From a virus, in IMG/VR virus record IMGVR_UViG_3300024999_000049, positions 1-64,000 of that record: a stretch of 64,000 nt of DNA; one strand, 5' to 3'. The translations under genes and the position numbers were made by a program. The stretch's first letter is position 1. Each line of letters starts with the position of its first letter. Of the stretch, positions 1 through 64,000 are shown piece after piece. The notes beneath the pieces were generated by a model that was given only the letters and a program-made list of their open reading frames with translations, made no database searches and was not told where the DNA came from.

Positions 1-373
1 CGTTAGCTTTTTGTTCTTCTCTTTTTCTACCTTTAACTCCACATGTGCTTTTCCACTCAGAGGATTTTACCATTATATATACCATTTCTTTTTCAAAAAA
101 ATTGTTCTCAACTACTCCTAGCAGTTTAGCTAAGAAGGTATAAGCATTAAGCATACCTTGGTATTGGATGTTCTCGATGGCAAATACTTCGGCTTTGGTA
201 GTTATGATTAATTCATTCATTCTGGTTTTGATTTTTGAGATTCTTCCTTCAGGTGTTCTAACTTTTGTAAAATCTTCAATTCCATAGTCTATAAGTTTTT
301 TAGATTCAGTGTCAAATAAAGACCAGCCAAGTTTTCCTGCCTGGTCGAAACTGAGTAGGTAAATAATAATCAC
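1..373 (-). CDS. RuvC-like Holliday junction resolvase (runs off the left edge)
   Basis: Manual translation IYLLSFDQAGKLGWS...FAIENIQY...SEWKSTCGVKGRKREEQK shows RuvC/RNase H-fold acidic motifs; start is GTG at 373 or ATT at 364 after AAAGGGTG. Confidence 0.75.
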   Translation of the reverse strand, partial: MIIIYLLSFDQAGKLGWSLFDTESKKLIDYGIEDFTKVRTPEGRISKIKTRMNELIITTKAEVFAIENIQYQGMLNAYTFLAKLLGVVENNFFEKEMVYIMVKSSEWKSTCGVKGRKREEQKAN

Positions 374-391
374 CCTTTACTATTAAATTTT

Positions 392-3300
392 TTAATTGTT
401 TATGCTTTGAATTTTAGTCCAGCTAAACATGATTTTTTCTGTGCCTTCACCTGGCAACCATTTATCTTCTTCACATGTTGGATTTGGATTCTTTTTACTT
501 CTTTGTCTGTCTATTGTTTTACCAATACAAATAATATCAAAAGGCTTTAATAATTGTTTTCTTTCTGGATTATCTGTTGTGGGTTGTGAATAATAAACAT
601 TCATATACACTTTTATCTCTTCGATTTCTCCAGTTAACAAATGATAACATTTGATTTTAGGAGTATAGGTTAAATCCTCTTCAAATATGAAAACACAATT
701 TTCGTCACATTTATAGGTCGATTGGCAATAACCAAAATATTCAAATTCATATTTCAGCTTTTCAGCAATAGATATTTTGGTGTCCTCAATAGAGTTATAC
801 ACATCATTAATCATTCCTATAATGTTTAAATCCTTAAACTGTTTTGCAGTTTCTTTACAACCATTCTTTCTAATAATCTCTTCGGTCAATCCTAGTTGTT
901 CAATCTGATCTTTCTTGATTTGCTTTCTTCCATACAGGTTATTGAAGATTTCAACACTTTTAAGAAGCTTATTAATGTTTCCAAATTCTTTGAAGAAATC
1001 AAGTTTAATCAATATTTCAAGCTGACCTCGATTTACAGAAGCTTCGTTTTCAATATCACAAAGTAAATCGATAAAACTCTTATACTCTTTATCCTTTAGT
1101 TTATATAGCTGTTCAGCTATATTATTTCTTTCTCCAAATCCTTTTACCGATGACAAACCTTTGTAAATACTATTAGTACTTTTATCAAGACAATAATTAT
1201 TATGAGATTTTCTAAACTTTATAGGTTGTATTTTTATTCCTTTTTCTTTAGCTAAACTAATTCCATTTTGAACATCTATATCATTTTCAGCTCTATTAAG
1301 ATATGCAGTAATAAATTCTAAAGGATAATATGTCTTTAGTCTAGTGCTACCATAACCTATCATACTATAACCAGTTGAATGATTATATCCAAACTGATAT
1401 TCAGAAGAGTCATCTATAATTTGAAGAAATTGTTTAGCCTCTTGTTCTGCAATTTCTCTTGGTTTATCAGATTTACTACAATATCCTTCAAGTATTTTAG
1501 GTAATTGCTGATTTAATAATTCAATATCTTTTTTACCTATAGCTCTTCTAGTAGTATCTGCAAGTGAGCCACTAAAACCACAAATATCAGTGAGAAACTT
1601 AATTGTGTCCTCTTGATAAACTAAATATCCATAATTTTCCTTTAATAATTCATCAATAGCTTGAGATGGGTTTTGATTAAACTCTTTAGCAATTAACCTA
1701 TCTCTATATGATTTACCAGATGGCCTTAATGCGCTATTAACTAATGACATGTCATTTATATAGCGAGGCTGAAAGCGTTGTAGTAAGTCAAATGCGTAGT
1801 CCCCCTCGAACTGGAATACGCCAACTTTTGATTTAATCATATCATCCCATACTGCATCGTCATTCCAATCAATTTCATGTGCTTTTAAATAATGAGAGCT
1901 AATATAGTTATAAACATCTTTCATTACTCCAACGGTTTTTAATCCTAGTATATCAAATTTAACAAAATTAACTGAGTCTACTGCTTTCATGGCACATTGA
2001 GCTACAGGCATATCTTCATTACCATCTTTGTAGAATACACCTAAGTTATCCGGTAATGTTATTGGAGATCCAATTATACCTGCTGGATGATTCCCCTTAG
2101 ATACTATAGTACCTTTAATGCCATCGAAATAATAGAATATATCTTTGTTATCAGATTTGAGTTTTAAAAATCTTTCTTTGAGAATATCTACCTTATCGAC
2201 AGCCAAAGTATTTCTGATTCTATTTTTATAAATATCATGGTAATCAAAATCTATACCGCTTGCATCGCCTTCAAGCTCTTCAAGGTTGACTTCTTCTTGA
2301 ATTATTTTACTATACTCAGCGAATATTTCTTCAAATTCATTTTTAATATTCATAACTATATCTAAATCTTTGTATTCTAAGCCTCTAGCAAGAGTCTCAA
2401 TCGTTCCTCTATCTTTAAGTGTTCCAAACTGTGCAATATAAGCTGTTTTTTGTGGAGTAAATCTTTTTATAATATATTCATATACTTTTTGTCTATCTTC
2501 AGGAGCGAAGTCTATATCAATATCTGCAAGGCTAATTCTATCGGCATTACAAAAACGTGAGAATACTGTATTCCACTTTACAGGATCTACATCTGTAATA
2601 TCGGTAATATAAGCAATTACACTTCCACCCACAGATCCTCTACAAAAACCATAGGGTATACCATTCTCATTACAATAGTCAACTAATTCAGACATAAATA
2701 GCATAAAACTATCCATACCCTGTTTTGACATTGCCTCAAATTCTTCATGAATTCGTTTTATATAAATACCAGTACTATCATCAATAATACCATTATCTTT
2801 TTTATACTTATATTTTTTATTGATTGCTTGCTGCCATTGCTTTAGTGAATTATCACCATATAAATTAGGATATTTAAAGGTTTTATCAAGTTTAAAATCT
2901 TCTACCATATCAGCAAGCTTATTAGTATTATTGATTGCTTCTAAATACACTTCTTCGGGCAAAGCATTTTGTTCTTTGAATTTTAAAACTAATTCATCAT
3001 ATGTCTTCCAGATCATATCGAATTCGTCTTCTTGACCATAATAGCTCTTTTTGGACTTCTGAAGAATCTTTCTGCATTCAGCTTTATATGCATTTGATGA
3101 GTGTGTATCGGTACCGGCTATCAACGGAATATTATATTGTTTACTCCATGCATAAAGCATTTTGTTATATTCAATTTGATCACTACATCCATGATATTGA
3201 ACTTCTAAAAAACATCTATGACTATTCTTAGACATCCATTTTAGAAATCTTTCAACATAAATATATTCATCGACATTATTTCTTTTATGCCACAATAATG

Positions 3301-3742
3301 AATTAAGACATGCGGTTGTAACTATAATATTATCGGATGTACTTAGTAATTCATCAAATGATATCCTTGGATTATAATACATATGTCTATCAGTATTATC
3401 AGACAATTTACCTTTTGAAGTAGACTTTGAAATTAAAGAATTTAATTCAAGTACACCTGTAAAATTCTTAGCATATAATCCTATATGATTTCCACGTTCA
3501 TCATTTTCAAGTTTAGTACAGACATATAGTTCTATACCATGAATATATTTAATACTTGCCTTATCACAATCTTGTTTCTTTTTAATCCAATCATATATTC
3601 CTCCATGATTTGAAAAAGCGATTGCTTTCATGTTTTGTTTTTTAGCAAGTTTAATATATTCTTTATATGAAGTACACGAATCAGCATAACCATTACAATT
3701 ACTAGTATCATCATGTAAATGATGCACTATATAATTTTTCAT
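392..3742 (-). CDS. dnaE: DNA polymerase III alpha subunit (phage DnaE)
   Basis: PHP domain (HLH, SNHG, GIELY, TDTH), RGSVGGS, DIDIDF, KFDILGL, GVFQFE, GYNHS; ATG at 3742 preceded by GGAGG. Confidence 0.96.
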   Translation of the reverse strand: MKNYIVHHLHDDTSNCNGYADSCTSYKEYIKLAKKQNMKAIAFSNHGGIYDWIKKKQDCDKASIKYIHGIELYVCTKLENDERGNHIGLYAKNFTGVLELNSLISKSTSKGKLSDNTDRHMYYNPRISFDELLSTSDNIIVTTACLNSLLWHKRNNVDEYIYVERFLKWMSKNSHRCFLEVQYHGCSDQIEYNKMLYAWSKQYNIPLIAGTDTHSSNAYKAECRKILQKSKKSYYGQEDEFDMIWKTYDELVLKFKEQNALPEEVYLEAINNTNKLADMVEDFKLDKTFKYPNLYGDNSLKQWQQAINKKYKYKKDNGIIDDSTGIYIKRIHEEFEAMSKQGMDSFMLFMSELVDYCNENGIPYGFCRGSVGGSVIAYITDITDVDPVKWNTVFSRFCNADRISLADIDIDFAPEDRQKVYEYIIKRFTPQKTAYIAQFGTLKDRGTIETLARGLEYKDLDIVMNIKNEFEEIFAEYSKIIQEEVNLEELEGDASGIDFDYHDIYKNRIRNTLAVDKVDILKERFLKLKSDNKDIFYYFDGIKGTIVSKGNHPAGIIGSPITLPDNLGVFYKDGNEDMPVAQCAMKAVDSVNFVKFDILGLKTVGVMKDVYNYISSHYLKAHEIDWNDDAVWDDMIKSKVGVFQFEGDYAFDLLQRFQPRYINDMSLVNSALRPSGKSYRDRLIAKEFNQNPSQAIDELLKENYGYLVYQEDTIKFLTDICGFSGSLADTTRRAIGKKDIELLNQQLPKILEGYCSKSDKPREIAEQEAKQFLQIIDDSSEYQFGYNHSTGYSMIGYGSTRLKTYYPLEFITAYLNRAENDIDVQNGISLAKEKGIKIQPIKFRKSHNNYCLDKSTNSIYKGLSSVKGFGERNNIAEQLYKLKDKEYKSFIDLLCDIENEASVNRGQLEILIKLDFFKEFGNINKLLKSVEIFNNLYGRKQIKKDQIEQLGLTEEIIRKNGCKETAKQFKDLNIIGMINDVYNSIEDTKISIAEKLKYEFEYFGYCQSTYKCDENCVFIFEEDLTYTPKIKCYHLLTGEIEEIKVYMNVYYSQPTTDNPERKQLLKPFDIICIGKTIDRQRSKKNPNPTCEEDKWLPGEGTEKIMFSWTKIQSINN

Positions 3743-4871
3743 TTTTACCTCCATGATACATATGGATGATTTCCTCGGCGCAATACTTATTATTGTATTT
3801 GTCCCAAACAAAGTTATATGGCATATTAAACTTTGATGCAAAATCTGTCAATAAATACATTTCATTTTTATAAGATATCATCAATCTAACTTGCTCATCA
3901 CAAATATTATTATTTTCAATAATTTTGTACTTTATTATATCTAAATTATTAGGAATATTTTTTAGTATTATTTCATCTAGTTTTCTAGATGAGTCTGAGG
4001 TAGTATTTATATACCGTTTATCGTGATTTGATTGACGAGCATTTAAACCAAATTTATCTTTTAAAACTGCTAAAGTAAATTCAATATCCTCTTGAGAGTA
4101 TTCGGCCAAACATATATTCCAATATGATTTACCTCTAAATCCATCATCCAATACAAGTATGCTTAAAGAAAACTCGTTTAATTCATTTATTAATTCTCTT
4201 TTTGACATACTTCTATATACTTTAAATTCGTCATAAATTCTAGTGCAAATTCTATATGCTGATTGTACAGCATATTCCTTATCCCCAAATTTTTTAGTTG
4301 AAGAATTTATAAAAGAAGGTTCTTTATTGCATAAACTTTGTAATATATCATATTTATAAAACAAATAATCCTTTTGATTGTTTGCATGTGATACTATAAA
4401 AACTGGTTGTGTTTCACGTTTATCTATATGACCATCACCAAGTAAAGATCCTATTAATAGGTCGTGTTGTTGTTTGGTAAACTTAGTAGTTTTTTGTCTA
4501 TATTCCGGTGTTATTCTATGTATTTCTGTTATCCATTTTTTAATTACCCTTTTCGAAGCATTAGCTTCTTTTGCCATCTCATCATGATTTAAACCCTCAA
4601 CCATAAATTTTTCATAACACCAATCATAATTTTGATACAATGCTTTATATTCTGGAGAATGTTTATTAAGTTGTGGATTATAACTCATAGTCAAATTATT
4701 GTTATCAATTATTCTTCTTATTGTATCAAGATTCATATCCATATACTTTGTAAGTGGCAACAATCCAGAAAAATTACTGGCATTGTTCTGAAGCCAGTTT
4801 AAAAATTCTTCGCCATATTCCCATTGATTTAAATGATTTTTATAAATCATACACTTTAATTCTTCCCTCAA
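3711..4871 (-). CDS. free-standing LAGLIDADG homing endonuclease
   Basis: Two motifs LLIGSLLGDG and LSILVLDDG; TTG start after GAGGTG; overlaps the dnaE start. Confidence 0.85.
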   Translation of the reverse strand: MREELKCMIYKNHLNQWEYGEEFLNWLQNNASNFSGLLPLTKYMDMNLDTIRRIIDNNNLTMSYNPQLNKHSPEYKALYQNYDWCYEKFMVEGLNHDEMAKEANASKRVIKKWITEIHRITPEYRQKTTKFTKQQHDLLIGSLLGDGHIDKRETQPVFIVSHANNQKDYLFYKYDILQSLCNKEPSFINSSTKKFGDKEYAVQSAYRICTRIYDEFKVYRSMSKRELINELNEFSLSILVLDDGFRGKSYWNICLAEYSQEDIEFTLAVLKDKFGLNARQSNHDKRYINTTSDSSRKLDEIILKNIPNNLDIIKYKIIENNNICDEQVRLMISYKNEMYLLTDFASKFNMPYNFVWDKYNNKYCAEEIIHMYHGGKNEKLYSASFT

Positions 4872-4925
4872 TTAATCACCTCTCTATGTCAAAGGCAGGA
4901 TTGACCTGCCACTATTTAATTTGAT

Positions 4926-5243
4926 CTAATTAAATATATCCATCTGAAATCTCTTCGCCATTGCAGCAACTTGAATAGCTTCTTTTATAGCTAATAAAGC
5001 ATAACTATAAAGATATTCAACTGAATATTCCATTGATGGAGTGTCTACATTTTTATTGTTGGCTTTTACCTGAACCCATATTTTATTTATATATGACTTT
5101 ATACAATCTATATCATCATATAACTCATCAATCTCTTCGAGAATTACTGCATATCCCTCATGCGTTGATTTAAGTGGTTTAAATTTTTCAGTTGCTTTTC
5201 TCAGTTCTTCATTAACTAAATCTTTAATAATATTTGAATTCAT
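4926..5243 (-). CDS. MazG-like NTP pyrophosphohydrolase-fold protein
   Basis: HEGYAVILEEIDEL...KEAIQVAAMA pattern. Confidence 0.55.
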   Translation of the reverse strand: MNSNIIKDLVNEELRKATEKFKPLKSTHEGYAVILEEIDELYDDIDCIKSYINKIWVQVKANNKNVDTPSMEYSVEYLYSYALLAIKEAIQVAAMAKRFQMDIFN

Positions 5244-5274
5244 TTTAACCTCACTTTCTGATAAAACTTTAATT

Positions 5275-5562
5275 CTATTTGGTTTTTCGCCTTGGTATTT
5301 TTAATTCATAATCTGTAAATAGATATTTTTTAATATCTGTAACTCTAGTTACAGCAACAAATTCACAAACGGTTTCAGAAATATATAACAGTTCTTCTTC
5401 TGATATTGGATATTTAGATATTAAATCATTAAACATTTTACCTGTATCTAAATTCCATTGTTTTCTGAAGTCAGTCTCATCTAAAGTTTTTATAGCAATT
5501 TCTAATTGTTTTAACAATAATTGAATTTGAAGATCTAAAAACTCTTTAATTTTTTTAAACAT
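5275..5562 (-). CDS. hypothetical protein, paralog of 11613..11900
   Basis: Identical N-terminus MFKKIKEFLDLQIQLLLKQLEIAIK; GGAGG RBS. Confidence 0.85.
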   Translation of the reverse strand: MFKKIKEFLDLQIQLLLKQLEIAIKTLDETDFRKQWNLDTGKMFNDLISKYPISEEELLYISETVCEFVAVTRVTDIKKYLFTDYELKIPRRKTK

Positions 5563-5594
5563 ATTACCTCCAATTAATACATAAAATCTTACTT

Positions 5595-5759
5595 TTATTC
5601 ATATTTCCAGTTCTTGAATAAAACATAATTATTGGCTTCATTACACTCATCTTTTAGATCTGTTGAGTTTTTATAGTCATCGTGAGATTTCGTGCAATAT
5701 TTTTTACACCAATACTTATGTTTACATTCAAAATTGGAACAGAGTTCAATTCTTGCCAT
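5595..5759 (-). CDS. small Cys-containing hypothetical protein (54 aa, not in the ORF track)
   Basis: MARIELCSNFECKHKYWCKKYC...; ATG overlaps the upstream stop; its stop lies in the 5581 site. Confidence 0.6.
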   Translation of the reverse strand: MARIELCSNFECKHKYWCKKYCTKSHDDYKNSTDLKDECNEANNYVLFKNWKYE

Positions 5760-6184
5760 TATATATTTGAAACGTAAAACTTTAAGATATGGTCAATAGC
5801 TTCTTCTAGGGAGTTGCAAAACTTTGTTACTGATAGCTTCATCCAGGGGTGAACCTCATCATGATATCCATAAGCTATTACAGGTTTATTCCAGAAGCGA
5901 GAAGCTAACTCAAGTTCTATAGCTGTACCTATACTGCTTGAAAATCCAAGATTAACTAGAACGACATCACAATTTTTAATTAGCCATAAATCAAATTCTT
6001 TGCACTCATGATCTGAAAATGACGCAGGATCTATTTCAAAATTGTAATAATTGCATGGATTTTCTAGATGAATATTATTATTTTTTTTGTTAAAAAGGTT
6101 TGTAGCTTCTTCTCTCCATCCATTCATCTGTTCCCAAGTTAACCCCGACATTTTTCCAGCAAGATAGCATTTAACTTTATTCAT
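5759..6184 (-). CDS. nucleoside 2-deoxyribosyltransferase / dNMP N-glycosidase family protein
   Basis: YLAGKM, DLWLIKNCDVVLV, SIGTAIELE, KPVI motifs. Confidence 0.85.
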   Translation of the reverse strand: MNKVKCYLAGKMSGLTWEQMNGWREEATNLFNKKNNNIHLENPCNYYNFEIDPASFSDHECKEFDLWLIKNCDVVLVNLGFSSSIGTAIELELASRFWNKPVIAYGYHDEVHPWMKLSVTKFCNSLEEAIDHILKFYVSNI

Positions 6185-6672
6185 TAATTACCTCCTTGTA
6201 CTGTTTCTGCAAATGGCAAATCGATAAGCTCTTGCTTATTTTTCTGTGTCCACAAAGCACCAAGCATATTCCATATAAACGCCCTATCATGAGGTTCATC
6301 ATTATCACCTCTTTTAAACTTTAGATAATGCCGTACTCCACTATCAATAAAACAATGAAGATCTATGCCCTTTTGCCAATTTCTGGGTGAATATTTTTTT
6401 GCACCTTCTTCATATTGAATTGAAGCTTCTAATGATGCCGTATAAACATCAGGAATTTTTCCTGAATATTCTTGACAAAAACTCTTTATTGCACTCCAAA
6501 GAGCTTTCGCATCGCCTGTCCATATATATTCATCTATATTAAGCAAAACTTCTGATTCTAAAAAATGACCTAATATATCTAAAGGAAGTAGGTCACAGCG
6601 ACCCTTTCCTTCTGCTATATCTCTTACCGCACCGCTAGTAAATTCTCTACGTGCTCCTGAATCTTTTATCAT
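6184..6672 (-). CDS. DUF5664 (dATP/dGTP diphosphohydrolase N-terminal) domain protein
   Basis: DSGARREFTSGAVRD, GKGRCDLLP, GAKKYSPRNWQKG, RH...D.EPH. Confidence 0.8.
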   Translation of the reverse strand: MIKDSGARREFTSGAVRDIAEGKGRCDLLPLDILGHFLESEVLLNIDEYIWTGDAKALWSAIKSFCQEYSGKIPDVYTASLEASIQYEEGAKKYSPRNWQKGIDLHCFIDSGVRHYLKFKRGDNDEPHDRAFIWNMLGALWTQKNKQELIDLPFAETVQGGN

Positions 6673-6692
6673 GTATCTTACTCCTTAATATT

Positions 6693-7346
6693 TTAATTGT
6701 TAATTGTTATAAATTCTGCATTAGGCAATCCCTCAATTATCTTACAAAAATCTCTATATTCTCTTTGCTTATGATTTTTTCTTGCAGGATAAATATTCCT
6801 CAAGTTTTCGTAGCTACCTGTCCATGTAGACAGAAAATTATAACTATCTGGAAGATCCAATATAATATCTCTCCACAATTTCATAGCTGTTTTGATATTT
6901 GTTTTTCTTAATTCTTGAAACTGTTCTATCCGGCTATTTAAATCATCTAGTGTATACTTTCTTAATGGCGTAATATTCACTACACCGTCTTCGTCGTCCC
7001 AACTAAAATCATCTGGAGTCAATAGCCTAGTTCCGAGTTTGTGCATTCTAGAAGTGCTGTTCCTTACTGTCGAAACTTTATAAGTGTCATGATCCCACCA
7101 CCAAGTCATAGGAGCTGTAATATCCATAGATATAAATATTTGCCTAAGAAATTTTCGATGGTCAGAGCCAGCTTTTATAAGTTTTAAAGCTAATTCTTTA
7201 TCTTTAGGGCCTATTACATATTCAATAATATTTAGACTTTGTAAATCCCATTTACTATCTGATTGGCTCCAACTCTCTAAAGGGTTACGCATCCCACGAA
7301 TAGCACCTTCAAGATTAAATACTTCTATATTATCTACCTTAATCAT
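6693..7346 (-). CDS. ThyX-like (flavin-dependent thymidylate synthase fold) protein, divergent
   Basis: SDHRKFLRQI, ITAP.TWW.D.DTYKV, STSRMH, LP.SY, YENLRNIY..RKNHK; the canonical RHR motif is absent. Confidence 0.6.
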   Translation of the reverse strand: MIKVDNIEVFNLEGAIRGMRNPLESWSQSDSKWDLQSLNIIEYVIGPKDKELALKLIKAGSDHRKFLRQIFISMDITAPMTWWWDHDTYKVSTVRNSTSRMHKLGTRLLTPDDFSWDDEDGVVNITPLRKYTLDDLNSRIEQFQELRKTNIKTAMKLWRDIILDLPDSYNFLSTWTGSYENLRNIYPARKNHKQREYRDFCKIIEGLPNAEFITINN

Positions 7347-7429
7347 TAATATCCTTTCTGAATAAACATCGGATTTTATCGGATTTAAAAGGACCGATCT
7401 CTCAGTCCCTTCTTCATCCTTACATATAT

Positions 7430-7458
7430 ATTATACTACTAAGTGTTTGAATTGTCAA
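7430..7458 (-). promoter_or_regulatory. sigma-A type promoter with conserved downstream extension
   Basis: TTGACA-17-TATAAT followed by ATATATGTAAGG; the same element occurs at 16162, 31537 and partly at 36254. Confidence 0.8.
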
Positions 7459-7472
7459 TATATATTTAAAAT

Positions 7473-7967
7473 TTATCTGATTCTCAAATGATCTCCCTGA
7501 GATATTTCTGCTCCTGGTATAATCTCTCCAGCTTTTAGAGCCTCTAATAAACCTTTTTTATCAAGAGTATCAGGATGTTGAACCCAAAACCGCTTACAAG
7601 CTTTAAGGCCTTCATTGGCTTCATCAGCCCTAACACTAGGCGGAGATTTTTGGTACTTGAGCTTAAATATACCAGCAGATAATTCCTTAATGCCCATAGT
7701 CCTCAAATTAGTATCAAGATATCCTTTGAGCCTCTCACGCCTATTTTCGAGAGTTTTTCTTTTAGCGGTAAGGTTATCTTCTTCTTTTTTAATTGCAGCT
7801 TCATAGGCTTCGAGTGACCTCATGAATTTAACTATGTTCTCGGCCTTGTTTTCAATATCACCTTCGATACCGGATATAGTATCTTCTAAACATTCTAAAT
7901 CCATTTCAGGATCTTCGACCATTTCCCATAATTCGTTGTATGCTTTGCTTAAATTGTATAATTGCAT
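7473..7967 (-). CDS. siphovirus Gp157 family protein
   Basis: LYNL...DTI.GIEG.IENKAENI...LDKKGLLEALKAGEIIPGAEI...LRIR. Confidence 0.88.
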   Translation of the reverse strand: MQLYNLSKAYNELWEMVEDPEMDLECLEDTISGIEGDIENKAENIVKFMRSLEAYEAAIKKEEDNLTAKRKTLENRRERLKGYLDTNLRTMGIKELSAGIFKLKYQKSPPSVRADEANEGLKACKRFWVQHPDTLDKKGLLEALKAGEIIPGAEISQGDHLRIR

Positions 7968-7995
7968 TATTTTACTCTCCTATTCTATAAAATAT

Positions 7996-8619
7996 TTATT
8001 TTATATCTTTATTCCAATCGGCATCAATTTTTCCAGTAGCTCTATAACTAGCAACCGAATCACAAACCGAGTTATATAAAGACTGTGTTCCAATACTACT
8101 AGCGGAGTAATTTGAAGCCATATTACCTTTTATTCCATAACTCTTAGCTGTAGCAATACTATCTATCCCAGCTCCCAAGAAAAGAAACGTCCAATTGTAT
8201 ACTTTAGTTTGCTGTTCAATCATTTCTTTTATCTGAGCCTGATTGAATTCTTTACTTGAATTTTCTTCTCCGTCAGTAGTTATAACCATTATTACATTTG
8301 AAGGTTTATCATCTTCAGGAGTATTATTAAGCCTAGCTCCGACAGTATTAATAGTTTTACCTATAGCATCTAATAGAGCCGTCCAACCCCTTGTGAAATA
8401 CTGCTTATTGGTAAGAGCCTTTACTTCTTTGAGATTTACTCCATTATGCAGTATTTCATACTGGTCATCAAAGAGTACTGTAGTTAGAAGTACTTCACCA
8501 GATACTTCCTTTTGCTTTTCTATAAAGGTGTTAAAACCTCCTATTGTGTCATTTGTAAGAGGACTCATTGATCCACTCCGATCAAGAATAAATATTACTT
8601 CAGTTAAATTTTCTTTCAT
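7996..8619 (-). CDS. von Willebrand factor A domain protein
   Basis: MIDAS DRSGSM, TALLDAIG, TTDGEENSS, FLFLGA. Confidence 0.9.
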   Translation of the reverse strand: MKENLTEVIFILDRSGSMSPLTNDTIGGFNTFIEKQKEVSGEVLLTTVLFDDQYEILHNGVNLKEVKALTNKQYFTRGWTALLDAIGKTINTVGARLNNTPEDDKPSNVIMVITTDGEENSSKEFNQAQIKEMIEQQTKVYNWTFLFLGAGIDSIATAKSYGIKGNMASNYSASSIGTQSLYNSVCDSVASYRATGKIDADWNKDIK

Positions 8620-8647
8620 TTTATCCTCCATAAAAGTATATACTTAA

Positions 8648-9370
8648 TTAATTTTTTATATATTTTTTGTAATCTTCACTTAACCACTGATGAATTTTTT
8701 CTAGTCTTTCTTGAGAAAATATTGAGTTATTTACATTAAACCATTCTTCCAGAGCAAACTCCCATTTTTGACTATTGCAATTTTTGCAACTTGGCACACA
8801 ATTGTCTAAGTAATTACTCCCTTTATGTATTACGTGTTCTTTGTGAAAATCAGTGAACCTCAATGTATTACGATAAGTAACCAAATGTTTTTCTATTGGT
8901 AGCCCACAATAAGCACATCGATGGTTAAAATACTTTTTACAATTTTCCCATTCTTGAATAGTAATATCATGCAACGCATTATGCAGTTTATTGTAATTAT
9001 AAGCCCTTATTTGATGCGGATGTTCTTCATAATACTTTTTTTGATATTCATATTTCCTTTGTGCATTATCTATTCGCCATTGTCTTAATCTCTCAATTTC
9101 TTGTTCTCTGTTTGCCTTATAAAATTTTGCTGCGCTTTCCCTATTATATGTGGGATCATCAGTAATTTTTTTTCTTGAATATTTTCTTCCGCATTCTCTA
9201 CATCGAGCTGAAAACCCTAATTCTTTTTTGTTTTTATTAATATAATAAAAATTTTCTTCATTTTCTATTTTCCACTCTTTGCATACTGAGCATTGTCTTT
9301 CAATAATATTTTGTTGATTTATTCTATGTTTTAATTCCCAAGTATATAGTTTAAATTTATCTCTTGTCAT
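8648..9370 (-). CDS. HNH endonuclease with N-terminal zinc finger
   Basis: CSVC...CREC, CAYCG, KEHV, NCVPSCKNCNSQK. Confidence 0.88.
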   Translation of the reverse strand: MTRDKFKLYTWELKHRINQQNIIERQCSVCKEWKIENEENFYYINKNKKELGFSARCRECGRKYSRKKITDDPTYNRESAAKFYKANREQEIERLRQWRIDNAQRKYEYQKKYYEEHPHQIRAYNYNKLHNALHDITIQEWENCKKYFNHRCAYCGLPIEKHLVTYRNTLRFTDFHKEHVIHKGSNYLDNCVPSCKNCNSQKWEFALEEWFNVNNSIFSQERLEKIHQWLSEDYKKYIKN

Positions 9371-9385
9371 TACAATCTCCTGTAT

Positions 9386-9634
9386 TTAGCATGATATTTT
9401 ACTTCTTATTGCCTCTGGTAGATTATCAAAATATACAGGAAAATCCCATAAGTCAAATTCATCTTGATCTTTCTCAGTAAGATATATGGAACACATTTTT
9501 GCATTTGGATTTTTTTGACCTACTTTAAACCATTCGTCCCAGAGTATTTCATGGCCTTGACATATCATTTTCCTATCAATGTCATAGAGTACTTCCCAAT
9601 CATCACATACTATTCTAAAAAGCCTTTGATACAT
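9386..9634 (-). CDS. hypothetical protein
   Basis: ORF with AGGAG RBS in a co-oriented run. Confidence 0.65.
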   Translation of the reverse strand: MYQRLFRIVCDDWEVLYDIDRKMICQGHEILWDEWFKVGQKNPNAKMCSIYLTEKDQDEFDLWDFPVYFDNLPEAIRSKISC

Positions 9635-9643
9635 AAAATTCTC

Positions 9644-9925
9644 CTATTCTAAAGATTCTTTTAATATCTCATCAATATTATCTTTCAAATACTGACTTAC
9701 TTTTTGATATCCAGCCGTTGAAGTCTTTTCATCAAATCCTCTAAATTTCACTCTGGTTGCTAATAATTCATCTGTATCTGGATTCCATGCTATAGCCCAA
9801 CCAAATGTATGAAGTATTGAATTTATAAACCAAAGTAATCCTGATTCTCTAAATTCCTGACCGGTTTTTATTTTTACCATATCATTATTATTTTCATTAA
9901 GTAAAACTTCTGCCTCACTATTCAT
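9644..9925 (-). CDS. hypothetical phage protein
   Basis: ORF with AAAGGAG RBS directly after the 9941 site. Confidence 0.7.
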   Translation of the reverse strand: MNSEAEVLLNENNNDMVKIKTGQEFRESGLLWFINSILHTFGWAIAWNPDTDELLATRVKFRGFDEKTSTAGYQKVSQYLKDNIDEILKESLE

Positions 9926-9981
9926 GTTGTCTCCTTTCGAACAAAAAATAAATTTTATTTAATAAACACTGGTATACCCTA

Positions 9982-10365
9982 CTAAACATTTAGACATTTA
10001 GACATTGGTTTTAATACTTCATGTATGAATTCTCCATCTATACCTTCTTCACATAAAATCCTATCAAATTTCTTGCCTCTTATAGAATTATTACATGATA
10101 GAATTACTAAGTCTTTTATTTTTAATTGTGTTGCCAATCTTTTTATATAATTTATTGATGATTGACTTTTTGCCGCAATTGGACATTTAAACTTATTGGC
10201 TAATTTAATAAGAGTGTAGGTTTTACCCATAGCTCTTTCCCAATAATGTATTCTTCTAAAATGACTTTCATTATTTTTTATATAATGTTTTAACTCAAAA
10301 TATAATGATTTTTGTCCAAACTTAAAAGCTAAAATTTCGCATAATTTACTTATTTTTAAATTCAT
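9982..10365 (-). CDS. hypothetical protein with P-loop-like GKT; C-terminus altered by an 8-bp duplication
   Basis: RAMGKT...ILCEEG; tandem AATGTCTA repeat near the 3' end. Confidence 0.6.
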   Translation of the reverse strand: MNLKISKLCEILAFKFGQKSLYFELKHYIKNNESHFRRIHYWERAMGKTYTLIKLANKFKCPIAAKSQSSINYIKRLATQLKIKDLVILSCNNSIRGKKFDRILCEEGIDGEFIHEVLKPMSKCLNV

Positions 10366-10375
10366 ATTTTTCTCC

Positions 10376-10561
10376 CTAATTTACCCATTCAATATTAGTC
10401 CATTCTGATAATGGGATGACAACATCAATATAAAATTCAAATCGCTGCTTTATTTTTACCTTTTCCAACCATCTAATTTCGCCGTTTATTGTTTTGGGTA
10501 ATATAAGAAATCTTTTTATAATCCTAATGTCTCCTGGTTTATATTTGCATTTTATTTTCAT
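10376..10561 (-). CDS. hypothetical protein
   Basis: ORF with AAAGGAG RBS after the 10577 site. Confidence 0.6.
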   Translation of the reverse strand: MKIKCKYKPGDIRIIKRFLILPKTINGEIRWLEKVKIKQRFEFYIDVVIPLSEWTNIEWVN

Positions 10562-10711
10562 AAAATCTCCTTTAAAATAAAATTCAGGATTTATTTAAAA
10601 TCAAACCTGTTATTTATCAAATATTCAATAATTTGTCTTTTTGAAATCATCTTTTCATAACATTCAAGTATTTTTTCATAAGATGCACATCGATGTTTCA
10701 GCTCATCATTT

Positions 10712-10900
10712 TCACATTTTAATTTTGCTAACTCTTGATAATCGTCCATTAATTTTTCCTTTCTTATAAAACTCAGATTCTAAATCTTCTTTTAGCCAAC
10801 GGCAAAATTCATTTACCGTCATTTCATAAAATCCAGCCTTAATAATTGTGTCACAAAATTCTCCATTATCCATTATTTTAAGCCAGTCAAAATTATTCAT
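10712..10900 (-). CDS. hypothetical protein
   Basis: ORF with GAAAGGA RBS after the 10919 site. Confidence 0.6.
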   Translation of the reverse strand: MNNFDWLKIMDNGEFCDTIIKAGFYEMTVNEFCRWLKEDLESEFYKKGKINGRLSRVSKIKM

Positions 10901-10932
10901 TATTCAATTCCTTTCTGAATAGATCAAGCATT

Positions 10933-11580
10933 TTATTGTGTTTGCAATTTTCTATGATAGTCAATCCAATCTTGACTTTCTAATTTTTCTTTAACAGCTA
11001 TATCAAAATATTCTTTTCTCATATCAATAATAGAGAATTTTTCCATGCCTCTCTTTTTGAAGTTCTTATTAACTTTTTGAATTATAGTGCTATTATTCAT
11101 AGGATAAAGTTTAGTCAGTCTTTCCTTTTCAGCTTTTGCTTCTTCCTCTAATCTAATTCTTTCGGCTTCAGCTTGTTTTGCCCTTTCTTCTTCCTCATCA
11201 ATAACTACCCTTAAATCAATTTTTAACTTATTCCATTTATTTTCCGTATGGGCAGGAATAATCTTTTCAGGTATTATGATTTCAGTAATTTCAAAAAATT
11301 CATAAGGATCATATTCATAATTATAATCAGAAAAATATGAACCACTTCTTTGAACTGAACGTGCTACACCAAAATTAAACGATTGTATTTCTTTGTACTT
11401 CTCGTTCATTTCAATTAATTGACCCTCTTCATATTTGTACTGATACTTTCCTTCATCATCCCACTTATCATCACCAACACCCTTGAATCCATAAATCTTA
11501 CCATCATATGTACATTCAAAATCATCAAGATCTGACTTGCCTAATTTTTTGACTATTAATGAAAACAATTTGATATCCAT
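10933..11580 (-). CDS. hypothetical protein
   Basis: 215 aa ORF bounded by the 10919 and 11599 sites. Confidence 0.75.
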   Translation of the reverse strand: MDIKLFSLIVKKLGKSDLDDFECTYDGKIYGFKGVGDDKWDDEGKYQYKYEEGQLIEMNEKYKEIQSFNFGVARSVQRSGSYFSDYNYEYDPYEFFEITEIIIPEKIIPAHTENKWNKLKIDLRVVIDEEEERAKQAEAERIRLEEEAKAEKERLTKLYPMNNSTIIQKVNKNFKKRGMEKFSIIDMRKEYFDIAVKEKLESQDWIDYHRKLQTQ

Positions 11581-11612
11581 ATTTTTTCTCCCTTACTTAT
11601 AAAATCTGTATT

Positions 11613-11900
11613 TTATTTATTTAATCGCCTTGGTAATTTCAAATCATAATCTGTAAACAGATATTTTTTAATATTTGTAATCCTAGTTACAGCGACAAAA
11701 TCACAAACAGTTTCAGAAATAGACAGCAATTCATCTTCTGATATCGGATATTTAGATATTAAGTCATTAAACTTTCTTCCTGTTTCTAGATTCCATTGTT
11801 TCCTAGCATCAATATCGTTTGAGATTTTTATAGCAATTTCTAATTGCTTCAATAGCAGTTGTATTTGTAGATCTAAAAACTCTTTAATTTTTTTAAACAT
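11613..11900 (-). CDS. hypothetical protein, paralog of 5275..5562
   Basis: High protein and DNA similarity over the whole length. Confidence 0.85.
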   Translation of the reverse strand: MFKKIKEFLDLQIQLLLKQLEIAIKISNDIDARKQWNLETGRKFNDLISKYPISEDELLSISETVCDFVAVTRITNIKKYLFTDYDLKLPRRLNK

Positions 11901-11933
11901 ATTACCTCCATAAAATCATCATTTTATAAATTA

Positions 11934-12045
11934 TGCGGAAGGTGGGATTCAAACCCACGAAGCATAATGCATGAGATTTGCAAATGGTTCACAGTGTATA
12001 CATGCTCCATTTATCCCATTCCTTTAATCACTCGGAAACTTCCGC
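11934..12045 (-). ncRNA. tRNA-like RNA with a 30-nt hairpin insertion in the anticodon loop
   Basis: Acceptor GCGGAAG/CTTCCGC-A, D arm TCC..GGA, anticodon stem TGGGA/TCTCA, long variable arm, T arm GTGGG-TTTGAAT-CCCAC. Confidence 0.7.
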
Positions 12046-12057
12046 AAATTAATAAAA

Positions 12058-12345
12058 TTAAACAATAAACTGACTAAGCTTTTCTTTAAGAACTATATTG
12101 GCTTTAATTGAAGACTCTGCTTCATTTCTTATGCTATGAGTATCAGAAAGCTGAGATTCTAGATTTTTAATTTTTGCTTCACTCTCAGCTTTTGAGTCAC
12201 CTAAGAGAGAATTTGCTTTATCAATTTCATCAACTGCAACCTTAAACATGTTAATTGCATTATTTACAATACCGGTTGCTTTCTCAATCATCATTGAGGG
12301 TGTTAAGATTATTTCCCCATTTTTTCTCTTTAAGAAATTAAACAT
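12058..12345 (-). CDS. coiled-coil hypothetical protein
   Basis: ATG at 12345 with AAGGAG RBS; heptad-rich. Confidence 0.7.
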   Translation of the reverse strand: MFNFLKRKNGEIILTPSMMIEKATGIVNNAINMFKVAVDEIDKANSLLGDSKAESEAKIKNLESQLSDTHSIRNEAESSIKANIVLKEKLSQFIV

Positions 12346-12400
12346 ATATTTGGCTCCTTCTAGTGGTAGGTCACTACCCATTAAATTTTTAATAATAAAT

Positions 12401-12547
12401 ACTTGTAGGTAGAGATTTGCACTCTACATGGTGGGCTATTTTTATTAACCGGATGTCCCATGCTTGATGTAGCTCATATGCATTACTGCTCACTACAAAC
12501 ACCTTGAAAACGGCTTACTATCGTCTACCTATTCCGACACTACAAGT
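12401..12547 (-). ncRNA. tRNA-like RNA with about 90 nt replacing the anticodon and variable arms
   Basis: Acceptor ACTTGTAG/CTACAAGT, Leu-type D arm TG-TCG-GAATAGGTAGA-CGA, T arm GTAGAG-TGCAAAT-CTCTAC. Confidence 0.65.
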
Positions 12548-12566
12548 AAATAAAATTTAATTTTTA

Positions 12567-12749
12567 TTATCTTATTCTTTTTTGATAATCCAGACATCTT
12601 TCACAATAAAATAAATCTTCGGTTTGGTTTGTATAACAAATGTGAGTTGTATGTATTAATATATACTTATGGTCACAAGATTTCGATACGCCCGAACCAC
12701 CTTTAGGTGGTTTTATTTCACTAAATCCATCAACAGCTAAATCATACAT
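12567..12749 (-). CDS. small Cys/His hypothetical protein
   Basis: CDH...CERC; bounded by the 12550 and 12762 sites. Confidence 0.6.
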   Translation of the reverse strand: MYDLAVDGFSEIKPPKGGSGVSKSCDHKYILIHTTHICYTNQTEDLFYCERCLDYQKRIR

Positions 12750-12810
12750 ATTTAAATCCTCATAAAATAATCGTTTTATTCAGAAATAAGGAAAGGCGGT
12801 TAAACCTTCC

Positions 12811-13305
12811 TTACTTTCCACTAGATCCAAGCATTCCTGATCCACGTTCAGATGTAATTAGTAATATATCCTCATAAGATGATTCTACTATTTTTACAAC
12901 AGGAACTATTTCAAGAGCTGCTTGAGTTATTGCTTTTGTATATGGATAAAAAATAACTGTATCTGAAGCATATTTATTTTTTATTTCTTCATCCTTATAG
13001 ATTACAATAGGCTTGTTAGTTGTATTATTTATAGGTACAAACCATTCTCCCCTATATCCAGAATCAATCTGACCTGCATTTACTTTTAGTCCCTTAGTCC
13101 CTGTACTGCCACGTTCTCTTAGAGATACACGATATTGTTTGTCAAAAGCACTTGCGATACCGGTAGGAATAAGTTTAATCTCTCCTGGAACTAAATATAT
13201 ATAATCTTCATCAAAACAAGCATATATATCATAACAACCATCTTCTTCACGTTTTGAGGGAATAACAGCGTTTGATTTCATCTTTGCAAAAATAAGTCTA
13301 TCCAT
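12811..13305 (-). CDS. dut: trimeric dUTPase
   Basis: CYDI, IPTGI, RGSTGTKG, GQIDSGYRGE, RGSGMLGSSG. Confidence 0.93.
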   Translation of the reverse strand: MDRLIFAKMKSNAVIPSKREEDGCYDIYACFDEDYIYLVPGEIKLIPTGIASAFDKQYRVSLRERGSTGTKGLKVNAGQIDSGYRGEWFVPINNTTNKPIVIYKDEEIKNKYASDTVIFYPYTKAITQAALEIVPVVKIVESSYEDILLITSERGSGMLGSSGK

Positions 13306-13329
13306 TATTTATACTCCTTAATATTTGAA

Positions 13330-14858
13330 TTAGTCGCATTTACTAAATCCACAATCAGGACACACTGAACATCCACCGGATCTTTGCATTCTTTCATGTT
13401 TACATTCAGTATGTTTTATTTCGTCAATTTCCTTTTTTGTAGCTATCTGATATTCAATCGGTTCATATTCGACTTCTTCTAATTCTTTAAGAATATTTTT
13501 TAAAACATTGGCTATTGCTGAAGCACAAGATTTACCGACACTTACTGGTTTGCCAATTAATTCACTAATTTCTTGTTGTAATTCTTTAGATATGTGTTTA
13601 CTTACTAAACTCTTAACCTTTAACATGCCAACTTGTTTGCCACGTAGAGCTTGATAGCTTGCACATGTACCCGATTTTTCGAGCTGAGTAATTAAATACT
13701 CAATTGGTATTCCACCTCGCATACCTGCTGACAAGAGCCTACTATTAGCCTGTGTGTTAACCATACAGCCACCAACGCCATCAGTATTGGTGAAGCAATC
13801 ATAAATTTTACCTTCAGATTCATCTACACCTACGAAGAAATATAGATTACCACAGCCAGACCTAAGTTTATATTTACGATATGTTAATCCTTCAGGAACA
13901 TCTTCAATAAATCCTCTTGGTATTTCAGATATAACTTCTTCTTTTATTTCTTTAGTATTGGTAAGAATACCATTTCTAGCACAATTATCTCTATATATTG
14001 TTACTCCCTTTAAACCCATTTCCCATGCTAATATATATAAACTTTCAACTTCATCAACTGTAAAATTATTTGGGACATTTACCGTAGAACTAATCGAAGC
14101 ATCTATATGTTTTTGCCAGATGGATTGCATTTCAATACGTTCTTTATAATTTAAAGTCATTGCAGTATTGAAATAATCTGGCAAATCACTTTCATTAACT
14201 ATATTTTTAATTTTCATATATTGTTCAACGATTGGAGTATAAACTTTATATGATTGATCTTTACCATGCAATGATTCAGTCTTGCGAGTATATGATATGT
14301 TATACATTGGCTCAAGGGCCGTACTTACGCCAAGCATAGTTCCTATTGAACCAGTTGGTGGTATGGTAAGAAGTTGGCTATTCGCAAGTCCAAATTGCAT
14401 TACAAGAGATTTTGTTATTGCATTTGTATTTTGTAGAAAAAATTTACTATTAAATATAGCATCTTGATTATATTTTGGATATCTGCCATATTTTTTAGTT
14501 AACTCCGCTGAATAAGCTATGGCAGTATTTATCATATTAAATCCAATATCATCTGCCAAATCTAATGAATGTTTACTTCCATATCTAATACCTAATTTTA
14601 TAAGAGCATCATGCCAACCAAAAGTACCTAATCCAATTTGCCTCCAATCATTGACACTATCTCTTTGTTCTTTGAGAGGATGTAATGTCAAACCTTCATG
14701 TAAGACTTCATTTAGTGCAATAACACCTTGTCTTACAGCTTCGTTAAAATCAGCATAATCGAATGTTGCTTTATCTGTAAATGGACTAACAATAAATTCA
14801 GATAAATTTATACTGCCTAATAAACAACTACCTCCTGCTGGAAGAGGTTCTTCTGCAC
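13330..14858 (-). CDS. nrdJ: class II (adenosylcobalamin) ribonucleotide reductase, exon 2
   Basis: (C)AEEPL, SCLLGSINL, RQIGLG, TIPPTGS, DASISSTVN, KGVTIYRD, TSCPD-like region and C-terminal Zn ribbon. Confidence 0.92.
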
Positions 14859-15028
14859 CTTGCCTCAATTAGTATCAAACACAATTCTAATCGTGGTCTG
14901 GACTATCGCATACATATTTCTATGTCCTTCTCACTTAGTCTCTCACGCTGGCATTACCCTTGCGCCCTGTCGATGTATGTTCATCTTCCAAGTCAATCAG
15001 AGAAGGTTTTAAATCCGCATACAAGTTT
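14859..15028 (-). ncRNA. group I intron (170 nt, no ORF)
   Basis: Removal restores GVNP-C-AEEP (CCG T|GT GCA). The 5' exon ends in U paired U-G in P1 (AATCCGT/GCGGATT); P3 CCTTCTC/GAGAAGG; P7 GACTA/TAGTC; P8 ACATA-GAAA-TATGT; terminal G. Confidence 0.9.
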
Positions 15029-15812
15029 ACGGATTAACTCCTGCATATTTAAAATCTTTATCTTCGCTAAGTAAATTCCAGCTTGTTATATGATCCCAAT
15101 TAAGTATTCCTGGCTCCGCATAATTCCAATTCATTTCAGCTAATTTTCTAAATAAAGCTTTTGCATTAACAATCTTTTTAATTGATTCTCCAGTTTCTTT
15201 TCTGGTGAATATTAATTCCCAATCATTATTGTTAATTACAGCATTCATAAAATTATCATTAATACGAATTGAAATATTGGCCTTTGTAACCTTATCTAAA
15301 TCTGATTTAATCTCAATAAACTCTTCTAAATCAGGGTGAGTACAATCAATTGAAATCATTAAAGCTCCCCTGCGTCCTGCCTGACCGATCAACTCAGTGG
15401 TGAGACTATAGAGATCCATAAATGATACTGAGCCAGAAGTTTCCTTGGCAGCATTATTTATCTTAGCATTACGTGGAGCGAGATTGGAAATATCAATTCC
15501 ACAACCTCCACCATATGAATATGTCCGTGCTAATTTTTTAGCACAATCAAAAATACTTTCAATATTGTCTTCTGGAGGCTCAATTACATAGCAATTACTA
15601 AAAGTAATTTTTCTACCTAGATTCTGTAATCCCCTACTTGCAAGTATTCTTCCTCCGAAGAGAAATTTCTTATCTATGATCAATTGCTTAATAGCTTCGT
15701 TTCCACCAGACACTCTATCAAACCATTCGTCAAGAGTTTCATTATCAAAACGGTATTTTTTATTTAATATATCTTGCGACAACTGAAGTGGCAACCATTC
15801 CTGTAACTCCAT
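15029..15812 (-). CDS. nrdJ: class II ribonucleotide reductase, exon 1
   Basis: FLFGGRILA, SNCYV, GGGCGIDIS, GRRGALM, HPD, ANISI, AEPG, ends GVNP. Confidence 0.92.
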
Positions 15813-15854
15813 TATGCCTCCCTAAACTGATAAAATAGATTTTTTTTAAATTCA

Positions 15855-16091
15855 TTACCTGTCCGACCTAATAATCTGTATGCCCTGAAAGACTTTGATA
15901 TCAACAATGGGTTTGCCATTCAATATCTTCTCTATAGTCTTCATGCTTGTGGTGTACCGATTTCCTTTTTCTCTTACTGATGTTTCCACCAACTTATCTT
16001 TCGTATACTTAATTCCATAAAGCTTACATTTAAATTCCGTAGCCCTGTCAGCCATGATATCTTCGACTGTAAATGCGATTGCTCCGTACAT
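15855..16091 (-). CDS. hypothetical protein
   Basis: ORF with GGGAGG RBS downstream of the 16162 promoter. Confidence 0.65.
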   Translation of the reverse strand: MYGAIAFTVEDIMADRATEFKCKLYGIKYTKDKLVETSVREKGNRYTTSMKTIEKILNGKPIVDIKVFQGIQIIRSDR

Positions 16092-16161
16092 AGTACCTCC
16101 CTTTTTAATTTTATATTTGTTGGATTATCTGAAGGGCGGATTGCTCCACCCTTACATATAT

Positions 16162-16190
16162 ATTATACTACTTAATATTGTATTTGTCAA
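16162..16190 (-). promoter_or_regulatory. sigma-A type promoter with conserved extension
   Basis: TTGACA-17-TATAAT-ATATATGTAAGG. Confidence 0.8.
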
Positions 16191-17644
16191 GCTACTGATG
16201 ATAATTTATTTTTAGTAGCCCACTTATAGATAAATTTTCTTTCTTCGTCTTCAGCATACCTATTTGCAAATCCTTTTATTTGTATTATTTTTTCATTTCT
16301 TATCTCTACAGTTAACAATGATTCATCTGGCTTATCTATAGTTCTTACAAATATAATCTTACATTTTTCTTTAGTTACATCATTGACATATGAAGCAACA
16401 CAATGACTTAAATTTTTACCTTCAGCCACTAAATCTCCAGGTTCTTTGGGTATTACTATAATATATTTATCGTCTTTAAAAAGTAAATCTTGATATGTTT
16501 TTTGATTGACAATATTTTGGAAAGCCTGTTTTGCATATTTATCTTCATTTATCCTATAATTCATAGTAGCTATATCGTGGTCTTTTTTTAATGATTTACT
16601 ATATTTTTCAGAATCCAGTTGCATCATTTTTAGCATTCTATGATAATCTCTCAATAAAGTAAGAGCGTCACTAGGACTTACAATACCTTGCTGTAATTTC
16701 ACTTCTCTGCAAATATATTCAGCGAGTCTCTTAGGTTCATAATTGTAATTATCTACAACATCTAAAAATTGAGTACAATATGAATTTAAAAAAGTTGTAA
16801 TAGCTGTATTACCATGTTCATCAATAAAACGATCTAAGATATTCTTTACATTATCTGCTCCAAATTTTTCATCTATTTTTCTTATGTTTAGTAAACCAGA
16901 AGACTCTAGTGATAAATTTTTAATGTAATTCAGCATATATTTTGGCACATTAATAATTTCATTGGGCTTAGTTGCTTCTTTATTAATATATTTTGCTAAA
17001 GATTCTTCTCTTCTGCTGGTATATCCATCTATTGAATTAATTATCCTCGAAAATGAGTAAAGAAAATTATATGTAAATCCTGCATTTGCAAGAATTTGAT
17101 AATACGGCATACGATACAATTTTGCCAACCCAAAAGACAATTTACTCGGCCTACTCCATGACATACCATGTCCATATGTTTGTTTTGCCATTTTAAATAG
17201 ATCCACTGTTTTATCTGTTGAGACAACCCTTAAAAAATTGTTTTCATCAATTTCTCTGAAGAATTGAGGAATATTATTAATTGTGATAGGTTTGCTATCC
17301 CCACGAATAGGCTTTATTTCAAATTTATTATTCCTAAAATCGTAATACATAGTGCTGCCAGCTTCGTTAGTTTTAGTTAATGTGTTATTTCTTTTATCAT
17401 ATTTAGCATTGATTTTACATTTTTGTACTATAAAACCCCAATCGCCTTTATCGATTAATTTAAGATAATAATTACTTGTTACTGCTCCGCCAGAATAAGC
17501 TTCGCTTATAAATTTAAAAGTATTAGTACCACAGCTATCACAATGAAGGGTTTTCTGATCTGTTACCCACGTGTTTCCACATGTGCATAAATGATTAACA
17601 TTATTTAATTCTCGATTATTAATATATATTCCGAAATTCTCCAT
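16187..17644 (-). CDS. PcfJ-like domain protein
   Basis: LKKDHD, LVAEGKNLSHCVASY, IIFVR, TVEI...QIKGFANR. Confidence 0.85.
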   Translation of the reverse strand: MENFGIYINNRELNNVNHLCTCGNTWVTDQKTLHCDSCGTNTFKFISEAYSGGAVTSNYYLKLIDKGDWGFIVQKCKINAKYDKRNNTLTKTNEAGSTMYYDFRNNKFEIKPIRGDSKPITINNIPQFFREIDENNFLRVVSTDKTVDLFKMAKQTYGHGMSWSRPSKLSFGLAKLYRMPYYQILANAGFTYNFLYSFSRIINSIDGYTSRREESLAKYINKEATKPNEIINVPKYMLNYIKNLSLESSGLLNIRKIDEKFGADNVKNILDRFIDEHGNTAITTFLNSYCTQFLDVVDNYNYEPKRLAEYICREVKLQQGIVSPSDALTLLRDYHRMLKMMQLDSEKYSKSLKKDHDIATMNYRINEDKYAKQAFQNIVNQKTYQDLLFKDDKYIIVIPKEPGDLVAEGKNLSHCVASYVNDVTKEKCKIIFVRTIDKPDESLLTVEIRNEKIIQIKGFANRYAEDEERKFIYKWATKNKLSSVA

Positions 17645-17678
17645 TTAACTTTCCTTTCCGATAAAATATGAATTTGAT

Positions 17679-17969
17679 TCAGTTTTCGCCAAAGGCTTTA
17701 ATATAACTATTGTTTTTAAAAATTAAACTATTCTGAAGTTCTAGTCCTTCATCTGTATATTCTTTTCGATAGCAAACTATCTTTATAGGTCTACTATCTT
17801 GAGAGAGTTGCTTAACCATCTGCATGAACTGATTTCTGGCGAAGACAACCGGTAATGAAGATTTTTCTATAATTGTATCACCAAGAGTAACCTCAATTTC
17901 ACACTGTTCTTGAAGATTCTCAAATGAGTTAAAATCAAAACCTCCAAATCCACCAAAATTAATATTCAT
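17679..17969 (-). CDS. hypothetical protein
   Basis: ORF abutting the recJ-like stop. Confidence 0.7.
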   Translation of the reverse strand: MNINFGGFGGFDFNSFENLQEQCEIEVTLGDTIIEKSSLPVVFARNQFMQMVKQLSQDSRPIKIVCYRKEYTDEGLELQNSLIFKNNSYIKAFGEN

Positions 17970-19604
17970 CTAGTCCTCCAATCCTTTCAGAAAGTCAAGC
18001 TCTTGTTTTACTTTATAGTCCTGAATAATTACCTGTTTTGATTTCTTCCCTGCAAAATTACTCAATTGCAATGTACCTAATACATCTACTGACACGCTAC
18101 AATCTTCTTCTGGCTGAAGTTCTTTTGCTAGATTACTGTCATTCCACTTTATGCACTCAATTCCTTCAACGACAAATTTTGAGTGTTTGTTCTGCATTAA
18201 AACACAGCCATCTGGTTCAAGATTTTCTATTACAACAGCTATTGGCTTGAAGCCATGACCTGAAATTTTATTAACCTCAGTAATCTTTTCAATTAACTTT
18301 GGCGTTATATCTGATGGTTTTAAAATTACATCTGCTTCTTCTTTTACTATGAATTCTGTATCTTTTAAAAGATTATTTAATCTTTTGATTAATTCATCAA
18401 AATCACTAACCTTTATTCTTATACCTGCTGCGTTGACATGCCCAAAACATCTGGCTTTCCCACTCTTGTGTATAATAGCTTTAAAATCATCAACACCATA
18501 ACCTCGCATTGACCCCTTATATTCGTCATCACCATCTTTGGGTTCGTGTAATATTATTGCAGGTCGGTTATATTTGTTACATAGTTTTGAACCTATGAGG
18601 CCAGCGAATTCATTTGAGTCTGTAAATCCATATATAACTTTTGACTTTTTTAAATCTAAACTTCTAATTTGAAATTCAAGATTGTTAGTCGAATTTTCTA
18701 CCGATTCATCTTGTTTTTCTTTAAATTCTTTTAGAATTCTTAAATATTCCGCAAGTCTTACAGGATTACTTTCATTTAAGAAATCAATTACAAGTTTGTT
18801 GTTACTCGTTCTTGCAGCGGCGTTGATAATTGGGGCTATTGAAAATAATACACTTGTACTAGTAAAATCGTATTTTCCTATAATGGTTCTAATAGCTGGA
18901 TTCTCAAGATTTCCTAAAGCCTGTTTCACGATATATCTATTTTCGGGATAGTCTTCACCAATATTGCATACATCTGCCAATATGGAAATGCCAGCCAAAT
19001 CTTGAGTCTCTATACTATATTCCTGCCCTGTAGTAATATCAATTGCCATACACGCTTTCCATGTTACGGCTCCGCCAGAAAGTTCAGGATTAAGGTAGCT
19101 ACCATGCTTACAATTTACTACCGTCACAATGTCTTTTTCTTCGCTTGGATGATGATCATATATTATTACTTCGACACCATTATCCTTGAGATATTGCTGT
19201 TCCTTAAAATTATCACTTGACGAATCGACTATTATCAAGATATCCACTTTTGAGATTACATCATCTAAATTTAGATGATCGATGCCATGCTGTTTACCTT
19301 CGAGAAAAAATATCTCAATATAACTTATATAATTTAGTAAGTATGATCTCATTATTTGACCGGCACATAATCCATCACAATCTGCTGCATCATAAAATAC
19401 CCCAAATCGTTTTTGCTCCTTAATGCCATTTAAAATTATATCTACTGACTTTTTCATGTTTTTTAACTCAAATGGATCGATGAGATCAAACTCCACAGGA
19501 TTAAGAAAATGTTGAATATCTTTAATATTACGAGACTTTAAAATATCTGATAAAATATCATGTGAATATGGCGGATTAGTATTAATTATCCAATTTTTTA
19601 TCAT
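17970..19604 (-). CDS. RecJ-like DHH ssDNA exonuclease
   Basis: DAADCDG, VDSS, DHH, ADV, PIINAAAR, GSMRG, GHVNAAG. Confidence 0.9.
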   Translation of the reverse strand: MIKNWIINTNPPYSHDILSDILKSRNIKDIQHFLNPVEFDLIDPFELKNMKKSVDIILNGIKEQKRFGVFYDAADCDGLCAGQIMRSYLLNYISYIEIFFLEGKQHGIDHLNLDDVISKVDILIIVDSSSDNFKEQQYLKDNGVEVIIYDHHPSEEKDIVTVVNCKHGSYLNPELSGGAVTWKACMAIDITTGQEYSIETQDLAGISILADVCNIGEDYPENRYIVKQALGNLENPAIRTIIGKYDFTSTSVLFSIAPIINAAARTSNNKLVIDFLNESNPVRLAEYLRILKEFKEKQDESVENSTNNLEFQIRSLDLKKSKVIYGFTDSNEFAGLIGSKLCNKYNRPAIILHEPKDGDDEYKGSMRGYGVDDFKAIIHKSGKARCFGHVNAAGIRIKVSDFDELIKRLNNLLKDTEFIVKEEADVILKPSDITPKLIEKITEVNKISGHGFKPIAVVIENLEPDGCVLMQNKHSKFVVEGIECIKWNDSNLAKELQPEEDCSVSVDVLGTLQLSNFAGKKSKQVIIQDYKVKQELDFLKGLED

Positions 19605-19607
19605 CTA

Positions 19608-20369
19608 CTATACCGCCTGTTCAATTTGATTTTTTCGCTTTTTGTTATTATATAATGGAATTAATTCTAAATATTTTTCATATTTTCTATCAAGATATAT
19701 TGTTGCATCTGAATATAAATGATTTAAAATTTTCATTATTTGGTCATTGCCACATATATGAAGTCTTTTTGCAAACATATCTCTTCCTTCATGTCTAACA
19801 CTTAATTTCTGTCTAGTTAATAACAGCCCTTCGGAAAGCAAATAGCCTTGTATAAAATCTAATATTTTTTCATATGTTGTAAATTGTATTCTAAATTTTA
19901 GTGACTTATTTTTCTGACTTCTGTCATTAATATAGCTATGGCCCAAACTTCCCTCAGCATCTAAGATACCTCTAATAAAATCCTTGTAAAAATCATATGG
20001 TATTTTATTAATTAATAAGTCAATATTTGATCTATTAGGAACCATTCCGTAGTTTTCATATAAATTGCTTGCAAAATATTTATTGCATATATATAATCTG
20101 CACTCATAGGGTTGTTCGCCACTAGATAATTTAAATCCAACAGAATTTTTATATATTTTTATTTCATAATTAGCATCTAGACATTTTTTTAATTTTTCCA
20201 AATGAGTATTTTCGGTATCTTTTAAAGCCAATTTAAATTCATATGATATAGATGTGTTTCTTAATCTTTTACATATGTATCCATCACACCATATGAATCC
20301 GATCCAATAAGCTTTTTCTTTTGTATCAATATTATCGAAATATTTTTCATTAAACGAATATTTTGAAAT
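19608..20369 (-). CDS. free-standing LAGLIDADG homing endonuclease (ATT start)
   Basis: The frame is open upstream of 20231 and contains the first motif KAYWIGFIWCDG; second motif FIRGILDAEG; ATT 7 nt after GAGGTG. Confidence 0.85.
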   Translation of the reverse strand: MSKYSFNEKYFDNIDTKEKAYWIGFIWCDGYICKRLRNTSISYEFKLALKDTENTHLEKLKKCLDANYEIKIYKNSVGFKLSSGEQPYECRLYICNKYFASNLYENYGMVPNRSNIDLLINKIPYDFYKDFIRGILDAEGSLGHSYINDRSQKNKSLKFRIQFTTYEKILDFIQGYLLSEGLLLTRQKLSVRHEGRDMFAKRLHICGNDQIMKILNHLYSDATIYLDRKYEKYLELIPLYNNKKRKNQIEQAV

Positions 20370-20416
20370 AATATATCACCTCACTATTTAATTTTTAAAT
20401 TGTTAAACTTCGTATA

Positions 20417-20809
20417 TTAGCTCCATAGAAATTCATCATGCAAAGCCATCTGAGTTTTATCATTATTTTCAAATATATCATATGAAGGAAAACATTCAGT
20501 AAAATATATCTCTAAATCATTTATAATTGATTCAGGTACATTTTTACAATATTCAAAAAATCTTTCTGCACTTCTTTGACCGCTTCTTTCTCCTACAACA
20601 TATATGAATTTTTCTCCTGACCTAAATGAGTATTTCTTGTTTGGTTTACATTGCATTGCCAAATTACCCTTGATTGGTTTTAATAATGTAATGATCTCAA
20701 CTGGTGTTGCCATATTAAATGCTTCTTCGCCATTATTTTTAATTGTTTTTATTAATTGTTCAAAATCATTACTACTTTTCATTTTTATATAACTTTCTTG
20801 ATATCCCAT
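20417..20809 (-). CDS. hypothetical protein
   Basis: ORF with AGGAG RBS. Confidence 0.7.
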   Translation of the reverse strand: MGYQESYIKMKSSNDFEQLIKTIKNNGEEAFNMATPVEIITLLKPIKGNLAMQCKPNKKYSFRSGEKFIYVVGERSGQRSAERFFEYCKNVPESIINDLEIYFTECFPSYDIFENNDKTQMALHDEFLWS

Positions 20810-20825
20810 AAATATAATCTCCTAA

Positions 20826-21149
20826 TTATTTAATCTTTTTGTTTCTCTTTTTAATCTCAACCTTTTCTTCGTTTTCATCTGGAACACCAAGTTCTAAGCT
20901 CACCGAAGGAGTAATTTCTTCCTCTTTTTGCTCAACAACTATCTTCTTAGTTTCTGCTTTCTTAATATTCTTATCGGGTCCGATATACTTCAAAGCATCA
21001 TTACCAAACCATTGTTTAACAATTCTCTTCTTGTTATCTATTAAAACATCTACTTCTATAAAAGCTTTGTTAATATCAACCTGAAGGACTGTACCTCTAT
21101 TCCCATTTGCCAGTACTAAATTCCCAACTTCTAAACCAATTTTGTTCAT
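20826..21149 (-). CDS. hypothetical protein
   Basis: ATG at 21149 with AGGAGG RBS. Confidence 0.6.
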   Translation of the reverse strand: MNKIGLEVGNLVLANGNRGTVLQVDINKAFIEVDVLIDNKKRIVKQWFGNDALKYIGPDKNIKKAETKKIVVEQKEEEITPSVSLELGVPDENEEKVEIKKRNKKIK

Positions 21150-21298
21150 TGTTCCTCCTAAAATAATATTTTTATCCAATTCTAATATGTTGCCTATGAC
21201 ATTCTGGACATTCATATGCAACATATTAGAATTGGATAACTCCTACTCCAAAAGACTCTCTAAATGTCCTACACATTGGAGGAAGAGGATACCCACAT

Positions 21299-21646
21299 TC
21301 ACAATAACCCTTTTGTTTTTCTAGCCGTTCCTTCAATTCCCTCTGAGTCTGCTTTCGCCAATTCAACAAGCTTCTTCACTTTCCTTTCGATGGTATCTTG
21401 ACGTTCTCTACTATCTGAATAATAATATCCCAACATACAATCCCAGACATAATATTCAGTACCGCCATATTCAAAAGAATAGGAATAACAATGATTCGGA
21501 CATTTATAATGGCATTCTTCCATTCCCATCGGACCACTCATACTATCGTGATTCATAATCGTTCCACAAACCGGACATTCTCTCTTATTCATCTTTGACC
21601 TCATTTCTGATAAAATCAATTTTTTATTTACTTTTGAATTATCCAA
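21299..21646 (-). CDS. zinc-ribbon hypothetical protein
   Basis: CPVCG...CPNHC. Confidence 0.65.
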   Translation of the reverse strand: MDNSKVNKKLILSEMRSKMNKRECPVCGTIMNHDSMSGPMGMEECHYKCPNHCYSYSFEYGGTEYYVWDCMLGYYYSDSRERQDTIERKVKKLVELAKADSEGIEGTARKTKGLL

Positions 21647-21837
21647 ACTTTTTCTTCAAGGGCATTTGTAACCCAACTAATATGATAACTAGTTGATTCT
21701 GTTTTTTCTGAACTTGGACTATTCCACGTTACTTTAAAATAATTCTTATCTTGCTTTTCTGCCGTATATAATATATCTCGCTCTATGTTACCTTCTGGGT
21801 ATTTATAAAAGAATTTAAATTTATTTTTTATTCGCAT
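21628..21837 (-). CDS. hypothetical protein
   Basis: AAGGAG RBS; overlapping co-oriented ORF. Confidence 0.55.
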   Translation of the reverse strand: MRIKNKFKFFYKYPEGNIERDILYTAEKQDKNYFKVTWNSPSSEKTESTSYHISWVTNALEEKVWIIQK

Positions 21838-22027
21838 TGTTTATATTCTCCTTGTTATTCCTTTTCTTCTTTGGAGCCTTTAACTCTGCATTAACCAACC
21901 ACTCTTCTAGCTTACAACATCTACGAATTATTGCTTTGGCCTCGTCAGTCATAATAGAATTGTTTCTCTCCATATCATTCAACATAGCAACATATCTTTT
22001 ATAAACCCCAACAAAATCTATAACCAT
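21821..22027 (-). CDS. hypothetical protein
   Basis: GGAGGG RBS. Confidence 0.55.
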   Translation of the reverse strand: MVIDFVGVYKRYVAMLNDMERNNSIMTDEAKAIIRRCCKLEEWLVNAELKAPKKKRNNKENINNANKK

Positions 22028-22077
22028 TAACCCTCCAGGGATGGACCTACCATCCCTAATACTTAATACTTTAATTG

Positions 22078-23418
22078 TTATGCCGTTCTACTTTGTCGTA
22101 ACGATCTTGCTTCTGCGTCCAATTCATTAAGTTGTCTTTCAAATGTTAATGTTTCCATCGGATTGTTAGATCTACGAATCCTTTGTCTTATATCAGTCAC
22201 ATCTCGTTGAACATCATCTAAGTTTCTAACCCTAAGTGGTTCTAATGGTGCTATAGCAGAAGCCCAATCAAAACTAAAACTAGGCGCAGTATAAGCATAT
22301 ACTGGTTCTTCACCATTATTACTTATAGTTTGTATTCTAGTCGTCGAAGTACTTCTTTCGCCTCTAGTGTTTGTAAGCCCAAAAGAAGCAGCCATTTCAC
22401 GATTTCTTTCTTCTTCTCTCTTCTTACGTTCTTCTTCTTTTTTTAAATCTTCTTGCTTTTTCTGTTCGGTCCTATCATCATAGTATTTCTTCAGTTCAGG
22501 TGAGAATTTATTGTATATACTATCCCAAGTTACCATTTGAATATCATATATTGAGATCCTCTTAACAATCTTGGCAATATTTCTGACAAACTGAAGAGTA
22601 ATCATAAATGTGTCATAGTTCAGTGTACCCTTAAATATTCTAATCTCTACAGTATCATCATGCTTTAAATTTATAGCTCCATATTTATTGGCTGATTTCG
22701 CTTTTGAATACATATCGAAAACTGTTTCATTTTCTTCCATATAATATCTTTTAGCATAATCATTGTGTTTTCTTCTAGCAATAAGCTCTACCTGCTGATA
22801 AAACTTTTCAAAGATATAAAGCAGCTTGCTAATATTCATATCCTGATGGAGTTTGTCTTTGCCGAAGAAGCTTTTATTAAAGTGTACATGTAACCCACAT
22901 GTATTTACATCATGCGCTCTATATCCCAATTTAACCAAGTAACTAAATGCCCTCTTGTAATCTAAAGATTGGTGATAATACAACGTTGCAGGATGAGTTA
23001 CAATCTCGAAGCCTGAATCAAGAGATCCATCATGCTTACAGTATACATTCTGATCTCCTAGAATATCTATTATCTCTTTGGCAACATCGTGATTTTTACC
23101 ACCACAATCAACTTCGATTTCAGCTCCAAGGAATAAGTCTTCTTCGGACTGATTGGTTTTATGAAAATTAAATGCTTTTGGAATGTAGTTATATTCTTGA
23201 ATATATTCTGGCTCATTTTCTTTATCATCACTGTCATCTTCCCATGATGAAAAGACAGTACTCCAATCTGGTAGACTTGCAGGTGAATATGTAGGAGCCG
23301 GTGTTCTTAAAGGTTCTGCTCTTCTACCGCGAACTGATTCAACACTTCTCGCTATGTCGGATGCTATAATATAAGGAGGTTCATATACATACGTATTATC
23401 ATTATCTCTAGGAGGCAT
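22078..23418 (-). CDS. putative amidoligase (COOH-NH2 ligase) family protein
   Basis: GAEIEVD, KHDGSLDSGFEIVTHP, CGLHVH, KYGAINL, TVEIRIFKGTL. Confidence 0.82.
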   Translation of the reverse strand: MPPRDNDNTYVYEPPYIIASDIARSVESVRGRRAEPLRTPAPTYSPASLPDWSTVFSSWEDDSDDKENEPEYIQEYNYIPKAFNFHKTNQSEEDLFLGAEIEVDCGGKNHDVAKEIIDILGDQNVYCKHDGSLDSGFEIVTHPATLYYHQSLDYKRAFSYLVKLGYRAHDVNTCGLHVHFNKSFFGKDKLHQDMNISKLLYIFEKFYQQVELIARRKHNDYAKRYYMEENETVFDMYSKAKSANKYGAINLKHDDTVEIRIFKGTLNYDTFMITLQFVRNIAKIVKRISIYDIQMVTWDSIYNKFSPELKKYYDDRTEQKKQEDLKKEEERKKREEERNREMAASFGLTNTRGERSTSTTRIQTISNNGEEPVYAYTAPSFSFDWASAIAPLEPLRVRNLDDVQRDVTDIRQRIRRSNNPMETLTFERQLNELDAEARSLRQSRTA

Positions 23419-23482
23419 TTAATCACACTCTCTTTCTTTTAACAATTTAATTTCTTGATTTTTTTCTGATAAATGTCGAATT

Positions 23483-23689
23483 TTATTCGGATATTTTACA
23501 ATCAATTGTAATTTTTATTGCATCTTCTTGATTACAACCATAAAATACACCATCAATTAAAGAATCCTTAATTTCTTCTTTCATACCGTTAACGAAATCA
23601 TTCATACCGGATTCATCAAGGTTGCGTACTTGATCTTCAACAGATTTTTCAATATCAATAACTGCATTAATATCAATAACACATTTCAT
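23483..23689 (-). CDS. hypothetical protein
   Basis: AAGGAG RBS; stop inside the 23469 site. Confidence 0.65.
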   Translation of the reverse strand: MKCVIDINAVIDIEKSVEDQVRNLDESGMNDFVNGMKEEIKDSLIDGVFYGCNQEDAIKITIDCKISE

Positions 23690-23899
23690 ATTTAATCTCC
23701 TTATACGATATCGAGGTCTGTTATTACGCCCATAATTCCGAGATCTTCATTGAGCATCTTGATTACATCTGCTTTGGAATATCTCTGGACGATTTTACCT
23801 TTGCCATCTCTCTTGACTGAAAGGGTATTGTAAAGTAATTTTGAAATAGAGTAGTTTAACATTTTGATCTCCTTTATATATTTAATATTTGAATTGTTA

Positions 23900-24916
23900 T
23901 TAAACTAATTCTTTAAAGTTATTATATAATTCTATAAAATCCTTTGTATCAACCGGAGAATCCTTTTCTCCAAGATAAAGATTCATTCTATCCCTAATGA
24001 TGTATATCTTCTGTGTTGTTACTGGATACTGAAGCTGTTTAACTATTTCATTTAATTCAATATCAGATACATCATTATCTAGGCAAAGTATAATATCTGT
24101 ATTTAGACGTAGTATATTCTGACATTGTGATTCTGTAAGACTTTTTGTACCAATTCCAATTGAATTTTTAAACCCGAGCGAATGAGCTTTCATTACACTC
24201 TTCTCAGCTTCAAAAACTAAGACAGAACCAGCTTTTTTAATCTCTTCAGTGTTTTGCCATTCTCCATACAGAATATTACCACGAGTGCATGGAAATATGT
24301 ATAAGTACTTACTTTCATGCTGATTTGTGATATCTCTTCCTTTGACCGATATTAAACTGCCAAGCGAATCGTAAATTGGAAATACAATACGCTCTGATAT
24401 TGGATCGAAGGCTACTTGGTAATATTGTTGACTTGAGATTTTTATTCCCTCGTTATACCACATTAATGAAGGTAGCTTTACAAACTGATCCAATACTTTT
24501 TCCGGTAAAATCCTGATTTTATCAGTATCGGTTCCTAAGGTTTGCTTATGTCCTTCAATAAAATCTAGAAAGCTTAAAAGTTTTGGTTGTTCTGGCTCAT
24601 TAAGATCTTGATAAAAATCAGCTCCTATAATATTACAAATCTTCTTCATACTTTGAGGAAAATTTATCTGAAGCATATAGCCTACCGCAGCTATTATGTC
24701 TCGGATCGGTAAAGCCTGATAATCTGATCTTGTGAATATTTCTGTATGGTATTGATCCGAACCTAAGTAGCAGCAAACTGCACTTTGATTATTTCCGCCT
24801 ATCCTGGTTGAAGTAATTCTATCTGAATAGTGATGTATATTCTCGCAACCTATTTCTTGAAGAACTTTTTCAACCAATTCAGGGTTAAGCATTTTTTTCA
24901 ACGAATGTGCGAGAAT
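23900..24916 (-). CDS. DnaG-type (Toprim) DNA primase
   Basis: RIVFPI, KGR, KYLY, VFEAEKSV, LCLDND, KDSPVD; probable ATT start at 24916 after GGTGGTGG (ORF track starts at 24901). Confidence 0.88.
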   Translation of the reverse strand: MLAHSLKKMLNPELVEKVLQEIGCENIHHYSDRITSTRIGGNNQSAVCCYLGSDQYHTEIFTRSDYQALPIRDIIAAVGYMLQINFPQSMKKICNIIGADFYQDLNEPEQPKLLSFLDFIEGHKQTLGTDTDKIRILPEKVLDQFVKLPSLMWYNEGIKISSQQYYQVAFDPISERIVFPIYDSLGSLISVKGRDITNQHESKYLYIFPCTRGNILYGEWQNTEEIKKAGSVLVFEAEKSVMKAHSLGFKNSIGIGTKSLTESQCQNILRLNTDIILCLDNDVSDIELNEIVKQLQYPVTTQKIYIIRDRMNLYLGEKDSPVDTKDFIELYNNFKELV

Positions 24917-24983
24917 TTCTTACCACCACCTTACATATATATTATACTATTTAATATTTGAATTATAAAGATAATCAAAAAAA

Positions 24984-26468
24984 TTATTCTGTAATAAAAG
25001 CGGTTTCTTCATCTGCTTCAGAATGAAATACTGCAAGCCCAATCTCTCTCCAGAGCATTTTACCTTTATCTACTTCGTATATTATATAACTCTTATCCTT
25101 ACCTCCGCGATTTTTGTCCGTAAAAGCCATATAGTATGTTTTTTGTTTATCTAGAGCTTGAACGCTTCCATTGAAAGCATTGTCTGGCATTTGAATTCTA
25201 ACACGAATCTTTTCTTTATCTTTATAATCAAGCATTCTGCTCATCTTTAAAAAATCCATATGATGTTTGCTTTGTTTACCGGTTGCTATAGCACTTGATC
25301 CCATTATTTTAGATATTAAACTTTCATCTGTCATTTGCATAGTCAACCATAAACCCATATTTAAACCACCTTGAGCTTCACTGCCTATCATTTTTTTTAG
25401 TCTTTCAATTGTGTATACAAAGAGCATCCAATCTGCCATTCCATGTGTATCTCCACCCCTCATCGCTTTGAAGGTGTCAATTATTGCAAAATTAATGCCT
25501 CGCAATTTGTGTTTCTTCAAAGTTATCTTGAGACTGTCGAAATCCCAAGATTCTAATTCCAGGAAATGGATTTTACTACGTTCTTTTATATATTGGGCTG
25601 CTTGTCTACATATATCATCCTTAACACCTGTACATAAACCCATAGCTATATCCGTTTCTTCTATATAAACACCATGCTTAGGAGCAAAAACAGTATTCGC
25701 AATTCTTGTAAGCAACATAAGATCTACTTCTATTTTTTCCTGTTCGTTAATTCCAAATAATACAGGTGTTTGACCTATGACACTAGTATGAGCTAATATA
25801 TCAACGGCCTCTCTGCTTTTACCAAATCCGGAATGCATTGCGGAACAATAAATTTTACCCTGTCTCCATCCCCTGGCTAATGAGTTTAAAATTGGGTAAG
25901 GTAAATCTATACCATAATCAGGACTCTCTTTAAATTGCTCATATATTTTATCAACATCGTGTCCTAATATGACGCTATCACTGATATTTTTTATATAGCT
26001 TCCGACACGAGTAAGTTGTAACTCGTATGCTTTAAGAATTTGATCAGGTGTTTTATCAACGAGTTTATCTAAATACTTACGAACATTAAATCCTTTATGA
26101 TCAAGTTCGCGAATTAAATTGTAAGACTTGAGCTTAGTATATAACTTTTTAAAATCTGTATTAGATTTTGCAATAGCCGAAAGTCGCTGATATGATTTGT
26201 GTCCACCAAGTTTTTGATATAAACTTTTAGATTCTTCATCCATTTTAGAAACCTGAATATTAATAGAAGTTTCATTAACCTCTGTATGATTTAAAAAAGT
26301 ATTAAAAAGCAAATCATATAGGAACTTCAAACTCGAATCAGAAAAATCAAATTTGCTCACAATTAATTCATTATATTCATTAAGTATACTAATATTATTT
26401 ACAATGTTTCCAATTACTAAAGATTCTGTTGATATATCTGCAATTTCCTGTAATATTTCCTCACTCAA
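24984..26468 (-). CDS. DnaB-like replicative helicase
   Basis: Walker A HSGFGKS, Walker B IIDTFK, TMQM, KNRGG; adjacent to primase. Confidence 0.85.
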   Translation of the reverse strand: MSEEILQEIADISTESLVIGNIVNNISILNEYNELIVSKFDFSDSSLKFLYDLLFNTFLNHTEVNETSINIQVSKMDEESKSLYQKLGGHKSYQRLSAIAKSNTDFKKLYTKLKSYNLIRELDHKGFNVRKYLDKLVDKTPDQILKAYELQLTRVGSYIKNISDSVILGHDVDKIYEQFKESPDYGIDLPYPILNSLARGWRQGKIYCSAMHSGFGKSREAVDILAHTSVIGQTPVLFGINEQEKIEVDLMLLTRIANTVFAPKHGVYIEETDIAMGLCTGVKDDICRQAAQYIKERSKIHFLELESWDFDSLKITLKKHKLRGINFAIIDTFKAMRGGDTHGMADWMLFVYTIERLKKMIGSEAQGGLNMGLWLTMQMTDESLISKIMGSSAIATGKQSKHHMDFLKMSRMLDYKDKEKIRVRIQMPDNAFNGSVQALDKQKTYYMAFTDKNRGGKDKSYIIYEVDKGKMLWREIGLAVFHSEADEETAFITE

Positions 26469-26472
26469 CCTA

Positions 26473-26892
26473 TCACCCCTTCATATCTGACAGTTCTTCC
26501 GCCCATTTTAAAACTTTAAGTGCATTATTAAAAATATCTCTACTTAATTCAACTGCGTTCTTTTGGTAATCAAAGTTCTTCCTTATTGTAACTTTAACTC
26601 CCCATTTACCCCAATCGACATGAGGATATAAATCTTGATCATACAAATACCCTTCGGGCAAATTAGGAAGTTTAATATAATCTTCAAAATATATGTAGCT
26701 GCCAGAATTATCTCCACAATGACCACTGCAACAATATTTAGTAATATATCCTTTTCTATTTAACTCTGCGATAACAGGAATAAAAAGTTCGTCAACTTCA
26801 ACTGATATGCCACCACAATCTCTTGACTTGCACATTCCATATTTTAATGTTTTTTGATGGTATACTCTATTACAGTCTAAACACAAAAACAC
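26473..26892 (-). CDS. Cys-rich hypothetical protein
   Basis: CLDC, C....C, KGY.TKYCCSGH. Confidence 0.7.
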   Translation of the reverse strand: MFLCLDCNRVYHQKTLKYGMCKSRDCGGISVEVDELFIPVIAELNRKGYITKYCCSGHCGDNSGSYIYFEDYIKLPNLPEGYLYDQDLYPHVDWGKWGVKVTIRKNFDYQKNAVELSRDIFNNALKVLKWAEELSDMKG

Positions 26893-26921
26893 TATATTTA
26901 CCTCCTGATAAGTTTTACATT

Positions 26922-27464
26922 TTATACTAATTCAATGCTTTCTTCTACTTCGTTCCCAAATACATCCCAACCATCTGTTTTTGATCTTGCAAATAATTCA
27001 ATTCTTGGCAAATTTCCAACTAATTTAATTATTTTATCTCTAACTACGTCTGGTTTTTTACTATGTCCTTCAATCGGAGTATCAATAATAGAATGAACTC
27101 CCGCACTAATTCTTTTAGGATTGCCTTTAACTGCTATTAAACATATTTCTGAGTTGCTCCGAGTCCAATTTCCCATTCCCCAAAACCAACTATGAGATTT
27201 TTTATTTCTTTTAACCCAATTAAATCCAATGGTTTTATATTTAAATCCCCAAGCTTTTATCGTGTCTAAACCCTCTTGAATCATTGGAAATGTAACCCAT
27301 ATAAATAATATACAATCATCATCTGCTATTTCTTTTACTGGAAGGGCTTTAATGTCTTCAACGGTCATAACATCATATTTAAAACATGCACCACGATTAC
27401 CAGCACTTGCTTTATCTTTATAACTCCAAGGTGGGTCTGCATATATAATTTTGTATTTTTTCAA
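26922..27464 (-). CDS. MT-A70 family N6-adenine methyltransferase
   Basis: IIYADPPW, WGFKY, WVK, HSKKP, IELFAR, GWDVFGNE. Confidence 0.93.
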   Translation of the reverse strand: MKKYKIIYADPPWSYKDKASAGNRGACFKYDVMTVEDIKALPVKEIADDDCILFIWVTFPMIQEGLDTIKAWGFKYKTIGFNWVKRNKKSHSWFWGMGNWTRSNSEICLIAVKGNPKRISAGVHSIIDTPIEGHSKKPDVVRDKIIKLVGNLPRIELFARSKTDGWDVFGNEVEESIELV

Positions 27465-27473
27465 ATAGTCACC

Positions 27474-27992
27474 TCAATCTAATATATCGTAATCCTCAGA
27501 CACTAAATCCTTAATATTTGAATTGTTAACCTTCAAAAACTTAAATTCTATAACCTCATTCGCCTCAGCAATTCTTTGGTTATGCTTCTTAACATAATCT
27601 TCCATGTTATTCTTGAGCATCCAGACTAAAAGATTCGCCAAATGCTGACAATCTTTGTATTGTATCTTCTTAATATCCTGCTCAATACTCTCTAGACAAC
27701 CCTTCATTTGTTGAAAAGTATACAACCGTCTATATTCCTTCAGCTTCATGATTAAAAGACTTGGCAGCTCCTTAGTAAAGTACTCTTTTAAAATATAATC
27801 ATATAGGCTATTCCAACCTAATTTTTCATAATTTAACTCTTCAAGACATTTATTATGATAACACCTATATAGAATTTTACCTTTGGCTGTAAATTTTATA
27901 TATCCATTTTTATCTTTAACTTCAACCCAAATAGCATCATCACCAACAAGTTGTTTACATCTAACACATTTTCTTAAAGCCAATCTAATCAC
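27474..27992 (-). CDS. hypothetical zinc-binding protein in the replication module
   Basis: CVRC...YHNKC. Confidence 0.65.
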   Translation of the reverse strand: MIRLALRKCVRCKQLVGDDAIWVEVKDKNGYIKFTAKGKILYRCYHNKCLEELNYEKLGWNSLYDYILKEYFTKELPSLLIMKLKEYRRLYTFQQMKGCLESIEQDIKKIQYKDCQHLANLLVWMLKNNMEDYVKKHNQRIAEANEVIEFKFLKVNNSNIKDLVSEDYDILD

Positions 27993-28232
27993 CTATCCTA
28001 ACATAGATTCAAAATCATCATCACAACTATCTTCAGCAAAAACCTTCTTACTCTTTTTAGAGCAAATACCTTGACCAGCATAACTATTCTGCACTTCAAA
28101 TATTTCAGATGCATCTACATAGTTCTTGCATATATCACAAATATTTTTACATACCTCAACTCTGGGAGGAAAAATACCAAACTCTAAACTATTATATTTT
28201 TCTTTTAGATCTTTAATCCAATTATTATTCAT
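27993..28232 (-). CDS. Cys-rich hypothetical protein
   Basis: CDIC...GIC...DSC. Confidence 0.6.
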   Translation of the reverse strand: MNNNWIKDLKEKYNSLEFGIFPPRVEVCKNICDICKNYVDASEIFEVQNSYAGQGICSKKSKKVFAEDSCDDDFESMLG

Positions 28233-28398
28233 ATGTTCACCATGAACCCCATACTATAAATTCTCTTCCGCATTTATTGCAAACCATTTTTTTACCTCTG
28301 CATGAATGACTACAGTCCTCGTCATGACATCCTGTGATGCTGTGTATTAAAAACCAAAATATGCTCATATTTTCCTCCTGAGAAAACAAGAGAGGCTA

Positions 28399-28677
28399 TT
28401 ATGCCCCTCCATTTTCTACCTTTGCATTTCTCTCTTTGTTTTTCTTACGGCAGTGCCAGCACTTTTTTGGCATTACCATATTATTTTCTTCATACCATTT
28501 TTTATTAGATTCTCCGATGAAGAATTTGAACCCACATTCTTTACAAGTTATTCTAAATCCTGGCTCTATCAAGGTTTCTTTTTTATCAATTACTTTAATT
28601 CCATTTTCCGACAACACTGTAATACCACTATCGGATGTAATTTTAACCTTATTAAAATCACTCATCGTTGTTACCAT
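28399..28677 (-). CDS. zinc-ribbon domain protein
   Basis: ITCKECG.KFFI...KWY...PKKCWHCRK. Confidence 0.75.
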   Translation of the reverse strand: MVTTMSDFNKVKITSDSGITVLSENGIKVIDKKETLIEPGFRITCKECGFKFFIGESNKKWYEENNMVMPKKCWHCRKKNKERNAKVENGGA

Positions 28678-29338
28678 CCTCTTCATATTTTTGTCTATAC
28701 TCTAAAACATTCTTTGAATAACCCCTACTAATTGTTCCGGTTCTATCAACATACCTTTTAAACCCATATAATCCCATATTATAGCTATTACAGACCCATA
28801 TTCTTAATTCATCATCCGAATACTTACCTATAAATTGATCTTTTAAAATACTCAAAAATTTAATTCCAGCATGAAGATTATGTCTAACATTTAATGGATC
28901 AAAATTTGGTTCTTTAATCATTTCAGCAAACCACTTATGATTACTGCTGTTCAACTGCATTAACCCAAAATCTTTAGTACCATTCTTATTTTTATAAACC
29001 AATTTAGTATTAAATGTTCCTCCAGTTTCCTGTTCAATTACAGCTAAAACAAGTGGTATACCAACATCATATCTACTACAATATTCGAATATAATGTCTT
29101 GAATATCGTGGTTTAAAGGTATATTAAAATACTTTATTTCTTCCTTTTCTTTTTGTTCTTCTTGTTGAATCTTAATTCTATAACTATTCTGCAAAAGTTT
29201 TTCTTCCCTTAATGTGTCGATTGAAATGTCGCTATTAACTGCCAAATTGTATTCTATCGGAGCCTTAACTACTGGCTGAATACCAACCAGCAGCAAGACT
29301 ACTAAAACCGATAAAACTACAAATTTATTTCTTTTCAT
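28658..29338 (-). CDS. lytic transglycosylase (SLT domain) with N-terminal signal or anchor
   Basis: AVIEQET, DFGLMQLN, SYNMG; hydrophobic N-terminus. Confidence 0.88.
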   Translation of the reverse strand: MKRNKFVVLSVLVVLLLVGIQPVVKAPIEYNLAVNSDISIDTLREEKLLQNSYRIKIQQEEQKEKEEIKYFNIPLNHDIQDIIFEYCSRYDVGIPLVLAVIEQETGGTFNTKLVYKNKNGTKDFGLMQLNSSNHKWFAEMIKEPNFDPLNVRHNLHAGIKFLSILKDQFIGKYSDDELRIWVCNSYNMGLYGFKRYVDRTGTISRGYSKNVLEYRQKYEEDGNNDE

Positions 29339-30365
29339 TAAGAGCTTCTAAAATTACCTTTGCAGTTTCAACATCAACTATACTATCAGGAGTTTCAAGA
29401 CTATTAGTTCTTAGAATAGCAACGACACCGGCATTGTCTATCTTCTTTGTCGTAATAAGCTCTTTCATAAGCTTCTTAATCTCTTTAATAAGCTCAGGCA
29501 GCTCCTTAATCTTCTGAAGGCTTTCCTTGACTTCAATACTTTTCTCAGCTTCCTGCTTCTTTGCGATTGAATCGATATCTTCAGTTATTCCAGCCTTGAC
29601 CAATCTCTGTTTTATCATTTCTTTGAATTTAGCATCAAACTTTTCAACAGCCTCTTCTTCTGAATCAAACACTATATTCTCATCAAAATATACTCTGTTT
29701 CCAGCTACAGTTTCATCATTGCCCTGTACCTGCAATACTCTTACCTTCTTGCCATCCACCGTATCTCTCTTGCCATGAATTATATAACTAACTTCAGGAT
29801 AAACAATCTTAGAACATCTCTCAGGAACAGTAGGAACATATACGTTATATGAATCTCCATCTTTTGGTTTAACGGTCTTCATCTCAACGTGAGTTAAATA
29901 TATTGGCCTAAACCCAAGGTTATATATTCTCTTTATTTCTTTTCTGAAATAATCATCTTTAAGAGCATATCCTGCACCATAAGGTATATCACCAATCTTA
30001 GCGTACTTAACCTTATCTTTAATGCTTTCTTTTTTAAGCATATATGGTTCTACAGCACGATACATTTCTTCAAGAGTATCCAAAGCAATTAATCTGATTT
30101 CATTACCGATCTCTTCTCTATTTTCTACAAGGTTGTTTATAAATACAACGAATTTATCCCATCCATCATCTCCACAACAATCTATAAAATCCAAAACCTG
30201 AGCATCGTACCCTTTTTCAAATGCCACCAATATTGTGTTTGGTAGAGTTGCTACTAACTGGGTCTTGCCCCATTTACTTTCTGACTGAATAAGACCACTG
30301 TATTCTCTAAAATCTACCTTTGGAATATTCTTTTTAACACCAAGTTTACTAAAATCGAATCCCAT
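29325..30365 (-). CDS. AAA_24 / Sak4-like ATPase
   Basis: KWGKT, AFEKG, IALDTL, IPYGAGY, LTH. Confidence 0.8.
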   Translation of the reverse strand: MGFDFSKLGVKKNIPKVDFREYSGLIQSESKWGKTQLVATLPNTILVAFEKGYDAQVLDFIDCCGDDGWDKFVVFINNLVENREEIGNEIRLIALDTLEEMYRAVEPYMLKKESIKDKVKYAKIGDIPYGAGYALKDDYFRKEIKRIYNLGFRPIYLTHVEMKTVKPKDGDSYNVYVPTVPERCSKIVYPEVSYIIHGKRDTVDGKKVRVLQVQGNDETVAGNRVYFDENIVFDSEEEAVEKFDAKFKEMIKQRLVKAGITEDIDSIAKKQEAEKSIEVKESLQKIKELPELIKEIKKLMKELITTKKIDNAGVVAILRTNSLETPDSIVDVETAKVILEALNEKK

Positions 30366-30478
30366 CTATTTACCTCCAAAATTTATTAAAGTGCTACCTC
30401 CACTTGTGTTCGGATTGACTTTCCTAGCATTTTAAATGCTTCCGACCCCACTACTAATTATTTTAATTGTCCAAAAGT

Positions 30479-31447
30479 TTAATCATCCAAGTTGAAAGGT
30501 AAATCAGAATCATCGTCTGAATTCAACTCAGGATTAAATTCGCCGGATTCAAACCCAGTATTGCCAGGTTTAACTATATCATCCTCTTTGAACTTACCCT
30601 TTTCGAGACTTTCAGCACTACAACCAATTATCTGCAATGATTTCTCATATGTCTTAACAGTTCTTACTTGTTCTCCCCAAGATCCATCATCATCGGATAT
30701 ACTTTCGGTCTTTGCACGATTATTTATAATACCACCGGCTTTTATAAAATCACCATACTTCAATGTCTTAAAGTTCTTTGCGAACTTTGGATTCCTAGAT
30801 ATGTCTATTTCGAACATACAAGGAGCAAACACATCTCCATAGTTGATTGTGTATGCATATACATATACTTTGCCTTCGGCAGCATCTTCAGTGACTTCAT
30901 TAATTATAATCTCTTCTTCAAACACAGCATCTTCCTTGAAATCAGGAGAAGAGAAATCTATTGGCTCTGTAGCCTTATAAATTGATCCAATTTCAAATTT
31001 AGTCTGGAGCTGTTTCTGCTTAGTGTTCGGATTCTCATACTCACTATGAATACACTTGCCGGTAATCACAACTGGATCACCGTCTTTGAATTCTGAGCTA
31101 CACTTTTCAGCCATATCATAGCTACTTAATATCATATCATAGCCATCGATCTTAGTAGTGAAACGCTTATTCCAATCAACTTCTTTGGTATTCTTAGCTT
31201 TCCTGCTATAGAAGTAAGACTTATTTTGCACCTGTCCAAATGCTTCGACAGTTATTATATTCGTTTCACTAGCTTTTACGCTAAAACGAATACTCTTATA
31301 TTCTTTACCTTCTCTGCCATCCTGTGGCTTAGTCTTTCCAGATGAAAATCCGAATCCCTTACGTGGTGAATCTTTTCCAACTATTATTCCTCGTACTCTG
31401 AAAAACGTAGATGTTTGCGGAAACTTAAAATCTGTTCGTTTTGCCAT
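30479..31447 (-). CDS. single-stranded DNA-binding protein-like
   Basis: Beta-rich OB-like repeats and acidic tail DDDSDLPF; upstream of the Sak4-like gene. Confidence 0.7.
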   Translation of the reverse strand: MAKRTDFKFPQTSTFFRVRGIIVGKDSPRKGFGFSSGKTKPQDGREGKEYKSIRFSVKASETNIITVEAFGQVQNKSYFYSRKAKNTKEVDWNKRFTTKIDGYDMILSSYDMAEKCSSEFKDGDPVVITGKCIHSEYENPNTKQKQLQTKFEIGSIYKATEPIDFSSPDFKEDAVFEEEIIINEVTEDAAEGKVYVYAYTINYGDVFAPCMFEIDISRNPKFAKNFKTLKYGDFIKAGGIINNRAKTESISDDDGSWGEQVRTVKTYEKSLQIIGCSAESLEKGKFKEDDIVKPGNTGFESGEFNPELNSDDDSDLPFNLDD

Positions 31448-31536
31448 TCCTTTTACCTTTACCCTTCCATATTTAATTTTATTATGATTATCTATTAAAA
31501 AAGAAGCTTACGCCCCTTCATCAACCTTACATATAT

Positions 31537-31565
31537 ATTATACTACTTAATGTTTCAATTGTCAA
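31537..31565 (-). promoter_or_regulatory. sigma-A type promoter of the replication operon
   Basis: TTGACA-17-TATAAT-ATATATGTAAGG. Confidence 0.8.
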
Positions 31566-31578
31566 GACTAAATCAAAA

Positions 31579-31743
31579 TTATTTTTTATCTTTCTCTTTA
31601 TATTCATCTATATATTTTTTCAGCACCCAATTCACCATCGAACTTCCACTCCTATCCTGTTCTTTGGCTATCTTATCTATATCTGCTTTCACTTTTTTAT
31701 CCAATATTATACTGTAAATCTTTTTGTTCTCACTCAGCACCAT
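31579..31743 (-). CDS. ribbon-helix-helix (CopG-like) protein, 54 aa, not in the ORF track
   Basis: MVLSENKKIYSIILDKKVKADIDKIAKEQDRSGSSMVNWVLKKYI; GGGTG RBS. Confidence 0.75.
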   Translation of the reverse strand: MVLSENKKIYSIILDKKVKADIDKIAKEQDRSGSSMVNWVLKKYIDEYKEKDKK

Positions 31744-31874
31744 TAATCACCCAAAGCAATTATAAACTATTTAAAATGTAAATAAAAGTTATTTAATATT
31801 TCAATAATAGTTATTGAACTTTTTTCATGATTATGGTAAACTTTATTATAATATATTCCAATAAGGAGCAACTA

Positions 31875-32108
31875 ATGAACAATATACTATATATTACAAC
31901 ATTCGACATTATTTTTGAAAATCTAATCTCTAAGGGTTTAAATGATAAAGATATAGAATTTAAAATAAATCAGCTCTACAATCTATACTGCTTGGGTGAA
32001 GACAAAAGATTTTATTATATCTCTGGTAATTTTATAACCACTGAACAATTTAAAACTGAACTTGAAAAGGAGTATGATATTGAATTTTTCCCAATTAGGC
32101 TCTCATAA
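31875..32108 (+). CDS. hypothetical protein (rare plus-strand gene)
   Basis: AAGGAG RBS before ATG 31875; divergent from the RHH gene. Confidence 0.6.
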   Translation: MNNILYITTFDIIFENLISKGLNDKDIEFKINQLYNLYCLGEDKRFYYISGNFITTEQFKTELEKEYDIEFFPIRLS

Positions 32109-32291
32109 AAAGCTAGGGCTTATTTGTTCTGTCCTGATTATGTAGCCTATTTTGTTTTTCAGTTTTTCTATAAATGAATACGCATCTCTTTGTAAATCCT
32201 GTTCATTAGTTGGCAGATAACCCTTATAGTGGGTTACTGTCCAATATAAAATTGAAGCAAGTAGCCTTATAACTAAAATTTGAAATTTCAT
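32103..32291 (-). CDS. hypothetical protein
   Basis: ORF with AAGGGA RBS. Confidence 0.5.
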   Translation of the reverse strand: MKFQILVIRLLASILYWTVTHYKGYLPTNEQDLQRDAYSFIEKLKNKIGYIIRTEQISPSFL

Positions 32292-32320
32292 ATTTTATAT
32301 CCCTTCGCATTCTTTTTATA

Positions 32321-32551
32321 TTATACAACCGCCGATTCTAAAGACCCTATAGCCTCATCAAATGAATTAATAGCTTCTTCCATATCTGAAATCGCTTGCT
32401 CAGATACACAGCCTCTATCTCCATTCTGGAACGACTCAGGCATATTATCATAGCAGTCTTGCTCTTCATCCCTTAAATTTTCAAGTACCGACTTTAAATT
32501 TTCAATCTGATCTTTAATAAATACTATTGACTTTCTTCTCTTTGTGTTCAA
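32321..32551 (-). CDS. acidic helical hypothetical phage protein
   Basis: EEQDCYDNMPESFQNGDRG pattern; GGAGG RBS. Confidence 0.75.
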   Translation of the reverse strand: MNTKRRKSIVFIKDQIENLKSVLENLRDEEQDCYDNMPESFQNGDRGCVSEQAISDMEEAINSFDEAIGSLESAVV

Positions 32552-32946
32552 ACAATATCCTCCAATTTTTAATAAAAGTGTTATTTTATTGTATTATACA
32601 AACATTACAAGCACAGTCTAAACACTCTTTGCAGCATCCAGAAGCCTCACAATCATCTGCATCTATTTGCATAGTCTTAGTAAACTTTTTAACTATGTAG
32701 TTATTTTCTTGGAGAAGCTTAATTGCAGCCATCAATTCTTTATCCATTCTTCTTATCATTCCTTTCGCAATATTTTTGTCCTATTATGTACAGAGTTTTT
32801 CTCCACTCAAATTCATCTTTACATCCGGTAGAACAAACGTCTCCGCCACAATATGTAAAATCAGTCATAAATTCTTTACCACAAATACAACAAATCATTG
32901 GTTGCTTTGTAAACATATTTTATTCCTTTCTTATAAAACTAAGATT

Positions 32947-33981
32947 TTATTCGTTCAGCTCATTAAGATTAATTGCATATTGCTTGAAACTTATTTGTAA
33001 TTTTTCACAAATAGAAAGAAATACACTAAATGGTATTTTCGATTTTTTTCTTATTATTCCGTCGATGTATCCTTTAGTCTTTTCTATTTTAATTGATATT
33101 TCTGCTAAATAATTAAACTTATATTCTTGCAATTTCCCATAAAACTTATCATAATCAATAACATAATATGGAATATTGAAAATTTTACAATAATTCAATT
33201 TAATATCTTCAATGCCATTAACTACACCATGCACACCTTTCTTAACATAACATCCATATTTCTCTAGTAGACTTTTTGTAATGTCATTAATAAGAATATT
33301 TTCATTTTTCAATATTGTATCTATATTATTATAAAACTGATCATAGGTTTTATTTGTCTTTACGATATCTTCTTTTTTAAATATCCCTGGAAAAACATAG
33401 TCTATATAATTAAAAAATCCTTTAAAAAATCTCTCTCCGTATTCTAGCCCATGTTTACTTAAAAACAAACTAGTTACATATTCAGGAATTTTTTCTTGAG
33501 ATATATTTTCCTCATTCAATACATCTAATAATTTATTCCGATAGTATTCTTTTTTATCAGTTTTTTCATGATACTCTTTTAGATTTGTTCCGCTTTTATT
33601 TTTCGTCAAATATGCTTCAAGATCAAAAGTGTTTTTGCCATATATTTCATTTAAAGCGTTTGATAAACTCCCAAAATAAGTAATAATTCCATTAATCTTG
33701 TATGTTTCGAAAAAACCTCTTTTATAAAAATCATAAATTTCATCAAAGTTCTCTACTTGCTTGATCTCAAAAAATACATAAGTTAAAATTATATAAGCAT
33801 TAATTAAACCGTCTTCTCCATGAAAAAAGAAATGTGGATATCTTTGTATAGTACCATCTAACTTATTTTTATATATAAGTAATATCTCATCCCTATAGGT
33901 TTCGAAACTTGTTACAGAATCAAATTTAGTTCCTGCATATTTTGCATATAAAGATTCATAAATTAAGTCTTTAAACACCAT
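32947..33981 (-). CDS. hypothetical protein with a possible C-terminal HTH
   Basis: 344 aa; YLAEISIKIEKTKGYIDGII near the C-terminus. Confidence 0.65.
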   Translation of the reverse strand: MVFKDLIYESLYAKYAGTKFDSVTSFETYRDEILLIYKNKLDGTIQRYPHFFFHGEDGLINAYIILTYVFFEIKQVENFDEIYDFYKRGFFETYKINGIITYFGSLSNALNEIYGKNTFDLEAYLTKNKSGTNLKEYHEKTDKKEYYRNKLLDVLNEENISQEKIPEYVTSLFLSKHGLEYGERFFKGFFNYIDYVFPGIFKKEDIVKTNKTYDQFYNNIDTILKNENILINDITKSLLEKYGCYVKKGVHGVVNGIEDIKLNYCKIFNIPYYVIDYDKFYGKLQEYKFNYLAEISIKIEKTKGYIDGIIRKKSKIPFSVFLSICEKLQISFKQYAINLNELNE

Positions 33982-34105
33982 ATAATTTCTCCTTAAATAT
34001 TAAAATTATAATAAATTATAACATATCCTAATCACCTATTCTTTTATTTTTTATATGGAATTATTAACCTTTTCTAAAAATTAATATTATAAATGAAGTA
34101 TTTTA

Positions 34106-34291
34106 TTAACTTTTTACATTTTGACACACAAATTCATCGCATCCATCAAATGCATTTTTATTGCTATTATCTAATTCACAAACACCTTCACCTTTATATA
34201 TTTGCTCTCCATCAAAATTTGTTTCTATTCTACCATAAAAGTGCTTACAGTTATCACATATTGCATAACAACCTTCTCCACATTTTTTCAT
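34106..34291 (-). CDS. Cys-rich hypothetical protein
   Basis: Follows the 34303 site with GAGG RBS. Confidence 0.6.
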   Translation of the reverse strand: MKKCGEGCYAICDNCKHFYGRIETNFDGEQIYKGEGVCELDNSNKNAFDGCDEFVCQNVKS

Positions 34292-34482
34292 TAAGTTACC
34301 TCATAAACCAAATATTTTATTGAAAAAGTTCTTCAAATTCATTGGCACCAGAATTTCGCTCTTCCAGTTCCACGATTCCCAACATACAATTATCACAAAT
34401 ATCAAATCTATCTTCCGGTAAATCCTCACCGCAAATAAAACATTTCATTTTAAAGAACCCCTTTCCGAATAAAAGTTATCTT

Positions 34483-35178
34483 TTATCTTATTTCTAAAAC
34501 ATCATTAAAAAGACATTTAAATTTTTCATTTACTACTACATCATCATGATAGTGACCACAATACCATTTTTTGAATTCAAAATTATTATATATCTCGTCA
34601 AAAAACTCATTAAGCTCATTCGTTTCAATATTCCCAAACCGAGATATTGCCCAACCTGGTATTACATCTTTTAAAAACATCTTTGGGCATTCATGAGTCA
34701 AGATATAATCAACCTTATTATTAAATCTTTTAAGGTTTAATGTTGCTAAGTGATATTCAATACAACTTGGCATCTCTTCGGGCCACCATGATACCCCTTC
34801 AGTTCTATATTGCTTATCAACTGAGAATCCTCCACCCATAGTAAAAAACGTGCTGCCATTAATATTATAAACCTGACCTCTCATAAGGTGAATAATTTGA
34901 TTATTAATCCTATGGACACATCCTCCATTCCAATCTTCAATCGGAAGCTTATTAAGGGCTGCAAAGTTGTCATGATTTCCATCTATAAACAAAACAGTAC
35001 AAGGTATGTTTTTTGCATACCATTTTTGTATTTCAAGATCTTTTTCATTACCATGCCATATTATAGCTGCATCTCCAAGAATAATAAGATAATCGTCACA
35101 TGTAAAAGATTCATTTTTCAACCATCGAAGCTTTTTAATATCATGACTTCCATGAGTATCGCCGGTTATAAATATCAT
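34483..35178 (-). CDS. calcineurin-like metallophosphoesterase
   Basis: GDTHG, LGD, DGNHD, THE, GHYH. Confidence 0.92.
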   Translation of the reverse strand: MIFITGDTHGSHDIKKLRWLKNESFTCDDYLIILGDAAIIWHGNEKDLEIQKWYAKNIPCTVLFIDGNHDNFAALNKLPIEDWNGGCVHRINNQIIHLMRGQVYNINGSTFFTMGGGFSVDKQYRTEGVSWWPEEMPSCIEYHLATLNLKRFNNKVDYILTHECPKMFLKDVIPGWAISRFGNIETNELNEFFDEIYNNFEFKKWYCGHYHDDVVVNEKFKCLFNDVLEIR

Positions 35179-35198
35179 TTTACCTCCTTAATGTTAAT

Positions 35199-35314
35199 TA
35201 GGTGAGTGGGGAGTCTAACCCCACAGGGATGTTACTATGGCTCTGTTTCCAGCCTAACCATTACTTCACATCGGATTATTGTCTTCACCGCACTACGCCA
35301 TGTGCTATCACCTA
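35199..35314 (-). ncRNA. tRNA-like RNA with an aberrant enlarged anticodon region
   Basis: Acceptor TAGGTGA/TCACCTA, D arm TA-GCAC-ATGGCGTA-GTGC, T arm GTGGGG-TTAGACT-CCCCAC. Confidence 0.6.
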
Positions 35315-35333
35315 AATATATAAAATTTATGTT

Positions 35334-35594
35334 TTATTCTCTTAATGAGAATCCTATTTTATCTCGTAAAAATACTCCCAGACGATACGGTAATTTAATA
35401 ACTTCCCAAATTAATAAGAATAATATCTCCAAAATTAACGCAGCCATAGCTAATATACCAAATATTAAAAATACTCTGTCTATTGCAATTAAACTGTCAT
35501 TTTTCACATTATGAAATAAACCGTACCCTACTCCACAACAAACTATGTGAATTATTAACCATACCCACCAAGGCACATCTTGTAAAAATTCCAT
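35334..35594 (-). CDS. small two-TM membrane protein
   Basis: Two hydrophobic segments; bounded by the 35320 and 35611 sites. Confidence 0.7.
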   Translation of the reverse strand: MEFLQDVPWWVWLIIHIVCCGVGYGLFHNVKNDSLIAIDRVFLIFGILAMAALILEILFLLIWEVIKLPYRLGVFLRDKIGFSLRE

Positions 35595-35624
35595 ATAATT
35601 TTCCTTCCTTATAAAATCATGTTT

Positions 35625-35930
35625 TTATTTCAGATTCCATAATTCTGAATAAAATTTCACATTACCTTTCATAAATTTTAACTTATCTTCTTTCCTATAA
35701 TTAATCTCATTATAATCTATAGAATTTTTCTTTAATATATTTTGTATTGTTATTGCGTCATTACCATTAATAATTGTTCCGTCTAAAAATTGCACATATG
35801 CAATATTTGGATTGCCATGCCCACAACAGGCATTTGTTATTCCAATTAATTCTCCCAAACAACCGTCATGTCCTTCATATGTTTTATAGTTTCCACAATG
35901 TTTACAAGGTATTTTTTCTAATGTTTCCAT
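35625..35930 (-). CDS. hypothetical protein with CCGHG motif
   Basis: CKHCG, GHDGC, NACCGHG; bounded by the 35611 and 35942 sites. Confidence 0.7.
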   Translation of the reverse strand: METLEKIPCKHCGNYKTYEGHDGCLGELIGITNACCGHGNPNIAYVQFLDGTIINGNDAITIQNILKKNSIDYNEINYRKEDKLKFMKGNVKFYSELWNLK

Positions 35931-35955
35931 AAAATTTCTCCATAAGTTCTACATT

Positions 35956-36159
35956 TTATAAATTTAAAGCCAATATAAGTATCACATCAACAACCAAAGA
36001 CATAAAGAATATGACCGAGCTAACACTTGCTACATTCATATATACTCTGTAATTTGATACAAACGTCACTGGATCACTCTTTGATAAATTTTGCATCATT
36101 TTTCTTATCGCATAAGATATAATTAAAATCACTGACACAATAATAATTGCTAATTTCAT
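35956..36159 (-). CDS. small two-TM membrane protein
   Basis: ATG at 36159 after GAAAGGA; downstream of the 36254 promoter. Confidence 0.65.
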   Translation of the reverse strand: MKLAIIIVSVILIISYAIRKMMQNLSKSDPVTFVSNYRVYMNVASVSSVIFFMSLVVDVILILALNL

Positions 36160-36253
36160 ATTAATTTTCCTTTCTGGATAAAACATCGATTTTATTTTGA
36201 AAAAAAGAGAAGTAGAACAACATTTCTGCTGCTCTACATATCTATATATATAT

Positions 36254-36282
36254 ATTATACTACTTATATTTTTATTTGTCAA
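36254..36282 (-). promoter_or_regulatory. sigma-A type promoter
   Basis: TTGACA-17-TATAAT preceded by AGTAG, as in the other family members. Confidence 0.75.
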
Positions 36283-36325
36283 GTTCCTATTAAATATTTC
36301 TTTTGTATGTACCGGACGCTCCGGT

Positions 36326-36682
36326 TCATGAAATTTCACATTCCTCACAAAAATCTAATTCATTATAGATATCTTCTAAAATCTTATTTTGTTTTAAGCT
36401 ATTTATAGCATTCTGTTTAATTTTTTCAAACAGTAAGTTTTTAAACTCTTCCTTAGTTAAATTATTTCTTATCATATATATCTCAGCACCTTCTTCAAGA
36501 GTATATGCTGGACATATGTTAATTGCCCGTTTTTCTTTGTTGCTGCATATTATTACTGCCGCATCATTTTCTTCATCAAGTTGTAAATTTAAAAATATAC
36601 ACCTATCTCCGTTTGCCAACTCTCCTTCAACCATTAAATAACTTTCAATTGCAGTATGGTCATTCTCTGAACAAATATACAT
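36326..36682 (-). CDS. hypothetical protein
   Basis: ATG at 36682 after GGGAGG. Confidence 0.65.
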   Translation of the reverse strand: MYICSENDHTAIESYLMVEGELANGDRCIFLNLQLDEENDAAVIICSNKEKRAINICPAYTLEEGAEIYMIRNNLTKEEFKNLLFEKIKQNAINSLKQNKILEDIYNELDFCEECEIS

Positions 36683-36874
36683 ATAACAACCTCCCAAAAT
36701 CTTTTATTAAATTTTCTAGAACATATGTTCGTCTAATTATTATAGTATAACTACTTCATTAAGTCAATAGTATACTATTTATTTTTTTATTTGTCTATAG
36801 GACTAATACACCAAAACGGTGTATTAAAATTAGAATATTTTACTTATTTTATTTTTTTAAATAGGACTATCACA

Positions 36875-37813
36875 CTATTTTAAAGGCTCAGAATATTTAA
36901 TCTTTGCAACTTTTTTATACCAGAACATTTGATTTTCAGATGACATATCGAAAAGATTCTTAACAAATTCCATATCAAAATAATCACTATTTTCTTCAGA
37001 GAGTAAATATACAATTTTTGATCTTCTAATGTCTTCTATTGATAATGTGTATATATCTATTCCCTCACATGTAATGCCAAAATATGCGAAAGCTGCCTGA
37101 AGCACAACGCCTGGATTGCCAACATAATCTTCTCTCTTGCTTCTTCCAACGTTAACAGGCTTTATCAGATATTCGCTATCTCTATACTGCATTTTCTTGG
37201 ATCTACCATCTTTACTACGAATATAATGATATTGCTCATTAAGACACAATTTAATGTCTTCTATCAACTGTGGATCTTCAGATCTGAAGAATTTAGTATT
37301 GCTAATATTAATCACTACAGCATCTTGGCCTTGAAAATCAATATCAGATTCTTTAATTAGCTTCATTTCTTCATTGCTTAATCCAAGCCAAGCAAATTCA
37401 AATATCAATCTATCTCTTACATTCCATCCATCACCACTATTATCAGACAACATCTGATTTAAAATATGTCTGTAGTCCATGTAAGTTAAAGTAATTCTTT
37501 TGAGTTGCTCTACATCTAAATAATTGTACATTTCACCAAAATCAAGACTGATATCTTTATACTGAATATTCTCCTCATTTGATATAAAAGTACAGAACTT
37601 TCTAAATGTTGATAGTTTTACATTGAGAGATCCAATAGATGTTGAATTAAATTCTTTAATCCATTGAATTAAATTTTCTTTGTTCCAATAAACACAACTT
37701 TCATTAAAGCTTTTTTCATATTCTATGATTGAATTTACCGTAGACGCATCCTCTTTATTCTCTTTTGTATACTTATCCTTGTATATTTTGCCAAGCCAAT
37801 TCACACAATTCAC
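36875..37813 (-). CDS. degenerate tyrosine-recombinase-fold protein (SPbeta MrpR/YopR-like repressor)
   Basis: SAM-like N-terminus, RDRLIFEFAWLGLS.EEM.LIKESDI, DIRRSK; lacks HxxR, LGH and an obvious catalytic Tyr. Confidence 0.65.
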   Translation of the reverse strand: MNCVNWLGKIYKDKYTKENKEDASTVNSIIEYEKSFNESCVYWNKENLIQWIKEFNSTSIGSLNVKLSTFRKFCTFISNEENIQYKDISLDFGEMYNYLDVEQLKRITLTYMDYRHILNQMLSDNSGDGWNVRDRLIFEFAWLGLSNEEMKLIKESDIDFQGQDAVVINISNTKFFRSEDPQLIEDIKLCLNEQYHYIRSKDGRSKKMQYRDSEYLIKPVNVGRSKREDYVGNPGVVLQAAFAYFGITCEGIDIYTLSIEDIRRSKIVYLLSEENSDYFDMEFVKNLFDMSSENQMFWYKKVAKIKYSEPLK

Positions 37814-37841
37814 CCTTTCATTTTTAACAATTTTTTACTTT

Positions 37842-38453
37842 TTATTTTATAACATAATAATTTTTGGGTATAATTACTGTATTCTTACCTTTTGTCACAA
37901 TTGCACTCTGATATTGTTCTTCACCAGATTCTAGATATTTAAGATATAAATCATTGATGTCGTCATCGGATGTAGATACTAAAGATTGTCTCTTAGTTAA
38001 ATAAATTATGTTCTCTAATTTTTTTCTCACTTCTTTTTCATTTGTAAGCTCAATTCTTAGTTTTTCAATTTCCTTTTCTTTGGTTTTTAAAAGACTATTT
38101 AAAGCCTGGGTTTCCTCAACAGATGCAACATATATTTGTTCCGCAGCCTCCCTGTCAAATTTAAAATCTTTTGTTTTTATTGCTATCTCGCTTTTATTGG
38201 GTTTTGTAACATCTTGAATATTATCACTTTTCTTGAATTCTACACCTTCAATATTTTTTAATATTTCTTCAACCTCGTTCTCTTTTAAAATATCAATGTC
38301 TCCATCAAGAATCTTACTTAATTGAGCAGACACTTTAACAGGGTCATTGAATTTTAAAAGAGAACTTTGCATTACCTTTTTTATTTTGTTCTTATCAATA
38401 TCGGACGAAATAAAATTTAGAATTATCTCTTTTTTATTCATAGCCACAATCAC
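37842..38453 (-). CDS. coiled-coil hypothetical protein
   Basis: ORF between the two integrase-fold genes. Confidence 0.65.
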   Translation of the reverse strand: MIVAMNKKEIILNFISSDIDKNKIKKVMQSSLLKFNDPVKVSAQLSKILDGDIDILKENEVEEILKNIEGVEFKKSDNIQDVTKPNKSEIAIKTKDFKFDREAAEQIYVASVEETQALNSLLKTKEKEIEKLRIELTNEKEVRKKLENIIYLTKRQSLVSTSDDDINDLYLKYLESGEEQYQSAIVTKGKNTVIIPKNYYVIK

Positions 38454-38534
38454 TCCTTTTTATCATTCCTTTCTAATATATCATATTGTATTTAATATGT
38501 CAATTATACCCCTATTTAAAAACTATTAAACATT

Positions 38535-39413
38535 TTAAATCAAATTATTTATAGGATTATTATTAACCGCACTTTGCATTTGCTGATTAGACACATGTGT
38601 ATAGATCTGAGTAGTACTTATATTATTGTGACCCAACAGTTCTTGTATACGCCTCAAGTCTTCTCCTGATTGGTATAAAGCCGTAGCAAATGAATGTCTT
38701 AACACATGTACCCCAGTTGATAATCCTGCCTTTCTTTCAAATTTAGAAACTATATAGTTTATGGTTTCTGGTACTAAACGCTTCTTTTCTTCGCTTAAAA
38801 ACATAGCCTTGTCTTCTGAATTTGGTCTTATTTTCAAATAATCATCCAATAGTTGAACCGCAGCAGGAGACATACATACATGTCTTTCTTTGTCGCCCTT
38901 TCCTTTATTTATTCTTAAAATGTTTTTATCTATTATATCATCTATATCCAAGTCTACTAATTCAAATCTTCTCATGCCGGTTAATAACAATACTCCGACT
39001 ATAGCCCTATCTCTTTTTTGATTTCTACTTACTATGCTACCCAATAATTTCTTAATATCATCAATAGTAAAGTATTTGGGAACCCTCTGAGGTATCTTAG
39101 CCAACTCAATTCCACTAGTTGGATCTTCTTTTATAATCTCTGCTGTATTTATTAACCAACGAAAGAACGTTCTTAGCGCACTCATCTTATTTGATTGAGT
39201 AGATGCTCCATCCCCCTTCTCAGATAAATACATTAAATAATTATTAAGAATTTTTTTATCAACAGTATTTATGTTTTGTTCGCCAATGCTATGATTTACT
39301 AATATAAATTCTAAAAACAGCTCCACCTCTCTTTCATACTTTTTTACGGTTAAATCTGATTTGTCTTTACTTCGTAAATACCTGGTAAAATCATTAGTCA
39401 GCTTGCTTTGCAT
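38535..39413 (-). CDS. XerC/D-like tyrosine recombinase with intact catalytic residues
   Basis: TGMRRFE, KGKGDKER, HVLRHSFAT, LLGH, TTQIYTH; no arm-binding domain. Confidence 0.93.
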   Translation of the reverse strand: MQSKLTNDFTRYLRSKDKSDLTVKKYEREVELFLEFILVNHSIGEQNINTVDKKILNNYLMYLSEKGDGASTQSNKMSALRTFFRWLINTAEIIKEDPTSGIELAKIPQRVPKYFTIDDIKKLLGSIVSRNQKRDRAIVGVLLLTGMRRFELVDLDIDDIIDKNILRINKGKGDKERHVCMSPAAVQLLDDYLKIRPNSEDKAMFLSEEKKRLVPETINYIVSKFERKAGLSTGVHVLRHSFATALYQSGEDLRRIQELLGHNNISTTQIYTHVSNQQMQSAVNNNPINNLI

Positions 39414-39545
39414 TTTGGATCAAACCTCCTATCAAAGTAAAAATTGTCTTAAAAATGATATATACCACATAAAAAATCCCTACTATTAATATTCCACACA
39501 GCATAAATGGATTAGACACATTTGGAACTCTCAATTGAAATCCTC

Positions 39546-39836
39546 CTATATAGCTTTTAATAATTGATCAATTTTAAAAACCTTGTTATACTTAGTGCTA
39601 TGTTTGTTATCATGCCCTTTAATATATTTAAAAATATCTTCTATGTTACTAAATGAACCTTGTTTATGTGTACCGGCCCCTCCGTAATTGTTAAAGTGTC
39701 CTAACTTAATTACAAAACCATCTAAATCTCCTTTATCTATAGCCCAGGAGTCTCTTTTACTCCTGAGTTTTATATAACTTCCTATTGTGTCCCACGTAAA
39801 TCCGTATTCCAAGCATAAATTATTTATTTCCTCCAT
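39546..39836 (-). CDS. hypothetical protein
   Basis: GAGGTG RBS. Confidence 0.65.
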   Translation of the reverse strand: MEEINNLCLEYGFTWDTIGSYIKLRSKRDSWAIDKGDLDGFVIKLGHFNNYGGAGTHKQGSFSNIEDIFKYIKGHDNKHSTKYNKVFKIDQLLKAI

Positions 39837-40030
39837 TGTTCACCTCTATAACTGATTTTGCCTCCATTAACATATTTGCAAATAAAACCTTGTTTTTATC
39901 TATGCTCTTTTCCTCAGATGTTTTAACAAATCTTTTAATTATACTTTTAAATATCCGCTTTAACATTTTAACCATCCTTTCTATACATTATACTACTCAG
40001 TATTTGATTTATAAAGTTTTTATAAAAATA

Positions 40031-40585
40031 TTATGCTGCTTCTCTTTTTATTTCTTCAACATGTTTTTTGATTATTCTTATACAGCTATCGATATTCTGA
40101 TTTGTGCAACCTAAAATTTCACTAATTTCCTTTCTACTTTTTCTTTGAAGCATAAGTTGAAATGCTACCTTACTTTTCTTTGGAAGAATCTTATTTAATT
40201 TGCTTATGATTTCTTTTCTTTCACTTGATTCTACATATGAATTTTCTATATCTATTTTGCTTCTTAAAGCGTCCAAAATGGTTATACCTGGTCCAATTTC
40301 TTTACTAGTAGAAATTATATTACTGCTTATTTGCTTCATTTTATTTTCAGCCTTAATTGAATAAGTGTATAAGCGATTCCTTATAAATCTAGTTGCAAGA
40401 GTTGAAAATTGACAACCTTTTGACTCATCAAAATATTTAATTGCATTGTAAAGAGCAATATATCCCTCCTGTATATAATCTTCAAAGTCATAGGTATAAT
40501 ATACTGATGGATAATGCTTTTTAATAACATTTAATATTAACCCTCTATTTTCTTCTATTAACTGCTCAATTCTATTTTTATCCAT
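40031..40585 (-). CDS. phage sigma-70 family RNA polymerase sigma factor
   Basis: Region 2 EDYIQEGYIALYNAIKYFDESKGCQFSTLATRFIRN; region 4 HTH SRKEISEILG. Confidence 0.9.
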   Translation of the reverse strand: MDKNRIEQLIEENRGLILNVIKKHYPSVYYTYDFEDYIQEGYIALYNAIKYFDESKGCQFSTLATRFIRNRLYTYSIKAENKMKQISSNIISTSKEIGPGITILDALRSKIDIENSYVESSERKEIISKLNKILPKKSKVAFQLMLQRKSRKEISEILGCTNQNIDSCIRIIKKHVEEIKREAA

Positions 40586-40606
40586 ATTCAATATTCTCCC
40601 TTTCAT

Positions 40607-40984
40607 TTAATTTGCAATATTAAGATCTGTTCTTACTCTGGGTGTAAATTTTAAATTTTCGATATTACTTTCAGATTGCTTAATCCGCTGACTACATTGA
40701 ATTAATCCATTTTTAAACTGAGGATTTTTGAGTAAAAAATCAACAAGTATGTCTAATGTTCTATTTTCATTTTTATATTGTCTACGTTCTTGTAGCACTG
40801 TCTGTAATTCTTTAGCAAGCCTATATCCTCCATAGGCATTAAATTTTGTAAGTTCAATTTCATGATACAAATCAGTAACTTCTTTATCTCTTTCTGCCAT
40901 CAATGTTTTATTTTCTTCAAAGGTACTCATAGCATCATCAATTAGTGACAGGATAGAGTTTATAGTGTCTTTAGCTTTGCTCAT
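40607..40984 (-). CDS. conserved coiled-coil phage protein
   Basis: DLYHEIEL..FNAYGGY...L.ERR..KNE...TPRVRTDL. Confidence 0.7.
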   Translation of the reverse strand: MSKAKDTINSILSLIDDAMSTFEENKTLMAERDKEVTDLYHEIELTKFNAYGGYRLAKELQTVLQERRQYKNENRTLDILVDFLLKNPQFKNGLIQCSQRIKQSESNIENLKFTPRVRTDLNIAN

Positions 40985-41388
40985 ATTTACCTCACAATAA
41001 AATTAGGCTTTTATCTAGTTTAATTTCTTACTGCAATAAGGACAAAATTTCCATTCATTACCTACTTCAATTTCATTTTTGCATTCGGAACAATAGTACC
41101 TATAATCAAAGTACCCATCTCCGTTTTCATCTAATATTAACTCCATACTTTTGCTTCTAATAACCATATAAAATACCTCTTTTAATCTAAAAACTCCGAG
41201 CTATTTTCTTTCCTTCAGCTCGGAGCTTCTTCTTATTTTTCTTTTCATTATCTTGTATTCTAGTTATAGGATTCATGGTCCATGATAATCTAATCGACTT
41301 TAAAGTATCATAAAATGTTTTTGGCTTCGACATCGGACTCATTCCTTTCTGATAAAAATTTGGTTTTATTCACTTTATTTACGATTTA

Positions 41389-41619
41389 TTAATCTTTAAT
41401 ATCCGCATCTATAAAAAAGCCCGCTGTATATTTTATAGGTTTAAAACCATAATTTTTTATTAAGTAATTTTTAATTGAAGTACCCGAATAAGCTTTTATT
41501 TCATGAAAATCAAACACTTCGGCCTTCCTACACAATTCAGCAAATTCTATATCGGAATATTTATCATTGCTTTTTAATACAGTATTTTCTTCGTATCCAT
41601 ATATGGAATACAAATACAT
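41389..41619 (-). CDS. hypothetical protein
   Basis: AGGAGG RBS; lies between the 41352 and 41651 sites. Confidence 0.65.
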   Translation of the reverse strand: MYLYSIYGYEENTVLKSNDKYSDIEFAELCRKAEVFDFHEIKAYSGTSIKNYLIKNYGFKPIKYTAGFFIDADIKD

Positions 41620-41664
41620 TTAATCCCCTCCTTTGTTACCATATTAACTAATAAAATAATACTT

Positions 41665-42123
41665 TTATTTATTTTCATTCTTATTATTAATGATAATATA
41701 CCTTGCTCTTACATCTGCCCAAGCTAATTTCTCATCATTAAACAACCTACTAATTTCCGTAGCTAATTTAGCAGCAGAATCAAAACCACTAAAAGTCTTT
41801 GCTATTATGAAAGTTTCTCTTTCTTTTATATCAACTCCCGTCTTCCAATTTTTAACTGCAATGATGTCAACATGAATGTAATGTCCTTCATTGTCTCCAA
41901 TGACCGGATAAGCTGCTATCCATTGACCATAAGGAAAATCCTTTCCATATAAATCATGATCAAGATGAAAATAATCTAAATTATCTAAAAACTTCTGATT
42001 TTTTAAGATTCCTTTAACCTGTTCAAATACTTCTTCAGCCTTAATCATTCCAACTTGACGAAAATAACCTGGTTTCTCAGGTATGTCTTCCCAAATCTCA
42101 GTTTTAATTGTTTCAGTTATCAT
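41665..42123 (-). CDS. hypothetical protein
   Basis: AGGAGG RBS; stop in the 41651 site. Confidence 0.7.
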   Translation of the reverse strand: MITETIKTEIWEDIPEKPGYFRQVGMIKAEEVFEQVKGILKNQKFLDNLDYFHLDHDLYGKDFPYGQWIAAYPVIGDNEGHYIHVDIIAVKNWKTGVDIKERETFIIAKTFSGFDSAAKLATEISRLFNDEKLAWADVRARYIIINNKNENK

Positions 42124-42314
42124 TTGTTAATCCTCCTATTACCAATCAAATTTTCTCTGTCTAGTAAATCCATAAACTAGACTATTATTTAATCTAATAC
42201 AACCCTTACATCTATTATAAAAATATGGTGTGCATCTACCATCTTCGGTTGTCTCCTTGCATCCTTCCATAATTTTATTATATGTCGTTTGTCTAAGCGG
42301 AGCCAACAACAATA

Positions 42315-42671
42315 TTAATCACCATCCCATATTCCATCTGGCCTACATGCGGCAAAATATAATAGTCCATTAAGCGCTCTTTTTGCATTTCCCTCAGTAG
42401 ACTTCCAATAATCAGGATCAACATCATTATTGAGTTTTAAAATAGCTTCGGTTAAAATATTTAAGCTCTCGGCTCCTGTCATACCGTATATAATTCTAAT
42501 ACCTTTTGGTCCTAAGACTTTTCTGAATTGATCACTATAATTATAAGTGATATTTAACCAAGCTTTATCTGTACCAAACATAGCATATGTTCCACCGGTA
42601 ACATTATGCACTTCATTAAACTTTACTACTTCACCAGTATTAGAATCATTTAGATAAACATCATAACTCAT
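42315..42671 (-). CDS. conserved hypothetical phage protein
   Basis: MSYDV...NITYNY...GMTGAES...RPDGIW.GD. Confidence 0.75.
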   Translation of the reverse strand: MSYDVYLNDSNTGEVVKFNEVHNVTGGTYAMFGTDKAWLNITYNYSDQFRKVLGPKGIRIIYGMTGAESLNILTEAILKLNNDVDPDYWKSTEGNAKRALNGLLYFAACRPDGIWDGD

Positions 42672-42783
42672 ATTATCTCTCCTTATAAAATTAATTTTTA
42701 TTAACTTGTTTTAGAAAATACCTAATCAACTATCAAAATAAATGTTATAATATATTTATAAATATTTTTTGAGGTGATATAAA

Positions 42784-42963
42784 ATGAAAGATCTTAACAC
42801 AATAAGAAAAGCAGGAATAGAAGCCTTGGTAAAAGCATTGGGTCCAGTTGGAGCCGCATGTTTTCTCCGTCAATACGAGATGGGTGAGGGAGACTACACA
42901 AAAGAACGTCATGAACTGCTAAAAGATGTAACTCTTGATGAAATAAAACGTAGCCTTGAATAA
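42784..42963 (+). CDS. 59-aa protein resembling small partners (putative antitoxins) of PIN-domain toxins; not in the ORF track
   Basis: MKDLNTIRKAGIEALVKALGPVGAACFLRQYEMGEGDYTKERHELL; GAGGTG RBS and TGnTATAAT upstream. Confidence 0.7.
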   Translation: MKDLNTIRKAGIEALVKALGPVGAACFLRQYEMGEGDYTKERHELLKDVTLDEIKRSLE

Positions 42964-42972
42964 AATTAGTTT

Positions 42973-43266
42973 TTATTCGAATTCAATCTTGGTCCATCCA
43001 ACTGAATCACAATAATATGTTGCTCCATTTATTGCAATAACATCACTTATAGATAGTGATCTACCCCTATAATCTTTTGGATGATTAATATTAAAAATTT
43101 CAAATAATTTTTCTAAAGCATGTAACTCGGACTCTTCTTTAATTTGTCCTGTATAAACAAGATTATAATCTAATACTTTTGGTTTAATACCATCTCTTAG
43201 CCCCATAAAGGCATAGTCAATTTCTCTTGTGTTTGTTATTTGATAAATTGCATATCGAAATATCAT
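42973..43266 (-). CDS. YodL-like domain protein
   Basis: IYQI, LEKLFEIFNINHPKDYRGRSLSISDVI, YYCDSVGW. Confidence 0.85.
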   Translation of the reverse strand: MIFRYAIYQITNTREIDYAFMGLRDGIKPKVLDYNLVYTGQIKEESELHALEKLFEIFNINHPKDYRGRSLSISDVIAINGATYYCDSVGWTKIEFE

Positions 43267-43305
43267 TAAATCAACTCCTTAATAAAATCGGACTTTTATC
43301 TTGTT

Positions 43306-43560
43306 TTAACCTGGATAAAAATCATAAGCATATTCCAACTTTACTTTGATATGAATATCACACATCCCATTAACTCCGGTATGTAACATTATACCATCTT
43401 CAAAACTCTCAAAATCTGCTTTGCCAACCATTCCAGATTTGATTAGTTCTACAATATTATCTTTATTTATTCCTTCATAAATTATCTCCAATGCTCTTTC
43501 TCTAGAAGTTGTTGGCTTTTGATGATATCCTGTTTTATACACATTTGAATTTTGTTCCAT
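43306..43560 (-). CDS. hypothetical protein
   Basis: GAGGTG RBS. Confidence 0.6.
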   Translation of the reverse strand: MEQNSNVYKTGYHQKPTTSRERALEIIYEGINKDNIVELIKSGMVGKADFESFEDGIMLHTGVNGMCDIHIKVKLEYAYDFYPG

Positions 43561-43954
43561 AACACACCTCTTATTTTAATAGTTTTTCTTTAAGCTTTTT
43601 AGCCTTTTCAATTTTATCCGTATATTTATTTAGAAAACTAGGGCTTTGATTTAAATATCTCATCATTCCCTCATAACTATTGAAAATTTCAATTAAAAGC
43701 TTTGTTTCGTTTTTAGAAAATTCAATATTCATTTTATTCCTTTCTTAATAAATTCAAGATTTTAATAATTTTTTATTATATCTTCCAGCTCTTTAATAAT
43801 ATAATTAAACCCTGCAATTTTACCTTTACCGTATTCCGATACTCCAAACCATCCTTCTATTGGGGTTTGAATATCTTTAATCTGATCTTCAAGTTTATTA
43901 ATTAAATTAATAATATCTTCTTTCATTTTTCTCACTCCAAATAAATGTAAAATT

Positions 43955-44311
43955 TTATTGAATTTTTATATTGTACAATAGTGCAATTGGAAAGCTAAAT
44001 ATAATTGCCAATATCCCGAATAGTCTTATTAACAAAATAGCCCACAAACGAAGTGGCATTCCTATAACATCTAACATGTTCATAGTTCTATACATTGAAA
44101 CCGAACATCCTTCGTCTTCTGAATAATATTTATCACCCAAACATTTTTTGCAATTATTCATATGCGGATTATCGAACCCGCAACATTCTAACTTTCTAAT
44201 TTCTTTAATTTTCCCAATGATCCAAAGTATATCGTGAATTAATGAACTTTTAGGATATTTGAAAAAATCAAGATAATTCTTCCACCCATTTTTATTAAAT
44301 ACTATTTGCAT
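43955..44311 (-). CDS. hypothetical membrane protein
   Basis: C-terminal hydrophobic segment; stop in the 43941 site. Confidence 0.6.
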   Translation of the reverse strand: MQIVFNKNGWKNYLDFFKYPKSSLIHDILWIIGKIKEIRKLECCGFDNPHMNNCKKCLGDKYYSEDEGCSVSMYRTMNMLDVIGMPLRLWAILLIRLFGILAIIFSFPIALLYNIKIQ

Positions 44312-44560
44312 ACAACACTCCTTTTTGCAAGAAATCCTTCATATTTGAATTGTTATTGTTTTTTATTTTTGCAAGTTTTCCTGCATTAACTTGCAAGCTG
44401 ATGAATTTTTGCTATCGTTATTTTTGAGTCATTTATGAATTCTCTTGGACTCAGGATAAACTCTCGTCTTATTCCTGTTTCATCTAGAAAATGACAACTG
44501 TATAGCAGCTCATCACTTTCAATGTCGAGAACAATTTTTATTTTCATTTTACCAACTCCT

Positions 44561-44776
44561 TTAATCATTAAATACAATTTCAAATTGTTTTTTAGTCATA
44601 AAAATCACTTCATCACTAGATCTTAAACCACAATAAAAAACAGCTTTCTTAGCTGTTTCCTCAGATGTTTTTATTTTATTATATAGCGCAACCCATTCTT
44701 CTTCGTATCGACCGTTACCAAATTCTCTGGTAAAATCTATTCTTATAATATTTTTTTTTACAAACAATGCCTTCAT
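44561..44776 (-). CDS. hypothetical protein
   Basis: ORF after the 44785 site. Confidence 0.5.
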   Translation of the reverse strand: MKALFVKKNIIRIDFTREFGNGRYEEEWVALYNKIKTSEETAKKAVFYCGLRSSDEVIFMTKKQFEIVFND

Positions 44777-44806
44777 CCTTTCTTATAAAACTGTTGTTTT
44801 ATATGT

Positions 44807-45016
44807 TTATTGTTTGTCTAATTGAATTCCATATATATCTTCGATCCATCTTTTTATTTGACCGTCCCAACCCAGGAATCCTTCCCATTCACATACTTCT
44901 CTAAATGCTTTTTTAGGAGAATAATTATTAAATCTTTCATCCATACTTGTGTCTGTTTCTTCCAAATCTTCTCTTTGTCTTAATCTTCTTAAAATATGTT
45001 CTGGATATTTATCCAT
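44807..45016 (-). CDS. hypothetical protein
   Basis: ATG at 45016 after AAAGGAG. Confidence 0.65.
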   Translation of the reverse strand: MDKYPEHILRRLRQREDLEETDTSMDERFNNYSPKKAFREVCEWEGFLGWDGQIKRWIEDIYGIQLDKQ

Positions 45017-45263
45017 ACTAAATACTCCTTTCAATAACAGATAAAATTTATCTTTTATTTGATTCACAATATTTTTCATCAATTTCATAATTATCACATG
45101 TTTTCCCATCTTTATCACATGTAATAACCCAATGATTTTCTCGACAAAGTTTTAAATTTTCACATTTCATACAATTGATTAATGTTGTTATTGCTTGATC
45201 CGGTTGCAACATCGCTTCTGGCCTATTCATAGTCTACGCCCCTTCCTAAATAAAATACGGATC

Positions 45264-45497
45264 TTATTGCAATCTCTGTTTAGATATTTCACTTGCCGTA
45301 CTTAATATTTTATTTTTAATCATATCGAAATAAAAATCATTACCGCCTGAAGCTTTTGGAACCTTGAATTTATTAAAGATATCTCTAATTTCTAAATCTG
45401 TTAATCCATATAATTTCAACTGATCTACAAGAGTAGCGATTTTCATTTGATATTTATCTATTATGATTTTACCATTCACATTTTTAAATCCATACAT
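45264..45497 (-). CDS. hypothetical protein
   Basis: AAGGAG RBS; stop in the 45250 site. Confidence 0.6.
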   Translation of the reverse strand: MYGFKNVNGKIIIDKYQMKIATLVDQLKLYGLTDLEIRDIFNKFKVPKASGGNDFYFDMIKNKILSTASEISKQRLQ

Positions 45498-45513
45498 ATT
45501 TTATATCAACTCC

Positions 45514-45792
45514 TTATTTATAAAAATACCTATTCATACTACCCTCGTTTTTAAATAGACTACTCTCACAGAAGCTATTTAATTTTGAGTCTTCATTCAA
45601 ACAGAAGCTAATGCCGATAATCTGATTCCGATAATACTCCTTCAGCATATTTAACTTGCCGACTCTCCTGGTAAATTGAATGGCATTATCGGCCTTTATG
45701 CATTTCTTCAAATCAGATATTTCTTCATTGAGTTTATCAATACAAGATTGCATTTTATCTCTGCATCTTTTAATATCATCAACGTTCCTCAT
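45514..45792 (-). CDS. hypothetical protein
   Basis: GGAGG RBS. Confidence 0.6.
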   Translation of the reverse strand: MRNVDDIKRCRDKMQSCIDKLNEEISDLKKCIKADNAIQFTRRVGKLNMLKEYYRNQIIGISFCLNEDSKLNSFCESSLFKNEGSMNRYFYK

Positions 45793-45998
45793 TTAATTTC
45801 CTCCATAATTTCTTTATAAGCAGGACAATCAACTTCCCAGGGATTCATTTTATATCCATCATGTTTTGTGCAACTACAACAAACACACATTTTATCTGTA
45901 AGCTTACATTTTATAGGGTTTAATTCATTATCTATTAATATGAAAGCATTCGCACATTTTATCATATAGCTCTCCTTCCGAATAAATTCGAACTTTTA

Positions 45999-46211
45999 TT
46001 ATATTTTGTCATTTGTTACTTCACAAATAGTAAGCTCATATTCTCTCGTAAATTCTTTTGATGGAATTTTAATTAATATACCCAATCCTCCGAACATGCC
46101 GCTCTCAGTATAAAGTTGAACATTTGTATTTGGTAAATATTTAGCAAGTATCGAAGAAACTTCCCTCATAACATCATCAGTTCTTATAACATTATTGTGA
46201 GGTCTTACCAT
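45999..46211 (-). CDS. hypothetical protein
   Basis: Bounded by the 45982 and 46232 sites. Confidence 0.6.
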   Translation of the reverse strand: MVRPHNNVIRTDDVMREVSSILAKYLPNTNVQLYTESGMFGGLGILIKIPSKEFTREYELTICEVTNDKI

Positions 46212-46245
46212 AATAATATCTCCAATTCTTTATAAAACATTAGAT

Positions 46246-46845
46246 TTATTCACTTTTGCTTTTATCGTCCATCTCTTTTAACTCAAAAGACACTTGATAT
46301 TTTTTAGATTTTAATATTATACCAGCTAAACTCATCATTCTTTCTTGTAGTTCCTCTCCAGTCATTTCGCTAACTAACCTTAAAGAAAATCTACTATCAA
46401 TAATATCAATTTTAGTTTTCTTTTCCACAACTTCTTCCTCATTTTTCATAATATTTTTCTTTGGAACTTTAGGCTCACTTGCCTTAACATTTTTCGCTGT
46501 GTTCTTAGCCCTCCAATACATATCATGAATACTCTGAATTTTAATTTCAAAATGTTTAGCTAACTCTTTTCTATTGCCAAATTTCTTTGTTAAAGCATCA
46601 ATAGCAGCCATTCTTTCTTTATGATCTAAGGCCACTAAATCCTTGTAAGTTATGTTATCATAAACATTAGACACTGTAACACCTCCACTAAGTTTATCTT
46701 TTTCTTTTTTCGTAAGATAGTCAGAAGAGAATCTTACTTTACCTGAATATTTTCTATTTCCTCGATATTTAACATTCCTCCCAATAATTTTCTTTTCCTT
46801 AATCTCATCATTAAACATTTTTTCAATATCATCTTTTGTATCCAT
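46246..46845 (-). CDS. hypothetical basic protein with a possible HTH
   Basis: NRKELAKHFEIKIQSIHD. Confidence 0.65.
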   Translation of the reverse strand: MDTKDDIEKMFNDEIKEKKIIGRNVKYRGNRKYSGKVRFSSDYLTKKEKDKLSGGVTVSNVYDNITYKDLVALDHKERMAAIDALTKKFGNRKELAKHFEIKIQSIHDMYWRAKNTAKNVKASEPKVPKKNIMKNEEEVVEKKTKIDIIDSRFSLRLVSEMTGEELQERMMSLAGIILKSKKYQVSFELKEMDDKSKSE

Positions 46846-46849
46846 AGTC

Positions 46850-47218
46850 CTAGATGCTCAGTAACATTATTAATGCATTCCTGGTTACAAGGTTGTGAGA
46901 ATTATTAATATTGTTTTGTACGACAAACACCAGAACAGATTTAATAAAAGCTCTTTGAGATTCTCTTGTACTAATATTCTCAAAATTGTCAAGATAATCT
47001 ATCATTTCTTGATATGTGACATGCAGCACGTTTTTATTGATTGCTGTACAAAATCGAATAAATGCAGACTTATAATTATTAAACTTCAATAATGTCTGCT
47101 TATCATCCCCAGGAAATTTCGCAGCTTTAAATGCTCCAAGATATACTTTATTTATTCCAAGTTCATCAGGTATGGTTGATCTGTTATCCCAATACTCCAT
47201 ATTCTTTTTCACTATCAA
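46850..47218 (-). CDS. stand-alone integrase N-terminal SAM-like domain protein
   Basis: NNYKSAFIRFC...VTYQEMIDYL...SQRAFIKSVLVF; similar to the C-half of 52365..52910. Confidence 0.55.
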   Translation of the reverse strand: MIVKKNMEYWDNRSTIPDELGINKVYLGAFKAAKFPGDDKQTLLKFNNYKSAFIRFCTAINKNVLHVTYQEMIDYLDNFENISTRESQRAFIKSVLVFVVQNNINNSHNLVTRNALIMLLSI

Positions 47219-47253
47219 TCACCTCCAACTAATTATACAATAAAAATCTTATT

Positions 47254-47595
47254 TTACCCATTTTCAATTCCGTCTTCATCCAGTATCATACTAAACCGAG
47301 CTATGGTTATTTTAAAAGTATCTGCTGCACTTTCTAACCATTCAAGGCTTTTTACTCCCTTTAATAAAAATTCTAATTTCTTAATCAAATATAAAGCATT
47401 ATCAAAAATTTCCACTTTGGAATTACTCACTGTTATCATTTTACATGCTTCATTTTTTATCAAATACATACATTCATTTATAATAAAATTAGCATGTGAG
47501 GATATATCTGGTTCAAACAACTCTTCATTAGTTATTTGCCATTTGGCAACATCAACTTGTTTATCCATCCATTTTGTAAAATCTTCATACTTCAT
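47254..47595 (-). CDS. hypothetical protein
   Basis: AAAGGAG RBS; lies between the 47240 and 47643 sites. Confidence 0.65.
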   Translation of the reverse strand: MKYEDFTKWMDKQVDVAKWQITNEELFEPDISSHANFIINECMYLIKNEACKMITVSNSKVEIFDNALYLIKKLEFLLKGVKSLEWLESAADTFKITIARFSMILDEDGIENG

Positions 47596-47862
47596 AGTGT
47601 GTACTCCTTTTTATTTTTAATTTTACAATAATTCGGAATATTATAAAAGAATAATTTTATTTATTTAAAACTTTTGATAAAATTCAATACTGCTTCCATG
47701 TTACTTTTTAGCTCAGCCAGTTTATGATAATCAATATCATTCCGATTATCATTTAAATGTTGAGCAAATAATATTAAATCACATTTTAAACTTACCATTG
47801 TTTCATTTATATCCATATTTAACTCCTTTCTTTGAAAATAAAATCCGTCTTTCATTTTCCTT

Positions 47863-48078
47863 TTAAATAAGTAATCCTTTTATTGCTGTGCCGATTAATA
47901 CTAAACTCAAAACACTTAAAAATCCAAATTCTTTATACCCATATAAATGATGTACATATATTTTTTGATAAGTTTTTATAGTTAAGAAGATACAAAATGT
48001 AGATAAAAATATCCCAAATAATAAAATGGCTATACAAAGAATTTTCCATAGTAATAACATATATGTTTCCTCCTCCAA
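47863..48078 (-). CDS. small two-TM membrane protein
   Basis: Two hydrophobic helices. Confidence 0.6.
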   Translation of the reverse strand: MEEETYMLLLWKILCIAILLFGIFLSTFCIFLTIKTYQKIYVHHLYGYKEFGFLSVLSLVLIGTAIKGLLI

Positions 48079-48092
48079 TTAAAATACGTTTT

Positions 48093-48284
48093 TTATTTAC
48101 TTTTCTTCAATCTATTTTCTTCTCTTGCAAGAGGAACCCAAATAGAATATAGTTCCGTTCTTTTCTTTTCAAATTCTTCATTAATTGCAATAATCTTTCT
48201 ATTTCTATCTTCTTCAAGTTTTTTTATTGCATCTTCAACTTCTTTAATCTTAATTTTCAATTCTTCATATTCCATTTGATTCAC
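48093..48284 (-). CDS. coiled-coil hypothetical protein
   Basis: Stop in the 48079 site. Confidence 0.55.
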   Translation of the reverse strand: MNQMEYEELKIKIKEVEDAIKKLEEDRNRKIIAINEEFEKKRTELYSIWVPLAREENRLKKSK

Positions 48285-48374
48285 TTCCTTATAAAATTCA
48301 CAATTCGAGTACTTTTATTATATACTAAAATTTATAATAAAGCAAACTGTAATATTAATTATTACTATATTAAC

Positions 48375-48940
48375 TTAATTATTGCCTTTGTACTCTCCAT
48401 AATATTTTTCACGCATTTCTTCTGCAAATATACCAGCCTGATGTACATCACCAAATTTACCTAACATAGTATTTTTACCTTCTTGTAATTGAACACAAAA
48501 TAATCCTTCAATTTCAGATACATTTCTATACCCTGTCTTATTGTTTTTATTTTTATCTCCTCTATGTTGTAAATTTTTATTATTCTTGGTACAACGTAAA
48601 TTTGACTCTAAATTATTCAATGTATTATGACCTTCATGGTCTACGTATATTTCTGGATTGTGTTCAGGATTCATTATTTCAATATGTAAATATCTTGACC
48701 TTCCATGACGTTTTCCATCTTCTCCTGTATATCTTTCACATGCCATTGCATAATATGTTCCTGTGTTTGGAGCATATCTTAAATGCCAATGTAAATCTAG
48801 GTCTTTAATTCTTTTTAAATTCTTAGTATCAATAGGTGTTTCAAATTTTTCTTTCTTTCGATTATAAAGAAATATTACGGCAATTTCCCCTCTAATCTCA
48901 TAATCATTAAAGGTAATTTAGGTGGTGCTATTATAATCAT
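48375..48940 (-). pseudogene. HNH-AP2 endonuclease, apparently frameshifted near the 5' end
   Basis: YLH, VDH...NTLNN..SNLR and AP2-like NKTGYRNV...LGKF...AEEMR. The frame continues upstream to FNDYEIRG but meets TAA near 48920, while the RBS-linked start is in another frame. Confidence 0.6.
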
Positions 48941-49203
48941 CCTTTCTTATATTTGTTTTATTGCTATTTAAACTCTTCGAATCTCGCATTTTAATCACTT
49001 TTATGACATTTATCATGCTTTTTGCAGTTTAAACAAATGTTAGCTTCTCCATCACTATATTTGATAAGTGTTTCACCAAATTCTTCTTTTGAAATTTTAT
49101 TATCTTGCCAACATTTTAACAAATCTTGAATTGCTAGAGAATATTTCTTACATACTGCCATTTTAAAAACCTCACCCTCCCATTAAAACTTGTATTTTAT
49201 TGC

Positions 49204-49431
49204 CTATTTACTAATCCACATTCCTATTGGAAGTAAACTATCACTTTCAGAATATTTATATTTAACCTTATAGCCTAATTCTTGTACTTTTGCTTCTACA
49301 TGATCAGAATAAAGCATGAATGCAATATCTCCATCTTCTACTATTAACTTTATATCTGTCAAACAGGATGCCTTTTCTCCATGATCTCCACCATGACACA
49401 TTTTACAATTAACAACTACTATTTCAGGCAT
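49204..49431 (-). CDS. hypothetical protein
   Basis: ATG at 49431 after AAGGAG. Confidence 0.6.
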   Translation of the reverse strand: MPEIVVVNCKMCHGGDHGEKASCLTDIKLIVEDGDIAFMLYSDHVEAKVQELGYKVKYKYSESDSLLPIGMWISK

Positions 49432-49444
49432 TTTAACTCTCCTT

Positions 49445-49714
49445 CTATTTACTTTTATTAACATAATATAAAAACACTTCTTCAATTTCTTTAATATTAT
49501 CTTCTACATACCCTTCTCCATTTGATATAAATGCTAAAGCCTCGGTTGATGGTTCAGAAGAATATTTATTGTCACCAGTTGCATCCAAAACAGAAATATC
49601 AATATCATATTCTTCAAACATATTTGTTAATTCACGCTCTAACATTTTCGCTTTTTCTATTGTCGCTTGTATTTGTCTTAATTTATTTTTAATCTTAACT
49701 GGCATTTGTTTCAT
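49445..49714 (-). CDS. hypothetical protein
   Basis: GGTG RBS; co-oriented. Confidence 0.6.
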   Translation of the reverse strand: MKQMPVKIKNKLRQIQATIEKAKMLERELTNMFEEYDIDISVLDATGDNKYSSEPSTEALAFISNGEGYVEDNIKEIEEVFLYYVNKSK

Positions 49715-49770
49715 GATTAATCACCATCCGTATTTATATATTTTCTTGCATTTGCTTATATGCCCATAGT

Positions 49771-51735
49771 CTAACAATATATCATGCGATTTCCAGATTT
49801 TCTATCATACCAATCTCTTTTAGATTCTATACCAAATTCTTTACACATTTTCACAAATCCTCTTTTTGAAAATCCTATAGAGAATGAAAAATCAAATGAA
49901 TTGCTATTATGATTCCACATCCCAAAATCATTTGATAAAGGATGCTGCAATAAGCTAACAGGATCAATTATGTCTAATATACTATTACCTTGATGATTAT
50001 GTCTTCTTTCCCATCCTTTTATAATTTTAGGAAATGAATCTTCATTCTGATTTAAAATTAATGTTAAGTGCTTATATGATGTTGGATGAAATGTAAAGAA
50101 ACAAGATACAAGAGTATTATTAATAGGACATAAAAATTTACCATCATACCTATATTCATTTTGTCTTTTATTAATAAAAAATTCTGGAGACTGTCTTTCT
50201 GGATAAGATAAATTCTGCTTTGTAATAATTTTATCTAAATCATCATATTCTCCATCTTGAAAACCATAAATATGAGCTAAAACAAGATAAACATAGTTGA
50301 TATTTTCTCTAATCTGTTTTTCATACCATTCAAGAACTTTCTTTTTACCTCCAAAAGACTCCAATTCCTTTTCCATTTCAATAGTTATATGTTTTGCTAA
50401 AGCTTTCCTTGACCACCAATAGTGAATCATTTTTATTCTTTTTTTAGAACCAATCATTTCATGTTCTGTCATAGATTCTATTAAAGGTTTATCAATTTCA
50501 CTTGTATTCGTAACTAATAGTTTTGTATCATTAATATTTTTAAAATCTAAATACCTATTATCAAAATCTGAACCATATAAATCAACGAAAATTTGTTTTT
50601 CATTATTAAATGTACCATAATCCATATATGAATCATTTTCATTTTTTGTATCAAACTCTTTAGAATATTCACCATTTAAGAACTTTTTTTTATCATAAGA
50701 AACGATAATATTATTTTCATATGTTTTAGCTAAAGACGTATTTTTCTGAATTGGTACTAACGAATTATTATTGTTATCTAGCAATTCAGTTGATTTTGTT
50801 TTTAAGATAAGACTATGTACATATGAAAGTCTCTTATTAGGAACTTTACCAACATAGATTTTATTTATAAGGAATATTGCAATTACTATTGGAAGATAAG
50901 CATCTACCCCTAAATTAAAAATAGCAAGATTAGTCTCATCAATAATGTGTTTTGATGCATACCCTTTATAATCATGGCCTTCAAATTTAAAAATATAATC
51001 ATAAGGAAATAATTCATATTGCTTATTCTCAGCATCCCTGTGATTTCTTTTATGACTGTTTTGATCTGGATATCTTTCATCAATTCTTTCTGAGATAGAA
51101 AATATGTTATCTCCATCTTTTATATAAAATCCAAAATACCCATAAGCACTATCATTCATTCTAATATAGCAAAGATATATAGCATCTTTTGCTATATTAA
51201 TAGCCTTTAAACAATCTTCACTGGTTTCAAATACATGAATATATGTATTGAATCCAATGTTACCCTTAAAACATGTTCCTTTTGCATAAATATCATATTT
51301 ACATTTTTCAATACCATCTATAGCAATAGTCATTAATCCTAATAGCTGCTCTGCTGAAACTTCTGATTTAAAATCTCCAATTAATTTTCCATCGGTTACT
51401 TTATCAACAATTTCATTTAATCTCGTCTTAAATGTATTTTCAATCGAAGACATAAACGAACTATTAAAATCATTCCACATATCTTTTGATTCTTCATAAT
51501 CTGAAGGGTCTTGAATTAATTCAAAAAGTGATTTCGGTCTATATTCTTCTAAAACTTTTTTACATAGTTGTTTTGCATATAATGCTGATAAAATTCCAGA
51601 ATCATCATACTCAGAAAGTTTTTCAATCTTTTTATTGCCATCATGAATCCAATAAGAACCTAAGTTAAATCTAGTTTGATCTGGATTATAATTAATAAAT
51701 TTTGCCCATTTATTTAAAATTTCAATTGCATTCAT
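49771..51735 (-). CDS. large hypothetical protein (654 aa)
   Basis: ATG at 51735 after GAGGTG; no family recognised. Confidence 0.8.
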   Translation of the reverse strand: MNAIEILNKWAKFINYNPDQTRFNLGSYWIHDGNKKIEKLSEYDDSGILSALYAKQLCKKVLEEYRPKSLFELIQDPSDYEESKDMWNDFNSSFMSSIENTFKTRLNEIVDKVTDGKLIGDFKSEVSAEQLLGLMTIAIDGIEKCKYDIYAKGTCFKGNIGFNTYIHVFETSEDCLKAINIAKDAIYLCYIRMNDSAYGYFGFYIKDGDNIFSISERIDERYPDQNSHKRNHRDAENKQYELFPYDYIFKFEGHDYKGYASKHIIDETNLAIFNLGVDAYLPIVIAIFLINKIYVGKVPNKRLSYVHSLILKTKSTELLDNNNNSLVPIQKNTSLAKTYENNIIVSYDKKKFLNGEYSKEFDTKNENDSYMDYGTFNNEKQIFVDLYGSDFDNRYLDFKNINDTKLLVTNTSEIDKPLIESMTEHEMIGSKKRIKMIHYWWSRKALAKHITIEMEKELESFGGKKKVLEWYEKQIRENINYVYLVLAHIYGFQDGEYDDLDKIITKQNLSYPERQSPEFFINKRQNEYRYDGKFLCPINNTLVSCFFTFHPTSYKHLTLILNQNEDSFPKIIKGWERRHNHQGNSILDIIDPVSLLQHPLSNDFGMWNHNSNSFDFSFSIGFSKRGFVKMCKEFGIESKRDWYDRKSGNRMIYC

Positions 51736-51790
51736 TTCTTTCACCTCTCTTATTTTACCCCACAAAATAACCAGTTTATTGACTTTCTTA

Positions 51791-51973
51791 TTATTTCTTT
51801 AACCAATGTGTTGGAGTATAATATACATACATACTCATATCTGTCAACCACCACAAATTTCCTTTTCTAATAAGTTCCTGAATATTTCTTTCTCCATACT
51901 TATCAGATAATTTTGTTTTAACAACATTACCTTCGGTTGGTAATTCTTTGCCAACTTCAATCCATTTTTCCAT
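51791..51973 (-). CDS. DUF551-like small phage protein
   Basis: WIEV.KELP...PTHW; bounded by the 51762 and 51989 sites. Confidence 0.65.
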   Translation of the reverse strand: MEKWIEVGKELPTEGNVVKTKLSDKYGERNIQELIRKGNLWWLTDMSMYVYYTPTHWLKK

Positions 51974-52010
51974 ATTATATTCCTCCATATAAAATATCAT
52001 ATTTATAGTT

Positions 52011-52361
52011 TTACCACCATATACTAAAATTCATTTTATCTTTCATAATATTTCTATCTTTTTCATTCGTATTTTTATAACTATCTATAAAGTTTATTAC
52101 TGCTTCTTTGAATGTTTTTCTCTGATTTTCACGCTTTATATATTCTTCAGAATTAGCACATTCATCTTTTATTTCTTCTCTGCTAAAATTAGGGCAATAT
52201 TCTATTTTACATCCACACGAGAATTTTCTTGTTTCCCATCTGCCACCATAACAATGTTCTCTATATTTGTTTTTATCAAACATATTAACTTCTGTAGTTT
52301 CTTCTATTATGAGCGAACAACCACACTTAGGACACTTATCTGTTTTAATATACTTTAACAT
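52011..52361 (-). CDS. Cys-rich hypothetical protein
   Basis: CPKCG, HC, FSCG, YCPN. Confidence 0.65.
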   Translation of the reverse strand: MLKYIKTDKCPKCGCSLIIEETTEVNMFDKNKYREHCYGGRWETRKFSCGCKIEYCPNFSREEIKDECANSEEYIKRENQRKTFKEAVINFIDSYKNTNEKDRNIMKDKMNFSIWW

Positions 52362-52364
52362 TTT

Positions 52365-52910
52365 TTATCCTCCCATACCACACCACAAATATATTATCAA
52401 ATCCTTACTTACTTTTCCATATGCTCCGTTAATATCATTCTTAACAATATATTTTAACAAAGCATTAACATGAGCCTGTGCGTTCTTCTTTGTATCCTCA
52501 GAACCTTCTTTCGAGTTAATATACATTTTAATATCATCTGGACTTACAAAACCGCAGTCAAGTCCTCTTAACACTTCAAGAAACATTCCTATGCCTGATC
52601 TATATGCTGCCTTACTTGATTCTTTAACTGCCTCATTGTTCTCAAAAGCATCAAAATATTTCTGATTATCTGAGGATAAAGAATACTGTTTCAATGGCGT
52701 AATATAGTTGTCAGATTTCCAGATTTTAAGGTGTGAAGTATCTACATTATTTTCTTCACATACCTTTTTAACATTCTTCATGTGTGTAGTTACGGTTTTG
52801 TTCATTCCAAGTCTATCCACAACATCAGGATAACTTTTAGAATTAGCTACTACCATTTTAAAATAATCTAGCTGTAATATTTTCCTACCTATATTTATTG
52901 TTTCACTCAT
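52365..52910 (-). CDS. protein with N-terminal HTH-like and C-terminal integrase SAM-like domain
   Basis: SKSYPDVVDRLG...NVDTSH, then SKAAYRSGIGMFL...DDIKMYI...TKKNAQAHVNALLKY. Confidence 0.55.
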   Translation of the reverse strand: MSETINIGRKILQLDYFKMVVANSKSYPDVVDRLGMNKTVTTHMKNVKKVCEENNVDTSHLKIWKSDNYITPLKQYSLSSDNQKYFDAFENNEAVKESSKAAYRSGIGMFLEVLRGLDCGFVSPDDIKMYINSKEGSEDTKKNAQAHVNALLKYIVKNDINGAYGKVSKDLIIYLWCGMGG

Positions 52911-53018
52911 ATTATTGTCAAGTCCTTTCTTCGTTGGTTTTGTTTAACTTGCTTAGTATGAATATAGTATAGCAAATTTTTATTTCATTGTCAATAGATT
53001 TTTTAAATATTATTATAT

Positions 53019-53453
53019 TTATTTTGTTAAAACTTCTACTTCTACTTCTTCTTCCTCTTCTTCTTTTTCTCTAAACTTCTCATTAACTTCATGTAATTCA
53101 ACCAATGTATACCAATTCCCTTCTTTATCATGATCTTGTACTTGTAAATTACAGATCATTGATACCATTCTTCTATACACTTTCTCCGCTGCACTAAGAT
53201 GTTCATCCATCCCGCCAAATCCATCAATATGTCTCGGAGATATTTCGTTGATGAAAGTCGACAACTTAAAATATCCAGTATCAATCAATTTCATAAATAG
53301 TTTAGATATCCAATGATATTTACTATCTAATTTTATATGTTCAATATCTCCATATACATTATCGGCTATAACCTTTTCTATTCCTTTTTCTCCGTACCAT
53401 AATTTACAGGCTAATACCAAATCTGATTCCATTTTATCTAATTTAAGTGCCAT
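53019..53453 (-). CDS. hypothetical protein with acidic tail
   Basis: GAGG RBS. Confidence 0.65.
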   Translation of the reverse strand: MALKLDKMESDLVLACKLWYGEKGIEKVIADNVYGDIEHIKLDSKYHWISKLFMKLIDTGYFKLSTFINEISPRHIDGFGGMDEHLSAAEKVYRRMVSMICNLQVQDHDKEGNWYTLVELHEVNEKFREKEEEEEEVEVEVLTK

Positions 53454-53639
53454 ATGTATACCTCACCTTTCAATGCCCAACTTCATTCTTAATCTCATTA
53501 CCAATCCTTTTATATGATCTGCCTGAAGAAATACTTTATCACATTCATTAATATCTCTCAGGATTCCATTCGCTTGTTGTTCAATTGCACTCAATAAAAA
53601 TTCTATATCCATATTCATAATCACTTCGAATCCTTTCTT

Positions 53640-53867
53640 TTATAACCTTACTTTTAATCCTTCAAGTGAATCCAACTTCCCAAATCCAACTAAATACCAA
53701 TCTTCATCCATTTCAATTCTTGTTGGTATCCATTTGTTATTTATGGATACTTCCATTGTTTGACCGCAATGTAAACCATCTTCAATATTTCCATCATCAT
53801 ATTTAATACCTATACGATCATTATAAGGGTTATAGAATAATGTACCATAATATTTATCTCTGTTCAT
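53640..53867 (-). CDS. DUF5348-like protein
   Basis: GLHCGQTMEV...WIPTRIEM...WYLVG...LEGLKVR. Confidence 0.8.
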   Translation of the reverse strand: MNRDKYYGTLFYNPYNDRIGIKYDDGNIEDGLHCGQTMEVSINNKWIPTRIEMDEDWYLVGFGKLDSLEGLKVRL

Positions 53868-54108
53868 GTTTTAACACCTTCTTTATATTTATTCAATCAT
53901 CTAAATTCCATTGAATCACTACAAATCCTGTTATTGCTATAGCCTGAATAATCAAATTTAACACAGATATTTTCTCTTTGTATGCTGTTTTCCCAAAATT
54001 AATTATAGAAAACCAGATTGCTACAAACAAACATAAGATTTTTATTGTAATTCTTATTGACATTTTGATTACCTCTTTCCTTTTTTATTATTTTTATTTA
54101 CTATAAAA

Positions 54109-54297
54109 CTACTTATTCGTTGGCTTTTCTGAAAACCACCTACACTCCACTAAATAAAAATCTTCAGTATAATAATTGTTATCACAATAAGCATTATGTG
54201 CTTGTTCTTCTTGACCTTTATCATTCATGCAATCACATTCTTTGAATACTTCTGAATATTCGTGCCATAAACAATTTATGCATATTCTAGGTAACAT
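54109..54297 (-). CDS. Cys-rich hypothetical protein
   Basis: CINC...C...C; AAAGGA RBS. Confidence 0.55.
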   Translation of the reverse strand: MLPRICINCLWHEYSEVFKECDCMNDKGQEEQAHNAYCDNNYYTEDFYLVECRWFSEKPTNK

Positions 54298-54332
54298 TAT
54301 TATATCCTTTCTATCTGCGTGAAACCGCTATT

Positions 54333-54554
54333 TTATTTACCGGATGCTACATTAAGCATCAAATTTTCTTTTTCTTTCAATTGGTCATGTAGTCCAGATT
54401 CAATGTCATACATGTATTTTTCAAACTTATCAAATGTATCAGACAATTTACTATCATATGTATTAGTCGAAAATTTACCAAATAATTCTATTATAGTTTC
54501 AATTGTCTGAAGATCATTTCTAAATGCTGTTAAAGTGTCTTTCATAAATACCAC
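54333..54554 (-). CDS. hypothetical protein
   Basis: Stop in the 54319 site; promoter-like TTGACT...TAGTAT upstream. Confidence 0.55.
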   Translation of the reverse strand: MVFMKDTLTAFRNDLQTIETIIELFGKFSTNTYDSKLSDTFDKFEKYMYDIESGLHDQLKEKENLMLNVASGK

Positions 54555-54717
54555 CTTTCATTTACAATACTATACTTACTTAGTTAAAAAGTCAATACCT
54601 AATGAAAAAATATTTTTATAATACCATTACCTATGAGGCTATATCCTCTGACAGTAAACATAATGATCTAATCTCCTTCCTATTTATTATGAGTGAGATA
54701 GTATTTTTAAGGTCTAC

Positions 54718-54990
54718 TTATTTTATTTTAATATCATCCGACATATTGATATATAACGTTTGTTTTTTAGAAATGGTAGCACATCCAATCTTATCATCGT
54801 TTTTATCATACAATTCTAAATAAAGTAAAGGATGATTATTCTCAAAAGTAAATATATCATGCCTATATACATTGAACACACTAACACCGTTAATTGTTAA
54901 GCTATGGCAGTCGTTATCTGCTTCAATTTCTTCAATACTTGTACCTACTAATAATTTCAAATCATTATAACTTAATACCTTCATAATCAT
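54718..54990 (-). CDS. hypothetical protein
   Basis: AAGGAG RBS. Confidence 0.6.
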   Translation of the reverse strand: MIMKVLSYNDLKLLVGTSIEEIEADNDCHSLTINGVSVFNVYRHDIFTFENNHPLLYLELYDKNDDKIGCATISKKQTLYINMSDDIKIK

Positions 54991-55029
54991 TCTCCTTCTT
55001 CCTGTTATACAGGATATAAAATAGTATTT

Positions 55030-55317
55030 TTATTTCCTACTCATTTTCTTTTTTCTTTTATCTATCCATTCGTCAAATTCTTGATTATTTAAATAAACCA
55101 TAGGTATACATGGATTACTATCTGCAATATCTCTATAATCTACAATTCTTCCAATTGATTTTCCATCTTCATAGATATATACAAAAATTTTTTCTACTGG
55201 TTTTATTGAGTTTAATCTATTAACTACTCTTTCTACTAAATCATCCATATCATTGCTTTGACCTAATTCCATTTTATATCTATTAAATTCACCATAGTTC
55301 CCTATTGCTTCATACAT
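55030..55317 (-). CDS. hypothetical protein
   Basis: GGAGG RBS; stop in the 55016 site. Confidence 0.6.
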   Translation of the reverse strand: MYEAIGNYGEFNRYKMELGQSNDMDDLVERVVNRLNSIKPVEKIFVYIYEDGKSIGRIVDYRDIADSNPCIPMVYLNNQEFDEWIDKRKKKMSRK

Positions 55318-55536
55318 GTTCATACCTCCATTAATCAATTGAATTTCTTATTTGATTGTTTTTATACTTCATACCCAAATGGTATCTCAACATTATTCTT
55401 TTGAAGTATACCAACAATTTCTTCATATCTTCCAGATTCAGTAAGTGTTAAGTTATGTTCTTGCTCCATCTCTGTTAATTTGTAAAGTTCATCAAGTAAA
55501 TTATCAAATGTATTATCTATCACCTGTTATACCTCC

Positions 55537-55731
55537 TTATATTTGATTTTTTAATTCTTCCAAATTGATATTTAATACCTTTGCCACTCTCAAAAGTTCC
55601 TTACCTGTTATAGTGTCTCTGGTTAACTTGTCAACAAAAGTTTTGTAGTTTATTCCTGATTGATCTGCTACCCAGGTCTTAGTCCTACCTTGCTGTTCTA
55701 TGATGTTTGAAATGTATTCACCTAGATTCAT
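55537..55731 (-). CDS. XRE/Cro-like HTH protein
   Basis: TKTWVADQSGINYKTF...ELLRVAKVL. Confidence 0.8.
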   Translation of the reverse strand: MNLGEYISNIIEQQGRTKTWVADQSGINYKTFVDKLTRDTITGKELLRVAKVLNINLEELKNQI

Positions 55732-55988
55732 TCCTTATCATCCTCGTCTTCGTCTTCATAATCTTCCTCTGAATCCTCAACTTCCAATTTTCCATTTTGA
55801 TTAATAAGTATTTCTTTATAACCAATAGTTTCATTCTCTTCAAAATCAACTAATGTATGTCCTTTCACAGAAAACACACTTACCGCAGTTTGATACTCTA
55901 CATAAAATTGAGGCATCTCAATAATAATTTCATTATCTTTGTTTTGCAAAATCTTTGCATTCTTTGGTAATCCTACTTTTAATAACAT
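55728..55988 (-). CDS. hypothetical protein with acidic tail
   Basis: AAGGAG RBS; TTGACA...TATAAT promoter near 56036-56064. Confidence 0.65.
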   Translation of the reverse strand: MLLKVGLPKNAKILQNKDNEIIIEMPQFYVEYQTAVSVFSVKGHTLVDFEENETIGYKEILINQNGKLEVEDSEEDYEDEDEDDKE

Positions 55989-56141
55989 AATTTTAATACT
56001 CCTTCAAATTTTATTTTCGTTCAACTTCTTAATATTATTATATATCTATTTTATCCTGTTGTCAAGACATTTATTCGTATTTTTAAATATTTTTATCTGA
56101 TATTTCAGACTTAAAGAAAATAAAATCTTGGATTTATTGGA

Positions 56142-56336
56142 TTATATTCTTATTTGTTCCCAATCATTAAAAAAATCTTCAAGGATTTTATATTGAACTG
56201 TTCCATAAGAATAAATATCTTCTCCATATGATATTAACATTGGTATATTTAAACTATGCCGTTCTAATATTACCTTATAATTATTTCCTGTAATTAATTT
56301 TTTTCTATTTTCTGTGCCTACATATTTTAAAATCAT
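56142..56336 (-). CDS. hypothetical protein
   Basis: TAACAGGAGGG RBS. Confidence 0.6.
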   Translation of the reverse strand: MILKYVGTENRKKLITGNNYKVILERHSLNIPMLISYGEDIYSYGTVQYKILEDFFNDWEQIRI

Positions 56337-56376
56337 AATACCCTCCTGTTATAGCCTGTCGGCTGTTATACTATTA

Positions 56377-57084
56377 TTACATTCTTATCCCATTATAAAT
56401 CGGACTAAACTCATACAACCATTCACTAACCTTTTTCTCCTGATCTGTCCATGATTCCCTGTTAAATACATTATCTGTCCCTTCAACTCTTTTGGGATAA
56501 GTAAAGAATCCAAAGTCAAATACATTCTTTGCTACAAACCTGATAGTATTGCTGTCATCTGTTATATCAGCATCGTAGTATCCGTCTTGTCCATTTTCTT
56601 CTCCACCGGAAGGATTAATATGTTTATATACCTTACTAACTTTAAATTGTGCTTGTCTTTCTGCTTTTGCTTTATTTTCTGCTTCTTGAATTGCTTTTTC
56701 TTCATTATCCTTTTTAATCAGATCAAGAATTATAGAAGTAAGTTTTTCTCTGATAACTTTATTAGGTATAGTTCCAGTACCTTCGAAAGTTTTATCAATA
56801 ATTCGTTTATAGTATATTGCTTTGTATTCATCTGTCCAACCTTCATTAAAAGGTAATGGTTTATAGGTATCAAGAGCAATTTGTTTTAGTTCGTTATTGT
56901 GGTTTAGGATTCTTGCGATAGCTTCAGCATTGATATAGACTGTGCTGTAATGCTGATTACGGATATCACGTATAATATCCTGTATTTTATATTCTGAAAT
57001 ACCGTTATATATTCCGTATGCATCTGAATCATTTACACGGAATTCTAAATCTCTGTTCAGGTCTTTTTGTTCTTCATTTTTCAT
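56377..57084 (-). CDS. hypothetical protein
   Basis: 235 aa; AAGGAG RBS. Confidence 0.75.
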   Translation of the reverse strand: MKNEEQKDLNRDLEFRVNDSDAYGIYNGISEYKIQDIIRDIRNQHYSTVYINAEAIARILNHNNELKQIALDTYKPLPFNEGWTDEYKAIYYKRIIDKTFEGTGTIPNKVIREKLTSIILDLIKKDNEEKAIQEAENKAKAERQAQFKVSKVYKHINPSGGEENGQDGYYDADITDDSNTIRFVAKNVFDFGFFTYPKRVEGTDNVFNRESWTDQEKKVSEWLYEFSPIYNGIRM

Positions 57085-57136
57085 GGTTAATTCTCCTTCT
57101 GGCTGTTATGGTTACCAACCTGTTAAAATTGTTCTT

Positions 57137-57376
57137 TTATTGTATTATCGTTACTTCTTGAATTTCTATATCCATAAATAATTTAAGCACTTCAATTTCC
57201 GTATTTGGAAACTTTTCAATCAAACTTTTTGCTACCTGTTCACAATAATCTTTATCGTAAAAGAAATGTGCGTTGAGTAAATCCCCTGTTAATTCAATCT
57301 CATTGTTTTCATTATATTTAATATACATTCCTTTTCCAATGTAAATTACACGATTTCTAAAAACTTTCTTAGCCAT
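57137..57376 (-). CDS. hypothetical protein
   Basis: Stop in the 57123 site. Confidence 0.6.
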   Translation of the reverse strand: MAKKVFRNRVIYIGKGMYIKYNENNEIELTGDLLNAHFFYDKDYCEQVAKSLIEKFPNTEIEVLKLFMDIEIQEVTIIQ

Positions 57377-57415
57377 AATAATAACCCCTTTCTGTTATTC
57401 ATATTTTACCATTTA

Positions 57416-58039
57416 TTACGCTACACTTCTATACCCTGTTCCATGTTTTGTATTAGCCGTTACAATCTTATTTTCTGCTACCATGTTTTTAAACAACTCA
57501 TAAATATAATGCATATCAAGATCATTAGAAGAATAAACACCTATATAATTTAATAACCTTTTAATCCTATATTTACTTAATACTTTTTGCAAAGGATTCC
57601 AGCCATCTGTTATGAATAAATTCTTTCTTTTAGTCTTATATATCGTTAGTATATCCTGCTCAATTTCAACTCTTTTGGACTGTAGTATACTCATATATTC
57701 ATCATCTGTTATATCAAAAACTTCTTCATAAATATCTGTATTCCTAAATGTAAATAAATCATTATTCAAAAGGTTTTCGATTATCGGAATATTCTCTTCG
57801 ATCACTATACCAGATACTTGTTGAGGATGAAGATATAATTCCTGCTTGTCTTTTGTTACTGTGTTACAACCACTGTTAAATCTTTCTTTCTTAATTTCCC
57901 ATCCATTATTAAGGAATAAATCTGTTATTGACTTTTTGAATAACTCTCCATCTTCAGGAGTGTTCCAACCTACTCCATATTTTGAATTATAATATGAAGG
58001 TGTATTGATATTAAAATAAACTCTCTTAAATATTGACAT
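57416..58039 (-). CDS. hypothetical protein
   Basis: 207 aa; TAACAGGAGG RBS. Confidence 0.75.
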   Translation of the reverse strand: MSIFKRVYFNINTPSYYNSKYGVGWNTPEDGELFKKSITDLFLNNGWEIKKERFNSGCNTVTKDKQELYLHPQQVSGIVIEENIPIIENLLNNDLFTFRNTDIYEEVFDITDDEYMSILQSKRVEIEQDILTIYKTKRKNLFITDGWNPLQKVLSKYRIKRLLNYIGVYSSNDLDMHYIYELFKNMVAENKIVTANTKHGTGYRSVA

Positions 58040-58285
58040 TGTAAATTTCCTCCTGTTATTATATTCGTTTTATTATACTTCCATATGATCTATAATATCG
58101 TTATAACATATATTGTTATGTGACATCATAAAATATCCTAATGCTTCTGGTATACAATCGGCATCAATATGACATTCTTGTCTTTCTCCATTTTCAATAT
58201 AGTATATTGCATATGTACTTTGCTCCATTTTCAATTACCTCCTGTTATTATACATACTCTGTTATTGGTTAATGAATCCGTCCTT

Positions 58286-58522
58286 TTATTTTCTTTTTAT
58301 TTTCAATTCACCATTGTAAAATTCAGTCTCTTCGTCACCTAAATAACCAAAATAAGTTAATAAATATTGTTTCAAGATATCTTTTGATTCTTCCCATATT
58401 CCCATTTGTGCTAAATGATTTTGAATCCTTTTTACTGTTTCACTATATCCTTCTTCCTTTACACTATTAAATTTTTCTTGAATAAAAGCTCTTACTAATT
58501 TTTCTTGCTGTTCATTAGTCAT
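58286..58522 (-). CDS. hypothetical protein
   Basis: Bounded by the 58272 and 58557 sites. Confidence 0.65.
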   Translation of the reverse strand: MTNEQQEKLVRAFIQEKFNSVKEEGYSETVKRIQNHLAQMGIWEESKDILKQYLLTYFGYLGDEETEFYNGELKIKRK

Positions 58523-58581
58523 TTTATTTTTTCCACCTTTCCGGCTGTTATAGCCTATAAAAACATCTTTTTATTTACTTG

Positions 58582-58824
58582 TTACTCTTTACCTACAAAC
58601 ATTTTAAACAAAGTGGTTTTTGCATCCTTCCATGCTAGAATTGCTGTATGTTCTTTTGTGCCACAATATAACTCATTCAAAGACATATCAGAATTAGTTC
58701 CATATACTACATATATTTTTCCAATTGGTGTTTCTATTGTATATGTAGAAATAGCATATACTTTTCCGTTATGGTCTATTTTAATTTCATCTGTTAAGAT
58801 TGTCTTGGATTCAAATTCTTTCAT
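58582..58824 (-). CDS. hypothetical protein
   Basis: GAAGG RBS. Confidence 0.6.
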   Translation of the reverse strand: MKEFESKTILTDEIKIDHNGKVYAISTYTIETPIGKIYVVYGTNSDMSLNELYCGTKEHTAILAWKDAKTTLFKMFVGKE

Positions 58825-58863
58825 ATTATACCTTCTTTCTCCTGCTCTGTTATGGCAGGACTA

Positions 58864-59067
58864 TTATACTATTTTCTTACCTCTTTTTGTCCAATCAAGA
58901 TTGTTCTTACAGAATTCCTCTGCCTGTTCATACGTCAAATTATCTTCTTGAAATGTACCATCTGGAGCGAATATTGCATAGCCTTGCTTTAGGGTATAGC
59001 CTTCAGGTATTTCCTTCTCAGTTTTTTCTTTTATACTCCAGTTGTTTAGTTTCTTAATTACTCGCAT
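58864..59067 (-). CDS. hypothetical protein
   Basis: TAACAGGAGG RBS. Confidence 0.6.
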   Translation of the reverse strand: MRVIKKLNNWSIKEKTEKEIPEGYTLKQGYAIFAPDGTFQEDNLTYEQAEEFCKNNLDWTKRGKKIV

Positions 59068-59087
59068 TATTGTTATCCTCCTGTTAT

Positions 59088-59294
59088 TTAGTATTTAAAA
59101 GTTTCAATTGATTTTCTTAACTGATCCGAATAGTTTTTAGTTACTTCAATGAAATTAAGTGGAGGAACATTTTGTTTTGTACAATTGTTTATAACAGTTA
59201 CCCATCCATCTAAAGCAATATTTGTAACAATCCCAATTTCAACCACACTAGAATTATTATAAAATAGCAAATCTCCTTTTTTAATTTCAAACAT
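59088..59294 (-). CDS. hypothetical protein
   Basis: AAGGAG RBS. Confidence 0.55.
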   Translation of the reverse strand: MFEIKKGDLLFYNNSSVVEIGIVTNIALDGWVTVINNCTKQNVPPLNFIEVTKNYSDQLRKSIETFKY

Positions 59295-59524
59295 TGTTAT
59301 ACTCTCCTTCTACAGTTCGCCCTTTGTCGAATCGGTTGCTGTTATATCTCAATTCCAAAAGGTATATCTATATCATTTTCATGAAGTAAATCAACGATTA
59401 TTACATACCTTTCTCTTTCTTCTTCTGTTAATGTCTCTGTTAATTCTTTTTGTGTATAGATATAGAGTTCGTCAAGTAATGATTCAGAAAATTCCTTGTT
59501 CATTTTTAATTTTTCCTTTCGCTA

Positions 59525-59719
59525 TTATTCCACTTCTATAACCAGCCCTACACCATCAATCGCATACATGTATGTTATTTCTTTATCCAATACTCTACCA
59601 TTGAATATTGCAGAATCTGTTTCTGTTAAAATGTTATAGGTTTCCTTCTCTTCATCCCATTGTTTTACTGTTACATTACCCTGTAATGTTATAGTATCTG
59701 TTATATCTCTAAGTGTCAT
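59525..59719 (-). CDS. hypothetical protein
   Basis: GAAGG RBS. Confidence 0.6.
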   Translation of the reverse strand: MTLRDITDTITLQGNVTVKQWDEEKETYNILTETDSAIFNGRVLDKEITYMYAIDGVGLVIEVE

Positions 59720-59765
59720 TTTTATATTACCTTCTTTCTGTTTAAAATCCTTGTTTCATTTACTG

Positions 59766-59996
59766 TTAATACACCAATTCAGCAAACCACTCATTATTTT
59801 TCAACTCAACTTTTCTAATAAAGCTGTTCTGAATTCTATTCATCATTAATCCGTCAACTTCATCTTCACTTGTGAATTCTGCTGTTACTGGTTGCATTGC
59901 CTGAGTATATTGTAATTTATAGTTTATTTTTCTTTCGTCTTTCTCATCGAGTTTACACCATTCTTGAAAGTTCATACCGTAATAACTTTTTCTCAT
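59766..59996 (-). CDS. hypothetical protein
   Basis: AAGGAG RBS; lies between the 59742 and 60017 sites. Confidence 0.6.
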   Translation of the reverse strand: MRKSYYGMNFQEWCKLDEKDERKINYKLQYTQAMQPVTAEFTSEDEVDGLMMNRIQNSFIRKVELKNNEWFAELVY

Positions 59997-60042
59997 TTTG
60001 TTACTCCTTTTACCAAATAAATTAATAGTTTCATTGGTCTCC

Positions 60043-60234
60043 TTATAGCGTTTCTGTTATATCTCTACCTGAATTTTCCCACTTAGTTACTGTAATTTTA
60101 TACCCTTCGCTTTCAGGAAATTTCACTTTAAAAATATTGTATATTGTTTTCAATTCATACATAACTGTTACTGATCTTTCGGCTGTAGCAAAGAAATGTT
60201 TGCCATTTAGAGATACATTAATTTCATAGTACAT
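60043..60234 (-). CDS. hypothetical phage protein
   Basis: YEINVSLNGKHFFAT...KFPESEGY. Confidence 0.65.
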   Translation of the reverse strand: MYYEINVSLNGKHFFATAERSVTVMYELKTIYNIFKVKFPESEGYKITVTKWENSGRDITETL

Positions 60235-60895
60235 ATATTATATCCTTCTTTCTGCCTGTATAGGCTGTTACTCTTCATAATCTAAACATTCTGTTATTGT
60301 TTCATCTGATGAAAATTTATCTTTAATATCCATATTCCTACTAGAACAGTATTCTAAACAATTTTCATCGTTACCATAATTACATTCATGTACAAATTTC
60401 TTACAACCATTACAAATACTATTGTTATCAGTAATTCTCATACTTTACCTCTTAATATTCTTCTCCAAATTCATCACTCAGTAAACAAGTTAATTCTGTT
60501 ATTGTATTATCCAGTATATCCATTACCCTGTTCCCTACCTGTAGAGAATTATCATAGCTTGCTTTCTGGCTTTCCAGTTCATTAATTGTTATTTTAATCA
60601 TATTAATCATTATTGTTTTACTCATTGTTGTATTCTCCTTCTCCCTGTTTGCCCTATCGTCAAATCAGGGAATAAATGCATCATTTTATTGGGTATTATC
60701 GCCTGTTCTGTTATAGATATTTACCCAAATAAGCAACATCAAATTCACTATTAATCTTTTCAAGTTCATTCAGAATTTTATATTCTGTACTACCTTCAAT
60801 ATTTTTATTTGGTAACTTATCAAGTAATATATAAATGTTATCAAGACGTTTTTCTAGAAATTCTTTTTCTCTATATGTCATAATATCACCCCTTT

Positions 60896-61150
60896 TTATC
60901 CTTTCATCAAATCATCAATTGTTATATCCAATAACTCACAAAGTTGTAAGGCTGTATAAAATGACGGTCTATTACCTTTAGTCTTTGTCCATGCATAAAC
61001 TGTTTGAATTCCAATATCTAAACTATCAGCAATATAATTATACTTGTATTTCTCAATTAATGGTTTTAAATTTTGTTTAATTGTCTCTGCATTAGTATTG
61101 TTATATTGCTGAATAATTTTGATAGTGTCCTGTTGCTGTTCTTTAGTCAT
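60896..61150 (-). CDS. XRE-like HTH protein
   Basis: IADSLDIGIQTVYAW...PSFYTALQLCELLDITIDDL. Confidence 0.8.
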   Translation of the reverse strand: MTKEQQQDTIKIIQQYNNTNAETIKQNLKPLIEKYKYNYIADSLDIGIQTVYAWTKTKGNRPSFYTALQLCELLDITIDDLMKG

Positions 61151-61175
61151 ACTCTTGTATCACCACCTATTATAA

Positions 61176-62088
61176 TTATCCTGCTACCTCCTGCAATTCG
61201 TTTACAAGGTCGTAAATGTCACCATCATATATTTTATTGAGTTTATCAAGTGATTTTTTGCATTTGCCATGAATTTTTTTCAGCTGTTCTACTATCTGTA
61301 TCATAACCAAAATTTGAACAAAAATCCTCAAATGATTCTGATCCGCTTACAGCATCAGAGACAAAACAGTAAAAAGCGTTTAATATATTGTATTCCTTTT
61401 CTAGTATTGGCTGTGCTATAGATGCCCAAAATTCAAATCTTGCCTTTTCTCCTGTCTCTACATTGGTGACTGTTATCATGTGGTTATTAAAATTGTTGTC
61501 GCTCCATTCTGCCTTTTTAGTTCCTTTATAACTTGCTTTTACCTCAAATTGTTTAAATGTTGCTTTATTTGTTTTTTGTTCTGTATGTTCTGGCTTGATA
61601 TACTTCTCGAATATAGCTGTTATTTCTGTTATTACTTCTTGCGGTAATGGTTCAACAAGCCAAGAATGACCATATTTATAACCGTTATCCTCATATAATC
61701 CGGCTGATTTTAACGCTTCACAAATAGCCGTATAATCATATTCGTTTGTTTTCTTCCATTCATCAATAAATGCTTGCTGTTTTGCTGTTCCTGCTTTCAT
61801 GTCGTTTAAATGCCATTTATTCCATATTGTTATTATAGTATTGAGGTCATTTTCAGATATAAACATTTCCTTATAACTTTTTATGTCTGCAATTTCTTCC
61901 GTGTTCTGTCCACCATTTCCACTCATTGAAAGGGTTTTATATGCTGTTATTGTTTGATGATCAATTGTCTGTGCTGTTCTAGTGTCTGCTTCCTGATGAA
62001 TTTCAAGATTGATATACATTTTCTTTCCTGTGTTCTTTACTCCTACATATAATTTTTTACTGTAAAGGGTTTTTGTATCGTTATACAT
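61176..62088 (-). CDS. hypothetical protein; C-terminus frameshifted in an A7 run
   Basis: The ORF track ends at 61246; removing one A at 61274-61280 extends it to EKIHGKCKKSLDKL...QEVAG with stop at 61176. Confidence 0.65.
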
Positions 62089-62212
62089 TGTATAAACTCC
62101 TTTGCCTACCTGCTGTTATCAGTTCAGGATTTACGGCTTTTTAGATGTTTTACCATCTTTACAATACCATTATTAAAATGATACTGTAAACAGGGTAAAC
62201 CCTGTTATAATG

Positions 62213-62518
62213 CTATTTATCTTCGTCTTCCTCTTCTTCTTCAATTTCTTCTGTTTCTTGCTGACATTCGCATTCTTCCCCAGATTCGAAAAGTTCTCCA
62301 CATTCTGAACAAACTTCTTTTCCTATCCATTCGGCTACCGTTTCAAAATCAAACCAGAATAGATCATTTAATTCTGTTTCGCTCATACCATCTGGGTTAG
62401 TATCTTCCAGTATTGCTTCAATTTGATCAAATTCTTTAGAGGTTAACTTTTCCGCATTATCTTTTGCTCCACTCCAAAATTTAAAATTTGAAAGATTTTC
62501 TTCTTTATAAAGTTTCAT
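62213..62518 (-). CDS. highly acidic hypothetical phage protein
   Basis: FKFWSGAKD...SETELNDLFWFD; Glu-rich tail. Confidence 0.75.
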   Translation of the reverse strand: MKLYKEENLSNFKFWSGAKDNAEKLTSKEFDQIEAILEDTNPDGMSETELNDLFWFDFETVAEWIGKEVCSECGELFESGEECECQQETEEIEEEEEDEDK

Positions 62519-62683
62519 TATAAAACTCCTTGCAAACTGCTTGCCTTACGGTTCAAGTCTTACGTTTTTACTATACCTTATTATAACATATAAGATATTA
62601 GTATGTCAATACTATTTTAAAATATTTTTTTAATTTATTTTTATATTCACTTTATTGAATATTTACCCAATAAAAATGGGATT

Positions 62684-62878
62684 TTATTTACCAAAATTAT
62701 CATAATAATGTTTTGCTTCTAAAAATTGCATTCCTGCAATAAATCCATTTATTTCTTCATATGTACCAATATAAAGAGTCTCTTTATTTTTCAATATTGC
62801 AAAATTTAAATTATACGCTGGTTTTATTTCAATGTAACCACCTAAAAGCCTTTTAATTTCCTTCTCTTGATTAGTCAT
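62684..62878 (-). CDS. hypothetical protein
   Basis: GGAGGG RBS; stop in the 62670 site. Confidence 0.65.
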   Translation of the reverse strand: MTNQEKEIKRLLGGYIEIKPAYNLNFAILKNKETLYIGTYEEINGFIAGMQFLEAKHYYDNFGK

Positions 62879-62928
62879 AAATTCCCTCCATATTATTATT
62901 ATATTCCTGTTACTCTATATCCTGTCTA

Positions 62929-63156
62929 TTATGCCATTTTAGCCCTGTACAAGCCTATTAATCTGCTCATATGTCCCGGTAATACCTTTCGCTTTTTGAT
63001 CTCCTGTGATACTAGTTTATATTCTGTTTTAAGCCGTAGCAAGGTTAAACTGTTGTTATACAAATTAGAGTTAAAATCTGCCATTAATTCCTCATAATTT
63101 GATTTTGTATGTAATAAGCCAGTGTTAGTAAATAGTTTCATGTCTGATTTATTCAT
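62929..63156 (-). CDS. hypothetical protein
   Basis: AAGGGAG RBS. Confidence 0.55.
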   Translation of the reverse strand: MNKSDMKLFTNTGLLHTKSNYEELMADFNSNLYNNSLTLLRLKTEYKLVSQEIKKRKVLPGHMSRLIGLYRAKMA

Positions 63157-63535
63157 TGTGCTTTTTCTCCCTTCTTATTATGATTAACAGTTTTGTTATA
63201 TAACAACTTTGTTATACTGCTATTTGAATATGTTTTGTCCATCGTGGTTGCTTTACTGGCTTGCTGATCTTTAGCCATAATTCCAGTAATTCCGCATTTG
63301 ACATAGATAATAAGTCTATGTATGTGTATATGTGTGTGCTGTGCTGTATTTTGCTTATTAAGATTGTGTTATTGTTCGGCATGGGGTTTACTCCTTTCTG
63401 ATTTATTTTTGATAGCCTGTTATGCCACCACATAAGCCCATGATATTATATTTGCTTTATCATGGGTTTAAATTGTGTCATATTCTGTTATTTAGTGTAT
63501 ACTACATACATTTTATTGAAAGCACTTTCCAATCT

Positions 63536-63904
63536 TTATAACTTTTGTAAATCTAAAATACAAACAAACTTTTTAAACCATTCTTCAGACACATTTCCAG
63601 ATAAAATATTGTCAATATCATCCATAATATCGTCAATATCACAAGATATAAATAAATCTGCTTTTTCAAGTTGTTGTAACTTGTTTCCTATTACTTTTGA
63701 CAAATTAACTTCAACGCTGTTATTTCTAATTTTTGTAATTGTCAAAAGTTTTGATAACGTTTCCATTGATATAGACCAGGAATCAGTTTCATCAGTTTCC
63801 TTTTTGTAAAAATATGTCTCTGTGTCATAATCTTTATCATGTACTGTTATTTCTTCGCCTTCCTCTGTTTGTTGAAGATAATCATATAATGTTATATTTT
63901 CCAT
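63536..63904 (-). CDS. acidic hypothetical protein
   Basis: GGGAGG RBS. Confidence 0.7.
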   Translation of the reverse strand: MENITLYDYLQQTEEGEEITVHDKDYDTETYFYKKETDETDSWSISMETLSKLLTITKIRNNSVEVNLSKVIGNKLQQLEKADLFISCDIDDIMDDIDNILSGNVSEEWFKKFVCILDLQKL

Positions 63905-64000
63905 TTTTCGTTCCTCCCTTAATAATTGTTAATAAATTCTTCTGCCTCTTTTATACTTCCTGTTTCATGTTCTGGATACCTGCAACCTTCACCAAAAGAA

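Follow-up and report, generated by a model that had tools for sequence, protein, structure and literature searches.

What reads a seven-base word that a phage repeats dozens of times along one strand of a single genome segment? This question is raised by a DNA stretch of 64,000 nt (the window), which is part of a 120,193-base contig (G000) from a phage that is related to SPbeta/c-st, has not been cultured and encodes an RNA polymerase of the YonO type. The word is ATAACAG, with TAACAG as its core. It lies on the minus strand, which is the coding strand of the segment concerned, and reads CTGTTA on the plus strand.

A one-stranded word that saturates an early gene block

The original prediction, which claimed about 45 plus-strand copies of CTGTTA and about two reversed ones, understated the bias: between positions 55002 and 63849 we counted 48 copies on the plus strand and 2 on the minus strand, and all 25 coordinates that had been listed were recovered as CTGTTA matches. 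Before position 55002 the two strands of the window carry 9 and 10 copies, respectively. Over the whole window and both strands there are 69 copies, a number reached by none of 100 dinucleotide shuffles (mean 33.3, maximum 46). The longer form CTGTTAT accounts for 33 of the 48 plus-strand copies, while 1.1 occurrences of ATAACAG would be expected from the rest of the window. The segment had been described as the last 9 kb of the window, which needs correction, since it continues to position 73,508 of the contig. This whole block of 18.5 kb holds 83 copies against 4 in reverse, as a polar signal would, at a density of about one copy per 220 bp and an enrichment of approximately 50-fold.

The excess does not derive from the encoded proteins. 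The 54 open reading frames (ORFs) of the block contain 48 copies, compared with 19.8 +/- 3.6 in synonymous-codon shuffles (maximum 30, n = 1000) and 9.4 +/- 2.9 (maximum 19) when codon order was shuffled within genes. Both open frames are used, with 33 of the 83 copies in the frame xTA-ACA-Gxx and 15 in the frame xxT-AAC-AGx. The other 35 either lie between genes or overlap a stop codon. Non-coding DNA makes up only about 22% of the block, yet the word is densest between genes. A codon-preserving shuffle had been set beforehand as the test that could overturn the claim of selection on the nucleic acid; the enrichment did not vanish, and rather than being uniform over the genome it is confined to the block. 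The ATAACAG excess is thus selected at the nucleic-acid level and not for a peptide, and (A)TAACAG is a selected, strictly one-stranded cis-signal that saturates the block.

The block comprises 50-odd small early-type genes, all in one direction, and begins at a divergent control region with promoters, in keeping with the early region that had been proposed. Its features within the window, and those of the adjoining arm, are given in Table 1. The 1.3-kb non-coding leader at the head of the block has a single copy, and the long intergenic region around the promoter with the 18-nt spacer has none. We place the distal boundary at the intergenic region that follows the last copy, since no motif-rich DNA lies downstream of it. 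The larger of the two helix-turn-helix (HTH) proteins, both named in the original prediction, is the sole product of the block for which a relative turned up among the other genomes compared (G009; blastp E<1e-4), and that relative is encoded outside G009's own block.

Table 1. Features of the motif block and its surroundings (window coordinates).
Feature	Position	Strand	Details
Replication/nucleotide-metabolism arm	1..53500	-	downstream of block, same transcription direction; DnaE (392-3841), ribonucleotide reductase, RecJ-like, AAA_24, DnaB-like
Intergenic region beyond last motif copy (55002)	54555..54720	-	promoter-like TTGACT-17-TATAGT
Motif block, part inside window	55002..63849	-	48 TAACAG, mostly ATAACAG, on coding strand
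Small HTH protein, 64 aa	55537..55731	-	phrog_4583, annotated transcriptional repressor, E 1.4e-7
Second consensus sigma-A-type promoter in block	56037..56065	-	TTGACA, 17 nt, TATAAT
Intergenic copy in hairpin loop	58825..58866	-	CCTGC-CATAACAGA-GCAGG, just before ribosome-binding site
Small HTH protein, 84 aa	60896..61150	-	phrog_8, transcriptional regulator, E 2.2e-5
Consensus sigma-A-type promoter in block	62580..62609	-	TTGACA, 18 nt, TATAAT, with TG

Carriers among related phages and placement of the copies

Among 50 related viral records, six further clear carriers and one borderline carrier have the word in equivalent blocks, with ATAACAR as the core shared across lineages. The remaining 43 YonO relatives have no such block, it is absent from ten cultured relatives, and no alternative clustered word was found in six non-carriers that were scanned. 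Carriers occur patchily among the relatives, without regard to YonO similarity: their YonO identity ranges from 36% to 73%, whereas relatives at 52-61% lack the block. In all six carriers studied the word is on the coding strand of the block, which always lies across the divergent region from YonO. The block genes themselves are unrelated between carriers, and none of the block ORFs gave a match in another genome at E<1e-5. Related records that end in "terminal repeats" are circular assemblies, the repeats being overlaps of 48-150 bp.

None of eight carriers is flagged as a provirus, compared with 18 of 44 non-carriers. This sets the word apart from the stoperators of mycobacteriophage L5 and cluster A, 13-bp sites on both arms that are oriented with the transcription of each arm and serve a prophage repressor. 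Both systems have many asymmetric sites oriented with transcription and located between small genes, but the present word has 7 nt and is found in one block only; on the other arm it is absent or avoided, and the corresponding orientation is not enriched there.

Copies often stand directly before or within ribosome-binding regions. Intergenic copies are over-represented in the loops of hairpins whose stems pair perfectly over 6 bp or more (28/148 compared with 196/2400 control positions; odds ratio 2.6, p 6e-5), which fits a display of the word as single strand, and predicted RNA accessibility at the word is only weakly raised. The distances between copies approximate a Poisson process, which is what a signal acting through density would give; in four of five genomes the copies are scattered in this way and not at one per cistron. 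The carrier G033 has a different arrangement, with about one copy per gene placed before ribosome-binding sites and fused to a second box near the Shine-Dalgarno (SD) sequence. Word and box together make up a 23-nt element, TAACAR-N11-TYGAAC, which occurs 15 times, in the block only, before about half of the block genes.

The G033 element might suggest that the word forms promoters, or promoter halves, of a phage-specific transcription system, which we consider extremely unlikely. Such promoters would be expected once upstream of each unit and not under selection within ORFs, where 48 of the 83 G000 copies are found, in excess of both shuffle nulls. No second box accompanies the word in G000, consensus sigma-A promoters are already present in the block, and an 11-nt spacer does not fit sigma-70-type promoters. 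Promoter function would also leave unexplained the avoidance of the word on the antisense strand of the late arm, described below.

Depletion of the same DNA orientation on both arms

In genes of at least 80 aa on the arm downstream of the block, TAACAG occurs 3 times in the sense strand against 10.6 expected, a count as low being seen in 1 of 500 shuffles, while the reverse orientation is neutral (10 CTGTTA against 8.9). The late arm has the opposite pattern with respect to its genes: CTGTTA is found once in the sense strand where 10.1 copies are expected (0/500 shuffles as low), and TAACAG is not avoided (12 against 13.0). The DNA orientation that fills the block is therefore depleted on both arms regardless of gene direction, which is a new observation. 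On the late arms, TGTTAT takes second place for depletion among about 1350 hexamers in G000 and again in G009, and place 9 of 2081 in G033. Avoidance extends to the replication arm in G009 and G048, where ATAACA ranks 6 of 2028 and 4 of 1103, respectively, in the downstream arms. Six motif-free genomes served as controls and gave z between -2.7 and +2.0. Under an independent, strand-specific order-2 Markov null, the block orientation shows a 4- to 5-fold deficit outside the block and the other orientation 0.55 to 1.0 of expectation, being neutral in G000 and at most mildly low in the relatives.

Avoidance that follows the DNA strand on both arms speaks for a reader tied to a single strand or direction, and against a tag that acts purely on mRNA. 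Of the two alternatives originally proposed, the DNA-level signal thus fits better than an mRNA-sense signal, given that late mRNAs avoid the complement and not TAACAG. Since the same DNA orientation is selected against elsewhere on both arms, we infer that the word is read on DNA by something that meets the whole genome in a fixed direction, probably as an exposed single strand. We put the probability of a DNA-level signal bound to one direction at roughly 0.55.

A transcript-level tag would be bound as AUAACAG in early RNA, nascent or mature, or else as ATAACAG on the non-template strand exposed in the transcription bubble. The protein that binds it might be a nuclease, a repressor, an antiterminator or a host factor that is titrated, and would set the early class apart. 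Precedents for early-class control of this kind include T4 RegB with its GGAG targets, RegA and a protein sponge. The constant use of the coding strand, the copies at ribosome-binding regions and in hairpin loops, the one-per-gene arrangement with an adjoining SD in G033, and the avoidance of the word in the sense strand of same-direction downstream genes all agree with such a tag. A beta-CASP/RMMBL RNase-J-like nuclease gene (contig 86113-87546 in G000), also present in G048 and G019, might supply the binder, but it is missing from the other three of six carriers (G033, G009 and G052). The late-arm counts are the opposite of what a reader of AUAACAG RNA predicts, copies are not placed one per cistron in four of five genomes, and no intrinsic terminator was found that would part the block from the genes downstream, so that the transcript classes are not cleanly separated. 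We regard a tag on the transcript as unlikely, if worth serious consideration.

The comparison with RegB can be made more specific. This T4 endoribonuclease cuts GGAG in early mRNAs, likewise a short word on the early sense strand, often at ribosome-binding sites and rare in later genes. In contrast, selection on the present word follows the DNA strand and not mRNA sense, its copies are dense throughout ORFs, later mRNAs retain it, and no RegB-like gene was found.

Guide sequences for DNA motors also fail to match the pattern. KOPS, read by FtsK, and SRS, read by SpoIIIE, are polar words of 7-8 nt that are recognised by a moving motor, and ATAACAG is similarly polar and 7 nt long. However, KOPS and SRS extend chromosome-wide, flip at the origin and dif, and are avoided in the wrong orientation, whereas the word is enriched in the block only and is depleted elsewhere in the same orientation. 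The KOPS-type behaviour suggested originally was therefore not seen.

Another reading is a polar barrier. The block could be a field of stops for machines travelling in the direction of the late genes and thus antisense to the early ones, such as the YonO polymerase, which is very processive, or a replication fork that runs one way only; the stop could lie in the sequence itself, as in the T7 class II signal, or in a bound polar roadblock protein of the Tus/Ter type. The block is always on the far side of the divergent region from YonO, and avoidance is strongest on the late arm in the reading direction of such a machine. Nevertheless, 43 of the 50 YonO relatives do without a block and, in the six scanned, without a substitute word; avoidance in G009 and G048 covers a replication arm that a late polymerase need not cross; and no conserved candidate for a roadblock protein was found among the carriers. 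A barrier is distinctly unlikely on these grounds.

A further possibility is strand-specific nicking. A nickase would cut the early block at the word, whose copies there lie on the non-template strand. In late genes, copies on the template strand would halt transcription and hence be avoided, and this is the orientation that is depleted there. Genomes of the T5 type are interrupted by nicks, and UvrD-family helicases, which load at nicks, are associated with carriers. As no nickase candidate is common to the carriers and avoidance in G009 and G048 also affects the non-template strand of downstream genes, we give this possibility only a very slim chance.

Candidate readers and precedents

Long terminal repeats that carry early host-takeover genes are known from the T5 first-step-transfer region, SPO1, Kayvirus and P100-like phages. 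Such repeats have sharp boundaries, extend over 12-33 kb or about a tenth of the genome, and consist of tiny unidirectional early genes of unknown function with strong host-type promoters. The present block is alike in all these respects; we know of no saturating polar word in the repeats themselves. This resemblance allows for a packaging signal, in which a one-way terminase would read the word in the last-packaged segment and slow down or place the terminal cut, and copies elsewhere would give premature cuts. A signal of this kind would explain local enrichment, orientation-specific avoidance elsewhere and the neutral reverse orientation together. Even so, we hold it to be very unlikely: relatives of the large G000 terminase were not detected in the carriers G033 and G009 but are present in the non-carriers G010, G040 and G054, so that a packaging reader would lack the conservation that the word shows.

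If a concrete form of the DNA-level reading is to be chosen, the leading candidate is a Chi-like or gatekeeping signal in the segment exposed first, a guess that we regard as possible but fairly doubtful. Chi words act in one orientation relative to a double-strand DNA end, are recognised by the RecBCD/AddAB enzyme of the host and are over-represented in its chromosome. The block would form the end of the virion DNA that is exposed first, perhaps with terminal redundancy, similar in this respect to the early-gene terminal repeats of T5, SPO1 and Kayvirus. A helicase-nuclease, either a host enzyme of the AddAB/RecBCD type or a phage UvrD-type helicase, would enter at the block end, recognise the word from one side and stop degrading; recombination or circularisation could then start inside the block, where the high copy density would make recognition certain. 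Features counted in support are the excess at the nucleic-acid level, strand-absolute avoidance, patchy carriers, unrelated block genes, loop placement, near-Poisson spacing, the association with UvrD, the excess of the word in one bacterial genome bin and a precedent in other phages (both below).

Several observations weigh against it. Chi sites are not, to our knowledge, harmful elsewhere in a genome, so that a plain Chi model does not predict avoidance outside the block, and the Chi sequences known from Firmicutes are G/C-rich, unlike the A/T-rich ATAACAG. The bipartite element of G033 resembles a gene-expression signal, and the weakly raised RNA accessibility and the nearly motif-free leader also count against the model. 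UvrD-family helicases are encoded by 4 of 8 carriers and 1 of 44 non-carriers (Fisher p 0.0012), but those of G033 and of G009, G019 and G052 are only about 25% identical, and none was found on the G000 contig, which is only 65% complete. G000 also has its own yonJ-like exonuclease (phrog_284, E 1.5e-57), with relatives in carriers and non-carriers alike, whereas Chi-accumulating phages are described as typically lacking a recombination module (PMC12315714).

The same work provides the nearest precedent, in which co-oriented Chi sites cluster at one end of phage genomes (20/23 in LLS, 32 vs 0 in MD8; PMC12315714). According to it, the clusters of LLS, MD8 and P1 likewise consist of a short asymmetric word far above chance and almost wholly in one orientation, are concentrated in one part of the genome, inside and between genes without being driven by codons, and are common to unrelated phages, as expected for a signal read by the host (PMC12315714). 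The present word is about ten times denser than the phage Chi reported there (1 per 0.2 kb compared with 1 per 1.9 kb; PMC12315714). It further differs in that its block is sharply bounded and copies in the same orientation are strongly avoided elsewhere.

Tentatively, and at somewhat less than even odds, the word may be a new kind of place-marking signal, read in one direction, that labels the early or terminal segment for a one-way machine such as a host nuclease, rolling-circle fork, packaging motor or entry machinery. About a hundred copies would ensure that it is not missed, and its removal elsewhere that it is never misread. If this is true, infection by large Firmicutes-type phages would include a step not recognised before and defined by this reader, which is probably a host protein. 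Earlier polar DNA words, among them Chi, KOPS and uptake sequences, have in each case led to a machine that handles DNA. The present word is strongly enriched in one block, among the most avoided hexamers elsewhere and conserved despite unrelated block genes. The identity of the reader would explain how large uncultured SPbeta/c-st-like phages, which are widespread, set apart their host-takeover genes, and might also throw light on the protection, replication or packaging of their DNA ends. For metagenomic phage contigs, the word offers a simple bioinformatic marker of the limits of early blocks, and possibly of those of host groups.

In the gene content compared here, no phage gene is common to all carriers, and the same word is kept despite YonO identities of about 36%, so that the likeliest reader is either a machine of the host or a small phage protein that escapes recognition. 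In the one bacterial genome bin that contains a carrier element (G056), the word occurs 501 times against 247 for a reversed control (2.0 times), part of this excess coming from the element itself; in three other bacterial bins the ratio is 1.1 to 1.4.

A one-stranded word in the early-gene block

The word TAACAG, which reads CTGTTA on the plus strand, is concentrated in a stretch of small early-type genes at the end of the window. CTGTTA occurs 69 times on the two strands of the window, where dinucleotide shuffles give 33.3 ± 5.4. Between 55002 and 63849 there are 48 copies on the plus strand and just two reverse copies, as against nine forward and ten reverse in the first 54 kb. The original prediction had put these counts at about 45 and about two, and all 25 of the coordinates that it gave were confirmed. 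The window is bases 1-64000 of a viral contig of 120,193 bases (hereafter G000), which comes from a groundwater metagenome, is classed as linear and is estimated to be 65% complete. Sequencing runs listed for it comprise four entries from one study, available as contigs, with no RNA among them. On G000 the block extends to 73,508 and holds 83 copies versus four reverse over 18.5 kb. When clustered strand-specific hexamers were sought de novo, CTGTTA was the leading word by far in this contig (log-likelihood ratio 104).

The longer form ATAACAG accounts for 33 of the 48 window copies, with 1.1 expected from the remaining window. Position -1 is A in 59 of the 83 block copies and C in none, while the other flanking positions are uninformative; single-base variants of the word are not enriched, save mildly for TAACAA and TAACAC. 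Spacing is near random (coefficient of variation 1.0-1.1) in G000 and in the related IMG/VR records G009, G052 and G048, and more regular in G033 (0.63). Three cases of word pairs 17 nt apart in G000 found no support once all genomes were pooled, and cistrons with one or more copies were in excess only in G033 and G052, and weakly there.

It had also been proposed that selection acts here on the nucleic acid, and this was upheld. By frame, 33 of the 83 copies read xTA-ACA-Gxx and 15 read xxT-AAC-AGx, whereas the third frame would give a stop; the remaining 35 lie between genes or across stop codons, in a block that is only about 22% non-coding. The 48 copies within ORFs compare with 19.8 ± 3.6 in synonymous shuffles (maximum 30, n = 1000) and 9.4 ± 2.9 when codon order is shuffled. 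A peptide or codon artefact is ruled out by this use of both open frames, by the intergenic copies and by the excess that survives both codon-shuffle nulls.

Setting of the block and its relatives

The block comprises 50-odd small ORFs, every one on the minus strand and almost all without known families; two encode small HTH proteins. It starts at a divergent non-coding region, beyond which plus-strand genes encode CoiA-like, radical-SAM, YonO-type polymerase, beta-CASP nuclease, yonJ-like exonuclease and terminase proteins. Downstream of the block, in its own direction, lie genes for DnaE, ribonucleotide reductase, and RecJ-like and DnaB-like proteins, and no intrinsic terminators were found on the minus strand from the block to 44.6 kb. 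SPbeta shares this gene order, with yonO, the exonuclease and late genes on one side and small genes diverging on the other.

Coordinates of features in and around the word-rich block (G000 contig unless stated)
Feature	Position	Strand	Remarks
Word-rich block	55002-73,508	-	
Consensus sigma-A-type promoters	~73.67, 72.70, 62.6, 56.06 kb		Block head and interior
Further sigma-A-type promoter	~54.6 kb		Just beyond block end
Leader	72,335-73,500	-	Non-coding, A/C-rich, almost no G; promoters at ~73.67 and 72.70 kb upstream
Divergent region	~73.6-75 kb		Adjoins block head; 1.5-2 kb, AT-rich
Hairpin in divergent region	74,680-74,711 (L001:10680-10711)		Perfect 14-bp stem
Amidoligase-family protein	22078-23418 (window)		PF12224
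Radical-SAM protein	78649-79899		phrog_9298
YonO homologue	82051-84864 (L004:10051-12864)		Pfam RdRP domain PF05183 in precomputed hits
Beta-CASP/metallo-beta-lactamase nuclease	86113-87546 (L004:14113-15546)		RMMBL 'RNA specificity' domain, RNase-J/CPSF-like
CA-rich stretch resembling the leader	~50.8-51.0 kb of G048		
yonN-yonK gap	59,152-60,834 of SPBc2 (L169:1653-3335)	-	1.7 kb without genes

The G-poor leader at the block head carries one word copy only in about 1.2-1.3 kb; possible identities are a Rho-loading site and a non-coding RNA. Rfam matched nothing in the window or in contig 72-76 kb, the leader included. The hairpin may be an operator, part of an origin or a terminator that works in both directions. 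The beta-CASP nuclease is common to G000, G048 and G019 only. The amidoligase-family and radical-SAM proteins are possible nucleic-acid or nucleotide modification enzymes.

The single-chain RNA polymerase of G000 (937 aa), a homologue of SPbeta YonO, matches phrog_8308 and is by tblastn 50% identical to its counterpart in Bacillus phage BUCT082, 28% to that of c-st and 24% to SPbeta yonO. The protein collection holds more than 1100 homologues at E<=1e-10, with identity up to 77%. An identical protein was found on a 191,715-base contig, and a full-length version of the phage therefore exists. In the IMG/VR relatives L012, L013/L087, L014 and L089, the YonO match of about 934 residues stretches over some 3.6 kb of DNA, which suggests that a putative insert of about 0.8 kb, whether an intein, an intron or an added gene, interrupts the polymerase gene.

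Relatives were collected by aligning 28 YonO homologues, which led to 79 IMG/VR loci and to 50 whole records in which ATAACAG was counted. A one-stranded cluster is clear in six of the 50 (G033, G009, G052, G048, G019 and G006) and borderline in G049; G033 is complete at 180.5 kb and G009 is 85% complete. The YonO proteins of these carriers are 36% (G052), 50-53% (G033, G048) or 72-73% (G009, G019, G006) identical to that of G000, and records with YonO 52-61% identical to it have no block. In G000 and the five carriers fetched whole, the block adjoins the divergence point opposite the YonO arm, the word lies on the coding strand of the small genes, and all blocks are unidirectional. The core common to carriers is ATAACA followed by G or A.

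The ORFs of the G000 block had no tblastn match (E<1e-5) in 11 other genomes; by blastp, one of its HTH genes is related to a G009 gene, which lies outside the block there. Megablast of the block against phages gave no match, and single-protein searches with two block-flanking genes for close relatives returned no loci. Ten cultured relatives, from among 41 phage records matching YonO, were tested, and the block is absent from all of them (BUCT082, c-st, PMBT24, SPBc2, Perkons, MT835481, CB473P1, TR-TP1, 0305phi8-36 and D-1873). None of the eight carriers (G000 included) is flagged as a provirus, versus 18 of 44 non-carriers (p 0.04), a comparison confounded by record source. Six non-carriers scanned for an alternative clustered word showed nothing comparable. 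The non-carrier G010 has a one-stranded ACAAGG cluster at about 60-70 kb (21 in 10 kb vs 1.5 expected, 0 reverse), perhaps a variant ribosome-binding site or another polar word; its minus-strand genes are low in sense ATAACA (15 observed vs 27.7 expected).

Orientation-specific avoidance outside the block

Beyond the block, both arms of the genome are depleted of the word in the DNA orientation that it has in the block, independently of gene direction. Copies in reverse are neither scarce nor in excess in G000, and at most slightly scarce in relatives. We compared G000 genes of at least 80 aa with 500 codon shuffles. In the late arm, which comprises the plus-strand genes on the YonO side, sense CTGTTA occurs once vs 10.1 expected (0/500 shuffles that low) and sense TAACAG 12 times vs 13.0. 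In the downstream arm, on the side of the replication genes, the situation is the converse, with sense TAACAG at 3 vs 10.6 expected (1/500 shuffles that low) and sense CTGTTA at 10 vs 8.9.

When hexamers expected 8 times or more are ranked by depletion, TGTTAT comes second in the late arms of G000 (of 1370) and G009 (of 1332), only AAAAAA being ahead, and ninth of 2081 in G033. In the downstream arms, ATAACA takes sixth place of 2028 in G009 and fourth of 1103 in G048. Depletion is weak in G052 (rank 56 of 673), and the G048 late arm is too short for ranking (1 observed vs 7.6 expected). In the G000 downstream arm depletion is confined to the G-ending form, the core ATAACA standing at 21 copies vs 19.6 expected. 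The same tests in six non-carrier genomes gave z values of -2.7 to +2.0. The codon-shuffle result is borne out over whole arms with a strand-specific order-2 Markov null, which gives observed/expected counts of 8/32.2, 7/35.7, 14/64.5, 6/30.5, 0/8.0 and 9/25.0 in the block orientation and 0.55 to 1.0 of expectation in the opposite one.

This pattern bears on whether the word is read in RNA or in DNA. A tag carried by the transcript is a tentative reading, to which we give appreciably less weight: an RNA reader of AUAACAG predicts that late mRNAs avoid AUAACAG, whereas they avoid its complement. It is most simply explained by a signal tied to a single DNA strand, or to a single direction of movement, throughout the genome. 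This points to a unidirectional process, for which packaging, entry, rolling-circle replication and a nuclease that comes in from a unique end are the candidates. We therefore favour a DNA-level, direction-bound signal, with a probability of roughly 0.55. Among the other rival explanations, a polar stop field against machines moving in the late direction seems unlikely, a packaging signal is improbable, and strand-specific nick sites are slightly more so.

The most concrete model for a DNA-level signal, itself tentative, is that the word would serve as a Chi-like gatekeeper in a putative first-exposed, perhaps terminally redundant, early segment. There is documented precedent in phages LLS, MD8 and P1, in which co-oriented Chi sites are reported to cluster at one genome end (PMC12315714). 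The model has weak points: plain Chi biology predicts no avoidance elsewhere, the phage encodes its own exonuclease, and the two-box form of the word in G033 resembles an expression signal. The word can be grouped with the polar DNA words, but its density, its sharp restriction to one block and its orientation-specific purge from the remaining genome set it apart from every known kind. Literature searches found no published description of this word as a signal.

The most depleted hexamers in the late and downstream arms of G000, G009, G033 and G048 also include palindromes (AGATCT, with 0 observed vs 12-25 expected, AGTACT, CTGCAG, TTTAAA and words containing GATC), as is usual where restriction sites are avoided.

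Local anatomy of the copies and candidate readers

Of 148 intergenic copies, 28 fall within the loop of a perfect stem 6 bp or longer, as against 196 of 2400 positions used as controls (odds ratio 2.6, p 6e-5); with stems of 8 bp or longer the counts are 10 of 148 and 33 of 2400. The effect comes chiefly from G009 (11/29), the only genome in which the predicted unpaired RNA probability at the word is significantly raised (p 0.003); the rise is weak or absent in the other five. In G033 the word forms the first half of TAACAR-N11-TYGAAC, which has 15 exact copies, in the block only, each immediately 5' of a Shine-Dalgarno sequence. No second box was found beside the word in the other genomes examined.

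Promoters are a very improbable explanation of the copies. The particular candidate of a YonO promoter was rejected, since the SPbeta yonN-yonK gap, within which the YonO start site is reported to lie (PMC5467207), lacks the word by eye and most YonO phages lack the block. Identity with SPBRE, which serves the SPbeta repressor MrpR as operator, was likewise rejected, as that is a different, 15-bp element, reported at about ten promoters (PMC10516654).

Searches by tblastn and blastp found no gene common to all carriers and missing from non-carriers, and terminase, DnaE and replicative helicase types vary among carriers. The best lead for a protein that recognizes the word is a UvrD/PcrA-family helicase, present in four of eight carriers (G009, G019, G033 and G052) versus one of 44 non-carriers (G038; Fisher p 0.0012). 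Its gene lies at the block head in G052; across lineages the UvrD-type helicases are only about 25% identical, and the G000 contig encodes none. We favour a reader encoded by the host, because phages that differ greatly carry an identical word and its distribution is patchy. In one Clostridia-labelled bacterial bin the word stands at 2.0 times its reversed control, compared with ratios of 1.1 to 1.4 in three further bins, an excess that is suggestive only as a sign of a host reader. The same bin holds a carrier element, with 20 one-strand copies within 5 kb upstream of its YonO gene.
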